Assembly (NCBI GenBank): GCA_039621445.1
Contig: CP154954.1
Coordinates: 44,123,847 to 44,187,846 of the forward strand
Direction: 5' to 3'
DNA: 64,000 nt
DNA from: Euglena gracilis
Lineage: Eukaryota
Shown here: positions 1 to 64,000 of the stretch, one piece after another
Numbering within the stretch: the stretch's first letter is position 1
Layout: the number at the start of each line of letters is the position of its first letter
Position numbers and translations under genes: made by a program
The notes under the pieces: generated by a model
The model's database searches: none
What the model was told of the DNA's origin: nothing
Seen by the model: the letters and a program-made list of their open reading frames with translations, nothing else

Positions 1-101
1 AGTTTTTGGGGGTGGTTTGCGGCCGAAAAAATCGTCCCCGGAGGCTTTCATTTCTCTTCCGCAGGGGGGGGGGGGTTATAAGTCCAGGTTTGGTTGGTCA
101 G

Positions 102-470
102 CAGGGGGGGGGGGGAATGCAACTGGGCCCTTCAAATTATGCAAGTCAAAAAAATGCAAAAAAATGCAAAAAAATGCAAAAAAATGCAAAAAAATGCAAC
201 TTGCATGAAAAACCTGAGAAAAAGCTGGAATATAACAGAGCTTTGCTGCCTAAGATCAAAAAAAATTTCCAGGGCAAAGTATTTTATGCAAAAAAAATGC
301 AAAAAAATGCAAAAAAATCCATACATATGGCAACCAACTACAAAAATTTTTTCCGGGGAAAATATTTTATGCAAAAAAATGCAAAAAAATGCAAAAAAAT
401 GCAAATTTCGGGAAAAGCCGATTATGCAAAAAAATGCAAATTATGCAAGTTGCATTTCCCCCCCCCCCTG
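102..470. mobile_element. hAT-like MITE
   Basis: TIRs CAGGG..GAATGCAACT / AGTTGCATTTCCC..CTG. 8-bp TSD TTGGTCAG at 94-101 and 471-478. Interior of AAAAAATGC repeats. Confidence 0.8.
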
Positions 471-531
471 TTGGTCAGCCCGAGGGGGGTGATAAGTGGG
501 GGGGGTTTGAGTGGTATCAGGGGTGCCAGAC

Positions 532-3500
532 CTTGAGCGTCGCCACATCTGTCTCACGGGTCAGCAGCTCCGTCCGCAGTCTCTCCCTCGATGCCGACTC
601 GTGCTGGAGGTCCCGCTTCGTCTGGCCCAAGGCGTTCTCCTTCACCTCCAGCTGGACCTGTGCCCAACCCCCACACGGCGCAACCACGACGCCCACGGCA
701 TCACCGCGACCAGGGGGTCCCGAGGAACAATGCAGTCCGGGCCGAGCTGAGCAACACGTCATGCTTCCGCGGCCGGACACCGCTGGACTGTTTTCGGAAA
801 GCCAGGGAGTGGCGCAGGGGACCTGCATGGCCCGCTGTGCGGCCACGGCCTCCTGGGCCCGCCCCTGCCACGCCTGCCCCTCCGCCGCCGCGGCCTCCAG
901 GTCCGCCCGCAGCTGCCGCACCTCCTTGCCCCGGCTCTCCAGGTCCACCTGTGGGCCGGCGTTTTGTGGCGGCGCCTGCTGACCTGCGCTGGATTGACCC
1001 TGTTTGTGTGGCTGCCTGTTTGTCAGCGGATTGTGCCTGGTGGATGAGGCTCCACAGAAAGGCACGGTGCGAAGGCCGCCAACACACTGTTGGCCGGAGC
1101 GGGAGATTCCTGTCAAGCGACGCCACCGGTGACTTATTTCTTCGTTTAATATTGGGCACAAAATAAAAGGCATTTGCACCAGGCATAAAGCCAAAGAACT
1201 CACAGGGATCAAGGAGCACAAATTCAAACGACACAAAGCACCTGCAGACTCATCCCCTTCTCACTTCCACAAAGTCTATGGAGCACAAGCCGCGGGAGAG
1301 ACTGCTCGGCTTTTGTGGAGCTTCCATATGCCTCCACCGATGACTGCACACCTTCATTTTGGTGGAATCCCGGGCCAGTTTGGACAGGGCCTGGTGCAGT
1401 TGCTCCTTTTCCGCCACCTCGTGGTCGAACCGGATCTGCAGCGTGCCTAGCTGGGCCTCCTTCGCCACCAGTTGTGCCTGTGTGAGGTCGCACTACTGCG
1501 CGGTACGAGGTCGTGTGAGTCGCGGCTTTTGGGAAAGACAAATCGGCCGGTGGTTTGGTGGAAGCACAGCGGCTGGGGGAGACTTGACAACGGGAGTTGA
1601 TGGGGATTTCAAAAATCCCATGCCCGGTTGCGGGCTTCCCCCCCACCAGTCTAAGGCAAACTTTCCACTGTGAAAAAACTTCGAGTCCGAAACAGCTTTT
1701 GCTCAACGGGAAATCGCATTCCCAGCGCGTTTGGCGCCAGGAAAAAATGCTGAAAATTCGGCCGGTGTTGGCACGGGCTCCTTGGCCGCCACAACCCCCC
1801 CAAGGGGGTTGGGGCGTCCCAGAGACCAAAATCAGCCACTGAATCATTCCTAAAAAAAAAACACGGATGGGGGATCTGCAGCTGGGCCCCAGAGCCGAAC
1901 CCCAACGCGCTGGGGTGGGGGGCTGGCTGCTGGCTCAAGAAAAACACGCCCGGCAACGAATGCATCAGGCAACTCAGGGTGGGCCACACCTGCAGCTCAC
2001 TGCGCTCTGCCCCCGCCTCCTGCAGCCGCGCCTTGAGGTCCTGAAGGGGCTTGGGGGAGACGGCCGCCTCCTGCAGCTTCGCCGCCTGCGCCTCCCCCTG
2101 CTGCAGCGAGTGCTGTGGCGGACGGAGCGGTACACAGCACACGACCACTGGGGAAAACCGGCCCGGTGGTCCCCTCTGGCAGATCGCTCCGGGGGGTGAG
2201 GGGATTTCACTCAGGGGGGGGGGGGTTGCACGCATGTGCACTCACAAGACGTACGGGATGAAGTCCATCCAAAAAAAGCCGCAATTGCACGATAACGATG
2301 AGAATTATGCTTCTTTGTCGCATCAATGAAAACCCCCAGCAGAATGGACTGGGGGGAAAGACATCACCGCCCCCCCTCCCCCACCGCAAACCTCGATCTC
2401 CGCCGTCTGGAACCGCCGTTCGAGGTCCCACAGCGCCTTCTCCTTCGCCTGCAGCTGGCGGAGGGCCGCCTCCAGCTCCGCCTTCAGGGAGGTCGTGGTC
2501 ATCTCCGCCAGGGCGTGCTGTTGGATGACAATGTGTGGGGCTCCCCGTTTCGATGCCCTCCCACATGCCATCGTGCTTAGGGCCAAAGAAAATGCAGAAA
2601 AAGTCACAGAAATGCACAGAAATGTGGAAAATAGAACTTTATGCAAACATTGATTTGGTTGGGCGGTTCAGGCAGAGGCTGCTGTCAAAAACTATAGTTT
2701 GAAACCTGACTTTAAATGAGGGGAAGCAGCTACAAAAGGGCCATTGGTTAATTCCATTGGCGACGGAAATTCCGAATTCGCCTTCTTTTCCAGCCAGCAT
2801 CTTTTGAACAACACACACGTGCGCAAGCACACAAATTGGTCGCAGCTCCCTGGGATGGCATGAACTTTCACGACACATGCACCAGTAGCGGGAACAGACT
2901 GCCAATAATCGTGCGATAAACGAAATTTCAAGGTCCCCAAAAACCTCAAAACACAGCAACCCCCCCAAATATACCCCCCTCCCAAGTATAAAGCCCCCCC
3001 CCCCAAATATAAAGCCCCCTGGGGGGGTTTGGTTTTGCCGCCCAAATATAAAGCCCCCCCCCGACATGGAGCCAGAAGCTGGTGCCATTCAGGAAAAAGT
3101 AGAAAATTTTTGGGTGGATACAGCATTTTTTTTCACCAGAAATGCTCCATTCAGATAAGAATTGCACATTTCTGCGAAAAATGGGAGGTACACAAAAAAT
3201 TTTTGGCATAAAATTGGTATTTGGCCACAATTGAAGGCTGACAAAGGGTCACAGAGGACACCCCAAAAAAAAAAGAATATAAAGCCCCCCCCCCCAATGT
3301 GAAGCCCCCCTGAGGGTCTTGAAATCCCGTCCAAATATAAAGCCGGGGGGATTTATATTTGAGGGGTTTATATTCTTTCTATTCTGAGCCATTTCCATCC
3401 AACTTTTTGTGAAATTTTACGTAATCAAAAACCACCAGCAAATGCGTCCAGCAGATGAGGTCCAAATCACCGGAGTCAAGGCTGAGACACATGCAAACCC

Positions 3501-5366
3501 ATTGACCTGTGCGTCAATATCCTCCAATTGAAGTGGCCTCTCCCGCAGCAATAGTTCAGTTTCCTCCAACCGCTGCAACGCTGTGTCCAGCTCGGGCTCC
3601 AGTTTCATCAACTCGGCTATCTGCAAGTGAAAGATGAAAGCCTAATGCTGGTTCTGCCCGCCTTGGAAACTTGTCAAAAAAAAAACAGAGGACCAAAACG
3701 GGCATGGAGGCAGGGTGGGGTCTAAATGGAAATGCACCTCCCCACCGCCCGCAGACTGAGGTGAAGGTCCACAGTGAATGCTCCTGCGCTTCAATTGGCA
3801 ATTGCGGGGGTTTAAATAGGTGAGGTACAAGCTTTAGCAGGACACTGAGATTGCTTGAAATGTGCAAAATCATGCCCGGATAATTCCCCTCAGGGCGTCC
3901 ATCCAGCTGGCAGCCTTTTATGACCTCGGACCCCAACGCATTGGGCCTGTGTTTTTTAGACTGAGAAGCAAACCCAGGAATTCAGTTAAAAGAAGTGTGA
4001 TTTTGATGTTCAGACAGGGGCACCCATGTCAGGGTTCCACGTCAGAAACTGAAATATTCAGCGGCATAGAAGAAAGACAGGAGCTTGACCCGGAGAAATC
4101 AGCAAATTATGCGAAAAATTGGTTAAGAACCAGAAATTGAGGATTGTCAACGTTGGCGACACCACACAGCCACCCTTTGGTTGGACAGGACTTCAAAATC
4201 ACTCAAAAATCTTGCGAGCTACCACCACCTCCTGGGGGTATGTTTCAACTTAACTGCATCTTTCCGTGGCCCAATCAGGGGTTTTTTAAAGCCCGGGGGG
4301 AGGGGGGGAGGTGGTCGCACCCACCCACCCACCCACCCCCTGGAGTAGGCCCTCCCCAGGGGAGGGGGGGGGGTCCCGGGGGACCCACCCACTTTTGCCC
4401 AAAAAAATGCTAAAAATAGCCCCTTTTCAAAATTTTCGGCGCCTTCGGCGCCGAAAAAGATATACCCACCAGCCCCTACCCCCACCCCCCCCCCTCCCCC
4501 CTCCCCCGGGGAGGGGCCCAAGACTAAAAAAACCCCTGGGCCCAATCCAAGGGTCGAATTATTTGAGAGGGCATTCAGAACTTTTGGGAATGAGCTTATT
4601 CAGGACTTTCAAATTCAGCCACCCTTCTCAACCATGACAAAAAGAGGTGAGAATTGGGTCGAGTGTTTGGGGACTTAGACACCCAGAGTTATAACCCCCC
4701 ACTTGTAAACCCCCCGCTTGGGCTGACCAACCAAACCTTGACTAAAAACCTCCCCCCAGGGAAGAAAAATGAAGGACACCAGGGACGACTTTTTGGGTAG
4801 CAAACCACCCAAAAACTAATTTTTTTGCAATTTTTGAGACCGACCATTATCAAAAGTGCCATTTTTTCCAAAAAAAATTCTAATTTGGGGTTTTGGGGGT
4901 CATTTTGTAGGGGTCGGATTTTCACCAACAATTCCTTGAATCATAAGCCCCCAAATATAAACCGATCCTGTATACCCCGGGGGGGTTTAAGCAGGGGAGG
5001 GAGGTACCTTGGCCTCGGCCAACTTCAATTGCCCTTGAAGGTCCTGCACGGCACGCTCTTTAGTCTGCAGCCGTTCTGCCATGGTGTTCATCATTGTTTG
5101 GACGTCCTGGTGTCCCTGCAGGGGAGGATAGACAGTGGACGGAAGTTGCGTACATGCGTCCATTTTACTTTGTCAAGGATGACTGTTTTGTGGGGCTGTT
5201 TTGGAAAAAAACAAAAGAACAACTGGCAAAGAGATCTTGAGCATGGAAGCACCTGGTTGTTGAACATATCAAGCTGGTTTTGTAGCCGGAGAATTTCTTC
5301 GCCTTTTTCTTGGAGCATCTCCGCAAAGTGGTCATTTTCGGTTTGAAGACGATTGAGCTCCACTTG
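532..5366 (-). CDS. Multi-exon coiled-coil protein gene (partial; 5' and 3' ends not located)
   Basis: Eight AG|exon|GT-bounded phase-0 exons on the minus strand: 5253-5366, 5008-5115, 3507-3620, 2392-2517, 1990-2112, 1352-1477, 823-948, 532-657. They splice without stops into an E/Q/L/K/A/R-rich heptad sequence (QVELNRLQTENDHFAEMLQEKGEEILRLQ...VQLEVKENALGQTKRDLQHE...). Confidence 0.85.
4276..4538. mobile_element. hAT-like MITE in an intron
   Basis: TIRs CAGGGGTTTTTT / AAAAAACCCCTG. 8-bp TSD GGCCCAAT at 4268-4275 and 4539-4546. Confidence 0.8.
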
Positions 5367-6782
5367 CTGAGATAATATGAGAGTGCCCGATGAGAAGAGA
5401 GGTTAAACCCCCCAAATAATCCCCCCCGGGGTATTATTTTTTCGCCCGAAGTCCCGGCCCGAGGGGGTGGGGTATTATTTGGGGGGGGGGGGTAATGGCA
5501 CCCCAAAATTTTCGAAATTTTTTGAAGTCCCGTAGGAGCCAAAATAGCGCCAAAGCCCCCCTTTGGGTCATTTTTTGTACTTTCTTATGAAATTTACCAT
5601 TTTTTGGAGACCAGATGATCAGAAAAATCGATTTTTTTTTCGTAGTTTGTTGTCAGAGATTGTGATTTTTACCTACATTTTCAGGTCAAAATCCAGGCCT
5701 TCGGTCCGAAACCGGGGGGGATTAACCCAGTTACCGAACTCAGACCCCGAGGGGGGGGGGATTGTTTGGGGGGGGGGGTATTATTTGGGGGGTATTTGGG
5801 GGGGGGGTAACCAACTGGAATGGTTGATTGCGACATTTTGTTTTGTGGGTTTTGAGATTTCATATCTGAATCTCAGAATGATGGTGCATAACTTATATAG
5901 CACTCTTGCTTTTTCAAAAAAACTTATGTATACTTCCTGCTTAAACAAAATGGGCGCAAAAAAAATTATCCAAGTAACTGAAAAAAAAGAAAATAAAGAT
6001 TTTGACCAAATTGGAAAGAGAGCGGATATCGGCGTAAATGCATCTGGTTGCTCTGGCCAATGCGCCATCATGCAAGTTGTTTTGCCCCCAACTTGCCATG
6101 AGTGTGGTGAGTCTCCCTCAATGCAGACATGCACACCATCCTTGTCCGAGGGTCAGTGCCGATCACTTGGTAGGGCTCCGCCCGAGACTTCGTCATGGGA
6201 TAGGTGGATTCAAGAGGGGACACAGGCGCCCGCATCCCTGACACCTGCCCTGTTGTCAGTGAACCACGAGACTCCGGGATTTCGGGGTGCCCACAGCACC
6301 ACCCACCCCAAAACCTGACCCCCCCCAGGGGGGTCGAATGCGCCCAACCCCCTGCCTGCCCAAAGCACCCGGCCACCCCCCCCAGGGGGGTGTGCACTTC
6401 CTTAAAAAGAATCCTGGTTCCCCCCGCACACACCCCACACTTGCCGTATGGTTTCAAAGCCTGAAAGCCAATCACTTTTTTGAAAACGGTCACCCACTTC
6501 CTGCGCACCCTCTGGCCACTCCAGCAAAAATGGTTCGAAATCAATGGATTTTGACCAAAACATTGGCATTGATTTTGGCCCCCAAAATTTTTTCCAGCGT
6601 CTGCAGCACCAGGTGGGCCACTATCGTTTGTTCGCAGCCGACCCCCCCTGCAAGGGGAGGTCAGATCCCCCCCCCCCCAAAAAACCAGTCAGCCACCCCT
6701 CCCCCTGGGGGTGGGGCGGACACACCTTGTGCAATGGTACAACGTTGACACAAAAGTGGCAGAGAGCAACTGGGCGGGTAGC

Positions 6783-6849
6783 TTAGACGCTTTCTGTGCC
6801 GACTGTCCAATGACAAGACGTTATATTGGTTGAACTCGTGCTGCACCAC
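6783..6849 (-). CDS. Possible upstream exon of the coiled-coil gene
   Basis: CAG acceptor followed by VVQHEFNQYNVLSLDSRHRKRL. No clean GT donor found, so the end is uncertain. Confidence 0.35.
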
Positions 6850-7454
6850 CTGTGAGTAACACCAATACCACCAGGCAGCAAGCAAAAGTACAATGTGACC
6901 ACCTCCCTATTTGGCCGCCCTTCGGGCCTGGACCTATTTGGCCTATTTGGCCTGGACCCCCCTTCTTGCCAATAGGGGGGGGGGACAATTAGAGGGGGGG
7001 GTCGCTGAGCTCTTATCCCTTTATGGGTAACAGCGAAACTTACTCCTGGGTCGAGCCCCCGCCCCCCCCTCCCCCCCCCCCCGGGTCGGGGCCACCTCGG
7101 GAACCGGCGGATTATCACCATGATCCCAGCTCCGTTCCCGGAATCTTTTTTTCAGTTGCGAGCGACTGGATTTCTAGTTTCCAAATCAACTCCGTTTGAC
7201 CCCCAACCGTGGGGGGGGGGGATCGTACATCGGGGTCGAAAAATGCAATGCAAAAAAATGCACAAAATTGCACATACTTGGAGATTACATTGGATCCCTT
7301 GTAACAAGTATGCACACATGCACCTACTTGGAGAATCATCTTGTTCCTTTGTCAAGAACATTCAGAAATGACAGCGCGGCACAGCAAAACAGGTGAGGGC
7401 TGTTGGACAGCAGTCCGCCGCGGTCAGACAAATCAATATCACCATTGAATAGCA

Positions 7455-7630
7455 TCATAGGGACAGGCGACGAGTATCGTCTGGCAAAGAATGCCGGAGC
7501 TTTGTATCAATGCACCCCAACAAACTGAAGGAACACTCAACGTCGGCCGACGTCACTGGCAAAGAAACCAGAAAAGCTGCATATTCTGCCAATTTACCCG
7601 GTTGGTTTGCCCAAAAGTTGCAACACAATA
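7455..7630 (-). pseudogene. hAT transposase C-terminal dimerisation domain remnant
   Basis: Translation FWANQPGKLAEYAAFLVSLPVTSADVECSFSLLGCIDTKLRHSL fits the hATC pattern W..L...A...LS.P.TSA..ER.FS......R..L. Confidence 0.7.
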
Positions 7631-7719
7631 AAAAAATATCAAAGACAACTGGGCAGGGGATAGGGTTTGCACACTGAGTAAACCAACAATAAACAGCCTT
7701 TGAACGGAAACTTACACTA

Positions 7720-8132
7720 CCCCCCCCCCTAGTCGTATGACCGGGTTCCTGCAACCTGTGACCGGGGGGGGTGGTCATAACACCCCCCTAACCTGCAACC
7801 TGTGACCGGGGGGTGGTCATAGATGAGGGGGCGGTCGTAGGTGTGTGTGAAAACTGTCCCAAAATGGCATTTTTTACCCCCCCAAAATGTCCCATTTTTC
7901 AAAAATCCGGCGCTTCGCGCCGGCAGGGGGGACCTTATTTTGGGGGGGGTCCATTTCATGGATTTTTGCTCGGACCGGCCAGGGGGGGGACTTATTTTGG
8001 GGGGTTAAATTTTTTCGCAACCTGCAACCTGTGACCGGGGGGGGGTGGTCATAACACCCCCATGACCTGCAACCTGTGACCGGGGGGTGGTCGTAGATGA
8101 GGGGTGGTCGTACGACTAGGGGGGGGGGGGGG
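7720..8132. mobile_element. Tc1/mariner-like MITE
   Basis: TIRs C(n)TAGTCGTATGACC / GGTCGTACGACTAG(n), flanked by TA on both sides. Internal ACCTGCAACCTGTGACCGGGG repeats. Confidence 0.65.
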
Positions 8133-9381
8133 TACGCTCATCAGTGTCCCAGCAAAAAAAAAAAACGATAAGTTCTCAATTGCATCAAAAACTGACATTT
8201 TCCAAAACAAAATATCCTGGGCCATGTGCAATTAACACATTTCAGGGAAATCGAAAATTGCTCAAAATTGCAAAAATTGCACGGTGCAAGTTTCTCCCCC
8301 CCCCTGCCCCCAACTCCCCGCCAGGCCCGAGTTATTCAGCCGCGAAGGGTCCAAACTGGGCAAGATTGCCCCCCCCCTCTTCCGACTCTGCCATTCCGCT
8401 GGTGTCCAAAAATTGGTCAAAAAATCGATCTCGAGAAAATGTACATTATTTCCGGAAGTGTTGGTCTGACGAAATGTACCCATGGAGGCCCTCTATCACC
8501 CCCCCCCCGTTCGCCGTTTTGGCCGCCGACACGCCTGGCCTGTGTTCCGGCGCGCTTTTGCGGCCCAAAACGGCCATTTTGGGGTGTTTTTGGGGCCGTT
8601 TTTCTGGTCAAAAAAATTTTGCTCAAAAAAATTGTTTTTTCCAAAATACCTCCACAATGAAGCAAAATTAAAGAAAATGTCCGGAGAGCAAAAATGAAGC
8701 CCTTGGAATGCCCTATCCAACCATGGTTTACTTTCCCCCCCAAACGCTCGCGTAGCCCGAGTTATGGCTGTTCGGCCAATTTTGGCCCTTTTCTGGGGCC
8801 GTTTTGGGCTGTTTTCGGGGTGAAAAAATCGATGTTTTCAAAATATCTCAGAAATGAAGCAAAATCAAAGGAAATGTCCGGAGACCTAATATGAGGCCCT
8901 TGGAACGCTCTATCTAACGGTATTTCCCTGAAACTTCCCGCCTAGCCCGAAGTATGGCCAATTTACGGCCCAAAACAGCGCGGCAGGCTTGCGACTTAGC
9001 CGTTGTTGCGGCACCCGTGAATGGAAATGATTTTGGACCCCCCTTCGTGACTGGAGGCCCGTTGTGAGGGTATCACAGATGAAGCATACATGGCGAAGCT
9101 TTTTTTACTTCACCTGAAACCCAAAGAAACACAGCAGTATTTGGAGGCCGGTTCAGCCTTCATGCATACATCTAGAAGGTTTCCCCAAAAGAGACGGGTG
9201 TTCCATCTTAGCACAGAAAGCACAAAATAAAGCACGGAAAAAATCAGTTCCAATTACGGATGCCACCTGGACACCTGTGACTAGTCATGGGGGGTGTATG
9301 GGACGCGGGGGGGACGCGCGCGGGGGGGACGCGGGGGAGACGCCGAATGGTTTAACAACCAAATGCTGCATTCAGCTCCTA

Positions 9382-9573
9382 CCCCCCCCCCTAGTCGTAT
9401 GACCGGGTTCCTGCAACCTGTGACCGGGGGGGGTCATAACACCCCCATAACCTGCAACCTGTGACCGGGGGGTGGTCAAAATGAGGGGGCGGTCATAGGT
9501 AAGGTGGCGTTAAATTTTTCGCAACCTGCAACCTGTGACCGGGGGGTGGTCATACGACTAGGAGGGGGGGGAG
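9382..9573. mobile_element. Shorter copy of the same Tc1/mariner-like MITE
   Basis: Same TIRs and internal repeats as 7720-8132, with TA flanks. Confidence 0.65.
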
Positions 9574-9679
9574 TACCAATGTCCTTCTGTTTTCTGTTTT
9601 GTTCTGTCTTCCCTGGAAAAACTCCTTTTTAACAGTTTTTGTCAACGCAGACACCCGCAACATTCACCCCACTCCCCAG

Positions 9680-10095
9680 TTTGGTTCCACATCTTTGGGG
9701 CCACATCTTGGCCCAGATGGGGGAAATTTTGGGTCCATTTGATGCCACATCTTGGCCACAGCCGTGGGCCACATTTTGGGGCCAGTTTGCTGCCACATCT
9801 TGGGGGCAGTCTGGTGCCACAGGTGGGGGCAACGTTTGGTGCCACATCTTGGCCACAGTTGGGGGAAACATTTTGGGTCCAGCTTTCTGGCACATCTTGG
9901 GCAGAGCTGTGGGCCACATCTTGGTCACAGATGGGGGAAACATTTTGTGCTCCACATTTGGTGCCACAGGCGGGGGCAAGACTTTGGTGGATTTTGGTGG
10001 ATTTTGTGGGTCCAGTTTTCTGGCACAACTTGGGCCCACATTTTGGGGCGAGTTTCGTGCCCCATCTTGGGGGTAGTTTTGTGCCCCATCTTGGG
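9680..10095. repeat. Degenerate short-period tandem repeat (GCCACATCTTGG-like)
   Basis: Many CCACATCTTGG / CCACATTTTGG / GGGCCAC variants in tandem. Confidence 0.7.
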
Positions 10096-10448
10096 TCAAG
10101 TTTTGTACCATAGGTGGGGAGCGGGTCCTGTTCAGGGGTCCTGTTTTATATTTTTTTGGCCGGGGTCCTGTCCAAAACGGTCCTTTCTCCCTGGGGGGGG
10201 GGGGTTGGAAAACGGAGCCCTGGGTAGGTGTTTTTTTTTGGGTAACGACACATTTTAGGGGGTGTTGTTTGTTTGGCCGACGGCAAACTTGGGCGCGGAC
10301 TTCCCAGAAGAAGAGGGAAGGCATCCAGGGTGGCCTGCCATACCGGAGCGACAAATTACTCTTTGCGGCAGCCGCAATCCCCTCCCCTCGTTCGTATAAA
10401 AAAAAATGATCTAAATACAGACTGTTTTAATCCCTACTTAAAAAAAGA

Positions 10449-11300
10449 GTACCACTGGGGGTTGAGTCCAGCCGTTGCAGCCCAACACAGGGTCGAACCG
10501 AGGTCCTTCCCTGGCCAGAGAAACAACAAACCGGCCACCCAGCAGACCTGCAGCCCGTAGGCAGACTACAAGTGTTTTAACAGCAGCAATGTTAGTATAC
10601 GCCCTCGGAGCTGGAATTACCGCAGCTGCTGGCACCAGACTTGCCCTCCGGTTGATACTCACGGCTGTCTTTGGATAGCGTCCATTCCAAGCCCCATCGG
10701 CACGTAAGGCCGACGGGGTTGCTACTGTTCGTCGCTGCCTCACAGACTGTCTTTGCATGGGGCAATTTGCGTGCCTGCTGCCCACCTTGGTAGTGGTAGC
10801 CGTCTCTCAGGCTCCCTCTCCGGAATCGAACCCTGATTCTCCGTTACCCGTCAAGGCCACTGTGGTCCGATACACCACAGTCAAGCTGATAGGTCAGAAG
10901 CTCTTGCGATCAAGTGGGGCATGCACGAGGCATGCACGAAATCCACCAGCACTGCGGCCACGGAGGGCCAGCCTGAGTCAACCATGCCAACACACTGGCC
11001 TTGCGGCCGCTGGTCTTCGTATCAGCTGGGCATACATCCGCCACCACCGGTGAAGGGACTGTCCGGAGACAGGATCCCTGCCGAGTGTTGCATGGCTGAC
11101 TGGGTCGAACGTGTATTAGCCACAAGGTTTTGGTGGATGTCCAATGGGGTCCTTGCAGGTGGACCGAGCACACTCTATCACGTAGATGACTGCTGATGTA
11201 AGGAGCCATTCACAGATCCACTGTCACTCCGTTTGCGCTGAGACGTGCATGGCTTAGCCCTTGAACAAAGCATATGACTGCTGGCAGGATCAACCAGATT
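10449..11300 (-). rRNA. SSU (18S) rRNA, 5' fragment (about 850 nt, broken in V4)
   Basis: Minus strand starts AATCTGGTTGATCCTGCCAGCAGTCATATGC at 11300 and contains GTGCCAGCAGCTGCGGTAATTCCAGCTCC. It stops abruptly at 10449 against AT-rich non-rDNA sequence. Confidence 0.95.
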
Positions 11301-13045
11301 CGTCGGTCCGTTCCCAGCATTCCCCCCCTTGCAGGGGTTCCTGCCGAAAAACCAGACGACATTCACAACACGGCAACGTTAGCCTGGCCTTGCAGTCCCC
11401 TCTCGTTGCTGACACGAGAGGGGAGGCCTGATTTCGTCTCACACCACAACGGTTCACTGATTTGCACTGCTCAATCCGAGGCTCTCACAGAGGGGGCCCT
11501 GACGGTGGAGCCCGGTCAACACATCGACATCGTTGGTGGCTCGATTGGGTGAAGCTTCGACACACCGTGGGGTTCCCCTGGCCCCGAGACACTAGACCAT
11601 CGACCATCGACGTGAAGCCCAGGCTTCTCACACACACAGGTTCCCTTGGCTGTTGGCTCTAGCAGACTGCTTCGGCCCCGTGGGGCTTGCTCTCTCTCCG
11701 AACACAATCCTCCGACTGATCGGTCTCTGTTGTTGCTTTGGGTCGATGCCAGCTTTCGTTGACAGCAAGCACAACGTTTCGAATGGGGATTCCAGCTGTT
11801 GGTTGGTCGGCGGAGGCTGTGCAGAAGACAGCCTCGACACCGGGCTCACGATGGCAGTCCGTACACTCTCCCATGACTCGACGTGACGTTTGGCCTGATC
11901 CTGAACGGATCCCAGCTGCTCGTTGCCGGAGGGGGGTCAGTCCATGCTCTGCCCCGTTGCTCTCACGTTCCCTTAGCTGCATTTGCTCGTGGAGTCAGGC
12001 CAACACGTCACGGAATCGAATGGTAGAGCTCGAACACAGATCCATCGGTGCCTTGCCAGGGAGGGATTGGGGTTGTGTTGAAGTCTCCCCACCACTCCGT
12101 CCGGCTAAGGTCCCCACCTCGTAGAGTGGGCCTTCCGTCGTTTGCTGCTTTGACTTGTATCCCGGGGGGTCAGCTACCCCGGTCCCGACTTTGCCTGCTC
12201 CCGTCGGTCGAGTCACAGTCCAACAAAGCATACGACACGATCGTTCACCGTTGCCTGCAATGACGGTGCCTGCTGGTTGATGGAATTACCGAGCCGCTGG
12301 TGCTTGAAGCACCTCCACGGTGGAACCACTGTCCGGAGACAGTGGCCCACGACCTTTGGCCACGGCAGGTCCAGGCCGGCAGCCCTTGCACCCCTGTCCT
12401 GCCCTCCCACAGGCCGGGCTGCTAGCCTGTGGGGTGATAGGCAGGACACTCACTTGGGGAACACTGCTCACGGAGCACACCGTCACTGCACAGCTGTCGG
12501 AGCACAGCTTTCGGAGCACACCATTCCACGCCGGCCAGGAAGCCGTATCTTGTTACCACCTTTCAGTGCCGTTCCACTGCCTCTGAAGCCTTTCGGCAGT
12601 GGCCCCCTGGTCAGCCTCCTGATTTGCCTCTCATGCGTTTCCGGGGGGGGGGTTCCCCCTATTATATAGTGTCCGCGGACCTGCAGCCACTACACTTTTC
12701 TGTCGGGCCGACTCTGAATTTGGACATTTTTTCCCTGATACAGTACTACAGTATCAGGGAACGTCCAATTCAGCGAAGCCGACAGCACCAGCACTTCGGG
12801 TCCCCAGAAACCCGACTGCATCCTCACTTCGGCAGGACTTGAATGGCAGATCTCCGGAAATCCACCGAAGTGGAATTTCTCTAAGTCGGCACTACTGAAC
12901 TTTCCAAGGGGATCGGAATCCTCGGTTGTTGTTGTGTGCCTCCCTTCACACAGCTGGCCTGAGACACAGGCCTTGGCCTTTGGTGGTTGCTGCAGACCAC
13001 CGAGAGGCCCCCTTCCATCAGCAAGCTGCAGGGGCCCCTCTCACC
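11301..13045 (-). promoter_or_regulatory. rDNA intergenic spacer / 5' ETS (presumed Pol I promoter region)
   Basis: Lies between the LSU 3' end and the SSU 5' end. Contains a 10-bp inverted repeat TCCCTGATAC..GTATCAGGGA (12732-12760). LSU-side boundary approximate. Confidence 0.75.
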
Positions 13046-14147
13046 ACCCACTCTGTCAGGTCGGCCCCAGCAGGGGCAGCCGAAGCCACTCCCTGCAGAA
13101 GCCCGGCCTTGGAGCTCAACGGATCGGACAACACAATCGACTGGTCGGATGATGGCCACACTTTGCTGTGTCCTTCCCTGATCGGTGCTGGTATAACCTC
13201 TGAACACTTACACTCGCCGCAGATCCAGCCTGGTCTGGGCGGGGTGTTGGGTCGGCACACCCCGTTGACTGTTGGCTCTAGCTGGTGGGATCGATGATGC
13301 TCTGCCTTCGTTGCACACGCCTTGCACAAAACCGTCACTCTCTGTTTTCGGCTTCGGTCAGGCAGCAGCCCACCGAGGGCAAGCCTGCTGGGATGCTTCA
13401 CCCGGAGCACAACAACCGTGTTTGGTCTCTGTTTGTCCGACCGGCAGGAGGCTTGCAGCCTGCCCACTCAATGTTGCCATCTCGCAGGCCTGCACACCAC
13501 ATCCGGTGCCGGCAATCACTCCGGAAGACACTTGACGCACAGGCTTCACACGACGATGGGTCACACTCTCCAGACAGTCAATGCTCAGCTGTGGCCACTT
13601 GCTTTGCCAGTTCAGATCCAGTTGGTGTTGGCGCAGACCCAGAAGGGTACTGCTCTGCCTCGATGCTCCACAGATGTCCCTTCGGTTGTTGGCTGTCGGG
13701 ATGGGCAGCTTGCAGGAACTTGCCTTGGGGTTGCACACGCCTCGTCGGCAGGGGTTGCTCCACTTGGAGAATTGCACACACTGATTCACCTGGCTGGTTC
13801 AGCCCACAAACACAACGGGTTGGCCGTTCAGGCATGCTGTAGGCCTGGTCTCGGATTCAGGCTTAAGATGCGTCCAGTCAGTATCCGTCACTTGGTAGCT
13901 TCACTACACCAGTCGCTCGACTCACGGTGGAAACCAGGGGAGTGCCACAAGGGTTCCTCTCGTACTACCATGTGATGCCATTGTCACGCCCATCGCACTG
14001 GGAGACGATACACTTCACCCTCCGGAAGGGGTTCGGAGGCTGTGGTGTGGGAGAGGCTTCACTCTGGTGGCCCACAACAACAGCTCCTGGCCCCCGGGGG
14101 CTGCAGTAAACTACGCACAGGTTGCTCTGTCTGTGGCAGGAGGGTAA

Positions 14148-14191
<44 letters not shown>

Positions 14192-14240
14192 GTTGGTGGG
14201 TGAACAATCCAACTCTTCCACTCGGCTGCGGGTGGGAAGC

Positions 14241-14272
<32 letters not shown>

Positions 14273-15077
14273 GACGTCGCTTTGAACGCTTGGCAGCCAC
14301 AAGCCAGTTATCCCTGTGGTAATTTTTCTGACACCTCTGGCTTCGATATCCAGAATTCGCACACTTGACCAAAGGATCGTTAGGCCACGATTGCACGTTT
14401 CGGACTCGTACTGAGAGTCGCAGCATCAGCAGCACCTTTGGCCTTCTCCTCCCTGGGAGATTTCTGTTCTGCCTGAGCAATGCTTCAGGACGCCTTCGTT
14501 GTGTTGTAAAAGGCGTGCCGCCCCAGCCAAACTCCCCAACTGATCGATGTTTCGAGACTGCTGATCGGACTGTGACACGTCCAGAGTCGTCCACAACAGA
14601 GACTGCTGCAGACTTGGTGCATGAATCGGGGAAAGCCACGATCCCACCACAAGGGCAGGGTCGATGTCCAAATGGCCACCGCTCTCTTGCAACTCGATGA
14701 GTAAAACAACGGTGAAGGTAGTGGTATTTCACTGCAGGCTCGCACCAGATTATCTCTTGGCGTGGGTCAGCCAGCACTCCGAAGAGAGAGGCCTCACCAT
14801 TGCCGTCTCCAGCACACACAACTGACCGTAGGGCAAGCCCTCTTCTCCACTCGGGGTTGTTGCCTTAGGCAGTCGGTGGCCTTCGTTGGTGGCACTCACC
14901 TCCCACCTATGCTACGCCCCACATGTTGTTGCACAGTATCAAACTAGAGTCAAACTCAACAGGGTCTTCTTTCCCCGCTGACACATCCAAGCCCGTTCCC
15001 TTGGTTGTTGGTTCACCAGACAGCGACTAGGGACAGCAGGAATCTCGTTGATCCATTCATGCGCGTCAATAATTGGT

Positions 15078-15138
<61 letters not shown>

Positions 15139-18100
15139 GCTGAATCTCTTCGCATTGACAATCAGAGCACTGGGCAGAAGTCACCTCACGGAACCAGCCA
15201 GCTGGTCCCTTCACAAAGCTGGGTTTCAATTAAACAGTCAGATTCCCCTGCACAGCAACAGTTCCACACGAGCCACTGGTTAGTCAACAGGTCGGCCCTA
15301 CAGGCCACGAGGACCCGAAGGGTTGCCCCTGTCCGGGATGAAGCAGAGGCCACGGCGAAGACAGCCCCGCAGAACGGCCCCGAGAGGCCATCCCACAGGG
15401 TGATCGACCGTAACTCCCACAACCCCCACGACAGGGCCTGCTGACTTGGCCTCTGGAGCCACCGTATCTTCCAAAGGTGCACGGCCAGTTTGCCGACTTC
15501 CCTTAGCTGCATTTCGTCCGTGGACAAGCGACGTCTAGTCGAGGAGACCGGCTGCGGTGATGCAGTACGGACACAAGGGTCCTGAGGCACGAGAATCCTT
15601 CAGGCTGTTCATTGGAACCAGTGACTGCCACTTTGCACACACTTTGACACGTTCGACTTTGTGTCGGATGTTGTAATCAGGACTGCCATCGGTGTGGAGA
15701 CCACACCGCCTTGCTGAGCGAAGGGCATACACCACCATCTGTCATGCCGATCGATAGCCCGCGTGAGTCTGCATCAGGAGGAAACGAGAACTCCACAGGG
15801 GATTCACTGGTTCGATGCCTGGAGGGGCTGCCTTGGGGGTGTCGCCACCGACCCGAAGGGACCTCTAGCCCATGACAGTAGAATCTTGCTCGCACTTGCC
15901 TGTTTGCCATTCCTGCCCGATGCTCTGCTCCTCTCTCAGCTCCCCTGCAAGGGAATCCAACGACGGGGGCAGCTTGGTTGTTGCTCTCTCCAGTGGCATG
16001 CACACCACGTCGAGGCCCCACCACAGGGGTTGAGGTCAGGCAGATCGAGGCAGCTTTGGTTGTTCGGTGAACTTACCACTTGGCTCACGGTCGGTTGACC
16101 CACATTCAACGGCTGTTTGGTGTGGAAACCTGCTCCACTCCAGTCCTCAACCGCACACAGCGGGGTTGTGTTGCCACTCCTCTCCAGGTGGAGTACTCGC
16201 TACTACAACCAAGATCTGCTCTGGGCAACGCCTCAAGCCGGGATCAATCCCAACACGATCAGCTGTTGTCCATGCCCTTTCTACACAACGATGCTCTGCC
16301 TTGGCTGCCACATCGATGGCAGACTGTAAGGGAGACACACTGACTTGGGCACCATCCATTTTCGGAGCTGCGCACTTCGGCAGGTGAGTTGTTACACATT
16401 CCTCAGCGGGTTCCAACCTTCATGGCCACCGACCTGCTATCCGTAGTAAGCAACATCCTTTGTGGGATCTGAGTATGAGCCAGCACTCGGGATCTGTAAG
16501 TCTGCTCTCGGAGCACCCCGCATCACCAGCACTGCTTACCAGTCATGGTCCACGTAGGATCCATTGTTCAACGACAGTCTTGCAACGACTCGTTCACTGG
16601 GATCGAACCACGAAGGGTCCGGGTAACAGTCGGGGGACAGCCTCGAGGCCACCGTTCTGCCATTGCCTTCCCCTCTGGAGCTGGGTTCTCTCTGCTTCAC
16701 CCCAGAGGATCCGGGTCTGGCTTGGGGTGCCACCGACTCCCTTGGCCTGACCCCACGACACGTCACCAGCAACGTACAGCCAGTTGCAACTACGGGACGA
16801 ACATGCTCAGAAGACGGGGAGAACTGCTGTTACACAGCCTCCTGTCGTGGCAAAGAAGCATGCCTGGGTTGTCCGCACCCATTCACAGTTCGAGGATAGG
16901 TTGAGGAGCTGGGCTCCCCAGGGTTGGCCTCTCATGCGTTGCTTTACCGGATGCAACCAGTCACATACAAGCTTTGCATCATTGGATCCCAGCTATCCTG
17001 AGGGAAACTTCGAAGGGAACCAGCTACTAGGTGGCTCGATTGGCCTTTCACCCCTATGCCGCACTCAGGCTACACAATTTGCACGTCAGAACAGCGACCG
17101 GCTTCCACCACAGTTTCCCATGGCTTCACCGTAGAACGGTATAGTTCACCACCTTTCGGGTCCCAAGGACCTTGCAAGCACTCGAAACCCTGTCCACTGG
17201 ACTTCGGGTCCGGTCGTTCCATGCAGAGACTAGCCCCATCTGGAAGGATAGTTGCCTTCACCACGCCTCAGAAGAGGTTTTGGATCAGCCATCCGACTGG
17301 CAAGCTCCTTAGACTCCTTGGTCCGTGTTTCGAGACGGGCAGAGAGCAGCACTGCAAGGAGGGGTGCCAAGCTCTGCTGCCAATTTCTCACTGGGGTCAG
17401 GCTGGGGGACGGTGCAGCCAGCAAGGGGACCACCGTCAGAACGGTGCAGCCCCCGGTGCAGCCAAGCACACCCCGAATCCAGCCCAACCACCAGCGACCG
17501 ACATGTCCGAAGACACACCGGGATCGAGGACAAGCAGCAACAACCATCGACCGGCATCGAACACCCGATGCAACAGGGCAGTGGTGTGGGAGGCCTCTGG
17601 CACACTCTGCTTGGAGACCGTTCAGCCACACAACAAGACCACCGTTGACCGGGGTCGGTCCGTCACGATTCCCACACTTGGTTGAATGTCTCACTCGCAA
17701 ACTCCAGGTCCTGGCAGGAGGCCCGCGTGCGGGGGGCGGTACAGGGGACTGGGGGGGGGCTGGGGGGTGGGGGGCGCTAGCGGGGGGGGGGTGGGGGGGG
17801 GGGGGGTGCGGGGGGGGGTGGGGGTAACAAAAAAAAAAAAAAAAAAAAAAAAGCTGCCACCACGGGGCGGCCACGATAGTCATCCCTGTCCGGAGACAGG
17901 GGCTCGGTGGCCAGCCCTGGGCTGACCCAGAGACGCTTGGTCAGATCTAGAACGATACAGCACTGCACACCACCGATCCTGTTGCGGCTTCAGGGACTTT
18001 TAACCCTCTTCGCGGAGTTCTTTGCATCCTTCGATCACTCTACTTGTGCACTATCGGTCCCAGGTCTGTATGCCACCTTGTGACGGATACACGTCACTCT

Positions 18101-18497
18101 TCAAACTGCAGTCCCAAGCCACTCTACTCGGGGATACAGCCAGCCACATCCCAGTGATCCCAGCACACGGTTCAGCCATACGGGACAGTCTCCCTGTTTC
18201 GTGGGTCCATTCCAGGACTCTTCTTGGTACTGGGAAGCACCGAGACACAGCCAACTGCTCCATAGCCCACAGGGTTTGCTGGATTCCAACGAAAGCCGAT
18301 CGAGATGCACCACAACCCAGGCACCACACGGGTGACCTAAAGTCGGGGTCCTCGAGTCAGGAAGCCCATTTTCAGGAAGAGCCGTGGGTCCTGCTCGTTC
18401 ATTCGCCATTACTGCAGCAATCGAGGTTGCTTGCTGTTCCTCCACTGAGTGATATGCTTAAGTTCGGTGGGTCATTCCATGTGCGCCAGGTCACACG
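13046..18497 (-). rRNA. LSU (28S-equivalent) rRNA region, fragmented euglenid type with internal spacers
   Basis: Minus strand shows ACCCACCGAACTTAAGCATAT near the 5' end, CCGTCTCGAAACACGGACCAAGGAGT, TAACTATGACTCTCTTAAGGTAGCCAAATG, CACAGGGATAACTGGCTTGTGGC and sarcin-ricin-like AGTACGAGAGGAAC (about 13953-13966). A 3'-terminal helix-like segment sits at about 13050-13130. Fragment boundaries not resolved. Confidence 0.92.
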
Positions 18498-18831
18498 ACC
18501 AGTTGTAGGCAGAGGGCCACTGGGACCTTGCCTGTTGACTGCCCATCTCTGGGCCGAGGGACCGACAGTGGTTCGAGGCAGATGCATCGTTGCTTGGGAG
18601 AGCCACAAGTTTCAGCCATCGGTTACTGGGGCAGGAGCCGGAGGCCCCTGCACCTCGACCGTGCCACACCTCCGTTGCATCGGTCGATCGATCCACTCGG
18701 ACAGCCAACAATCAACACACCGGCAATGGCATCGACCTGGCAGGGCCAGGCAACACCACCACCGATCATCGGAGCACCACTTGGGGAGAGGGGATCATTG
18801 CCAGCAATGGATCCACCTGCTCCCGTCCATC

Positions 18832-18994
18832 CAACACTGGCGCACAGGCAGCTCGGGGGGGAACCCCTTGCTGGCCAGTTGCGTTCGAAGCTGTTCCTTT
18901 GTCCAGATCACAAGACTCTGCGTATCACCGAACGTATCGCAAGGCTGCTGTGTCCTTCCTCAGAACCTGGGCCAAGACATCCACCACAACAGGT
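18832..18994 (-). rRNA. 5.8S rRNA (LSU1)
   Basis: ACCTGTTGTGGTGGATGTCTTGGC...GAGGAAGGACACAGC...TTCGAACGCAACTGGC is a 5.8S-like pattern, about 330 nt upstream of the LSU 5' end. Confidence 0.85.
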
Positions 18995-19077
18995 AAGCTC
19001 TTTGCCAGACGACTCCTTCGACCGTGACTTCATCGGAGGGTTGGTCAGACCCTCTCTCACCCAGCCTCGGGTTTGAC

Positions 19078-19613
19078 CCCCAGGCATACTAGGCATTCCA
19101 CGTTCAAGGCAGACAGTTGCAACCATCTATCCCCAGTACGTCACAGGCTTGCAGGATTTCCCAGCCTCTTCAGGCCAGGGCCCACCGGAGTGGGCATGTC
19201 GACACCTTCACTGTGACAATGTAGTGCGCGTGCGGCCCAGGACATCTGGGAGCATCACAGACCTGCTGTTGGCTCTAGCATGCATGCCCTTTGTGGCGGA
19301 CACAGCACCTCAGAGAAGCTGAACTGGAGGCTCTCGGGAGCATGCACCGGTACATCTCCCCCTGTTGCCAGGGGGCTGCCACCGAGCAGCCGAACCCTAC
19401 CAAATGCGAGCCTCAGGCTAGTGGGAGGCAGATGTCTCACTCGTTATCGGAATCAACCAGACAAATCACTCCACCAATCAGGAGCGGCCATGCACCACCG
19501 TCCACAAGATCAAGAAAGAGCTCTCAATCTGTCAATCCCAGTTGCGTCCTGACCTGGTAACATTCCCCGCGTTGAGTCAAATTAAGCCGCATACTCCACG
19601 CCTTGTGGTGCCA

Positions 19614-19647
<34 letters not shown>

Positions 19648-20311
19648 AGTACTCCCCCCTGAACCCACAGGCTGTGGATTTCTCGTTGTGGGAGGAGTGG
19701 CCCTGACAGAGTCTAGGATTCTTGCTCTGCCAAGGCCTGGCCGGCATCGTTTACAGTGGCCGGACTACGACGGTGTCTGATCATCTTTGCTCCCCGAACT
19801 CTCATTCTTGATCGACGGACGTGCACTTGCAGAACGCCTTCGCTGCAGTGGATCTGGCAGCGATCTAAGAATTTCACCTCTGGCGCTCCCGTATCTTTCA
19901 CCCCGAACAGTCCCATCACTTACGATCGATGGGTGCAAGCTGCAGGGACAGGGGACGAAGCCTGACGAGACCCGAAGGCCAGGCAGGGCAACGATCCTGT
20001 TGATCCTGCAGGAACACACCACCAGGTTGTCCAGAGTGGGCCCCAAGGCCAGCACAACTCCAATGCCACACTTGGTCGATGCCTTGACATTCCATGGATG
20101 GACATTCAGCCGTCGCGGGGATGCTTTGAGCACACTGAGTTTTCCAGGGTGTCGAAGACGGTGGGCTCCGGTGGTGGACCAGAGGTAGACTACCCAACTC
20201 GAGGCTGGGTCCCCTGTTGGTGTCCGTTGCCAGTGCGGGAGGCATAAACCGCTTTGGCCTGCAATGAAGCAGACTTTTGGCAGGAGCAGATCTCACCATC
20301 GACTGAGAGGT
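19078..20311 (-). rRNA. SSU (18S) rRNA, V4-to-3' fragment lacking the 3'-terminal part
   Basis: Contains GAGGTGAAATTCTTAGA, AAACTTAAAGGAATTGACGG, GGTGGTGCATGGCCG and GCACGCGCACTAC. It ends after GGAATGCCTAGTATGCCTGG with no GTACACACCGCCCGT or 3'-end motif. Confidence 0.92.
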
Positions 20312-23300
20312 AGATAAACAATAAAAATACTGGGCCAACCGTAGTTTCGGGCCAAAAAACAGGGGGCCGAGCAGTGAAAATTTTCAGAAAAAAAAAGGTT
20401 GGACAAATGTTAAAAGTTTTTATTTGTGCGACCAAAAAAGCGCCCAGTTTTTTTGCATTTTGTGAAGTCTATTTCACAAACTTCAAAAAAAATTTCAAAA
20501 CCATTTTGCGGGATTTCGCAAAAAGAAGTTTCTGACTTTTCTGGGGGAATAATTCATCTTCATTGTCTGCACGTGGCTTATATTTTTCCCATCTGGCCCA
20601 AAATCTATGTTTTCCAAAGTTTTAGGTTGTGTGTTGTGTGTGGAGCAATTTTGAGGGGTTTACTCGAGAAAAAGGTGGAGGAATTGAGGGTAATGAGTGG
20701 ATACTTTTTTTGTCGGGTATTTCACAGGCCACTATATGACGTGATGATGGGAGAGCAAGTTTGCACGAGTGTCAAACTTTCAGGAGGCTTTGCACACAAA
20801 AAAATCCAAAATTTTTGAAAAAAATTTTGGGGCCAAGCTAGACAAATTAAGGAACCAAGTTTGAATGGAAGGAGGAGGGGAGCCAAACTCTGGGGGGGGG
20901 GTCTATGCATACGTTGGTACCTGAAGATTGACTCCCAAGCCTTAACCTCCGCCCAAATAATAATAAATAACCCCACCCACGCCATGAGACACCCCCAACC
21001 TTGGACGTCATTTGGGGATTTTCGGTCCAACGCCAAATTTGATGCTGTTGCCCGGTGAGATTCAATTTGATTTTGGCATTCTTTTAGTCATTTGGGCCTT
21101 TTTTGGCGATTGCAGAGATCAAAGGGCAAAGCTGAAAACAATTCCTCTTCTCCGTGGTTGGTTTCCTCCTTGGAGAAACTTAATACTAAAAAGAAAACCC
21201 TCTGAACACGTTCATAAATAAGAGAGAATCTCATTCATAATTGCTTGTAGTTGTTTTGGCCATTTGATCATTCGGCGTGATTATTTGTGGTTTTGGAAAA
21301 TCCTCAAAATTGTGCTGGTTCCTGATTTGAAGAAATCCCCAGTACCTAACGATTAAGCACACACCTCTTTCAATTGAGTTTTTTTTCTAACATCTTTCAT
21401 TTTTTTTCTGTCTTTTTCCCCACGCCTCATTCCAAATTTGCACTGTTTCATTATTTGCGAAGCAGACATCGTTGCACACCAAAAAAGGATGGGAGTAAGA
21501 AAAATACTGCTGTCCAAACCTTCAAAATTCAGCTACCAAGAAGGTTGGGGACCGTGGATTTGGGGGACTGATAATATTATGGGGGAGCACATGGCTGGCT
21601 GACGGCTGGCCGACGGCGTGACGGAAGCCGGGTCATTTTGTTTAGCTGACTTTGGGTAACAAATGCCTAATTTGGTGTGCCAGTGGGGAATTTTGAGAGG
21701 CAAATTCCTAATTTAGTGTGCCAATTCCTAATTTTCGCAGGGGGGTCTCGGGGAAGGGGTCACGGGGGGAATGTGGCAGTTTTGACGGGTCACATGTGAC
21801 CAGTGTGACCTCACATACAATGTTATATGGGACCTATTTTTAGAACTTTTGGTTTAGACATAGATTGAATTAGGAATTTATCACACATTTTATTGGCAAT
21901 TTTGATTCCTACCCTCCCCCCCCCCCTATGTCCAACGACCAGTAACCTCTGTCCTCCGACCGGGGGGGGTGGTCGTTGGACATAGGGTAGTGACCAAAAA
22001 GGTGTCCTCTGACCGGGGGGGTGGTTGTTGGACAAGGGGTCAAAAAAAATGTTGGTGGGTAATTGGGACCCCACCCCCCAAATAAGGTCAAATTTTCCCT
22101 TCCAGCGCTTTGCGCCGAAAATTTTGGGCAATTTTGACAAATTTTTGTCCAAAAAGTGCCAAAAAAAAAATGGCATTTTGGCCAATTTTTGACCGATTTG
22201 GGGACACAAAAATTTTCGGCCCGGTGCTTCGCACCGGGACCAAAATTTTTGCCAAACCTCCAAAAAGGTGTCCTCTGACCGGGGGGGGGTGGTCGTTGGA
22301 CATAGGGGGGTCGTTGGACATAGGGGGGGGGGGGGGTAATTTGGGTGCCAATCCCTGATTGGGTGCCATTTTTGGCTCCTCCTGCGGAAACCCTCCATGT
22401 GTGGGTCGGGGGGGGGGGGTCGTGGGGGGGTCACGGGGGATACACCCTCCATTTCACACAAAATTTGAGCCTTTTTTGTCCATTATCAGGTAAGTTTTGC
22501 CAGTCCATTGAAAATGGGACACCCGTTGAGCAATTTTAGTTATTCGATTAATTTGTGAACAAAAATCCACACAATGACAAGAGAATGACCCAAAAAATAG
22601 GCCAAAAGGTCAAAATTGGTCAAAAAAAGTCCAAAATTGGCAAAATTGACAAAAATTGGCGAAAAATGACTTCAAATGGACAAAAATGCAGCCTCCACCA
22701 ACGATGAACATGACCTTGAAGGGAGATTAACGGCGAACTTCTGAATTGGCTCGGGTCATTTTCCTGTGAGTCACACGGCTGGCCGACGGCTGGCCGACGG
22801 CTGGCCGACGGCGTGCTCCCCCTATTAGTTGGGATATATATAAAAAAGGGCCTTGTGGGGCTGTGCTCCTCCACCAAATCCACTGTTCGCCGTCCACATT
22901 GACAAAAGACACCAAAAGTCATTACCTGAATGGCTACAGTTGTTACAAAAAAAATTGTTGTGCAACAAAAAATTTTCCATTTAAGGCCATTTTAGGCCAT
23001 TTTAGGCCGTTTTAGGCCATTTTAGCTATAGGTGCTTGGACGCAGGGGAGACACCCCCCATGGGTGACCATTGGCACCCATGACCAATCATGTGTGCCCA
23101 ATGCCAAAAATGGCAAGGGTGGTCTACTCAGGTTCAACCCCCCCCCCCGATCCAGTGCAGATGATCGGAGGTGCGGGACCCCCCCCCCTTCCCAGGAGCC
23201 ATTTTTGACCCGAAAATGACCTCACCCCCAAATTCCAAAAAAAACCCTCCAAATGCTCAAAATATCAATAAATTTGATGTTTTAGAATCCAATTCTCCAA

Positions 23301-23415
23301 AACAATTGTCAAAAAATGCCCAAATTCGCATTTTGAAGGCAAAACCAATACACTGCCAAAAAGTGCCAAAGAGGCAAAAGGTAGCGCATTGGTGAAACAT
23401 TTGGAAAAGCTTTGG

Positions 23416-23448
<33 letters not shown>

Positions 23449-26400
23449 GCAAATTGCTTGTAAAATCCTCCAGGAGCTCCCCCAGGATGTACACGTTTCC
23501 ACTGGAGAGCACTGAGATTAAGTTTCGGCTCCATCAGGAATTTTTTTTCATTTTGTGTAAAAAAAGGCATTTTGTCACCAAAAAAAAATGCAAAATGGGG
23601 GAAAAAATTGCAAAAATTCTGGTCTCGGGGGGAAATCGGGGCCCCTTCAAACCTTGGCCCAAAAACACTTGTCTCGAAATCGGCCCAAACACGGCTTCAG
23701 GGGGTGGGCCTGGGTCACGGGGGGGGGGGGGTCACGGGCAGGGCAGAACGGGAAGGCCTGGTGGGGGGGTGGTGGTCGACCACCCCCCACCAACCACAGC
23801 ATTTTCACCGATTTCGGGAAAACGGGGATTTTGGCCAGAAAAATTCTTGAAATTTTTTTTTGAAAAATGAACCCAAAACACATGATTTTTTGATGGAAAA
23901 CCACATTCTTTTCACAAAAAATCTCAAAAAATTCAGGGTTAAAAAAAATTGGTAGTTTTCAGGAGGGGGTGGAAAATAACGAAGGTCAAAAAAAGTGGAC
24001 CAAATTTTGGCACAGTCAAACTTTACTGCCTTTTTTTCTTTGAAATTTTTTGGACTTTCAATGGCATTTTTTGCTTCAAAAACCTCTCAAAATCAAAAAT
24101 TTGAGAAAATGTTGAATTGTTGGAAGGTGAGAAAAAAAACAGGATTTTGGGGCTTTTTGAGGAGACCCCCTATATGGGTCCCAAAATGGTCAAAAAAACA
24201 CCCGGCACCGAAGGCGCCGGAAAATTTTTTTTCGGGTCCAAAAATTGGTGCTCCCGGAAATACGGGAAGAGGTGGTGGGGGGGGGTCGACCCCCCCCCCA
24301 CCATGCAGAGGGTGGGGTGGGGGGTGGTCGACCTCCCCCACCCACAACCCTGGCTGTTCGGTCGACTCCCGTTCTGCCCTGGTCACGGGGGATTTTGGAC
24401 TATGAACTTTGGATGGATGATTTTGCAAAAAGAATTTCATTGCAATTCCAATTCATTACGGCTTTCTGAAAATGAGAGGGAAATGATGGCTCCGTGCGGA
24501 ACATTGGCCATGCTACTTCTGGTGGTCGGGCCGACCTTGGTCGGGCCGACCACTGGGGGTGTATGGGACGCGGGGGGGGACGGTGGGGGGGGGGACGTGG
24601 GGGGGGATGTGGGGGAGATGCCCCTCCAGAAGCCGAATTTTTTCCATTGTTAACGGCGCGCCCCCCCCCCCTTAGCCCCGATGTGCCTGGCTGTCCCAAC
24701 AAAAATTCACTCAAAATAGCGATTTTTTTCAGGGTCAAAAAGGGATCCCAAATGGTCGTTTTTTGACAAAAAAAAAGCAAAAATGGGCCGCGCACATAGC
24801 GCGCGGCCGGTTTCATCGAATTTTGACCAAAAAAACCCACAAAAATAACCAAAAAAGGACTTTTTGGGGACTCTAGGCGCCCGCAGCATTTCTATCTTCT
24901 TTCATTGGCCACTAGAAATCAAGAATTTGAGCACTCAAAATCTCGACTAGGGACTCTCTCATCAACATTTGGAAACAACAATAAGGAAATCAGGCATTTG
25001 CCACCCAGAATTAGAAATTAGCAAACACAAAAAGTTTGCACTCATGAATTTGGCATTTACTCCAAAAATTAGGAGTTTGCAAAAGAAATTGGCACCCAAA
25101 ATTAGGCATTTGCTTCCAAATTTCGGAGTTTGCACCTCAAATTAGGCATTTGCCTCCGAAACTTTGGAGTTGACACCCAAAATTTCGGCACCACCCAAAA
25201 ATTATGATTTTACCCCAAAAATTAGGCATTTGCAGTTTGCACCTAAAAATTAGGTAGACCAAAAAATTGGATATCACACCCAATATTTGGAATTTCCCTT
25301 AAAATTAGGAATCCGCATCCCAAATTAGGCATTACTCACTCAAAGCTAGGAATTGGCCCACCAAATTAGGCATTTGACAATCAAAATTGCACTCACATGA
25401 ACCCGCGTCCGTCACGCCGTCAGCCAGCCGTCGGCCAGCCGTGTCCAAGATGGAGAACAAATGCTTCAATTGGTCCTTGGACAACTTGCATTTGTTCTTC
25501 CTCCTTTCTTTTCCCTTCTCTCTCTTCGGTACTTGTTCGCTAAGCGACCCCCACCGAAATTTTTCTAAGTCGGAATTCTTAGGGTTATTGAAGGAGTATG
25601 TTCTGAACAGCCGGCTGCAGCCCAACCCAAAAATTTCAAGGGTTCAAAAATACTTGTTACTATCCGGCCGAACCGCTACTGAAATTTTTCTAAGTCGGTT
25701 AATGAAGGAGTTGGGTTAGGGTCAGGGTTAGGGTTTGATTTGGCTGTTTTTCACCATTTTTTTTGAATTTGGGATGTTTTTTTGACGTTTTTCGGGATAT
25801 TGGAATGTGTTTCCGTTCATTTTGAACTGAAATAAGAGAATCGAATTTTTGAGGGGGGGGTTGAAATTTCCAAAAAGGGGGGGTATTGCAGTACAGTGGT
25901 GGTCGGGCCGACCAGGTCGGCCCGACCACCATAGGTCGATAAGCCATGGCCAATGGGGGTGTCTCCCCCGCGTCCCCCCCGCGTCCCCCCCCCCCCGCGT
26001 CCCCCCCGGGTTACGATTTCGGCCAGAAGTTAGGCCAAAGTGCTGCCCTAACTTTGGTCCCAAAGTTAGTCCAGAAGTTAGGCCTAAATTGGTTTTTTGG
26101 TGATTTTGGTTTAATTTGGGGCTCATTGTTGGAAATTTTTCTCAGTCCTTTTTCCCTTAGGAATGTACAGACTCAGCGCATTTTTTGCGCATTTTTTTGC
26201 GCATTTTTGCGCATTTTTTCCGAGGGCCGCACAGCGCATTCCCCCCCCTGCACCTGAGGTGTGGGATTTTGCAAATTAAGATGTCAAATTTTGGAATACA
26301 CGATCGCTGAAAATAAGCGCTGTGTGCATCATGGCTGAATCCTGTGGCCATCTGTCAAAAGCCCTTGGGAAGAGCTTTCGATTGATGGGTAACATGGCAC

Positions 26401-27476
26401 CAGACCTGTGAAAACTTCAATGGGCCGATCGACATGGCTATGCGCCCAAAGGAGCCCAAAAGGTGCTCCAAAATGTTCAGAAACTGGGTATTTGGGGCGA
26501 AATTGGCCGTGATTCCTTGAACGCCGGTTCGGGCGTGAAGCCAGAGAGAGCCCCTAATCCACGGTTTCAACAACTGTGTCCAGAACACGGTTCGGGCGTG
26601 AAGCCGTGTTTCAGAACGCCGGTTCGGGTTTGGAGTTTGATGGGATTGAGAGCACCTAAAACCGACCCAAAAATTCCTTATTTCTCTCTTTGTCCCAAGA
26701 ATCCTTTACAAATAGTGCCATGACACTGTACTGAAACCGTGTATTGGGGCTCTGGCTTCACGCCCGAACCGGCGTTCCGGAGTCTGGGGGACCCAAAATA
26801 AAAAGTGCCAAAAAGTGTCCAAAAGGGTTTGTAGACATGTGGCAATCATATCTGAGCAGTTTTTTGGGGGGTATTTGGCCAGAAATTGGGGTATTTTGTG
26901 GAACAATTTCCATTTGGCCAAATTTGGGGAATTTCTGAAATAGAGTGCCATGCAGCACGGCTGAAATCTAAGGCCATCTGCTGAAAGTCCTTGAGAAGGG
27001 CTATCGATCAAGAGGCAATATGGCAGGTGGACAGTGGATTTTAGAATTTGCGAAAAGGGTCGGAATATGCGATTGGCGATTTTCAGGGCGCTATGCAGTG
27101 TGGTCTGAGGCTACCAAGCGAAGTCTTGGGGAGAGCTTTCGATTGATATGCTGCATGGCACCTGAGGTGTGGGATTTCACAAATTAAGATGTCAAATTTT
27201 GGAATACACGATCGCTGAAAATAAGCGCTGTGTGCATCATGGCTGAATCCTGTGGCCATCTGTCAAAAGCCCTTGGGAAGAGCTTTCGATTGATGGGTAA
27301 CATGGCACCAGACGCATGAAAACTTCAGTTGGCCAATCGACATGGCCATGAGCCCAAAGGAGCCCAAAAGGTGCTCCAAAATGTTCAGAAACTGGGTATT
27401 TGGGGCGAAATTGGCCGTGATTCCTTGAACGCCGGTTCGGGCGTGAAGCCGGAGAGAGCCCCTAATCCACGGTTTC

Positions 27477-28705
27477 TATACAAAAATCGACCGACACTAA
27501 CAGATTCAGCAGGGGCGCCGGGCGCGAGCGAGCGAAGCGAGCCGCCCGGCGCCCCTGCTGAATCTGTTAGTGTCGGTCGATTTTTGTAAAACCTATTTTG
27601 TCTGGGCCCGACGCCTGTTTTGAAATTCATTCGACCGAACTGCCTGGGCGGAAATATGGCCAAAAAAGTGGTTTTTGGTCCATTAACGGGCGCCTGAATG
27701 GAAATCGACTGACATAAACGGGCGCCTGAATGGAAATCGACCGACATAAACGGGCGCCTGAATGGAAATCGACCGACATAAACGGGCTCCTGAATGGAAA
27801 TTGACTGACATAAACGGATTCCGATGTCATGGAAATCGACCAACCTTTTGTGTCCTTTTCTGAATGCCTTTTTGTTCCGTTTTGGGACATTGTCAATTTC
27901 AACCTGAAATCCGTTATGTCGACCAACCTTTTTTCTCATTTTTCTGAATGCTTTTTGCTTCCATTTTGACAGAACAGAATAATAACAATAGAAATTCCAA
28001 TACAGGCGTCGAGCCCAGAAAACAGGTTTTAACAGTTGCCACCCCTCACCAGAAAGCTTTTCTTTCAGACGACCAGCGATGACAACTGAATCGGGCCAAA
28101 ACATTATAATCGAAAGTTCCGTCCTTCCGTCCGTTCCATCCAAAATTCAGCCAGCTGTGATCACCTGACCCCCTCCCCCTCCCACCCCCTCCAAAAAAAA
28201 TTCATCCAAATATGAACAAAAATGATTCGAAACCCACCCAAATGCCTTCTAAAACCCCCAACCCGACCACCAATGGTCAGTGGCCATGGTCGCCAGCGAC
28301 TAGTCGCTAGCGACCATGGTCGCTAGGGACCAGTCGCTAGCGACCACCAAAAAATCTATCACCAGTTTCCCGCAATGAGCCGCAAAATTTGTTTTTTTGT
28401 CTGGTCCATAACGCCTCCAGAACCCCACAGGGCCAAAAATGTCGAAAAAAAAGGGAAATCCAAAATGTCCAAAAGTCACTAAAAATTCCCAATCTGACCA
28501 GCAACAGATTTCAATGGAATGGAAATCGACCGACATAAACGGGCGCCTGAATGGAATTGACCGACATAAACGGGCGCCTGAATGGAAATCGACCGACATA
28601 AACGGGCGCCTGAATGGAAATCGACTGACACAAACAATTTCAGGCTGAAATCCGTTAATGTCAGTAGAATTTCAAGACAGGCGTCGGGCCCAGAAAATAG
28701 GTTTT
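27477..28705 (-). mobile_element. Hairpin-ended non-autonomous element (Helentron/Helitron2-like architecture), copy 1
   Basis: Perfect 46-bp stem hairpin at 27479-27588, asymmetric inverted repeats AAAACCTATTTT(G)TCTGGGCCCGACGCCTG and 32-bp tandem repeats. An empty-site paralog GGTTTCAACAACTG lies at about 26563. Confidence 0.7.
28170..28381. mobile_element. Truncated terminal fragment related to the 57806-63581 transposon
   Basis: GTCGCTAGCGACC repeats and the terminus TTCCCGCAATGAGCC, identical to the end at 63581. Absent from the paralogous site at about 55960. Confidence 0.7.
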
Positions 28706-31700
28706 AACAATTGTGCCAAAACGCCGCGCCGGTTCGGGCGTGAAACAAGAACGCCGGTTCGGGCGGCCGCCCGAACCGGCGTTCTGGTTCTGGAACATTT
28801 CACGCCCGAACCGGCGTTCTGGACACAGTTTTCGTATCAGTTCCCATCCCCCCTATGGGAACAGTAAGGGGGGGGGGAACAGTAAAGGGGGGGGCATGGT
28901 AAGCTGGGGCGACTTGGTGGCAATACGACGCATGGCCGTCCTTGCCTTGCTCACACAAGGGGATTTCTTTATTGGGGGGGCGGGTGCGGGGGCGGGAGCA
29001 TCCCCGCCAGTCGAAGGCACCTTGCAAAAAAAAATGGTTGCTGATGGCGGATGGATGCCTTGCTGATGGCGTTTTCCTGTTGCCAAAAAGTTTTTTTGAC
29101 GTTATTCGAAGGAGCAGGGTTAGGGTTACGATTCTTATCCAAACAGCAGAACATTTCCCACTCAACGTTGTTAGATTGGTCTCTACAAAGCACCCAGCGA
29201 ACCCAAAGAGCCGCCCAACAAGGGTTAAAAACATGGGGGGACCCTCGCTCGGTGCTTTCTGCGCCTCGCTCGGGTCCCCCCATGTGTATTAACCCCAGTT
29301 TGGCGGCTCTTTGGGGTAGCTGGTACCTTGCAGGGGCCAATTTACCATGCCCCCCCCCCCCGAGCGGCTCCGTGCGGATGATGACGATCCCCGAGGTGGT
29401 GCCGACCATGGTCGGGCCGACCATTGGCTATGGCTTATCGACCATTGGAGGTCGGGCCGACCTCATAGTTGACAGCTTGCTTTTTTTGGACGCTGTTTTT
29501 TTGTTTTTTTTAATTTTAACAATGTTTTTTAAAAAAAACGCCAACAAGGTTTTGCTCGGAAAAAAATTTTGAATGCATATTTTCAATCATTTTTGGCAAG
29601 CTTTGGGTCATTTCTGCCAAAAATTTCCTGGCACAAAAAATGAAAAAAGTCATAAAGTTGCATTTTTTTTGCATTTTTTCGCATGTTTTTGACCATTTTT
29701 TGGCAATTTTTGAGCTTAGTAGGATTCGAAGTATGGATTGGGTGTTTCATACCGAGTTTTTTCAATGAAATTTTCGTTTTGTTTTTTTGATGTTTTTTTT
29801 TGGCGTTTTTTTCAAAAAAACACGTTGTTTTGTTGTTGTTTTTAAAGAACAAAAAAAGCCAACTATGGCCATAGGAGGCTGTAGGAGGAGGGTTTTTCCT
29901 TTTTTTGTCGGCCCAACCTCCAATCAACGACATAATTTTCAGTGGCGGTCGCATAACGAACAAGTACCTCTTTTTGAAGCCCGAAAAATTTTGGGGGCTG
30001 CAGCCGGTTGTTCACAAACGTGATAAATTGGCCCCTACAAGGTACCAGCTGCCCCAAAGAGCCGCCCAACTAGGGTTAATACACATGGGGGAACACTCGC
30101 TCGGTGCCTTCGGCGACTCGCTCGGGTCCCCCCATGCTTTTAACCCCAGTTAGGCGGCTCTTTGGGTTCGCTGGGTGCTTTGTAGAGACCAATCTAACAA
30201 CATTGAGCGGGAAATGTTCTGCTGTTTGCATAATAATCGTAAACCTAACCCTACTCCTTCAAATAACGTCAGAAATTCTTTTTGGCTGCGGATTAACGCC
30301 AGGGGGAACACCCCCCCATTTTTTGTGAACATCCAAAAAAGTTGCCAAAAATGACCCCTTTTGGGCGGTCCGAGGGTATGGGAATAGCTCGGGGGGGGGG
30401 GGGGGGGAGACCAAGGTCCCCCCTCGAGCTGTTCCCCGGGGGAGCTGAAATGAAGGCATTTTTGGCCAAAAAAATGCACGAGCAAGGCGTCACTCTCTGT
30501 TCACCATAACCAACAATGTCAGCCATGGTGCCCCGTACTTGTGACCAGGGGAGAAGGATTCGATGCGGGGTCTCTGAAAACCTAGTGTCCTCATCATCAT
30601 TGGATGAGTACCCACACCTCATCACCCAAAGGTTTTTTCTTGAATATGGACAAAATGCCTCCAAAAAGTGTAAAAAAAAAGGTGGGGAAATGGAAAAAAC
30701 CGCAAAAAATGCGAAAAAATTCTTTCAAAAAGGGGCAGAATAGAGCACAAATCAAACAACATAACTCAGCGTCAATGCAACATTGGTCAAGGAGCAATTT
30801 GATAATATGCAATCAAAATTAAAAAAAACCAAAATGAAACTGCAACATATAAAAAAAGCCGTAAATTCTTAAGACGCAAAAAAATGCACGAAAAAAATCG
30901 AAAAAATGCGCAAAAAATGCGAAAAAAAGTGCAAAAATGCGCATTTTCCCAAAAATCCGGAAAATGCGCAAAAAATGCGCAAAAAAATGCGAAAAAATGC
31001 GAAACGCATTCCCCCCCCCCCTGCAGGTGCCATCAATCGAAAGCTCTCCCCAAGACCTTTCGCTTGGTACCCTCAGAACTCAGCTACACTGCAGAGCACT
31101 CTGAAAATCGGCGATCGCATTTTTCAACCCTGTTTGCAAAGTCGAAATTCCTATGTTTCACCAGCCATGTTGCCCATCGATCGAAAGCTCTTCTCAAGGG
31201 CTTTCAGCAGATGGCCTTAGATTCCAGCCCTGCTGCATGGTATTCTATTTCAAAAATTCCCCAAATTTGGCCAAATGGAAATTATTGCACAAAATACCCC
31301 AATATCTGGCCAAATACCCCCCAAAAGCTACTCAGATGTGATTGCCACGTGTCTACTAACCATTTTGAACGGTTTTTTGCACTTTTTATTTTCGGTCCCC
31401 TGGACGCCATCTTCCCGCCCGTCCAGAACGCCGGTTCGGCACAAAAATTTCTGCGCTGAACCGGCGTCCAGAACGCCGGTACGGGCGTGAAGCCAGAGCC
31501 CCAATACACGCTTTCAGTACAGTGTCATGGCACTATTTGTAAAAGGATTCTTCGGACAAAAGGAATTTTTGGGTCGGTTTTAGGTGCTCTCAATCCCGTC
31601 AAACTCCAAACCAACGCCAATCGATGTTGTGGAGGTGCAATTTTCAAGCATGTGAACCAAAAAACTTCATTTTTGGAATTTTAGGTGGCCTTTTGGGTCT

Positions 31701-32391
31701 AACTTGGTTGGTCAGCCCATGGCCCATGGGAACAGTAAGGGGCGGGGAGCTCGTGCCCCCCTCAGAGGGCCACAGGACGGGAACAGCAAGGGGGGGCATG
31801 GTATAGGTAAATGCTAAAACAGCCCTTCTTTATGTTCCATAGGGTTTGGCAAGGGTTTGGATGCTTCCAAAATGGAAAACTATAGAGGTCGTTTCTACCG
31901 ACCACATGGTCGGCAAGAACATCAGGTCGGGCCGACCAGGTCGGACCGACCTACAGTCAAAAGTCCTTTGAAAATCCTTTGGGGGATGTTGTGGTACAGT
32001 GGCCATTTCTGTCGACCACCAGAGGTCGATTACAGATGGTCGGGCCAACCTAGGTCGGCCCGATTACCAGAAGTAGCAAGGCCAATATTCCACCTGGGGC
32101 TGGAAATGATGACGTATGCCTCCTGTGATCACAAATGGCGGCAAGATGAACGGGTTTCATTTGCAACCTGCATAAATTCAAAACATTCATAAAATAACCA
32201 AAAATGTAGCAGAGGGCAAATCTTGGGGGGGAGCAAGAAAAACAAGTAATATGCCCAAAAGCCACTTGAAATACCTCTTTCCATTATTTTTTCATAAATG
32301 GATTTGGAATTGAACCCCCCCAAAAAACTGGCAGTGCACCGGCATTGCCAACCCCCTCAGGAGCTCAGACAGGATACACGCGACCTTGCTT

Positions 32392-33983
32392 GGCCCCGAG
32401 CGGATTTCCAGTGGTCGTCCTTGTGGTCGGGCCCGCCTTGTCGACCTGTGGTGGTCGGCCCGACCACCATTTTTTTTGCACTACCCCCCCCTTTCTGGAG
32501 ATTTAAGCCCCCCCCTGAAAAAAACTTTTGTCCAAATCACCCCAACACCAATCAAAACCCACTTAAATGGCTCCAGAACCCCCCAATCGGGGGTGAATAT
32601 GCAAAAACTTGGGGGGAAAATGCCCATTTTGGGCCACTTTTGGCAAAAGAACACCTCTCCCCATCAGATTTTCAATATAATGGCAAAATTTTGCACAAAA
32701 AGGACTTAGCACTCAAGTATGTTACCAACATAGAGGAGATTTTGTTATTTGAGGGGGGGGTACGGGGGGGGGCTCCGCCCCCCCCCGCCAATGCAAAAGT
32801 GAGCCACAAAAACAACTTAGCCCCCGAGTATGTTGCCAACTTAGAAGGGATTTTGTTATTTGAAGTTCGGATGGGATTTCCATCTGGGGGTGTTTACTTA
32901 TTTGGACCCATCCGGACCATTTCCGGGTGATTTGGGCCCGCCACGGACCATTTTTATGACCACCGACTAGCCAACGACTCGTTTGCATAGGATTTTCTTC
33001 ATGGGGGGGGACTTAAACGTCGGCGGTACTGACCCGTTAGTACATTAGAGTGGGTGGTTGGCCGATTACCCAATACGCCCCCACCCCGTCTCGCCGACCA
33101 GCTACCGACCATTAGTCGGCCGACTCCCCCCCCCCCCCCGGTCTGCCGCCATGCGCCCCGAAGGCCGCCTGGCCGAAGGCCGCTGCAGTTCAGAACCTGA
33201 AAAGTTGATGATGTTATTTAAAGGCGTACGGTTAGGGTCAAATTTCGATTCCTAACTGTCCCATCCCATCCCCTCAACGTCGTTAAATTGGTGTCTGCAG
33301 GGGACCCAGCGAACCCAAAGAGGCGCCCAACTAGGGTCCCCCAATGTGTATTAACCCTAGTTGGGCGCCTCTTTGGGGTAGCTGGTCCCCTGCAGGCACC
33401 AATTCATCACGCATCAGTCACCGACCCTTCAACTGGTCGATCGACCCTTCAACTAGTTGGTGGTAGGCTGCAGGGGGGGGGGGTCCTGGCCAATTGGTCG
33501 GTCGACCAGGCCTAGTCGGCAGCTAATCGGCGAGACAGGGGGGGGGGGGCAGTTGGCCGATTATTCGGTGAAATACCCACTCTAATGTACTAATGAGTCA
33601 ACCGCCGACTTTTGAGCCCCCCCCCCTGACAAAAACTTCGGATGGGGGTGGACGGGGGAGTTTTCTGCCTCTCGTGAGAGTCATGGCCAGTTTCCCCCCC
33701 CCCCAGGACCCCCCCAGGACCCCCCCCAGGACAGAGTCCTGGGGGGGGAACTGGCCAAAACTGCATTTCCGGGTGATTTGGGCCCGCCACAGACCATATT
33801 TATGACCACCGACTAGCCACCAACCAGGGGGGGGGGGGCTTAAAAGTTCAAAAGGGGGGGGGTATTGCGGGAAAATGGTGGTCGGCCCGACCACCACAGG
33901 TCGGTTGACCACCACCACAGGTCGGCCCGACCATGGTCGGCCCGACCACCACGACGGCGACCACCGGAAATCCGCTCGGAGCC
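32392..33983. mobile_element. MULE-like MITE
   Basis: TIRs GGCCCCGAGCGGATTTCC / GGAAATCCGCTCGGAGCC. Degenerate 9-bp TSD ACCTTGCTT / ACCTTGATC. Confidence 0.75.
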
Positions 33984-36537
33984 ACCTTGATCTTCACACA
34001 TGAGCAGTGCCAGACGGTATACTGGGGGGGGGGGGTCCTGGGTGGTCGGCCGACCACCCAACTGGTCGGCCGACTAGGCCTGGTCGGCAGCTAGTCGGCG
34101 AGACGGGGGGGGGGGGGGTAGTGGCAGACGGGCCCGTAACGACATTAGGGTGGGGGGTCGGCCGACTAGTCGGCCGACCACCCACTCTAATGTAGTTACG
34201 GGCCAGTTTCGCCGACTTTTAAGCCCCCCCCCTGAGAAAAAACTTTTGTCCAAATCACCTCAACACCAGTCAAAACCCACCCAAATGGCTCCAGAACCCC
34301 CCAATCAGGGGTGAATATGCAAAAAAATTGGGGGAAAATGTCCATTTTGGGCCACTTTTGGCAAAAGAACACCTCTCCCCGTTGTATATAAGTCAATATA
34401 AGTCAAATTTTGCACAAAAAGGACTTGGCCCTCCAAGTATATTGCCAACATAGAAGGGATTTTGTTATTTGAGGGGGGGGTGCGGGGGGCGGAGCCCCCC
34501 CCCCCCCCCCCCGCCTATGCCAAAGTGAGCCACAAAAACGACTTAGCCCCCGAGTATGTTGCCAACACAGAAGGGATTTTGTCATCTGAGGCTCGGATGG
34601 GGTGGAGGGGGGAGTTTTCAGCCTGTCGTGATGCAGAATGCTTGCATTTCTAAAGGATTTCCATGTAATCCCTGTTTCGTCATTGGTTTTTACCCCTCCG
34701 GACCCCATCAAGGGCCCACGGACCCCCCACCGACCAAATATTTCCATCTGAGGGTGTTCCTGTTGGTGTAAGGCACTTATTTGGACCCATCCGGACCATT
34801 TCCGGGTGGTTTGGGCCCGCCACAGACCATTTTTATGACCACCGACTAGCCACCGACTAGTTTGCATACAATTTTCTTCATAAAAAGTCGGCGAGACTGG
34901 CCCGTAATTACATTAGAGTGGGTGGTCAGCCGACTAATCTGCCGACCACCCACTACCCCCCCCCCCCGTCTCGCCGACTAGCTGCCGACCAGGCCTAGTC
35001 AGCCGACCAGTTGGGTGGTCGGCCGACTAGTCGGCCGACCACCCAGGACCCCCCCCCCCAGTCTACCGCCTAGAGCCCACATGAGCACATGAGTGCAATT
35101 AATAAAACCCAAACAGGTGGGCATTCTAGATAAAGGGACTTGTTGTTCAGGGGGGGGAACATGTGCACCTTGTCCAATTCTTGCAACACCTCGTCATGGT
35201 GTGTCTCATCATCGAAATAAGGCTTCTTCTCAACACCCTAGAAATCATCTTCCACAAGCTCAAAACCGCAAAAGAAGCCTGGTCTGGATTTCCTGGACTT
35301 CCAGCAAAGGAGCTTCGCTTGTGGCGGTTTTTCAAAAAATGAGACATTACTTCATTCTATGATGAAGAAAAGATGGCAATTGTAAAAACCTTCAAATATT
35401 TTTGGGCTGAGGGGGGGGGTCTGTACCGACCCATATAGAAAACCGGGTCCCGAAACAGGGCTGGATAGAGGCAGAGGTAGAGGTCAAAATCCTCTACCTC
35501 TATCTGACCCACCTCTACCTCTACCTCTACCTCTATGTCACCTCTATGTCCATAAAATGTCATAAACTGGCACCAATAAGGGCCACAAAAGGCTCCAAAT
35601 GCCTCAAATTTGGCAAAGTAGCATCTCAACGCATCTTATTTAGGTTAGGAATGAGAAAAAATATCCGGATGGGTGGTATCAAGAATTGCCATAGGAGGCC
35701 AAACCGCGGTTATCACCGCGGTTACACCGCGGTTACATCGCGGTTACGTGGGCAAGGTGCCTTGCAAGGTAGTGGAGGCAGAGTTTCGGGGGCGTCGGCA
35801 AAATGGGAAATCCCCCCAAAGTAAGACCACCCGAAAAGACGGTAACCCTCCCAAATAACACCCCCCCCCGGTGTGTTATTTGGGCACATGAGCTGGAGCC
35901 CCAGGGGGTAGGGTGGAGTGCCAAACGGTAGACTGGGGGGGGGGGGTAGTGGGTAGTCGGCCGACTAGTCGGCCGACTACCCACTCTAATGTGCTAACGG
36001 GTCAAAACCGCCGACTTTTAAGCCCCCCCCCCTGAGAAAAAACTTTTGTCCAAATCACCTCAACACCAGTCAAAACCCACCCAAATGGCTCCAGAACCCC
36101 CCAATCGGGGGTGAATATGCAAAAAAATTGGGGGAAAATGTCCATTTTGGGCCACTTTTGACAAAAGAACTCCTCTCCCCATTGGATTTTCAATATAAGT
36201 CAAAATTTGCACAAAAAAAGGTCTTATCCCTCCAAGTCTATTGCCAACATAGAAGGGATTTTGTTATTGTTAGGGGGGGTGCCCCCCCCCCCGCCCATGC
36301 CAAAGTGAGCCACAAAAACGACTTAGCCCCCGAGTATGTTGCCAACACAGAAGGGATTTTGTTATTTGAGGCTCGGATGGGGGTGGAGGGAGGAGTTTTC
36401 TGCCTCTCGTGATGCAGAATGCTTGCATTTCTAAAGGATTTTCATGTAATCCCTGTTTCATCGTTGGTTTTTTACCCCTCCGGACCCCCATCAAGGGCCC
36501 ACGGACCCCCCACCGACCAAAGATTTCCATCTGGGGG

Positions 36538-38833
36538 GGCCCCGAGCGGATTTCCGGTGGTGGTCGCTGTGGTGGTCGGCCCGACCATGGTCGGCCCGAC
36601 CAATGGTCGGCCCGACCATGGTCGGCCCGACCACCATTTTTTTGCACTTCCCCCCCCCCCTTTCTGGAAATTTAAGCCCCCCCCCCTGAAAATTTTTTTG
36701 TCCAAATCACCCCAAAACCAGTCAAAACCCACTTAAATGGCTCCAGAACCCACCAATCGGGGGTGAATATGCAAAAACTTGGGGGGGAAATGCCCATTTT
36801 GGGCCACTTTTGGCAAAAGAACACCTCTCCCCATCGGATTTTCAATATAATTGCAAAATTTTGCACAAAAAGGATTTAGCCCTCCAAGTATGTTGCCAAC
36901 ATACAGGGGATTTTGTTATTTGAGGGGGGGTGCGGGGGGGGCGGAGCCCCCCCCCCCCCCGCCTATGAAAAAGTGAGCCACAAAAACAACTTATCCCCCG
37001 AGTATGTTGCCAACTCAGAAGGGATTTTGTTATTTGACGTTCGGATGGGGGTGGAGGGAGGAGTTTCCTGCCTCTTGTGATGCAGAATGCTTGCATTTCT
37101 AAAGGATTTTCATGTAATCCCTGTTTCATCATTGTTTTTTTACCCCTCCGGGCCCCATCAAGGGTCCACCGACCCCCCACCGACCAAAGATTTCCATCTG
37201 GGGGTGTTTATGTTGGTGTAAGACACTTATTTGGACCCATCCGGACCATTTCCGGGTGATTTGGGCCCGCCACAGACCATGTTTATGACCACCGACCAGC
37301 CACCGACTTGTTTGCATGGGATTTTCTTCAGGGGGACTTAAATGTCGGCGGTACTGACCCGTTAGTACATTAGAGTGGGTAGTCAGACTACCCAATACCC
37401 CCCCACCCCGTCTCGCCGACTAGCTACCGACCATTAGTCGGCCGACTCCCCCCCCACCCCCCAGTCTACTGCCATGCGCCACGAAGGCCTCCTGGTCGAA
37501 GGCCGTGCAGCGGCCGAGGGCCGCCGCAACGGCCGAAGGCCGCTGCAATTCAGACCAACCAGTCGGCCAACTACCCAATACCCCCCCCACCCCGTCTCGC
37601 CAACTAGCTACCGACCATTAGTCGACCGACTCCCCCCCCCCCCCCCGCCAGTCTACCGCCATGCGCCCCGAAGGCCGCCTGGCCGAAGGCCGAAGGCCGT
37701 GCATCGGCCGAAGGCCGAAGGCCGAAGCCCGCGCAGCGGCCAAAGGCCGCTGCAATTCAGAACTTGAAAAGTTGATGACGTTATTTAAAGGAGTAGGGTT
37801 AGGGTCAGGTTTCCATCCCTAACTGTCCCATCCCATCCCCTCAACGTCGTTAAATTGGTGTCTGCAGGGGACCCAGCGAACCCAAAGAGGCGCCCAACTA
37901 GGGTTAAAAACATTGGGGGACCCGAGCGAGGCGCCGAAGGCGCCGAGCGAGGGTCCCCCAATGTGTATTAACCCTAGTTGGGCGCCTCTTTGGGGTAGCT
38001 GATCCCCTGCAGGCACCACTTTTTCACGCATCAGTCACCGACCCTTCAGCTGGTCGATCGACCCTTCAACTATTTGGTGGCAGGCTGGAAGGGGGGGCTG
38101 GCTAGTCGGCCGACTAGTCGGCTGACTAGCCAGTTTGGTTGGCCGACCGACGACGCCAATTGGTCGGTTGGCCTAGTCGGCAGCTAGTCGGTGAGACAGG
38201 GGGGGGGAGCCAGTTGGCCGACTAGTCGGCGAACTACCCACTCTGTGCTACTGAGTCAACTGCCGACTTTTAAACCCCCCCCTGAAAGAAAACTTCCGAT
38301 GGGGTGGAGGGGGGAGTTTTCTGCCTCTCGTGAGAGTCATGGCCAGTTTCCCCCCCAGGACCCGTCACCGGGGGGCGGTACCCACTTTAGAATAACCTGA
38401 ACTTGTGCTGCAAAATTTCTGCAAAAAAATGCGGGACCCACCAAGGACCCCCCCCCAGCACCCCCCCAGGACCCCCCCAGCACCCTCCGAAGGACCCCCC
38501 CAGGACCCCCCCAGGACCCCCCCAGGACCCCCCCAGACCCCCCCCCAGGACCCCCCAGGACATGGTCCTGGGGGGGGGGAAGAACTGGCCATAAGTGCAT
38601 TTCCGGGTGATTTGGGGCCTTCACAGACCATTTTTATGCCCACCGACCACCCACCGACCAGGGGGGGGGGGGCTTAAAAATGCAAAAAAAGGGGGGGGTA
38701 GTGCAAAAAAATGGTGGTCGGCCCGACCTGGTCGGCCCGACCACCACAGGTCGGTCGACCACCACCACAGGTCGGGCCGACCATGGTCGGCCCGACCACC
38801 ACAGCGACCACCACCGGAAATCCGCACGGAGCC
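36538..38833. mobile_element. MULE-like MITE inserted in a related repeat
   Basis: TIRs GGCCCCGAGCGGATTTCCGGTGGTGGTCGCTGTGG / CCACAGCGACCACCACCGGAAATCCGCACGGAGCC. Perfect 9-bp TSD ATCTGGGGG at 36529-36537 and 38834-38842. Confidence 0.85.
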
Positions 38834-40053
38834 ATCTGGGGGTGTTTATTTAGGCGTAAGACACTTATTTGGACCCATCCGGACCATTTCCGGGTGGTTT
38901 GGGCCCGCAACAGACCGTTTTTATGACCGCCGACTAGCCACCAACAAGTTTGCATTGAATTTTCTTCATGGGGGGGGGCTTAAAAGTCAGCGGTTTGGAC
39001 CCGTTAGTACATTAGAGTGGGTAGTCGGCTGACTAGTCGGCCGACTACCCACTACCCCCCCCCCTGTCTCGCCGACTAGCTACCGACCAGGCCTAGTCGG
39101 CCGACCAATTGGGTAGTTGGCCGACTAGTCGGCCGACTACCCACCACCCCCACCCCAGTCCACCGCCTTGCGCCGTAGGGTGGTGACATTCGTGAAAAGT
39201 TGTCGGAAGATAAATAAAAAATCGTGAAATTTGGTGAAATTTCAGGTGCCGGAAATTTCAGTCACCACCCTAAAGGAGGGGGGGGGGGGGTTATTTGGGT
39301 GTGTGCTATTTGACACATGGAAACCCAAAGGAAAACAGGGGGGTTATTTTGGCGCTCGAAATCGGCCCCAGAGGGGGGGGGTGGCATTTGGGGGGGGTGT
39401 TATTTGGGGGGGGGGGGGGTTATTTGGGGGGGTTTACTCCTTCGCTAAATGACCCCCACCTCTAAAATGACAAGTCAGTTCTCTTGAGGCCAGAAACGGG
39501 TCATTATGAGGTTATTTGAAGGAGAAGAGTTAGGGTTAAGGTTCTTGCAAACAGTTAATCCTTCTCGCTGAACGTCGCGGGGGGGGGGGGTCGCAGGGGG
39601 AATGTGGCAGTTTTGACGGGTCACACGTGACCAGTGTGACCTCACACACAACGTCACATGTGACCTCCTTTTTGAACTTTTGTGTCCAAAAATAGGTCCA
39701 ATTGGGAATTTATCACACATTTTTGGCAATTTTGATTCCTAATTTGGGTGCTAATTCCTAATTAGGTGCCATTTTTTGGCTCCCACTGGGATGCGGAAAC
39801 CCTCCATGTGTGGGTCGCGGGGGGGTACACCCCCCTTGTTCTTGTTCTCACCGCGGTTACACCGCGGTTATCTGGGCTCCTCCATAAGAGATTTGTGACA
39901 AGAATGGCCAATTTCTGATTTTTTCCATAAAATTGCCTTCGTTCGGCATAAATTTTCTTTGATAAGCCACTTTCTTCAAAAGTTTGACATTGAGGTGACA
40001 TAGAGGGATAGGTGACCTCTACCTCTACCTCTATCTCTCTCCCTCTACCTCCA

Positions 40054-40520
40054 CAGTCCCTGGGGGTAAATTTCCCCCCCCTAGGGAGGGTTTTTTGGGC
40101 TCTTGACCAGGGGAGGGGGAATTTTCGGCCCTTTCGGGCACTTTGTCCCGTCCCTTCTATTATTTGAAGCCATGAAGCCCACCGGGATTCGGAATTCATT
40201 TGCCGTTTATTTATGTTGTGGGGTTGTTGTGGTATATTCCCGAACACCTCTGTTCGTCTTATTGACAGATGCATGCCGAGGATGGTTCAATGGACAAAAT
40301 ACCCAAAAGCTGGCAAGTCTTCGACCCAGGAACCAGGCAAGTGGTGCCCTTGCATGCACAAAAAAAAGTTCCAACCCACCTGTCTTAGTTGTTCCTCTGG
40401 GGCTGAAGGGGGGGGGGAAGTTTTCGCCCGTTTCGGAGCCTTTGCAAAACCAGGAAAATTCCCAAAATTCAGGGGGGGGAAATTTTTCGGGGGGGGGGGA
40501 CAATTTACGCCCAAGGACTG
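40054..40520. mobile_element. Tc1/mariner-like MITE, internal-deletion relative of 40681-42680
   Basis: CAGTCC..GGACTG termini with CA/TA flanks. Both arms are shared with the adjacent 2-kb element. Confidence 0.75.
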
Positions 40521-40680
40521 TATCCAGCCCTGCCCGAAAGTACCATCTGCGCCAAAATTTCCATCCAATGTGCCCCCCCCCCCAAACTACCATGCCCCCC
40601 TCATATAAGACCCCCTGGCCAGCCGAAGGGCGGCCCTTTGGCCGGGACCGACCCCCCCCCATATAAGACCCCCCCTCTTA

Positions 40681-42680
40681 CAGTCCCTGGGGGTAAATTT
40701 CCCCCCCCCTGGGGAGGGTTTTTTGGGCTCTTGACCAGGGGGGGGGAATTTTCGGCCGTTTCGGGCACTTTGTCCTGTCCCTTCTATTCTTTGAAGCCAC
40801 GAAGCCGACCGGGATTCGGAATACATTTGCCGTATGTTGTGGGGTTGTTATGGTACATTCCCGAACACCTCTGTTCAGGGCGGTGGGTCTTATTGGTAGA
40901 TAGATACATCTGGGGATGTATCTGCAGAAACCAGCATCCGCAGACGGAGGTGTGCAGCGCGGTGTTCTCCGGCTTTGTGGCACCGGAAGGCTGGTGCAAC
41001 GGGGAGCATTATCACCTTACGAGTTCAGGATCATGCGATCTGTGGCTCTTTCGGCCAACCGCAGCTGCCTTGCAACTGCACGGGTGTGTACCAGGCACGA
41101 TCCCAGTTCTGTGGTTCGCCATAGAACTGCTCATCCACAATCTGAACGCTGAGCATAATCTCAGAATTAGGATTGTGGCAGAGCCTAGGGATAATCGTGA
41201 TCACGATCACGTGTGATCACGTGACCTCCTCTCTGCAGGTGGTATTCTTTTCTACCTTCAAGTTTCAAGTTTGATATCATCAAACAAGTCCTGAAAGGAC
41301 TGCCAGATACTTGGCATCTTTTGTCGTAGCCCATAGGGCTTCCTCCCGTGTCTTGTGCTCTGCCTCTTAATTGGGGAAAAGGGCAATACAACTTTTATAT
41401 TTATTTTATATTTTTCTTGTTACTCCTACTTATATGTTTTTCTGCGCACCAAAGGGCGAAAGCGATAAGGTAGGACGTACACTTGGTAGCAGTTTAGGTT
41501 TTTCGATCCTTTTGACCGCAAACGGTCGTGTGGTGCCCCGCCTATAGGCGACTACAGGCACTACAAGCCGTTTCCGGCCAAAGCCGTACGCACGGACACG
41601 TCCTCTGACGGTTCGCAGTATCTGCTGCTTCAAACCTCAGAGTTCGGGTCTCTGCTTACTTTTTATACTATCCCCTCTTTTTGCACTTGTTTCTGCATTT
41701 TACCCCACAATCTACACTTGGTTTTTGTGTTTTTGCCTTAAAAATGCAGAGCACAACTCCCATCGACTATGCTGCATTGATTGGTTCACTTCGAGGACTT
41801 GAACCTGCAGCACCATTGACCAGCTCTATTGAGCATTCACAACCCCATAGGGGTAATCAAGCATTGATCCATTCCAAAGGTAATCCTCCTTCCCCGCATG
41901 TGTCACACCTATCGGTGTCTGTGTCGAGTAATCCTCCCCCCGCCCAATGGGCATCCCCACACCTATCGGTGTCAAGCTCTATAGAGCAACCCCATGCCCA
42001 ACAGGCACAACCCCTTTTGTTGGAAAGCCGATCGGCTAACACCCATTCCCCCCAGCGAGATCTCGCATTGGTGCCGATAGGCACATTTGACTCTGAGGCG
42101 GATACGCCACGGCAAATTTTTGTTGAGGGTGGGTTAGAAACACCATGTTTCTTTCAGCCCCCCCCTATGCTTCCCCCACAAGTCCGATTGGACAATTGCC
42201 CGCACCACCCGATACGGGTTCTTTTCCGGCATTACCATGGCATCCGGAGATGCGTTTGACAGTTCCGGCTTATACAAGTCCCACAGAGTCCATGAGCAGT
42301 GATGCGGAAGAGTTGGAAAATATTTCCCCTCAACCCATCACCGTGATTCAGCGCATAGTCGCAAATCTTCCAGTGGACCACCCGCTAACGCGGCAAATTT
42401 CCGCAGATTCTGGATGCTGGGGATGGTTCAATGGACAAAAATCCCAAAAGATGCCAAGTCCTCGACCCAGGGGCCATGCAAGTGGTGAAGCTGTGCTGCC
42501 CTTGCATGTACGGTACAAAAAAAAAGTCCCAACCCACCTGCCTTAGCTGTTCCTCTGGGGCTGAAGGGGGGGGGGGGGGGAAGTTTTCGCCCGTTTCGGA
42601 GCCTTTTGCAAAACCAGGAAAATTCCCAAATTTCAGGGGGGGGAATTTTTCGGGGGGGGACAATTTACGCAGAGGGACTG
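40681..42680. mobile_element. 2-kb TA-flanked TIR element carrying unique internal sequence
   Basis: TA|CAGTCCCTGGGGGTAAATTTCCCCCC ... GGGGGGACAATTTACGCAGAGGGACTG|TA. The interior has a frameshifted S/P-rich ORF at about 41744-42420. Confidence 0.75.
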
Positions 42681-43332
42681 TATATGGGGGGCATGGTAAT
42701 GGGTACCCTCACCCCCCCCCTCAAAGTGGCCACCCTCCAGGCACCGTGGGACCCCAAAATGGCCACTCTGGGAGGGGGGACACTTTGGGGGGTCAAATCT
42801 TGGCCTTCGGCACCAAAGGCGCCGAAGGAAAATGGCCACTTTGAGGGGGGGTAACCCACAATTTGCCAAAGTTTTTGGCCACTTTGGGAGGGGGGACACT
42901 TTGAGGGGGGGGGGGTGAGGGTAACTCAAAAACGGAAAATATGACAGCTTTCAAAAAAGCTCAAAAAATATCAATGAAAATTTTTATTCTTTTTGATCAA
43001 TATTTTGACCTCCAAATGAACCAAAATCACCTCTAAAAAGACAAATTTATTTTGGGGGGGGGGTAGTGGGCCGACCTTAGGGCGGCCCACGGTCGCCAAA
43101 GGTCACTGTGGGTATTTCCTACTCAGTCGTTTTTTGCATTGCAGCGCCGCAGCAACTGTTCGGCGGCCCTAAAACAACAAAATCCCTTGTGTGTGCAACT
43201 CCTTTTGTTTGTATGTCGCGCGAATTTGCCCAGGTGAACGCTTTTTGACATCGACCAAGGGCGACCTTTGGCGACCGTGGGCCGACCTAAGGTAGGCCCA
43301 CTACCCCCCCCCCCAGGCCAGATCTACCCCCC

Positions 43333-44723
43333 GGCTCCGTGCGGATAATTGGCTGTGACGATCCCGGAGGTCATACCGACCATGGTCGGACCGACCTAGG
43401 TCGGGCCGACCATTGGCTATGGCTTATCGACCATTGGAGGTTGGCCCGACCTGGTCGGCCCGACCTCCAATCAACCGCATTACCCCCCCCTTTTTTGAAA
43501 TTTAAGCCCCCCCCCCCCCGAAAACTTGAATCAGTATTCAGTAAAATTTGGCTCAAAATGCACGGAAACACATTGGAATGAGCTTGAAACTGGCAAAAAA
43601 ACGTCCCATATTAAAAAAAGAGTCTCTAATGAACTTAGTCGGCCTACGGCCTCCTCCGGGGGGGCTGCCCCCCGGACCCCCCCCCCCCGCCCAAAATAAC
43701 AATATCCCCTTGTGTGTGCAAGGCAACGGTGGCCAAAACGCGGATCCTAACAAAATCTTTTTGTGTGTGCAAGGCAAGGATGGCCAAAACGCGCCACCCA
43801 ACAAACTCCGTTTGTGCTAACTTAGTCGCGCACCCTAACAAAATCTTTGTGTGTGCATTAACCCTAACCGTATCCCTAACCCTAACCCTAATCCCCAGCC
43901 CTAACCGTATCCCTAACCCTAATCCCCAGCCCTAACCGTATCCCTAACCCTAACTCTAACCCTAACCCTAACCGAAACCCTAGCCATATCCCTAACCCTA
44001 ACTCTAACCCTAGCCCTAACCCTAACCGTATCCCTAACCCTAACTCTAACCCTAACCCGAACCCTATCCGTATCCCTGACCCTAACCCTAACTGTATCCC
44101 TAACCCTAACCGTATCCCCAACCCAAACTCAAACCGTATCCCTGGCCCGAACTCTAACCCTAACTCTAAACCTTAAACCCTAACCGTATCCCTAACCCTA
44201 TCCATATCCCTGACCCAAACCCCAACCCTAACCGTGTCCCTGGCCCGAACTCTAACCCAAACTCTAACCCTAGCCCTAACCGTATCCCTAACCCTAACCC
44301 TAACTGTATCCCTCCCCCTAACCGTAACCCCAACTCTGACCCTATCCCTAACTCTAACCCTAACCGAAACCCTAACCGTATCCCGTATCCCTAACCCTAA
44401 CTCTAACCCTAGTCCTAACCCTGACCGTATCCCTAACCCTAACTCTAATCGAATTTTTTCAAAAATGGGACATTTTTCGCCAGTTTGGAGGTCATTCCAA
44501 TGTGTTTTCATGCATTTTCAGCCAAATTGAGAGAATCAAATTTTGAGGGGGGGGGCTTAAATTTCAAAAAAGGGGGGGTAATGCGGTTGATTGGAGGTCG
44601 GGCCGACCTGGTCGGCCCGACCTCCAGTGGTCGATAACGGCCAGGTCGGGCCGACCATAAGTCGGGTCGACCATGGTCGGTAAGACCTCCGGGATCATCA
44701 TAGCCAATTATCCGCCCGGGGCC
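43333..44723. mobile_element. MULE-like MITE carrying a telomere-like array
   Basis: TIRs GGCTCCGTGCGGATAATTGGCTGTGACGATCCCGGAGGTC / GACCTCCGGGATCATCATAGCCAATTATCCGCCCGGGGCC. 9-bp TSD CTACCCCCC at 43324-43332 and 44724-44732. Confidence 0.85.
43859..44448 (-). repeat. Interstitial degenerate telomere-like array (CCCTAA)n
   Basis: CCCTAA units interspersed with CCGTAT and CTCTAA variants. Confidence 0.9.
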
Positions 44724-47050
44724 CTACCCCCCGACCATTTCTACACACAAATTGTGGCTGAGCCCAGATTTCAGCCTGAACACGTTTTCAGGCTGAAATC
44801 TGGGCTCAGCCACAGTTTGTTTAAAAATGTGTTCAGAGCCCGCCAAATGCCTGCCCTGAAATTTGTGGTCATGATTCACGCAAGGGGTCAAAAACGCGAA
44901 AATGTGAAATTCAGGCCCAAGAAACGGCGCGATAATGGAAAACGTGCCTGACCACAGATGCCTTAGAAAACGTGTCATTGCCACAGATGCCTTAATGGAA
45001 AACGTGCCTGACCACAGATGCCTTAATGGAAAACGTGTCATTGCCACAGATGCCCTAATGGAAAACGTGTTACCCCTCCCCCCATACCTAAACGCACTGC
45101 AAACTTTGTGAGCCCTGTGAAGCATGGAAAAATCTGATGACCACCGCTGGCTGTCTGTTGAAAAGAGCTTTCAATCGAGGGGCTCCCGGATCTGGCCTGG
45201 GGGGGGGGGGGGGGTTGTGGGCCGACCCTAGGGTCGGCCCACGCGCCAAAGGTCGCTATGGGTATTTCCTACTAAGTCTTTTTTGCATTGTAGCGCCGTA
45301 GGCAACTGTTCGGCGGCCCTAAAATAACAAAATCCCTTGTGTGTGCAACTCCTTTTGTGTGTAAGTTGCGCTAATTTGCCGTGGAGCGCATTTTTTTGAC
45401 ATCGACCTGCCCACGACCTTTGGCGACCATGGCGACCTTTGGCGACCGTGGGCCGACCCTAGGGTCGGCCCACAAAGCCCCCCCCCAGGCCAGATCTACC
45501 CCCCGAGGGTAAGTTGGTACCCTAATGTTGCACGCAGCCCGAGATACGCTCGCAATCGTCGGATCGGCCAGAATCTTAGTCGAAATTTGTGGTGGTTTTG
45601 GGTGCTGCTTGGTTTAAAATGCTTAACAAACCATACAGAAACGATTTTTGTTTTCGAATTGAGGGCATCTGGGGTCAAGGGAGGTACAAGAATTGTGAAA
45701 TTAGGATTTCCCAGTGACACAAAATAAGAGTACCAAGCGGCGTGGCTGAATTTGGTCGTCACCACTAGTCGTCTTATGAAAAGAGTTTTCGATCGAGGGT
45801 TAAGCCGGCGTTTGAGACGCCGGGCTCAGGACAGAACCGGCGTCCCCCCCCACGGGCTTTCGGACGCCGGTTCTGTCCTAAAGCCCGGCGTTAGGAACGC
45901 CGGCTTTGTCCAAAGCCCGGCGTCCGATTTTCATTCCTAAAAATGTCACCAAAAGTGCCCAAAAGTGGCCCTAAGGTGCTGGTATGACTGTTTTAACCAT
46001 GTAGGACAATGAGTTTTGCCATTTGGGGACCAGTGGGGTGGATGTCCAAATTTGGTGAAAATTGGCCCAGATTTCGATATAGAGTACCGTGCGGCGTGGA
46101 AAGATCTGATGAGCACCGCTGGTCGTCTGTTGAAAAGAGCTTTCGATCGAGGGGTAACTTGGTACCCTAACGTTGCACGCAGCCCGAGATACGCTCGCGA
46201 TCGTCGGATCGGCCAGAATCTGAGTCGAAATTTGTCGCAATTTTCAGTGATTTTTGGTTTAAGATGCTTAATAAACCCTACAGAAACGTTTTTCCTCTTC
46301 GAATCAACGACCTGAGGGTCACCACAGTTGTGAAATTAAGATTCCCCACTGACAGAAAATAAGAGCTCCAGGCGACGTGGCTGAATTTGGTGGTGACCGC
46401 CAGTCGTCTGATGAAAAGAGCTTTCGATCGAGGGGTGAGTTTATACCTGGACGATTGACACAGCCAGAAATACCCTCGCGATCGCCGGAATTTGGTGAAG
46501 TGCAAAGTGGTGTGACATTGCAGATAAGTGGTCGTAGATTGGTCCTGGGAGTGTCCTTTGGCCGAAGGGTGGGGACGCCGGTTCTGTCCTGAGCCCGGCG
46601 TCTCTAAAACGCCGGCTTAAACAAGAGGTCTCGGACGCCGGTTCTGTCCAAAGCCCGGCATTCCAAACGCCGGTTCCGTCCTTCGGACGGAACCGGCGTT
46701 TGGAACGCCGGGCTTTGGACAGAACCGGCGTCCGAGACCTCTTTTTTGTAGTAGAGTTTGTTCCTGAACAACTTTCACAGCCAGAGATCCGCTCGCGATC
46801 GTCGATCGATTTCGCAAAATGCATTTTCGGACGATTTCGGAAAACACGTGATTGCCACAGATGCCCTAATGGAAAACGTGCCATTGCCACAGATGCCCTA
46901 ATGGAAAACGTGTCATTGCCAGATGCCTTCATGGAAAACGTGCCTGATCAGAGATGCCTTAATGGAAAACGTGTCATTGCCACAAATGCCCTCATGGAAA
47001 ACGTGTTCATGACCACGAATTTCAGGGCAGGCATTTGGCGGGCTGAACAC

Positions 47051-47334
47051 CAGGCTTCTTTTTAAGACCCCCGGGGGGGGGAGGGGGGGTCCCCCCCCCA
47101 CCCACCCAGGGTGGCGCGCGACCCCCCCCCCGGGGGGGGGGGGGGGGGGGGGGCCCCCCCAAAATCGGGCGCGTTAAAGGCAATTTTCAAAAATTTTCGG
47201 CGCTTCGCGCCGAAAAGGTATACCCAGCGCCTCCGGCGCGGGGCCCCCCCCCCGAGGGGGGGGTCCGGCACGGACCCACCCACCCACCCCCCTCCCCCGG
47301 GGGGGGGGGGTCAGGTGACTTAAAAAGAAGCCTG
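47051..47334. mobile_element. hAT-like MITE
   Basis: TIRs CAGGCTTCTTTTTAAG / CTTAAAAAGAAGCCTG. 8-bp TSD CTGAACAC at 47043-47050 and 47335-47342. A related end occurs at about 57586. Confidence 0.85.
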
Positions 47335-49402
47335 CTGAACACGGTTTTTGATACGAAAACTGTGTCCAGAACGCCGGTTCGGGCGTGAAGCCGTGTTCCA
47401 GAACGCCGGTTCAGGCTGCCGCCCGAACCGGCGTTCTGGAACACGGCTTCACGCCCGAACCGGCGTTCTGGACACAGTTGTTGAAACCGTGTATTAGGGG
47501 CTCTGGCTTCACGCCCGAACCGGCGTTCAAGGAATAAAGGCCAATTTCGCCCTAAATACCAAGTTTCTGAACATTTTTGGGCATTTTTGGGATCCTTTGG
47601 GCTCATGGCCATGTCGATCGGCCGATTGAAGTTTTCATCCGTCTGATGCCAGGTTACCCATCAATCGAAAGGTTTTTTTTTCCTTCAGAATTACGATTTG
47701 GAAATTTTTTTTTGGTTGGACCACCCCTAGGTTTTTTCAGAATCACGGTTGGGAAATTTTGGCTGGACCCCCCCCAGATTTTTTCAGATTTGCAATGCCG
47801 AATTTTCGGTTGGACCCCGCTGGTTTTTTTTCCCAGAATTATGATTGGGATTTGATCCCCCCTTTTTTCAGAATTCTGGTTCAGAAATTTTGGCTGGGTT
47901 TATTCACAAACACGGTTGAAAAAAAATTGGCTGGAGCCCCCCCTTAGGGTTTTTCAGAAGTACGGTTGGGAAATTTTGGCTGGACCCCCCCCGGAATTTT
48001 TCAAAATTGTTGGGAAATGTTAATTACAGTTGGGAACCCCTTGGGTTTTTTCAGAATTACGATTTTTGGACCCTTTTCGCAAATTCCAAAATCCACTGTT
48101 CACCTGCCATGTTGCCCCTTGATCGATAACCCTTCTCAAGGGTTTTAGATGGCCTTAGATTTCAGCCCTGCTGCATGGTATTCTATTTCAGAAATTCCCC
48201 AAATTTGGCCAAATGGAAATTGGTGCACAAAATACCCCAATTTCTGGCCAAATACCCCCCAAAAAGTGCTCAGATATGATTGCCTCATGTCTACAAACCA
48301 TTTTGGACACTTTTTGGCACTTTTCATTTTCGGTCCCCAGGACGCCGTTTTCCCGCCCGAACCGGCGTCCAGAACGCCGGTTCGGGCGTGAAGCCAGAGC
48401 CCCAATACACGGTTTCAATTAAACCGGCGTTTGAGACGCCGGGTTCAGGACAGAACCGGCGTCCCCCCCCCCCACGGGTTTTCCGACGCAGGTTCTGTCC
48501 TAAAACCCGGCGTCCGGTTTGGGACTGTATTTTGTGCAAAAAAGTCTGCCAATGTTACCCCAGAAACGAAAATCTCCTTGGCTGAAGGGGATAAGAGGCA
48601 CAATTGCTGAGTGCAAAATATCATGGATGTGACGGCAAGCGTTTTGCAGTTTCTGAGGTGGGGGGAGTATTGCTAGGCATACAGGTTGCCACAGCCGCAG
48701 CGATTACAGGGCAAAACATATTGCCGGCAAGGAAACACATTGCAGAAACCGTGTTTTGGGCGAAGATTTAAGACTTTTAAAGTCTCGAAATCGGCCCAAA
48801 CACAGTTCTTGACACAGAAACTTTGGCTAGACCCGCTGGGTTTTTTCAAAAGTAGTGTTGGGAAATTTTGGGTGGACCCCCCTGGGTTTTTTCAGACATA
48901 CGGCAGGGAGGTTTTGGCTAGACCCGCCCTGGGTTGCATAGTGGGCATTTTTTGGTTTTTTTTAAAAAAACAAATCAACGTGTTGTTTTTTTGAAAAAAA
49001 ACAGTTAAAAAAAAACATCAAAAAAAAACAAAAAGAAAATTTCATTGAAAAAACTCGTTATGAAACACCCAAACCATACTTTGAATCCTACTCAGTTCAA
49101 AAACTGCCAAAAATGGTCAAAAACATCCAAAATGCAACAAAAATGGAATTTTATGACTTTTTTTCATTTTTGTGGAAGGAAGTTTTTGGCAGAAATTACC
49201 CAGAAGCTGCCAAAAATGATTGAAATGTGCATTCAAAAAATTTTCCATGCAAAACCTTGCGTTTTTTTTGCCTTTTTTTTAAAAAAAAACATTGTTAGAA
49301 TTAATAAAAACAAAAAAAACAACATCAAAAAAAAACGGGCCGGCCCACTATGCTGGGTTGTTTCAGAAATACGGTAAAATGTTGTCCACCTCTGGGTTTT
49401 TC

Positions 49403-51443
49403 GGCCCCGAGCGGATTTCCGGTGGTGGTCGTTGCGGTGGTCGGCCCGACCTGGTCGGCCCGAACATGGTCGGCCCGACCTTATCGACCTGTGGTGGTCG
49501 GGCCGACCTGGTCGGCCCGACCACCATTTTTTTGCACTACCCCCCCTTTCTGGAAATTTAAGCCCCCCCCCCCCTGAAAAAAACGTTTGTCCAAATCACC
49601 CCAACACCAGTCAAAACCCACTTAAATGGCTCCAGAAGCCCCCAATCGGGGGTGAATATGCAAAAACTTGGGGGGAAAATGCCCATTTTGGGCCACTTGG
49701 GCAACACCTCTCCATTAGATTTTCAATATAATTGCAAAATTTTGCACAAAAAAGACTTATCACTCAAGTATGTTGCCAACATAGAGGGAATTTCGTTATT
49801 TGGGGGGGGGGGTGCGGGGGGGGGCGGAGCCCCCCCCCCTGCCTATGCCAAAGTGAGCCACAAAAACAACTTAGCCCCCGAGTATGTTGCCAACTCAGAA
49901 GGGATTTTGTTATTTGAGGTTCAGATGGGGTTGGAGGGAGGAGTTTCCTGCCTCTCGTGATGCAGAATGCTTGCATTTCTAAAGGATTTTCATGTAATCC
50001 CTGTTTCGTCATTGGTTTTTTACCCCTCCGGACCCCCATCAAGGGCCCACCGACCCCCACCGACCAAATATTTCCATCTAGGGGTGTTTATTTTGGTGTA
50101 TTTGGACACATCCGGACCATTTCCGGGTGGTTTAGGCCCGCCACAGACCATTTTTATGACCACCGACTAGCCACCACTCGTTTGCATGGGATTTTATTCA
50201 TGGGGGAGACTTAAACGTCGGCGGTACTGACCCGTTAGTACATGAGAGTGGGTAGTCGGCCAACTACCCAATACGCCCCCAGTCTCGCCGACTAGCTGCC
50301 GACCATTAGTCGGCCGACAACCCCCCCCCCCAGTCCACCGCCATGCGCCCCGAAGGGCCTGGCCGAAGGCCGAACGCCGAAGGCCGAGGGCCGCGGCAAA
50401 TCAGAACCCGAAAGTCGGCTGACTGCCCAATACCCCCCCCCCACCCCGTCTCGCCGACTAGCTACCGACCATTAGTCGGCCGACAACCCCCCCCCCCAGT
50501 CCACCGCCATGCGCCCCGAAGGCCGCCTGGCCGAAGGCCGCCGCAGCGGCCGAAGGCCGCCGCAATTCAGAACCTGAAAAGTTGATGATGTTATTTAAAG
50601 GCGTAGGGTTAGGGTCAAGTTTCCATTCCTAACTGTCCCATCCCATCCCCTCAACGTTAAATTGGTGTCTGCAGGGGACCCAGCGAACCCAAAGAGGCGC
50701 CCAACCAGGGTTGACGATATTTTTGTTTTTTTTAAAAAAAACAAAAAAACATGTTTTTTTTAAAAAAACGCAAAAAAACATGTTTTTTTTTTGAAAAAGC
50801 AAAAATTGACCTTTTTCCATGCGAAATGGCCATTTTTTGAGGAAAAAGTTCTAAAGTCATGGTTTTGGTCATCAAAATGACGTTTTTTTTAGTTTTTCCA
50901 GACCCTTCATCCAAAAATACTAAAATGATGGTTCATGTGAAAGCCATCACCCTTTACGGACTGCGAAGCTGCAGAGATAAAAAAATTACCTTTTTCCTTT
51001 AAAAAAACGTTCAAAAAATTTTCACCCAAACCCTCCATGACGTTTTTTTGTTTTTTTAAAAAAAAACATATTTTTTTTTAAAAAAAACATGTTTTTTTTG
51101 TTTTAAAAAAAACAAGCCGTCAACCTTGCGCCCAACTAGGGTTAAAAACATTGGGGGACCCGAGCGAGGCGCCGAGCGAGGGTCCCCCAATGTGCATTAA
51201 CCCTAGTTGGGCGCCTCTTTGGGGTAGCTGGTCCCCTGCAGGCACCAGTTTATCACGCATCAGTCACCGAACCTTCAACTGGTCGGTCGACCCTTCAACT
51301 AGTTGGTGGTGGGCTGGGGGGGGGGGCCGGCAAGTCGGACGACTAGTCGGCGGACAACCCATTTGGTCGGATGACCGATGACGCCAATTGGTCGGTCGGC
51401 CTGGTCGGCAGCTAGTCGGCGAGACAGGGGGGGGGGTGGAGCC
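49403..51443. mobile_element. Further copy of the 36538-38833 family (right end atypical)
   Basis: Same left TIR GGCCCCGAGCGGATTTCCGG and colinear interior. No TSD recognised. Confidence 0.6.
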
Positions 51444-51734
51444 GGCCCCAGGCGGATGATTGGCTATGACGATCCCGGAGGTCGTACCGACCATGGTCGG
51501 CCCGACCTATGGTCGGCCCGACCATGGTCGGCCCGACCTGGCCGTTATTGACCACTGGAGGTCGGGCCGACCAGGTCGGCCCGACCTCCAATCAACCGCA
51601 TTACCCCCCCCTTTTTTGAAATTTAAGCCCCCCCCCCTCAAATTTTTATTCTCTTAATTTGGCTGAAAATGTATAAAAACACATTGGAATGACCTCCAAA
51701 CCGGCAAAAAACGTCCCATTTTTGAAAAATTCGA

Positions 51735-52730
51735 TTAGAGTTAGCGTTAGGGATACAGTTATGGTTAGGGTTAGGGATACAGTTAGGGTTAGGGTTAGGG
51801 AAACGGATAGGGTTAGGGCTGGGGATTAGGGTTAGGGTTAGGGATACGGTTAGGGTTAGGGCTAGGGTTAGGGTTAGGGATACGGTTAGGGTTAGGGCTA
51901 GGGTTAGAGTTAGGGTTAGGGATACGGTTAGGGTTAGGGTCAGGGTCAGGGTTAGAGTTAGGGTTAGGGATACGGTTAGGGTTAGAGTTAAGGTTAGGGA
52001 TACGGTTAGGGTTAGGGATAGGGTTAGAGTTAGGGTTAGGGATACGGTTAGGGCTGGGGATTAGGGTTAGGGTTAGGGATACGGCCAGTGTTACGGTTAT
52101 TGTTAGGGTTAGGGATAGGGTTCGGGTTAGGGTTCGGGCCAGGGATACGGTTTGAGTCTGGGTTGGGGATGCGATTAGGGTTAGGGATGCAGTTAGGGTT
52201 AGGGATACGGATAGGGTTCGGGTTAGGGTTAGGGTTAGGGTTAGGGTTAGGGATACGGTTAGGGTTAGGGCTAGGGTTAGAGTTAGGGTTAGGGATACAG
52301 TTAGGGTTTCGGTTAGGGTTAGGGTTAGAGTTAGGGATACGGTTAGGGTTAGGGATGGGGTTAGGGTTAGGGATACGGTTAGGGCTGGGGATTAGGGTTA
52401 GGGTTAGGGATACGGTTAGTGTTGCGGTTATTGTTAGGGTGAGGGATACGGTTAGGGTTAGAGTTCGGGCCACGGATACGGTTTGAGTTTGGGTTGGGGA
52501 TATGGTTAGGTTTAGGGTTGCAGTTAGGGTTAGGGTTAGGGATACGGATAGGGTTCGGGTTAGGGTTAGAGTTAGGGTTAGGGTTAGGGTTAGGGATACG
52601 GTTAGGGTTAGGGTCAGGGTTAGAGTTAGGGTTAGGGATACGGTTAGGGTTAGGGTCAGGGCTAGGGTTAGATTCAGTGATACGGTTAGGGCTGGGGATT
52701 AGGGTTAGGGTTAGGGATACAGTTAGGTTA
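51735..52730 (+). repeat. Interstitial degenerate telomere-like array (TTAGGG)n within a second, inverted copy of the 43333 element starting at 51444
   Basis: TTAGGG with ATACGG/TTAGAG variants. 51444-51734 is the reverse-complement homolog of 44449-44723. Confidence 0.9.
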
Positions 52731-53099
52731 TTTTGGGCGGGGGGTGTAGGCCGACTAAGTTAGCACAAAGGGGGGGTAGATCTGGCCTGGGGGGGGGGGG
52801 GTTGTGGGCAGACCCTAGGGTCGGCCCACGGTCGCCAAAGGTCACCAAAGGTCGCCCAAGGAGCCGTCCGGGAGACCCCCCTAGTGGGCCGACCCTAGGG
52901 TCGCCGACCCTAGGGTCGACTTAGGGTCGTGGGCCGTCCCCAGGGTCGGCCCACCCCACGACCTCCCCCCCCCTACAACCCTAGGGTCGACTTAGGGTCG
53001 GCCCACCCCACGACCTCCCCCCCCCCCTACAACCCCAGGGTCGACTTAGGGTCGGCCCACCCCACGACCTCCCCCCCCCCCTGCAACCCAACCCCAAGC

Positions 53100-55165
53100 T
53101 GGGCAAAAGGGATTTGCCCCCCAAATCAGTTGCGTTACATACATCAGGTGGGTTAAATCAGGTGGGTTACACAAGGGATTTGCCCCCCAAAACGGGTGGG
53201 TGACACAAGGGATTTTGTTATTTTGGGGCCCTGGAACAGTTGGGCAACAAAAGGGATTTGCCCCCCAGATCAGTTGGGCAACAAAAGGGATTTGCCCCCC
53301 AAAACGGGTGGGTTCCACAAGGGATTTTGTTATTTTGGGGCCCTCGAACAGTTGGGCAACAAAAGGGATTTGCCCCCCAAATCAGTTGGGCAACAAAAGG
53401 GATTTGCCCCCCAAAACGGGTGGGTAACACAAGGGATTTTGTTATTTTGGGGCCCTCGAACAGTTGGAACAAAAGGGATTTGCCCCCCAAAACGGGTGGG
53501 TAACACAAGGGATTTGCCTCCCAAAACGGGTGGGCAACACAAGGGATTTTAGGTCGACTTGCACCCGAGAAGGGGTTGGCAGATAAAAGGGGTTGGCAGA
53601 TAAAAGGGGTTTATTTTGTTAATGAAAGGGATAGGGTTAGGTCGACTTGCACCCGAGAAGGGGTTGGCAGATAAAAGGGGTTTATTTTGTTAATGAAAGG
53701 GATAGGGTTAGGTCGACTTGCACCCGGGAAGGGGTTGGCAGATAAAAGGGGTTTATTTTGTTAATGAAAGGGATAGGGTTAGGTCGACTTGCACCCGAGA
53801 AGGGGTTGGCAGATAAAAGGGGTTTATTTTGTTAATGAAAGGGATAGGGTTAGGTCGACTTGCACCCGAAAAGGGGTTGGCAGATAAAAGGGGTTTATTT
53901 TGTTAATGAAAGGGATAGGGTTAGGTCGACTTGCACCCGAAAAGGGGTTGGCGGATAAAAGGGGTTTATTTTGTTAATGAAAGGGAGGGTTAGGTCGACT
54001 TGCACCCGAGAAGGGGTTGGCAGATAAAAGGGGTTTATTTTGTTAATGAAAGGGATAGGGTTAGGTCGACTTGCACCCGAGAAGGGGTTGGCAGATAAAA
54101 GGGGCTGGGTTACACAAGGGATTTGCCTCCCAAAACGGGTGGGTAACACAAGGGATTTTTTTTATTTTGGGGCCCTCGAACAGTTGGGCAACAAAAGGGA
54201 TTTGCCCCCCAAAACGGCTGGGTTACACAAGGGATTTGCCTCCCAAAACGGGTGGGCAACACAAGGGATTTTTTTTATTTTGGGGCCCTCGAACAGTTGG
54301 GCAACAAAAGGGATTTGCCTCCCAAAACGGGTGGGCAACACAAGGGATTTTTTTTATTTTGGGGCCCTCGAACAGTTGGGCAACAAAAGGGATTTGCACC
54401 CCAAAACGGCTGGGTTACACAAGGGATTTGCCTCCCAAAACGGGTGGGTAACACAAGGGATTTTGTTATTTTGGGGCCCTCGAACAGTTGGGCAACAAAA
54501 GGGATTTGCCCCCCAAAACGGGTGGGTAACACAAGGGATTTTGTTATTTTGGGGCCCTCGAACAGTTGGGCAACAAAAGGGATTTGCCCCCCAAAACGGC
54601 TGCGTTACACAAGGGATTTGCCCCCCAAAACGGGTGGGTTCCACAAGGGATTTTGTTATTTTGGGGCCCTCGAACAGTTGGGCAACAAAAGGGATTTGCC
54701 TCCCAAAACGGGTGGGTAACACAAGGGATTTTTTTTATTTTGGGGCCCTCGATCAGTTGGGAAACAAAAGGGATTTGCCTCCCAAAACGGGTGGGTGACA
54801 CAAGGGATTTTGTTATTTTGGGGCCCTCGATCAGTTGGGAAACAAAAGGGATTTGCCTCCCAAAACGGGTGGGTGACACAAGGGATTTTGTTATTTTGGG
54901 GCCCTCGAACAGTTGGGCAACAAAAGGGATTTGCCCCCCAAAACGGGTGGGTAACACAAGGGATTTTTTTATTTTGGGGCCCTCGAACAGTTGGGCAACA
55001 AAAGGGATTTGCCCCCCAGATCAGTTGGCCAACAAAAGGGATTTGTCCCCCAAAACGGGTGGGCAACACAAGGAATTTTGTTATTTTGGGGCCCTCCAAC
55101 AGTTGGGCAACAACAGGGATTTGCCCCCCAAATCAGCTGGGTTACAGAAAGGATTTGTCCCCTAA
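53100..55165. repeat. Composite tandem array of AAGGGATTT-anchored modules
   Basis: Shuffled modules AAGGGATTTGCCCCCCAAAACGGGTGGG, AAGGGATTTTGTTATTTTGGGGCCCTCGAACAGTTGGGC and AAGGGATTTGCCCCCCAGATCAGTTGG, interrupted by the 71-bp array. Confidence 0.9.
53551..54104. repeat. 71-bp tandem repeat, about 7.5 copies
   Basis: Unit AGGTCGACTTGCACCCGAGAAGGGGTTGGCAGATAAAAGGGGTTTATTTTGTTAATGAAAGGGATAGGGTT, starting at 53551, 53639, 53710, 53781, 53852, 53923, 53992 and 54063. Confidence 0.95.
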
Positions 55166-55621
55166 AAACGGTCCGAAAATTTCTTTTTTTTTCTTTGGAG
55201 GGGGGGGGAGGTCGTGGGGTGGGCCGACCCTAAGTCGACCCTACCGTTGTAGGGGGGGGGGAGGTCGTGGGGTGGGCCGACCCTAAGTCGACCCTAAGGT
55301 CTGCCCACAAGGGGTTTCTAGGGTCGCCGCCCACTCCACAGCCTCGGGGGGGGGTCGACCATGGCGACCTTTGGCGACCTTTGGCGACCGTGGGCAGACC
55401 CTAGGGTCTGCCCACAACCCCCCCCCCAGGCCAGATCCGGGAGCCAGCACAAAGGGAGTTTGTTGGGGGGCGCGTTTTGGCCACCCTTGCCTTGCACACA
55501 CAAGGGGATATTGTTATTTTGGGCGGGGGGGGGGGGGGGCCGGGGCCCCCCCCCCGGAAACTTGAAGCGGTATTCAGTAAAATTTGACTCAAAATGCATG
55601 GAAAAACATTAGAATGAGCTT

Positions 55622-56874
55622 AAAACCTATTTTCTGGGCCCGACGCCTGTCTTGAAATTCTACTGACATTAACGGATTTCAGCCTGAAATTGTTTGTGTC
55701 AGTCGATTTCCATTCAGGCGCCCGTTTATGTCAGTCGATTTCCATTCAGGCGCCCGTTTATGTCAGTCGATTTCCATTCAGGCGCCCGTTTATGTCGGTC
55801 GATTTCCATTCCATTGAAATCTGTTGCTGGTCAGATTGGGAATTTTCAGTGACTTTTTTGGACATTTTGGATCTCCCTTTTTTGAAGACATTTTTGGTCC
55901 TATGGGGTTGTGGAGGCGTTACCCTCCTATGGGGTTGTGGAGGGACCAGAAAAAAACCAAATTTTGTGGTCAGGTGATCACAGCTGGCTGAACTTTGGAT
56001 GGAACAGACGGAAGGACGGAGCTGAAGATTATCATTTTCTGGAACTTCAGAAAAAGCATTCGGCAAATTTGCCCTGAACCAGTTGTTATCACTGGTTATC
56101 TGAAAGAAAAGCTTTTGGGTGAGGAGTGATTTGGCCACGTTACACCTATTTTCTAGGCTCGACGCCTGTATTGCAATTCTATTCTATTGCAAGGCTGTGT
56201 TCCTGGCAACATGGCTTTGGTCAAAATCTGTGTTTCTAAAAAAAATGCAGAGTCTGCGTTTTAGGCACAGTTCTTGAGATAGAGATTGTTCTTGTCAAAA
56301 CGGAAGAAAAAATGCATTCCGGAAAAATGCAGAGTCTGCGTTTAAGACACAGTTCTTGATGTAGAGATTGTTTCTTTCAAAATGGAAGAAAGGCTGAATT
56401 CCGAAAAAAGGAAGAAAAGGTTGGGTCGGACATTAACGGATTTCAGGCTGAAACCTAAAATGTCCCGAAACGGAACAAAAGGGCATTCAAAAAAAGGACA
56501 CAAAAGGTCGGTCGATTTCCAAGACATCGGAAACCGTTTATGTCAGTCGATTTCCATTCAGGCGCCCGTTAGTGTCGGTCGATTTCCATTCAGGCGCCCG
56601 TTAGTGTCGGTCGATTTCCATTCAGGCGCCCGTTAGTGTCAGTCGATTTCCATTCAGGCGCCCGTTAATGGGCCAAAAACCACTTTTTTGACCATATTTC
56701 CGTCCAGGCGGTTCGGTCGAATGAATATCAAGACAGGCGTCGGGCCCAGACAAAATAGGTTTTAGAAAAATCGACCGACACTAACAGATTCAGCAGGGGC
56801 GCCGGGCGGCTCGCTTCGCTCGCTCGCGCCCGGCGCCCCTGCTGAATCTGTTAGGGTCGGTCGATTTTTGTATA
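55622..56874 (+). mobile_element. Hairpin-ended non-autonomous element, copy 2
   Basis: Reverse-orientation homolog of 27477-28705 with the hairpin at about 56763-56872. An empty-site paralog AGCTTGAAACTGGC lies at 43581. Confidence 0.75.
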
Positions 56875-57805
56875 GAAACTGGCAACAAAACGTCCTATGT
56901 TAAAGAAAGAGACCCTAATGAACTTAGTCGGCCTACGGCCTCCTCCGGGGGGGCCGACCGCCCCTCCCGGACCCCCCCCGCCCAAAATAACAATATCCCC
57001 TTGTGTGTGCAAGGCAAGGGTGGACAAAACGCGCATCCTAACAAAATCTTTTTGTGTGTGCAAGGCAAGGATGGCCAAAACGCGCCCCCCAACAAACTCC
57101 CTTTGTGCTAACTTAGTCGGCCTACGGCCTCCTCCGGGGGGGGCTACCGCCCCCCCCGGACCCCCCGCCCAAAATAACAATATCCCTTTGTGTGTGCAAG
57201 GCAAGGATGGCCAAAACGCGCCCCCCAACAAACTCCCTTTGTGCTAACTTAGTCGGCCTACGGCCTCCTCCGGGGACCAATTTTAATTCCACCCCCCCCT
57301 GAAAATTTTTTTAAGCCCCCCCCCCAAAATTTTTTATCCAAAATGCCTTCCAAAATTTCGGGGTTCAATGAATTCAGGCGCCCCCAACAAACTCCCTTTG
57401 TGCTGACTTACTACGGCCTACGGCCTCCTCCGGGGGGGGGGGGTGCTGCCGCCCCCCCAGACCCCCCCGCCTAAAATAACAAAATCCCCTTGTGCATAGG
57501 TGCCGGATCAATTTTTTCTTGGGGGGGGCGAACATTCCGCCGAACGCCGAAGACTGACATATGGAACCGCAACCTGCTACCCGAACAGGCTTCTTTTTAA
57601 GTCACCTGACCCCCCCCCCCCCGGGGGGGACGGGGGGGGGGTGGGTGGGTCCGGGCCGGACCCCACCCCCCGGGGGGGGGGGGCCCGGGACAGAGGCGCC
57701 GGGTATACCATGCCCCCCTCAAAATAAAACCCCCACTCGGGCGCCAAAATCCCAGGGGGGGGGTCTTATATGGGGGGGGGTCTTATATGGGGGGGGGTCG
57801 GTCCC

Positions 57806-60800
57806 GGCTCCGAGCGGGAGATTGGCCATGGGACTTTTGGTGGTCGCTAGCGACCGGTCGCTAGCGACCATGGTCGCTAGCGACCGAATTCTGGCGACCG
57901 GTCGCTAGCGACCGTTGGTGGTCGGAGCGACCGGTCGCTAGCGACCACCAATAATTCGACCACCCCCCCCCCCTCAGAAAAGTTTTAAGCCCCCCCTGGG
58001 CAGGAAAATTTTCCCCCTGCGAAAGCCATGAAATTTTATATCAAAAGTTCATTATTCTGCTTTTAGGATCTTGCACGATGGCACACAATGTTTACGTTAC
58101 TATGAATTGCATTGGGGACGTGAAAGCCGCAAATGCGCTGGCGTGTAATTGCGCATTGCGCAAGGGCAGGCATTACGCCTGCGACGTGTGCCACAGGGAA
58201 GGAGCAGAGTATGCAGTTCAGCCATCCCGCTGTCTTTGTTTGGGTGAAAACATGAAGGAGAAAAACGACAATGCACCTGCACTGTGGTTATTGCATTCTT
58301 TTTCGCGGGCAAATGTCTGTGGTGTTCTGGACGTTGTTCCAGATGCAGGAAGGGGAAATTCTTGTTCTGACCCTGGTTTCCCCTGGTTTTGTACAGTCCA
58401 TCCATGCAACAACAGGCAGGGATGCGGTTGTACACCTACCTACATTGTGCAGCATCTGGAGGTGCATATGCGTGGTGGCGTCCGTGTACGGCCTGTTGTT
58501 CCACAAGCAACACGTGTTGGGGCGGGTGGGGTGCAGTCGCACCTCCCTTGGCCCCCCCACCAACAACGGTTGGTGATGCAGCAACACCTCCGTCTCCGGG
58601 AAGTCCAACCATGCTGACAGCTGTGAGTGCTGAACCGTCTATTGCTGTCCCTCCCTCTCTCTCTCTGCCATTTCTTAGTGCTTTTAATCAGTGGCTGCCG
58701 TAAACCAGCAACAGTGCAGTTTCTGATGAAATGTGTGTTTGGGGGGGGCAGCAACGTCAGGCACAGCAGCAATAGCCTGTTGTGGACTCTGGGCCACAGG
58801 AGTCACTGGAACCCCTGACTGCAGATGCAGCCAATGGACTGGAATGTGCTGCCCCCACACACTTGGAGCCACAGGAGCCATCTGCTGCGGTCGCAGCAAA
58901 TGCGGAGAACAGTGGGGCGGATCCTGCGGCACCTACTGGTGAGCAACGAGCTGTGCGTGCGCCAACCCAGGCCATTGCGTTTGGGGATGGTCTTGTTGAA
59001 AACGTAAAATTTCTGTTTAAATTTATTTTTGATGAAAACGTAAAAACATGGCAACAGGCAACATGGCCACATGTGTTACGGTTTTCTGTTCAGTTTGCCA
59101 CGTACCAGGCGAGCTAATCAGTCCATTCCCTTCCCCAACACAAATTTACTGGGTGGACCCTGAGGGCAGACCTGCCGCGTTGGATGGCACGCTGTCCACA
59201 TGCGGTCGACATGGAGGTGCTTGTGTTTGGCGACGATGGGGGTATTTTCCTGGCCGGCTGCTGACATTGAACGGGCCGATACCGGTTCGTATTCAACGTT
59301 ATCAATGCTCTGTGCGGTCTTCAAATCCACGCGTGCCATTTCATCACCCATGCTTCGAGCCAGCCGTGCAGGAGTGCTCCCAACCCCCCCCCCCCCACTG
59401 CCGGTTTGCACATGCATTCAGCGCCTTCACAATCTGGTCTGTTTTTTTTGAATCTGGCAAAATGTGTTAACAACACTCCTGTCCATATCCAAGCGGCACC
59501 TGGGACAAAGCCATCCATCCCATGCCTGCATGTGGGTGGGTACTACGTAACCCCTGACTTGCTGAATTTTATCTGGAAAATGTTCATTGGCACGAACGTG
59601 GCACCTATTGATATTGGCAGGACCATCACTTTTCTGTGGCACGGAGCCCTCGAGCGGCAGGGTGTACGAGGAAATCCCGCTACGTTTCAACGCCGTTTGG
59701 AGAGGGAGCTGGCGCTGCACAGCAGCATCCTGCCCAGTGCGCGCGTGTTTCGTCAGTGGGCCTACAAAATGTGGCATGTGCAGCAGCACTGGAATCAGAG
59801 TTTTTCTATCAGCCCACAGAACAACAATAGCCCCCCCCCCCCAAGCGTGGTCCGCTTTTCTGTTTGCCACTGGTTTTTCCTTTTGTGCCTCATCCAAATC
59901 TGTGGGTCCAAGGTCAGGAGGGAAACTTTTTCTGCATTGGTCATCATCATTCACATTCACATTGGCTGCATTGAAAAACCCCTGTCTGTGACGTGAAGGA
60001 CCTCGACACCGAGGTCCTTGCTCTCGAGGGCCAATACCTGAAATTCGATTACACGTACCGCGCGGTGGGCAATATCTGGGTTACTCGGCCCCCGCCTGCT
60101 ACAGCGGACGGTGCTCAAGGTGAACGCGCAGAAAACGAGACGGACAACAAACCAGATGTAGTGGAGCTGTCTTACGTTTTGGGTACAGTTTTTGGAACGA
60201 CTGGCCTGGTGCTGAGCACGTTGGTGTGCGCAACAGAGAAAATGGAGAACATGGAGGCCTGCTTCCGCAGTTGCTTTCGCAAAACGCGGGTACCCCCAAA
60301 ACAAATCTGCGTTGACGATTGGGAGAAGTGGCACAGTCACCTGCAGGCTTTGTTACTGGATGTCTTCGGACCGGAACCAGGCTTCTTTTTCACTGTGCAA
60401 CGTTTTTTTTTGGGCAATGTTCTGCACTGGTTCGTTATAACCGTCTCTGGGTGTTTTTCTGGTCGTGCAACCCTCCCATGCACCAATGGCTGTGGTCATC
60501 AAAAAGAGGCAAGCACACAGCATGGCTGTGTTATTACGCAGGATTTCCGCCATTGGAAGGAGCTCCTGCTGGCTCCCATGGATCACCGACACGCACAGTT
60601 TCACACTGTTAAAGCGGAGGTGGAAAAGCTGCGGAAACGGATGGACTGGAAAGAGGACCAGGAGGGGGCCATCACAACGGGACCTGAGTTGCGCGACGCT
60701 GTTCAGCAAATTCTGGCCACGTACAGCGATGGCGGTCCTGGCCGTGCACTGTTGCTCCGTGCGGGGGCACTGGAGCAACACCTGACGTTCGACGTTTGCG

Positions 60801-63581
60801 CATCCCTTGGTGGGGCTTTGGGTGGTGGGTTTTTTGACGTGGACATGAAGGCGCTGACCACGTCACACGGAAACGAGGGGTTGTTCAACGATCGCGTGAT
60901 CAGCGTGTGGGAAAACAAACTGGGACCAGGGCTTCACGTTGCATGTTTCGGGGCTGTGTTGCGTGTTTGACAGTTCACCCCCTCCCCTTCTTCCATACGT
61001 ATGCCCCCTGATGCTGGCAACCGCCATACTTCGATGCAGTCATCCGCCTGCGGGACTGCCCGCCGTCGGCGTCGCCTGGGACGAATTTGGCAGAGTCATT
61101 CCACAGTCGGCTGCGCGCCGACCATGAATTGTCGGGGCGGAAAAACTACAACACTGCGCTGGTGCGCATTGACATGGTGCTGCGTCGGTACAATTATGCT
61201 CTGGTGAATGCGCAGTACGCAGATGCGAACCGCCCAGAGGTGGAGGAGCTTGAGGACGAGCAGCCTGTGGCACGACACCGGCGTCGCATTCGTGACGTCG
61301 ACGGCGGGGTCGGTCTGGCCAACACACACCTCTTGAGCAGCTTCGGGTTCGACTCTCTGCGCGGCGGCGCAGAATTCATTGCCTTGTTCTACGGCATGCA
61401 GAGGGCAGAGTACCACGGCACCACCATGCACGACCTGGAGGCCAGGGGATTCGAGATCCGAATCTCCCAGAAAACACCCCTGTTTAAAGAGGAGAAGCGC
61501 GCCATCAAGAAATCTTTGGTAGAGTTGTCAAACGAGGGGGCGGCCGCCCTTGGGCGGTACAAATACATTGGCAACCATGCATCTTGTCCCTGGTTGGGTG
61601 TCCCTGGTCCCTGTCCCAGGTTGTGCTGGTTTGCAAGGGTGTGGGTTTGCAACGGTCTGTCAGTCGTGGGTGTCGTGAAACCTCTCCCGATGCGCAAACA
61701 ATGCACAGATGTATGCTACAAACTGGCTGTCCCGCGTTGTCCTGAGGGGTACCCGATCTCCAAACAGTGTCGCCCGCTACCTGCGTGCATTAATTAAAAA
61801 ACTGCATGCCAAATCTGTGGCGGCACGGCAGACCGTGCACCCCTGCCCAGATAACCTGACGCTCACCCAGCCGGATGAGTGTGGGGACAGCGAGGACGAC
61901 GGCGAACCCACGTCACTGTTTTCCCCGCCCCGCGACGGAGGGGGGTTGGGGGGGTGTCGCTTCACTGTTGACAAAACTGACGGGGTGCCATTTCCTGCTC
62001 GGGGAATGTTCGTGGGTTGGAGGTTTGTTGCAGCCCATTCAAACAGTGCAGTTGTCTCAGCTGCACCCCTCTGATGCAGGTTTTTTATCATGTCCTGGCG
62101 GGAATTGTCTGAACTAATTGATCCAATTTCGGGTTATATTCATCCCACGCGGCCCCGGCGACGTCGGCAGGTGTGTTCACAGCCGAATGTGGTTGTGAAC
62201 AGGTCACCCTCCCCAACTTTTACGGAGGCGGAACTAGACTCCGTCAAGCAAAGCAAGCAAAGCGTGCGTGCAGCACGTGCTCCTCGGGCACCTCGGAAAC
62301 CAAGGGCTCCGCGAAGCACAAGGAAAAGGGCACTACTCAAGGTTTGGGGATTTATATCATTCATACATTTCAGTTTCTCACGCATTTCAGATGGCGCAAA
62401 TTACTGAAATGCACGACTCTGATTGCCCGGAAAGTCCGGATATGCTGCGGCACGGTACGTGTCACCCTGGGGGGGGGGGGGGGGGCCTGTTTTCACGGTT
62501 CCCAGGATACGAGCCCTGTGAGGGGGAGGCAGACGAAAGCGCAATACATAACCCCGATGCCCAACCTGTCTGTGATGAAGGTTTGTCACTTTGGGCCGTC
62601 CGGGGAATTCTGTTTTTACGTGTTGCCGCAGATGATGCAATTCCCGCACCCGGACCTCCTCCGCCACCAGCTGCAGGGGCAGCTGCTTCGCCGGGTGATG
62701 TGTCCTCCTCAGAGGACGACACCGTCTGGTCACAGTGTGACCTCCCACAATGGGCCCCACGCCATTGCGCGCGGCCCAAATATTAACAGCCCAGCACACT
62801 TTTTCCAAACAAGATTTGCGCTTTGCCAGTCCGTGCGCTTCAGGTCCTGGGTCGGTTACCCCCCGGAGGGGATTTTGTTATTGGAGGGCGGGGGGGGGTG
62901 CGGGGGGGGGCGGCAGTCCCCCCCGCTAGACGACCAAGGGCGCCGAAGGCGCCTTAGGACTGTTTGTTTACGGTGCGCGTGGCATTACATGCGCGCCTGG
63001 CCCTGGGTCGGTTACCCCCCGGAAGGGATTTTGTTATTGGAGGGCGGGGGGGGGGGGCGGGGGGGGGCGGCAGCCCCCCCCCGCTAGACGACCAAGGGCG
63101 CCGAAGGCGCCTTAGGACTGTTTGTTTACGGTGCGCGTGGCATTGCATGCGCCCCTGGCCCTGGGTCAGTTCAGCCCTGGATAGTGTGCTGCGTCCCTGC
63201 GGCCGCTGTTTCCGTTTCGCTGTTTTCGTTTCCGTTTCTCCCTTTCCAGAGTTTACACTCTCGATACAGCAGCGGTTGTTTGCCTCTGCATCCTGGTCGC
63301 TGCCTGTGCATGCGCGCCCACACACACAGCTCTGCTGGCGGCCCAGAATGGCAGTTTCTTTTGCCCGACAGTAACATTTTGCATTTCATCCCAATGGGGG
63401 GGGGGGCTTAAAAATTTTCGGAAGGGGGGGGGGGGGTCGAATTATTGGTGGTCGCTAGCGACCGGTCGCTCCGACCACCAATGGTCGGTCGACCATGACC
63501 AACGGTCGCTAGCGACCGGTCGCTAGCGACCGGTCGCTAGCGACCACCAAAAGTCCCATGGCCAATTTCCCGCAATGAGCC
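57806..63581 (+). mobile_element. Putative autonomous DNA transposon (MULE-like structure, DxxH-type DDE transposase)
   Basis: About 190-bp imperfect TIRs GGCTC..ATTGGCCATGGGACTTTTGGTGGTCGCTAGCGACC / GGTCGCTAGCGACCACCAAAAGTCCCATGGCCAAT..GAGCC. Perfect 9-bp TSD GTCGGTCCC at 57797-57805 and 63582-63590. An empty-site paralog lies at about 40632-40660 on the reverse strand. Confidence 0.9.
58078..62786 (+). CDS. Intron-containing DDE transposase with N-terminal C2H2-like zinc finger (3' end approximate)
   Basis: Motifs LKFDYTY (D 60047), QICVDD (D 60314), QDFRH (DxxH 60542-60553) and GTNLAESFH (E 61093). Frames are joined by predicted nonconventional introns at 58211-58435, 59793-59989, 60375-60533, 60924-61015 and 61573-61720. 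Further introns are unresolved. Confidence 0.8.
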
Positions 63582-64000
63582 GTCGGTCCCGGCCAAAGGG
63601 CCGGCCTTCGGCCGGCCAGGGGGGGGTCTTATATGGGGGGGTCTTATATGGGGGGGGCATGGTACCTTTTCGGCGCGAAGCGCCGAAATTTTTTGAAAAT
63701 TGCCTTTAACGTGCCCGATTTTGGGGGGGGGGTCCCCGGACCCAAATGTTCAATTAAGGGGGGGGGGGGTGAAATAAGGGGGGGAGTGGTAACGTGTTTG
63801 TTATCCACAAGAAATTTGCAGAACCACAAAACGGTCACAATTACCTCAATTTTTATCAACAAAAAGCAAAGGTTTTTACCACGTGCCACCCGCAGGGTAG
63901 CGAAACGGTGGCCATTTTTCTGTATAGAAAGGTGAAATGGTCACATGAAAATCTTTTTAAGATTGGACCCCTGTGGAGCGTGGGTGCGCTGGACTTGGGG

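Follow-up and report, generated by a model that had tools for sequence, protein, structure and literature searches.

Does the chromosomal DNA of Euglena gracilis hold a copy of its ribosomal DNA circle, and, if it does, how did the copy arrive there and could it serve as a template for the circles? The rRNA genes of this organism are carried on an 11-kbp circle present at 800 to 4000 copies per cell, and the number of chromosomal copies, put at "few if any", has been in question since the 1980s (PMC2784804). A curated reference for the circle is 11,055 bp long, and the preprint that provides it also describes around 1000 candidate extrachromosomal circular DNAs (eccDNAs) and "heteroplasmy" of the rDNA circles (bioRxiv 10.1101/2023.11.29.569251). 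An earlier note on the 64-kb stretch of assembled DNA analysed here (the window) proposed that one such circle had been cut once and captured in the chromosome, and added that no chromosomal array had been described, a fair statement in view of the "few if any" of the published account. Among the papers covered by a literature search, none describes such a locus.

A single permuted rDNA unit

Rfam returned five matches, all of them on the minus strand (two stretches of SSU, then 5.8S, LSU and further SSU), and they delimit an rDNA copy that occupies positions 10449-20311, or 9,863 bp. Read along that strand, the order is SSU from V4 to model position 1649, 5.8S, full LSU, spacer, and SSU from model position 4 to V4; this is the SSU-5.8S-LSU-spacer order of the E. 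gracilis circle, on one strand and colinear with it when permutation is allowed for. The parts bounded by Rfam sum exactly to the interval (852 + 2514 + 4679 + 338 + 164 + 60 + 1256 = 9,863 nt). Neither self-BLAST nor Rfam detected other rDNA pieces in the 64-kb window, and there is no second head-to-tail unit in it of the kind that a tandem array would contain. The earlier description of the gene order therefore holds for 5.8S, LSU, spacer and the 5' part of SSU, but not for an SSU that runs from V4 to its 3' end, and its "one unit" is single but incomplete, being approximately 1.19 kb shorter than the cited 11,055-bp reference.

The 5.8S gene (LSU species 1) lies at 18832..18995 (Rfam 5_8S_rRNA, model 1-154, 68.7 bits) and is separated from LSU by a 338-nt ITS2 at 18494..18831, defined as the gap between the two Rfam matches. 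The LSU region, with the internal spacers typical of Euglena, spans 18493..13815 and covers LSU_rRNA_eukarya model positions 1-3401 at 1549 bits. Within expansion segment D2 it contains a low-complexity block (17744..17852, minus strand), identified from TRF, the sequence and model position, that reads on the rRNA strand as T24 and then C runs over about 85 nt; Rfam gave no match for 17500-18120 alone, and a wider stretch was used to place the block in D2. The published E. gracilis primers LSU-F (14610-14631, minus strand) and LSU-R (13994-14017, plus strand) each match one site with 0 mismatches, 638 bp apart, and from its sequence the insert is E. gracilis rDNA, identity to the circle having been compared over the 46 nt of these two primers only. 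Exact-pattern scans of metagenome_contigs, genome_contigs and viral_contigs for the circle reference gave 0 matches. A megablast search of PLSDB matched 28 records, in short pieces only and with no rDNA-circle record among them; the best match had 76.7% identity over 7% of the query, and the remaining four that were listed were to a 36-nt stretch in haloarchaeal plasmids.

The intergenic spacer and 5' external transcribed spacer (2,514 nt, 11301..13814, minus strand, delimited by the Rfam boundaries) are internal to the insert and apparently uninterrupted. Self-BLAST revealed a 31-nt palindrome at 12731-12761, which on the rRNA strand is followed some 70-80 nt downstream by a tatataatagggg motif, and this region is a putative promoter.

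A small-subunit gene split in V4 and lacking its 3' end

The 5' part of the SSU gene (852 nt, 10449..11300, minus strand) begins at a 5' terminus at 11300, reading aatctggttgatcctgccag, and runs into the V4 expansion; Rfam aligns model positions 4-605 at 11297..10594, and a low-posterior alignment of V4 continues to about 10449. The middle part (1,256 nt, 19056..20311, minus strand) extends from the interior of V4 to model position 1649, with model 623-1113 at 20411..19662 and 1170-1649 at 19605..19056, and everything that the alignment places upstream of about 20311 is unaligned insert. Each fragment thus stops inside V4, where the earlier note had put both ends, and the two are complementary, with no overlap in model coordinates (4-605 vs approximately 623/730-1649). 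A single permuted unit on one strand with complementary, nonoverlapping SSU fragments supports a circle that was opened once in V4. Breakage of a circle at one point would produce an identical permuted, full-length structure whether it happened in vitro or in vivo, and the structure is therefore shared with the proposal that the locus is a library or assembly artefact absent from the cell, either because a circle sheared once was joined in vitro to two nuclear fragments or because rDNA reads served as a bridge between two chimeric reads and led the assembler to join two contigs. Taken together, these two versions are a real possibility but, in our judgment, less likely than a true insertion; with 800 to 4000 circles per cell (PMC2784804), monomers sheared once would be plentiful raw material for chimeric reads, but for chimeric joining to occur twice at a single site would be rare.

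The SSU sequence ends at model position 1649 and lacks positions 1650-1831. Between that point and the start of 5.8S there remain 60 nt (18996..19055, minus strand, from the Rfam boundaries), which mark the site of an internal deletion, and an alignment of the SSU 3' end forced by Rfam overruns the 5.8S match. Searches with the sequences that we take to be the decoding-centre and 3'-terminal motifs of SSU gave 0 matches in the 64 kb, both for GTACACACCGCCCGTC with as many as 2 mismatches allowed and for GTGAACCTGCRGAAGGATC with as many as 3. Whereas a complete circle unit would measure about 11.06 kb and carry an intact SSU gene, the copy has 9,863 bp and no SSU 3' motifs, and in place of uninterrupted SSU, 5.8S and LSU genes behind a promoter there is an SSU gene that is split in V4 and devoid of positions 1650-1831.

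The missing 1.19 kb or so corresponds to roughly 200 nt at the 3' end of the SSU gene together with the greater part of ITS1. If the E. gracilis SSU is 2,305 nt long, as we assume, 197 nt are left for the missing 3' end, in which the Rfam model has 182 positions, and by this length bookkeeping the V4 ends would lie some 0-20 nt apart on the circle; a single internal deletion would therefore explain the shortfall in length, and the insert probably suffered one deletion only. When the two V4 halves were joined in silico and folded, 0 base pairs formed across the joint and the gain in folding energy was 0, vs -6.0 +/- 3.3 for 30 control joins, results that are not informative on the adjacency of the ends. 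The structure accordingly fits the "cut once and captured" of the earlier note, but that phrase leaves out a further loss, of the 3' end of SSU and the bulk of ITS1. Deletion of the decoding centre favours a captured or decaying copy over a fresh canonical fragment joined in the library, and the loss of approximately 1.19 kb from an essential part would not be expected in a typical circle. Deleted variants of the circle may exist, given the "heteroplasmy" of the 2023 preprint, and would weaken the argument for capture that is drawn from the deletion.

These features also bear on whether the locus could be what is left of an ancestral rDNA locus in the chromosome or a chromosomal master copy of the circles, an idea to which the presence of an rDNA unit with an uninterrupted spacer in a chromosomal assembly lends some colour and for which the long-standing question of a chromosomal copy in Euglena (PMC2784804) leaves room. 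The SSU gene is split in V4, its parts stand at opposite ends of the unit and its 3' end is gone; the unit is single and has no terminal repeat from which a circle could be released by recombination; and two unit ends at one site are the signature of circle-to-linear conversion and not of an array remnant. We give this explanation almost no credence. Its functional-template version is refuted by the missing SSU 3' end, and the earlier view that the locus, with its split and truncated gene, is no master template is thereby upheld. No functional 18S rRNA can come from this copy, and regeneration of circles from it is impossible because it has no terminal repeat.

Junctions and flanking DNA

Composition and homopolymer content shift at about 10449 and 20311, and we placed the junctions at 10448/10449 and 20311/20312, the boundary bases being approximate. 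The adjoining left flank (10384..10448) is AT-rich, with A runs on the plus strand, and the right flank (20312..20800) is AT-rich, with A and T runs. Over 100 nt the GC content is 0.38 on the left and 0.39 on the right (0.25 for 60 nt on the left, 0.367 for 400 nt on the right), and only 15% of the non-rDNA 100-nt windows have a value of 0.40 or less; both 100-nt flanks are A-rich on the plus strand. The resemblance of the flanks hints weakly at a single AT-rich target and to that extent speaks against an artefactual join. At the kilobase scale, GC differs between the two sides (0.50-0.57 on the left, 0.44-0.49 on the right), as would also be the case after a false join.

The insert bears no terminal repeats, and there is no target-site duplication: the longest word common to the flank ends is 6 nt, a length reached in 842 of 2000 shuffles. 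The absence of a duplication, and likewise the repeat-rich, non-rDNA nuclear character of the surroundings, had been correctly described in the earlier note. Non-rDNA continues from the insert, with no N, for more than 10 kb to the left and for more than 43 kb to the right, so that in the assembled sequence donor DNA is bounded on both sides by unrelated DNA; neither flank matches rRNA in Rfam, and in self-BLAST neither resembles the insert except in low-complexity runs. A likeness of the left flank to SSU model positions 768-810 was rejected as the forcing of an AU-rich region of the model onto AT-rich DNA; the homologue of these positions sits near 20140, outside the left flank. Absence of a duplication, together with the absence of a second rDNA piece from the window, is expected for the end joining of one molecule.

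The extent of the flanking DNA also weighs on a further proposal, in which recombination between a deleted rDNA circle and other eccDNA gave a molecule that remained extrachromosomal and was misplaced in a chromosome-scale scaffold. The reported eccDNA candidates and rDNA-circle "heteroplasmy" (bioRxiv 10.1101/2023.11.29.569251) give this some plausibility, and a selfish, nonfunctional circle could tolerate the deletion found in the insert; more than 10 kb plus more than 43 kb of non-rDNA far exceeds a typical eccDNA, however, and no circular junction is visible in the window. We consider it very improbable.

Continuity across the insert was sought in the flanks themselves. Ten flank open reading frames, drawn from 22 non-rDNA frames of at least 200 amino acids, gave 0 Pfam matches and so provided no spanning gene for this purpose. 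Within the window the immediate flanks have no second copy (the right flank was checked to 21588), so that the empty site cannot be reconstructed from repeats and contiguity is not demonstrable, a circumstance that leaves room for an artefact. A search of sequencing runs listed 24 runs from 16 studies with word shares of 0.40-0.77; in 7 of these 24 the share was 0.40, in agreement with the fraction of the query that is rDNA (302 of 801 bases), and flank words were only partly present in the listed runs. Since each listed run comprises at most 2.3 Gb, less than 1x of the 2.37-Gb genome, the shares are uninformative on the junction; what they do indicate is confined to a wide distribution of the rDNA part and a probable multicopy state of the left flank.

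The published chromosome-level assembly was built with NextDenovo from noisy PacBio Sequel reads with a mean length of 8.5 kb and was polished with Illumina data (PMC11252322). If the window derives from that assembly, polishing of such CLR data would wipe out any divergence of the copy from the circle, to the benefit of the artefact explanation, but a chimera would have had to prevail over the true paths at a coverage of approximately 159x (PMC11252322).

Probable capture of a circle and its parallels

We favour the view that the locus is a real, NUMT-like capture by end joining of an rDNA circle that had been cut once, and that it is now a nuclear pseudogene; we assign this reading a probability of roughly 0.6. 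A circle would have been opened by a single double-strand break within V4 of SSU, and nonhomologous end joining would have inserted the resulting linear, permuted monomer where AT-rich chromosomal DNA was broken; the loss of approximately 1.19 kb may have occurred in the donor circle, at capture or afterwards. If capture took place in this way, both junctions should be present in the living genome.

It is a long shot that the locus is real and is also one of the "few" chromosomal rDNA units deduced from hybridization in the 1980s. Were this true, traffic from circle to chromosome would be ongoing in Euglena; sibling insertions would be expected at other places in the 2.4-Gb genome, among them perhaps an intact one capable of reseeding the circles; and the intact spacer of the copy could serve as an ectopic promoter for RNA polymerase I, with transcription running through the 852 nt of SSU into the chromosome. 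A sequence-resolved integrated unit would show that entry of circles into chromosomes is possible and would provide junction sequences usable in PCR on different strains. The origin of the circles is left unanswered by this locus because the copy is dead. In addition, high-copy circles are likely to cause false joins when genomes are assembled from long reads, and the locus offers a concrete place for checking whether one has occurred.

Compared with the E. gracilis circle, the copy has the same SSU-5.8S-LSU-spacer order and matches both LSU primers exactly but is linear, permuted, flanked by other DNA and 9,863 bp long, with the 3' end of SSU and the greater part of ITS1 missing. The micronuclear rDNA copy of Tetrahymena and the chromosomal copy of Dictyostelium are intact and serve as templates; the Euglena locus resembles these master copies in being a chromosomal unit in an organism whose working rDNA is extrachromosomal, and it differs from them in being split and truncated. 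In yeast, rDNA circles re-enter the homologous array by recombination, and the return of a circle to a chromosome is common to that process, to the reintegration of ecDNA in tumours and to the capture that we favour; unlike the yeast case, there is no homologous array here, and by the test of duplications and shared flank words the joints look nonhomologous. A further parallel is with NUMTs and NUPTs, nuclear insertions of mitochondrial and plastid DNA made by nonhomologous end joining: there too, high-copy extrachromosomal DNA lies in nuclear DNA with no target-site duplication, nonfunctional and prone to deletion, and there too such loci can be assembly chimeras. The Euglena locus differs from NUMTs and NUPTs in that its donor is a nuclear, plasmid-like rDNA circle, nearly the whole unit of which is present as one permuted monomer.

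Structure of the rDNA insert

All five rRNA matches found in the window with Rfam lie on the minus strand: small-subunit (SSU) model positions 623 to 1113 (20411 to 19662) and 1170 to 1649 (19605 to 19056), 5.8S (18995 to 18832), the LSU over its full model, 1 to 3401 (13815 to 18493), and SSU model positions 4 to 605 (11297 to 10594), with the SSU 5' terminus at 11300 reading aatctggttgatcctgccag. On the rRNA strand the parts run SSU middle part, 5.8S, LSU, spacer, and SSU 5' part: a single rDNA unit in circularly permuted form. No further rDNA fragments were found elsewhere in the 64-kb window. Rfam leaves the stretch of the first SSU match beyond ~20311 unaligned, as an insert, and at ~10449 and ~20311, GC-rich, homopolymer-free DNA gives way to AT-rich DNA with A/T runs; the boundaries at 10449 and 20311 proposed in an earlier note were accepted to within a few bases. 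The SSU 5' part (852 nt), spacer (2,514 nt), LSU (4,679 nt), ITS2 (338 nt), 5.8S (164 nt), a remnant between SSU model position 1649 and 5.8S (60 nt), and the SSU middle part (1,256 nt) sum exactly to the 9,863 nt of the whole insert. Two primers used to amplify the E. gracilis extrachromosomal rDNA circle in a 2023 preprint (bioRxiv 10.1101/2023.11.29.569251) each match the window once with 0 mismatches, at sites in the 3' region of the LSU that are separated by 638 bp. Among the sequencing runs found, each amounting to <1x of the genome, the fraction of sampled words present was 0.40 in 7 of the 24 listed, which agrees with the rDNA fraction of the query (302/801 bases). Within LSU expansion segment D2, a block at 17744-17852 reads T24 followed by ~85 nt of C runs on the rRNA strand (G runs and then A24 on the plus strand); similar G-run/A-run sequences occur in the nuclear flanks, e.g., at 23414-23450, 24570-24615, and 62886-62913, and the block may belong to the circle itself, may have been inserted, or may be an artefact of long-read sequencing.

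The permuted unit described earlier, SSU (V4 to 3')-5.8S-LSU-IGS-SSU (5' to V4), stood in all but one part, as the SSU 3' end is missing. The insert leaves the SSU after tggaatgcctagtatgcc, and the 5.8S start lies 60 nt past SSU model position 1649; in the whole 64-kb window, there were 0 matches to the universal decoding-centre motif (≤2 mismatches) or to the SSU 3'-terminal motif (≤3 mismatches), in what we take to be their sequences, and an Rfam alignment forced to complete the SSU enters the 5.8S match. Since the curated circle comprises 11,055 bp (bioRxiv 10.1101/2023.11.29.569251), ~1,192 bp is absent from the insert. Both insert ends fall inside the V4 variable region (Rfam coordinates): the SSU 5' fragment stops ~145 nt past model position 605, and the other fragment starts ~170 nt ahead of the first confidently aligned V4 position (~model 740). 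When the V4 halves were joined in silico and folded, no base pairs formed across the joint, which argues neither for nor against their adjacency. If the E. gracilis SSU rRNA is, as we assume, 2,305 nt long, then 2,305 - 852 - 1,256 leaves 197 nt for the absent 3' end, against 182 positions of the Rfam SSU model in that part, so that the V4 gap would be only about 0 to 20 nt; on the same assumption, a single internal deletion (~200 nt of SSU and ~1 kb of ITS1) would explain the whole shortfall. The three sequence collections scanned yielded 0 matches to the circle sequence, and in PLSDB only short conserved rRNA pieces matched.

Junctions and surrounding DNA

As the earlier note had stated, there is no target-site duplication at the junctions (10448/10449 and 20311/20312): the longest word common to the flank ends is 6 nt, a length reached in 842 of 2000 shuffles. 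Neither immediate flank (10110-10448 or 20312-21588) recurs in the window, and the empty site therefore cannot be rebuilt; the outer flanks contain many tandem and dispersed repeats. Of the 22 non-rDNA ORFs that are at least 200 aa long, 10 in the flanks were scanned, and no Pfam-recognisable coding sequence was found in them. Many left-flank words are present in the low-coverage sequencing runs, which suggests that this flank is multicopy in the genome. The 100-nt flanks have a GC content of 0.38 and 0.39 (only 15% of non-rDNA 100-nt windows are at ≤0.40), and both are A-rich on the same strand, a similarity that hints weakly at a single AT-rich target. Over kilobases the two sides differ, with a GC content of 0.50-0.57 to the left and 0.44-0.49 to the right.

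At 9694-10112, 340 nt away from the left junction, lies a degenerate, TTTGGTGCCACATCTTGGGGCCAG-like tandem array with periods of 24/48/97 nt. A dispersed repeat family (32507-38970 and 49567-51364; three to seven partial copies, 73-98% identity), with a conserved 77-nt core occurring seven times, makes up much of the window's right-hand part. Two 12/18-nt tandem arrays (43818-44477 and 51684-52730) lie in inverted orientation ~7-8 kb apart, with arms of ≤302 nt that are 75-90% complementary and very strong GC skew nearby (-0.31 at 44-45 kb, +0.53 at 52-53 kb). A composite satellite with 34/44/78-nt periodicity (53085-55250) is interrupted at 53516-54197 by a 71-nt array, with identities of up to 99% among its copies. 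A 388-nt inverted pair (27472-27859 and 56492-56879; 95% complementary, 28.6 kb apart), with 32-nt tandem repeats in each arm, probably represents two copies of one dispersed element.

Origin and consequences of the insert

We consider a real chromosomal insertion of the rDNA circle the leading explanation, with a probability of about 0.6, and the circle capture proposed earlier is plausible. A single double-strand break within V4 of one circle would have been followed by end joining at a break in a chromosome, with neither homology nor a target-site duplication; loss of the SSU 3' end and ITS1 would have preceded, accompanied, or followed capture. The permuted monomer from a once-broken circle would be identical whether breakage and joining took place in the cell or in a library made for sequencing, and a library chimera is a possible, though less likely, source; with 800-4000 circles per cell (PMC2784804), chimeric reads containing rDNA must exist. 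For the published chromosome-level assembly of E. gracilis, NextDenovo was applied to PacBio Sequel data (reads averaging 8.5 kb; 159x), with three rounds of polishing with Illumina data (PMC11252322). At such high coverage, if the window derives from that assembly, a false path must beat the true ones, and a chimera must also accommodate both joints at one site and the likeness of the left and right flanks; the main objection is that 1.19 kb of an essential region is deleted, which is unexpected in a typical circle, although circle "heteroplasmy," reported in the 2023 preprint (bioRxiv 10.1101/2023.11.29.569251), weakens this argument. That the sequence represents a rearranged extrachromosomal molecule is very improbable. 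Polishing would draw an integrated copy to the circle consensus, and identity is thus unusable for dating an insertion.

The insert cannot produce 18S rRNA and, without a terminal repeat, cannot release a circle by recombination. Its spacer is internal and uninterrupted, and if a putative spacer promoter were active, transcription would cross the 852-nt SSU 5' part and enter the left flank. The spacer carries a 31-nt, 90% palindrome (12731-12761, minus strand); on the rRNA strand, a tatataatagggg motif and then a C run follow ~70-80 nt further downstream, and 12640-12761 is a candidate promoter or origin of the circle.

Relation to known systems

Functional chromosomal master copies of rDNA are exemplified by Tetrahymena and Dictyostelium. 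An intact set of SSU, 5.8S, and LSU genes was sought in the insert and not found, placing it outside this class, as the earlier note had argued in denying it the role of master template; we regard a relic or master copy as the least probable reading of all. The title of a 1988 study by Ravel-Chapuis refers to a "paucity of chromosomal units." Among the article texts covered by our literature search, none described an integrated rDNA unit at the sequence level, and, in the passages covered, the assembly paper refers only to "223 rRNAs" (PMC11252322). If real, the locus adds a new case to a known class of insertions: it works in the same way as NUMTs and NUPTs but differs from them in that its donor is a nuclear rDNA plasmid.

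Follow-up and report, generated by a model that had tools for sequence, protein, structure and literature searches.

We found that positions 57806-63581 of the window (the whole 64,000-nt stretch of Euglena gracilis DNA analysed) hold what is, with a probability of about 0.7, a Mutator-like cut-and-paste transposon with a transposase gene interrupted by euglenid nonconventional introns. A single long gene would encode an N-terminal zinc finger and then a DDE transposase; five or more introns (F, B, E, C, and D) would break up its conserved part, and segment A and probably two GT-AG introns would lie near the start. The active enzyme would be encoded only by a transcript processed via the host nonconventional splicing system, since both E and C lie between the two catalytic aspartates and the glutamate, and the frame changes across C. 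A sequence-only reading had proposed A to D; its intron set was incomplete, in that F (59366-59486), E (about 60375-60520), and the probable GT-AG introns near the start were missed. The features are as follows (P numbers denote homologues).

57797-57805, no strand: left target-site duplication (TSD), GTCGGTCCC; the same 9-mer lies immediately outside both terminal inverted repeat (TIR) ends
57806-63581: transposon copy, 5,776 bp, bounded by the TIRs and the 9-bp TSD
57806-57996, plus strand: left TIR, beginning GGCTC; inverted pairs I1 (88 nt, 94%) and I2 (65 nt, 94%)
58078-58210, plus strand: first coding exon, with the ATG and the CxxC half of the zinc finger (HYACDVC)
58211-58435, plus strand: putative intron A (sequence-only reading), 225 nt, ATGCAG...TTGTACAC, next exon base C; CAG/TTG
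58436-59365, plus strand: N-terminal coding region, with the H-x3-H finger half, a Pro/Ser/Ala-rich linker, tentative GT-AG introns, and a conserved exon
58623-58775 (GTGAGT...AG) and 59004-59113, plus strand: tentative GT-AG introns, from candidate lists
about 59114/59140 to 59365, plus strand: conserved exon closing the N-terminal region; tblastn of P0005 residues 248-298 onto 59222-59377
59366-59486, plus strand: predicted intron F, 121 nt, GTG CAG...CTG TCCAT, then A; 8-bp end stem; frame-changing
59487-59792, plus strand: exon, in the frame of ORF 59271; tblastn of P0004 and P0005
59793-59989, plus strand: predicted intron B (sequence-only reading), 197 nt, AATCAG...CTGTCTGT, next base G; AAT CAG...CTG TCTGT, then G; frame-changing
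59990-60374, plus strand: exon, with catalytic candidates D (FDYTY, 60047-60049) and DD (VDDW, 60314-60319)
about 60375-60520, plus strand: predicted intron E, in frame in the window copy; borders uncertain
60521-60923, plus strand: exon, in the same frame as 59990-60374; tblastn and alignment
60924-61015, plus strand: predicted intron C (sequence-only reading), 92 nt, GACCAG...CTGATGCT, next base G; GAC CAGGG...CCCTG ATGCT, then G; frame-changing
61016-61572, plus strand: exon, with catalytic candidate E (GTNLAESFH, 61093-61095)
61573-61720, plus strand: predicted intron D (sequence-only reading), 148 nt, AACCAT...ATGCTACA, next base A; AAC CATGCATCT...AGATGTATG CTACA, then A; frame-changing
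61721-62074, plus strand: last conserved exon; tblastn of P0019 onto 61724-61813; stop at 62072-62074; conservation ends near 61921
63400-63581, minus strand: right TIR, from inverted-repeat search, 14-mer count, and end-to-end alignment
63582-63590, no strand: right TSD, identical to the left 9-mer GTCGGTCCC

Judged by its ends and its relatives, 57806-63581 belongs to a transposon family with many copies, among them diverged and internally deleted derivatives. The TIRs are about 190 nt long and identical at 176 of 210 columns in a global alignment of both element ends, a palindromic 14-mer (GGTCGCTAGCGACC) occurs five times within the left TIR, and the 9-bp TSD is perfect at both ends. Contigs from two DNA runs (456 from X1 and 149 from X2) matched the 4.8-kb stretch with 90-100% identity, and internal-deletion joints among them led from 58333 to 61920 and from 60286 to 62623. 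The TIRs, the TSD, the diverged copies, the internal-deletion derivatives, and the DDE fold of a homologue model bore out the earlier claim of a transposase gene inside a transposon. The surroundings of the element are highly repetitive DNA.

A search among 1.84 billion representatives returned 22 homologues with E<=1e-3. No Pfam family, PF10551 MULE and PF00872 Transposase_mut included, matched the 8 ORF pieces of the window, a MULE or Transposase_mut match was absent for 6 homologues at E<=1, and a profile search of PDB sequences returned nothing meaningful (best E 1.3). Foldseek with the AlphaFold model of P0005, a full-length homologue of 900 aa, gave ISCth4 (IS256 family) as the top match (E 1.8e-4, probability 1.00), with a Z of 13.2 over 281 aligned residues in the structural alignment. 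Lower in the ranking came the transposases of the P element and Hermes and the cores of retroviral integrases, with Z values of about 12 for the integrase cores and 11.5 for Hermes. Averaged over 10-residue blocks, the pLDDT of the model was mostly 71-93 around residues 400-580, with two flanking blocks at 58 and 56, and it ran from 63 to 92 in the stretch of about 630-710; the whole-chain mean was 55. P0005 was 36-41% identical to the window in the main exons and 22% in the 59502-59792 exon, and the alignment of window and homologues showed the conserved motifs FDxTY, DDxxKW, and GTNxxE. The model thus points to an RNase-H-like DDE catalytic core in the encoded protein. Since ISCth4 is the best match of the P0005 model, the element protein would be a Mutator-like (MULE/IS256-type) DDE transposase; the fold ranking and the ESM Atlas neighbours, which include MULE clusters with scores of 0.79-0.88, serve as leads only. 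MULE TSDs are about 9 bp long (8-11), classical MuDR TIRs measure 100 bp or more, and GTNxAESxH around the catalytic candidate E appears to resemble the MULE/IS256 'TNxxES' signature. With Mutator/MULE and IS256 (ISCth4, PDB 6xg8/6xgx) the element shares long TIRs of about 190 nt, the 9-bp TSD, and a single DDE transposase that has a zinc finger at its N terminus and an all-helical insertion separating the second D from the E. It differs from them in having no sequence-level match to PF10551 or PF00872, in a family represented solely by unnamed proteins, and in a gene split by many euglenid-type introns.

Homologue alignments ran straight across B, C, and D, and tblastn HSPs changed frame at each gap. 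Removal of each of the three joins different frames, and the junction peptides QHW/DVKD, NKLG/QPPYF, and YIG/NWLS given by the sequence-only reading were reproduced, as were the non-GT-AG ends and the lengths of all four segments A to D and their CAG/CTG with the TTG and CAT/ATG variants. Among the variants between copies that were listed (40 of 131), 26 of the 31 exonic ones lay at codon position 3 in each exon's own frame, and 26 were synonymous (binomial p about 1e-8). By exon, synonymous third positions accounted for 2/3 of the listed variants in 59487-59792, 4/4 in 59990-60374, 4/4 in 60521-60923, and 4/4 in the new frame downstream of D; in 61016-61572, 11/13 were at third positions and 11/13 were synonymous. 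The only indel in any conserved exon was +3 nt at 61024. All 6 indels within 59140-61921 whose length was not a multiple of three fell in F (2 nt at 59384), B (1 and 17 nt), E (1 nt at 60412), or C (+1 nt at 60928 and at 60987); elsewhere such indels occurred only in the less well resolved ends, where 1- and 5-nt indels at 61948 and 62013 suggested no coding constraint after about 61930. On the evidence of the homologue alignments, the frame-switching HSPs, and the third-position bias, the exon frames are under selection, and B, C, and D genuinely interrupt the gene and must go for a conserved protein to be read, as had been claimed.

Paralogues were also informative about these interruptions. 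P0001 (61% identical) and P0003 (98%) read through the interruption at the C site into the wrong frame, P0017 (86%) has a different, shorter sequence at the B site, and in a 94-98% identical paralogue (P0002, P0039) the E region is 26 nt shorter, contains a stop when read in the upstream frame, and shifts the frame (by eye). E is missing from P0001. That the window copy has died and decayed, with frame breaks arising from insertions and frameshifts instead of introns, is therefore very improbable: the interruptions recur in other lineages, indels that break the frame avoid exons, and the variants listed for each flanking exon are biased towards third positions and synonymous change in that exon's frame, whereas decay would not respect frames. 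Decay would fit the position within highly repetitive DNA, the scarcity of RNA reads, and 5 extra nt at 58524. The reading frame of the N-terminal region is open only without these 5 nt, and the window copy may carry a frameshift there because they are absent from all covering DNA contigs; a defect of this one copy need not extend to the family. RNA runs X21 and X24 (5-6% of reads sampled) yielded 71 and 23 reads, 69 and 21 of which fitted only partly, with no joint at the predicted introns, and read depth was concentrated in two bins with poly-C/poly-G runs. Since these two sampled runs gave almost no RNA reads, we infer splicing from the DNA instead of having seen it. Introns of the nonconventional type leave the mature mRNA and are released as circles.

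According to PMC12501133 (Nomura et al.), the Euglena nonconventional-intron code, defined genetically in 2025, is 5'-N3CDG ... CH'GN5-6 followed by R; in a knock-in assay, splicing was lost when any single base of CAG or CTG was changed, and 38.8% of annotated nonconventional introns lie outside the code. The consensus of CAG (+4..+6) and CTG (-8..-6), which had been called established, is indeed in print in PMC11282704 (citing Milanowski et al.) and PMC12501133, and the code appears also in PMC11170887. The description of the pathway as poorly understood is partly outdated by the genetic definition of its sequence code (PMC12501133). CAG occupies +4..+6 in A, B, C, and F, and CAT does so in D; CTG with a 5-nt spacer is found in B, C, and F, TTG in A, and ATG in D. 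The first downstream exon base is a purine in B (G), C (G), D (A), and F (A), and a cytosine in A. Borders are AT..AC in A, AA..GT in B, GA..CT in C, AA..CA in D, and GT..AT in F. By sequence, B, C, and F appear to carry the code as N3-CAG...CTG-N5 and a purine, D would be a paired-end CAT/ATG variant, and A and D lie outside the genetically defined code. The claim of four introns by consensus thus held for B and C and, as a variant, for D, but A and D fall outside the code. Like Euglena nonconventional introns, B, C, and F show borders other than GT-AG, further pairing inward from the two trinucleotides, lengths of 92-197 nt, and junctions sliding little or none; the differences are the CAT/ATG of D and the CAG/TTG and pyrimidine exon start of A.

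The junction signature without a homology constraint is not predictive. Taken alone, the published motif was satisfied by 11,768 pairs, 40-1500 nt in length, within 58000-62800 (4.8 kb). When search windows of 30-60 nt per side were placed randomly elsewhere in the window, an equal or better candidate arose in 45/600 placements for C, 77/600 for D, and 82/600 for B. With the junction held within 3 nt of the homologue-indicated position, random placements did as well in 2/5000 cases for F, 9/5000 for C, 44/5000 for D, 109/5000 for B, and 310/5000 for A; the positions of B and C were partly chosen via the motif itself, and that of D was set by homologue spacing alone. The introns had been called predictable from sequence, and they are so when homology narrows the search, but not from the motif. 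Register stems measured 9 bp in D, 8 bp in F, 5 bp in C and in A, and 3 bp in B. In the folding check that had been proposed, terminal-10-nt energies were -8.5 kcal/mol for F, -6.4 for C, and -4.7 for D, and a weak -2.1 for A and -1.5 for B, with 39% of random pairs at or below -2 kcal/mol, 19% at or below -4, and 8% at or below -6.

Some interruptions could instead be conventional or 'intermediate' spliceosomal introns with nearby GT/GC-AG borders, which we consider unlikely. Intron C is the sole code-conforming pair among 400 frame-compatible pairs, none of which was GT/GC-AG, and its MFE fold pairs +4..+8 with -10..-6. Removal of D, with its 9-bp end stem, CAT/ATG in place of CDG/CHG, and a junction sliding 0-3 nt, reproduces the GRYKY-x2-[DNR]W spacing exactly as in P0005, P0011, and P0019; the single GC-AG option adds 6 residues compared with these three homologues. 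Intron F, placed by the frame switch between tblastn HSPs and by being the best code-conforming candidate, begins with GT and ends with AT. GT-AG pairs that keep the frame and avoid stops are available for F (59366-59510), B (59778-59998 and 59778-60013), E (60395-60520), and A (58209-58415 and 58216-58419), but those for F and B either remove residues that the homologues conserve (AV.., second W) or worsen the spacing. Ten other code-conforming border pairs compete for B, and the homologue spacing W-x11-EG, against W-x12-EG here, favors 59793-59989. At E about 47 residues are missing from every homologue covering the site, and its candidate borders comprise 60375-60497, 60381-60512, 60378-60515, and the GT-AG pair. 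GT-AG introns are plausible in the N-terminal part (58623-58775 and 59004-59113), where conservation is poor and dozens of candidate introns compete, and genes with both intron types are described as common in PMC12501133.

Segment A is in frame and stop-free, and it departs from two code features, with TTG at -8..-6 and a pyrimidine (C) as the first exon base. It is possible, though we doubt it, that A is coding sequence, inserted in frame or forming a loop in the zinc-finger region, or that it is an intron whose borders lie elsewhere; its weak terminal pairing and the frequency of equally good random placements given above agree with this. HY-C-x2-C is common to the window and homologues P0005 and P0020, in which 14-16 residues separate CxxC from the H, against 87 in the unspliced window (read by eye); a 75-residue insert would destroy this spacing, whereas removal of A gives C-x2-C-x12-H-x3-H, the canonical C2H2 spacing. 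The exact spacing pointed out earlier was thus reproduced, but it is one choice of many, since 106 of 916 in-frame pairs in the neighbourhood show register pairing of 3 bp or more and several alternatives with GT-AG borders or longer stems are available, so the borders of A cannot be fixed. These comparisons suggest that some insertion exists at 58211-58435, with uncertain borders.

According to PMC12501133, 71.8% of the introns of Euglena agilis are nonconventional, and their presence in a multi-exon gene is therefore expected. For a euglenid, an intron-split transposase is nothing unusual. The Drosophila P element is likewise a DNA transposon needing intron removal for active transposase, and its transposase was a weaker fold match. 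The P element is regulated through retention of its third intron, the analogy behind the earlier suggestion that splicing may regulate the present element; the same suggestion held that the introns may hide it from standard annotation. Within the 64-kb window none of the six introns had a second copy, poly-C matches aside. A MITE origin has been proposed for euglenid nonconventional introns (PMC11282704). The introns of the element also resemble introners, which are transposon-derived introns, in that they have short inverted ends and that one lineage of the family has intron E whereas another (P0001) lacks it.

Three independent lines of sequence evidence indicated that introns B, C, and D, proposed by the sequence-only reading, together with two segments that it had missed (F and E), interrupt the coding sequence of a transposase gene. 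The modelled segments, including intron A, are as follows.

58211-58435, intron A, 225 nt, starts ATGCAG, ends TTGTACAC, next base C
59366-59486, intron F, GTG CAG...CTG TCCAT then A, 8-bp stem
59793-59989, intron B, 197 nt, AATCAG...CTGTCTGT, next base G
about 60375-60520, intron E
60924-61015, intron C, 92 nt, GACCAG...CTGATGCT, next base G
61573-61720, intron D, 148 nt, AACCAT...ATGCTACA, next base A

When uninterrupted homologues were compared with the window by tblastn, the resulting HSPs were collinear, with a frame change at each gap.

59222-59377, tblastn HSP, frame 2
59502-59786, tblastn HSP, frame 3
60026-60925, tblastn HSP, frame 2
61027-61599, tblastn HSP, frame 1
61724-61813, tblastn HSP, frame 2

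Programmed frameshifting (recoding) was rejected as the source of these frame changes, since unconserved segments of 92-197 nt separate the conserved blocks. Introns B, C, and D each connected two different open frames, and the predicted junction peptides (QHW/DVKD, NKLG/QPPYF, and YIG/NWLS) were reproduced, as was the C-x2-C-x12-H-x3-H motif obtained by removing intron A. In A1, a 20-row homologue alignment, the GRYKY-x2-(D/N/R)W spacing across the D junction was identical to that of three homologues, the C junction was one residue short, and the B junction was one residue long. Exon 59990-60922 carried approximately 47 residues that no homologue spanning this position has. As the second line, single-nucleotide differences between other copies in the genome were assigned to the model. 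Counting the 40 listed differences (another 91 exist beyond those), 31 fell in modelled exons; with each exon read in its own frame, 26 of the 31 were at the third codon position and 26 of the 31 were synonymous (binomial p ~1e-8). This excess points to protein-level selection in five different frames. Indels among copies whose length was not a multiple of three fell in introns F (59384), B (59831 and 59865), E (60412), and C (60928 and 60987), and the others lay in the provisionally modelled N- and C-terminal ends (58524, 61948, 62013, and 62359). The conserved exons contained a single indel, of +3 nt at 61024. From this constraint we infer that the introns are probably spliced.

The sequence-only reading had assigned introns A to D to the euglenid nonconventional class. 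None of the four had GT-AG borders, and their ends read exactly as described. The junction consensus it cited, CAG at +4 to +6 and CTG at -8 to -6 with paired ends, is in print (PMC11282704); PMC11170887 gives CCAGG at +3 to +7 and CCTG at -9 to -6. Excised nonconventional introns are reported to end up as circles, their complete ends joined (PMC11282704). A genetically tested code, 5'-N3-CDG...CH'G-N5-6 followed by a purine, plus inward pairing, covers 61.2% of nonconventional introns, which in Euglena agilis account for 71.8% of all introns (PMC12501133). Introns B and C conformed fully to this code and intron F conformed as well. Intron D was correct in geometry, with a stem of 9 bp, and had CAT/ATG instead of CDG/CHG; intron A failed two code features, having TTG and a pyrimidine exon start. 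The pair bordering intron C was the sole conforming one among 400 frame-compatible pairs, with zero GT/GC-AG alternatives. Intron D had one conventional alternative, a GC-AG pair adding six residues. For intron B, ten other pairs conformed and two GT-AG pairs were also available; homologue spacing favoured the originally proposed borders. Intron E had several border candidates with no clear winner, and dozens of candidates of both kinds, conventional and nonconventional, competed in the poorly conserved N-terminal part (58436-59140).

In the minimum-energy folds of introns C and D, positions from +4 onward paired with positions up to -6, leaving three and five end bases unpaired as the euglenid consensus requires. 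The pairing register of intron B was shifted by three bases and intron A was paired only loosely. Terminal-pairing energies, computed by the method of PMC11170887, were -8.5 (F), -6.4 (C), -4.7 (D), -2.1 (A), and -1.5 kcal/mol (B), against a background of random pairs in which 19% reach -4 and 8% reach -6 kcal/mol. The nonconventional reading had good support at C, D, and F and reasonable support at B; intron A is a candidate member of this class, and the borders of E are provisional.

The code by itself was highly unspecific, with 11,768 conforming pairs in 4.8 kb. Using side windows of 30-60 nt and 600 random placements elsewhere in the window, an equally good pair turned up 17 times for F, 82 for B, 45 for C, 77 for D, and 244 for E. 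With the junction held within 3 nt of the homology-indicated site, 5000 placements gave an equally good pair 2 times for F, 109 for B, 9 for C, 44 for D, and 310 for A; the centres for F, B, and C were partly chosen by motif, making their figures optimistic, while that for D was independent. Given this lack of specificity and the placement and pairing backgrounds, the proposal that the introns are predictable from sequence was true only with homology as a guide. The published code by itself thus cannot annotate genes; homology or RNA is needed.

The gene was enclosed by terminal inverted repeats (TIRs) of approximately 190 nt, at about 57806-57996 and 63400-63581, which share blocks of 88 nt and 65 nt (94%) and were identical in 176 of 210 columns when aligned. 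Both TIRs begin with GGCTC, and a palindromic 14-mer, GGTCGCTAGCGACC, was dense in them (five copies left and four right versus 0 expected by chance). The 9-mer GTCGGTCCC flanks both TIRs (57797-57805 and 63582-63590) and is a target-site duplication delimiting an element of 5,776 bp. The element was inserted in a host repeat marked by GGGGTCTTATATGGGG (six matches versus 0.01 expected; 57760-57792, 63623-63653, and 40599-40672 on the minus strand), and the pre-insertion site could be read across the 9-bp duplication.

Pfam found no family among eight ORF pieces of the window. When the 311-residue exon was searched exhaustively with HMMER, 22 proteins, all unnamed, reached E<=1e-3. Among them, the apparently uninterrupted relatives (P0004, P0005, P0011, P0019, and P0020; 445-1309 residues) likewise lacked any transposase Pfam domain. 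Word-index protein searches found no longer protein with the 311-aa exon and returned P0005 alone with its residues 230-860. The best hit of a sequence profile search of the PDB had a non-meaningful E of 1.3, and sequence profiles did not place the protein in Mutator-like families. We further examined an AlphaFold model of homologue P0005 built on A1. Mean pLDDT was 55 overall; 10-residue-block means were mostly 71-93 in the core (approximately residues 400-580), falling to 58 and 56 in two flanking blocks, and 63-92 at approximately residues 630-710. The strand-helix order of the model was that of an RNase-H-like fold. In the Foldseek ranking the top match was the IS256-family transposase ISCth4 (E 1.8e-4, probability 1.00), ahead of the P element and Hermes transposases. 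VIA-align likewise gave ISCth4 the best match (Z 13.2 over 281 residues), with retroviral integrase cores at Z ~12 over 130-140 residues and Hermes at 11.5. ESM Atlas neighbours included several MULE clusters (scores 0.79-0.88), which serve as leads only. Three motifs were conserved in A1.

60047-60049, FDxTY
60314-60319, DDxxKW
61093-61095, GTNxxE

The structural match, together with the TIRs and the 9-bp duplication, supported the original claim of a transposase, and on the same grounds we interpret the element as a divergent transposon of the Mutator-like type. A full-text literature search on Euglena Mutator transposases, with matches judged by title and opening of the abstract, yielded no printed description of the family. 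The accessible part of the E. gracilis assembly paper gives 4.60% DNA elements and 32.73% unclassified repeats, with families not named there. Two homologues had further features: P0011 (1309 aa, from a 1.47-Mb contig of another organism) had a transposase-like core, a long tail, and a weak terminal SET-domain match (Pfam E 0.011, below cut-off), and P0037 had an N-terminal extension of 430 residues. Fusion or domestication in other eukaryotes might explain both.

The observation behind the sequence-only reading is real. A DNA-transposon family in a euglenid-type genome carries its host's peculiar introns inside the transposase gene. Since the catalytic D/D and E are encoded by separate exons, the enzyme could be made only where that splicing system exists. 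The combination is expected, because most Euglena introns are nonconventional and the code was already published; the finding joins two known things in a transposase family without a name as yet. What is gained is a worked gene model for a family that Pfam misses and whose close relatives (at least 86% identity) in the searched protein collections were only fragments of 118-263 residues running into introns.

By tblastn, the element's protein was single-copy within the 64-kb window. The inner 4.8-kb stretch was matched at 90-100% identity by 456 contigs of DNA sequencing run X1 and 149 of run X2, both from the same organism as the window; many had single-base variants. Contigs of these runs also carried deletion joints at 58333/61920 (skipping 3,586 nt) and 60286/62623 (skipping 2,336 nt, with four filler bases). 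These represent internally deleted, presumably non-autonomous derivatives. Such a picture fits a multi-copy family accompanied by derivatives of this kind. At 57997-58158, summed contig depth in X1 was approximately 10,370, versus 76-2,774 (mostly 400-2,000) over the remaining element; this 5' subterminal region may be common to a much more abundant short derivative.

A run search found no run recorded as RNA that contained the stretch. Two raw RNA runs, of which 5-6% was sampled, yielded 71 and 23 mapped reads; 69 and 21 of these were partial fits only, and depth was concentrated in the two bins having poly-C and poly-G runs. Among these few reads there were no joints at predicted introns, and the two sampled runs neither showed nor excluded expression. 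The window has 5 nt at 58524-58529, in a G-rich run, that were missing from all covering contigs of X1 and X2, either a private frameshift or an assembly error. Without them, and with tentative GT-AG introns 58623-58775 and 59004-59113 removed, the frame was open from ATG 58078 to 59792. If they are kept, the reading frame downstream of the zinc finger runs into a stop at 58615-58617 unless another intron is used, so the window copy may be defective; the family is under selection.

Protein fragments from paralogues, compared by eye, agreed with these interruptions. P0003, P0038, P0039 (98% identical), and P0001 (61%) all read through the C interruption and continue in an incorrect frame of the following exon. 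The sequence at B was shorter and unrelated in P0017 (86%), and P0001 had no intron E, yet kept the intron at C. Region E was an open reading frame in the window copy. In the genomic copy behind P0002/P0039 it was 26 nt shorter, with a stop in the upstream frame and a frame shift, and must therefore be spliced there; in the window's lineage, intron E thus varied by 26 nt between copies 94-98% identical. That the family continues to gain or lose nonconventional introns is a tentative and rather doubtful reading. If true, the multi-copy transposon would provide a dated replicate series for the mode and rate of euglenid nonconventional intron origin, and its spread would be tied to a lineage-specific splicing system. 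The paralogues are material for studies of intron gain and loss. Introns as mobile-element copies were also considered and rejected: blastn searches of the window with all six gave self and poly-C matches only.

Pfam found no family on 30 other long window ORFs. Far from the element, at 28302-28345, three degenerate copies of GGTCGCTAGCGACC (one mismatch each) are possibly the remnant end of a related element. A repeat with GGGATTTTGTTATT occurred at 19 window sites (17 plus strand, 2 minus), including 62869 and 63025, inside the 3' part of the element just within the right TIR, and formed tandem arrays at 53-55 kb (e.g. 53209-54882) with GC skew up to 0.375. One circularly permuted ribosomal DNA unit was embedded in repeats.

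10594-20411, minus strand, rDNA unit, in the order SSU positions 623-1113, 1170-1649, then 5.8S, LSU, SSU positions 4-605
13815-18493, minus strand, LSU, 1549 bits
10594-11297, minus strand, SSU positions 4-605

The layout suggests that a circular rDNA unit, opened within its SSU gene, was inserted into the chromosome.
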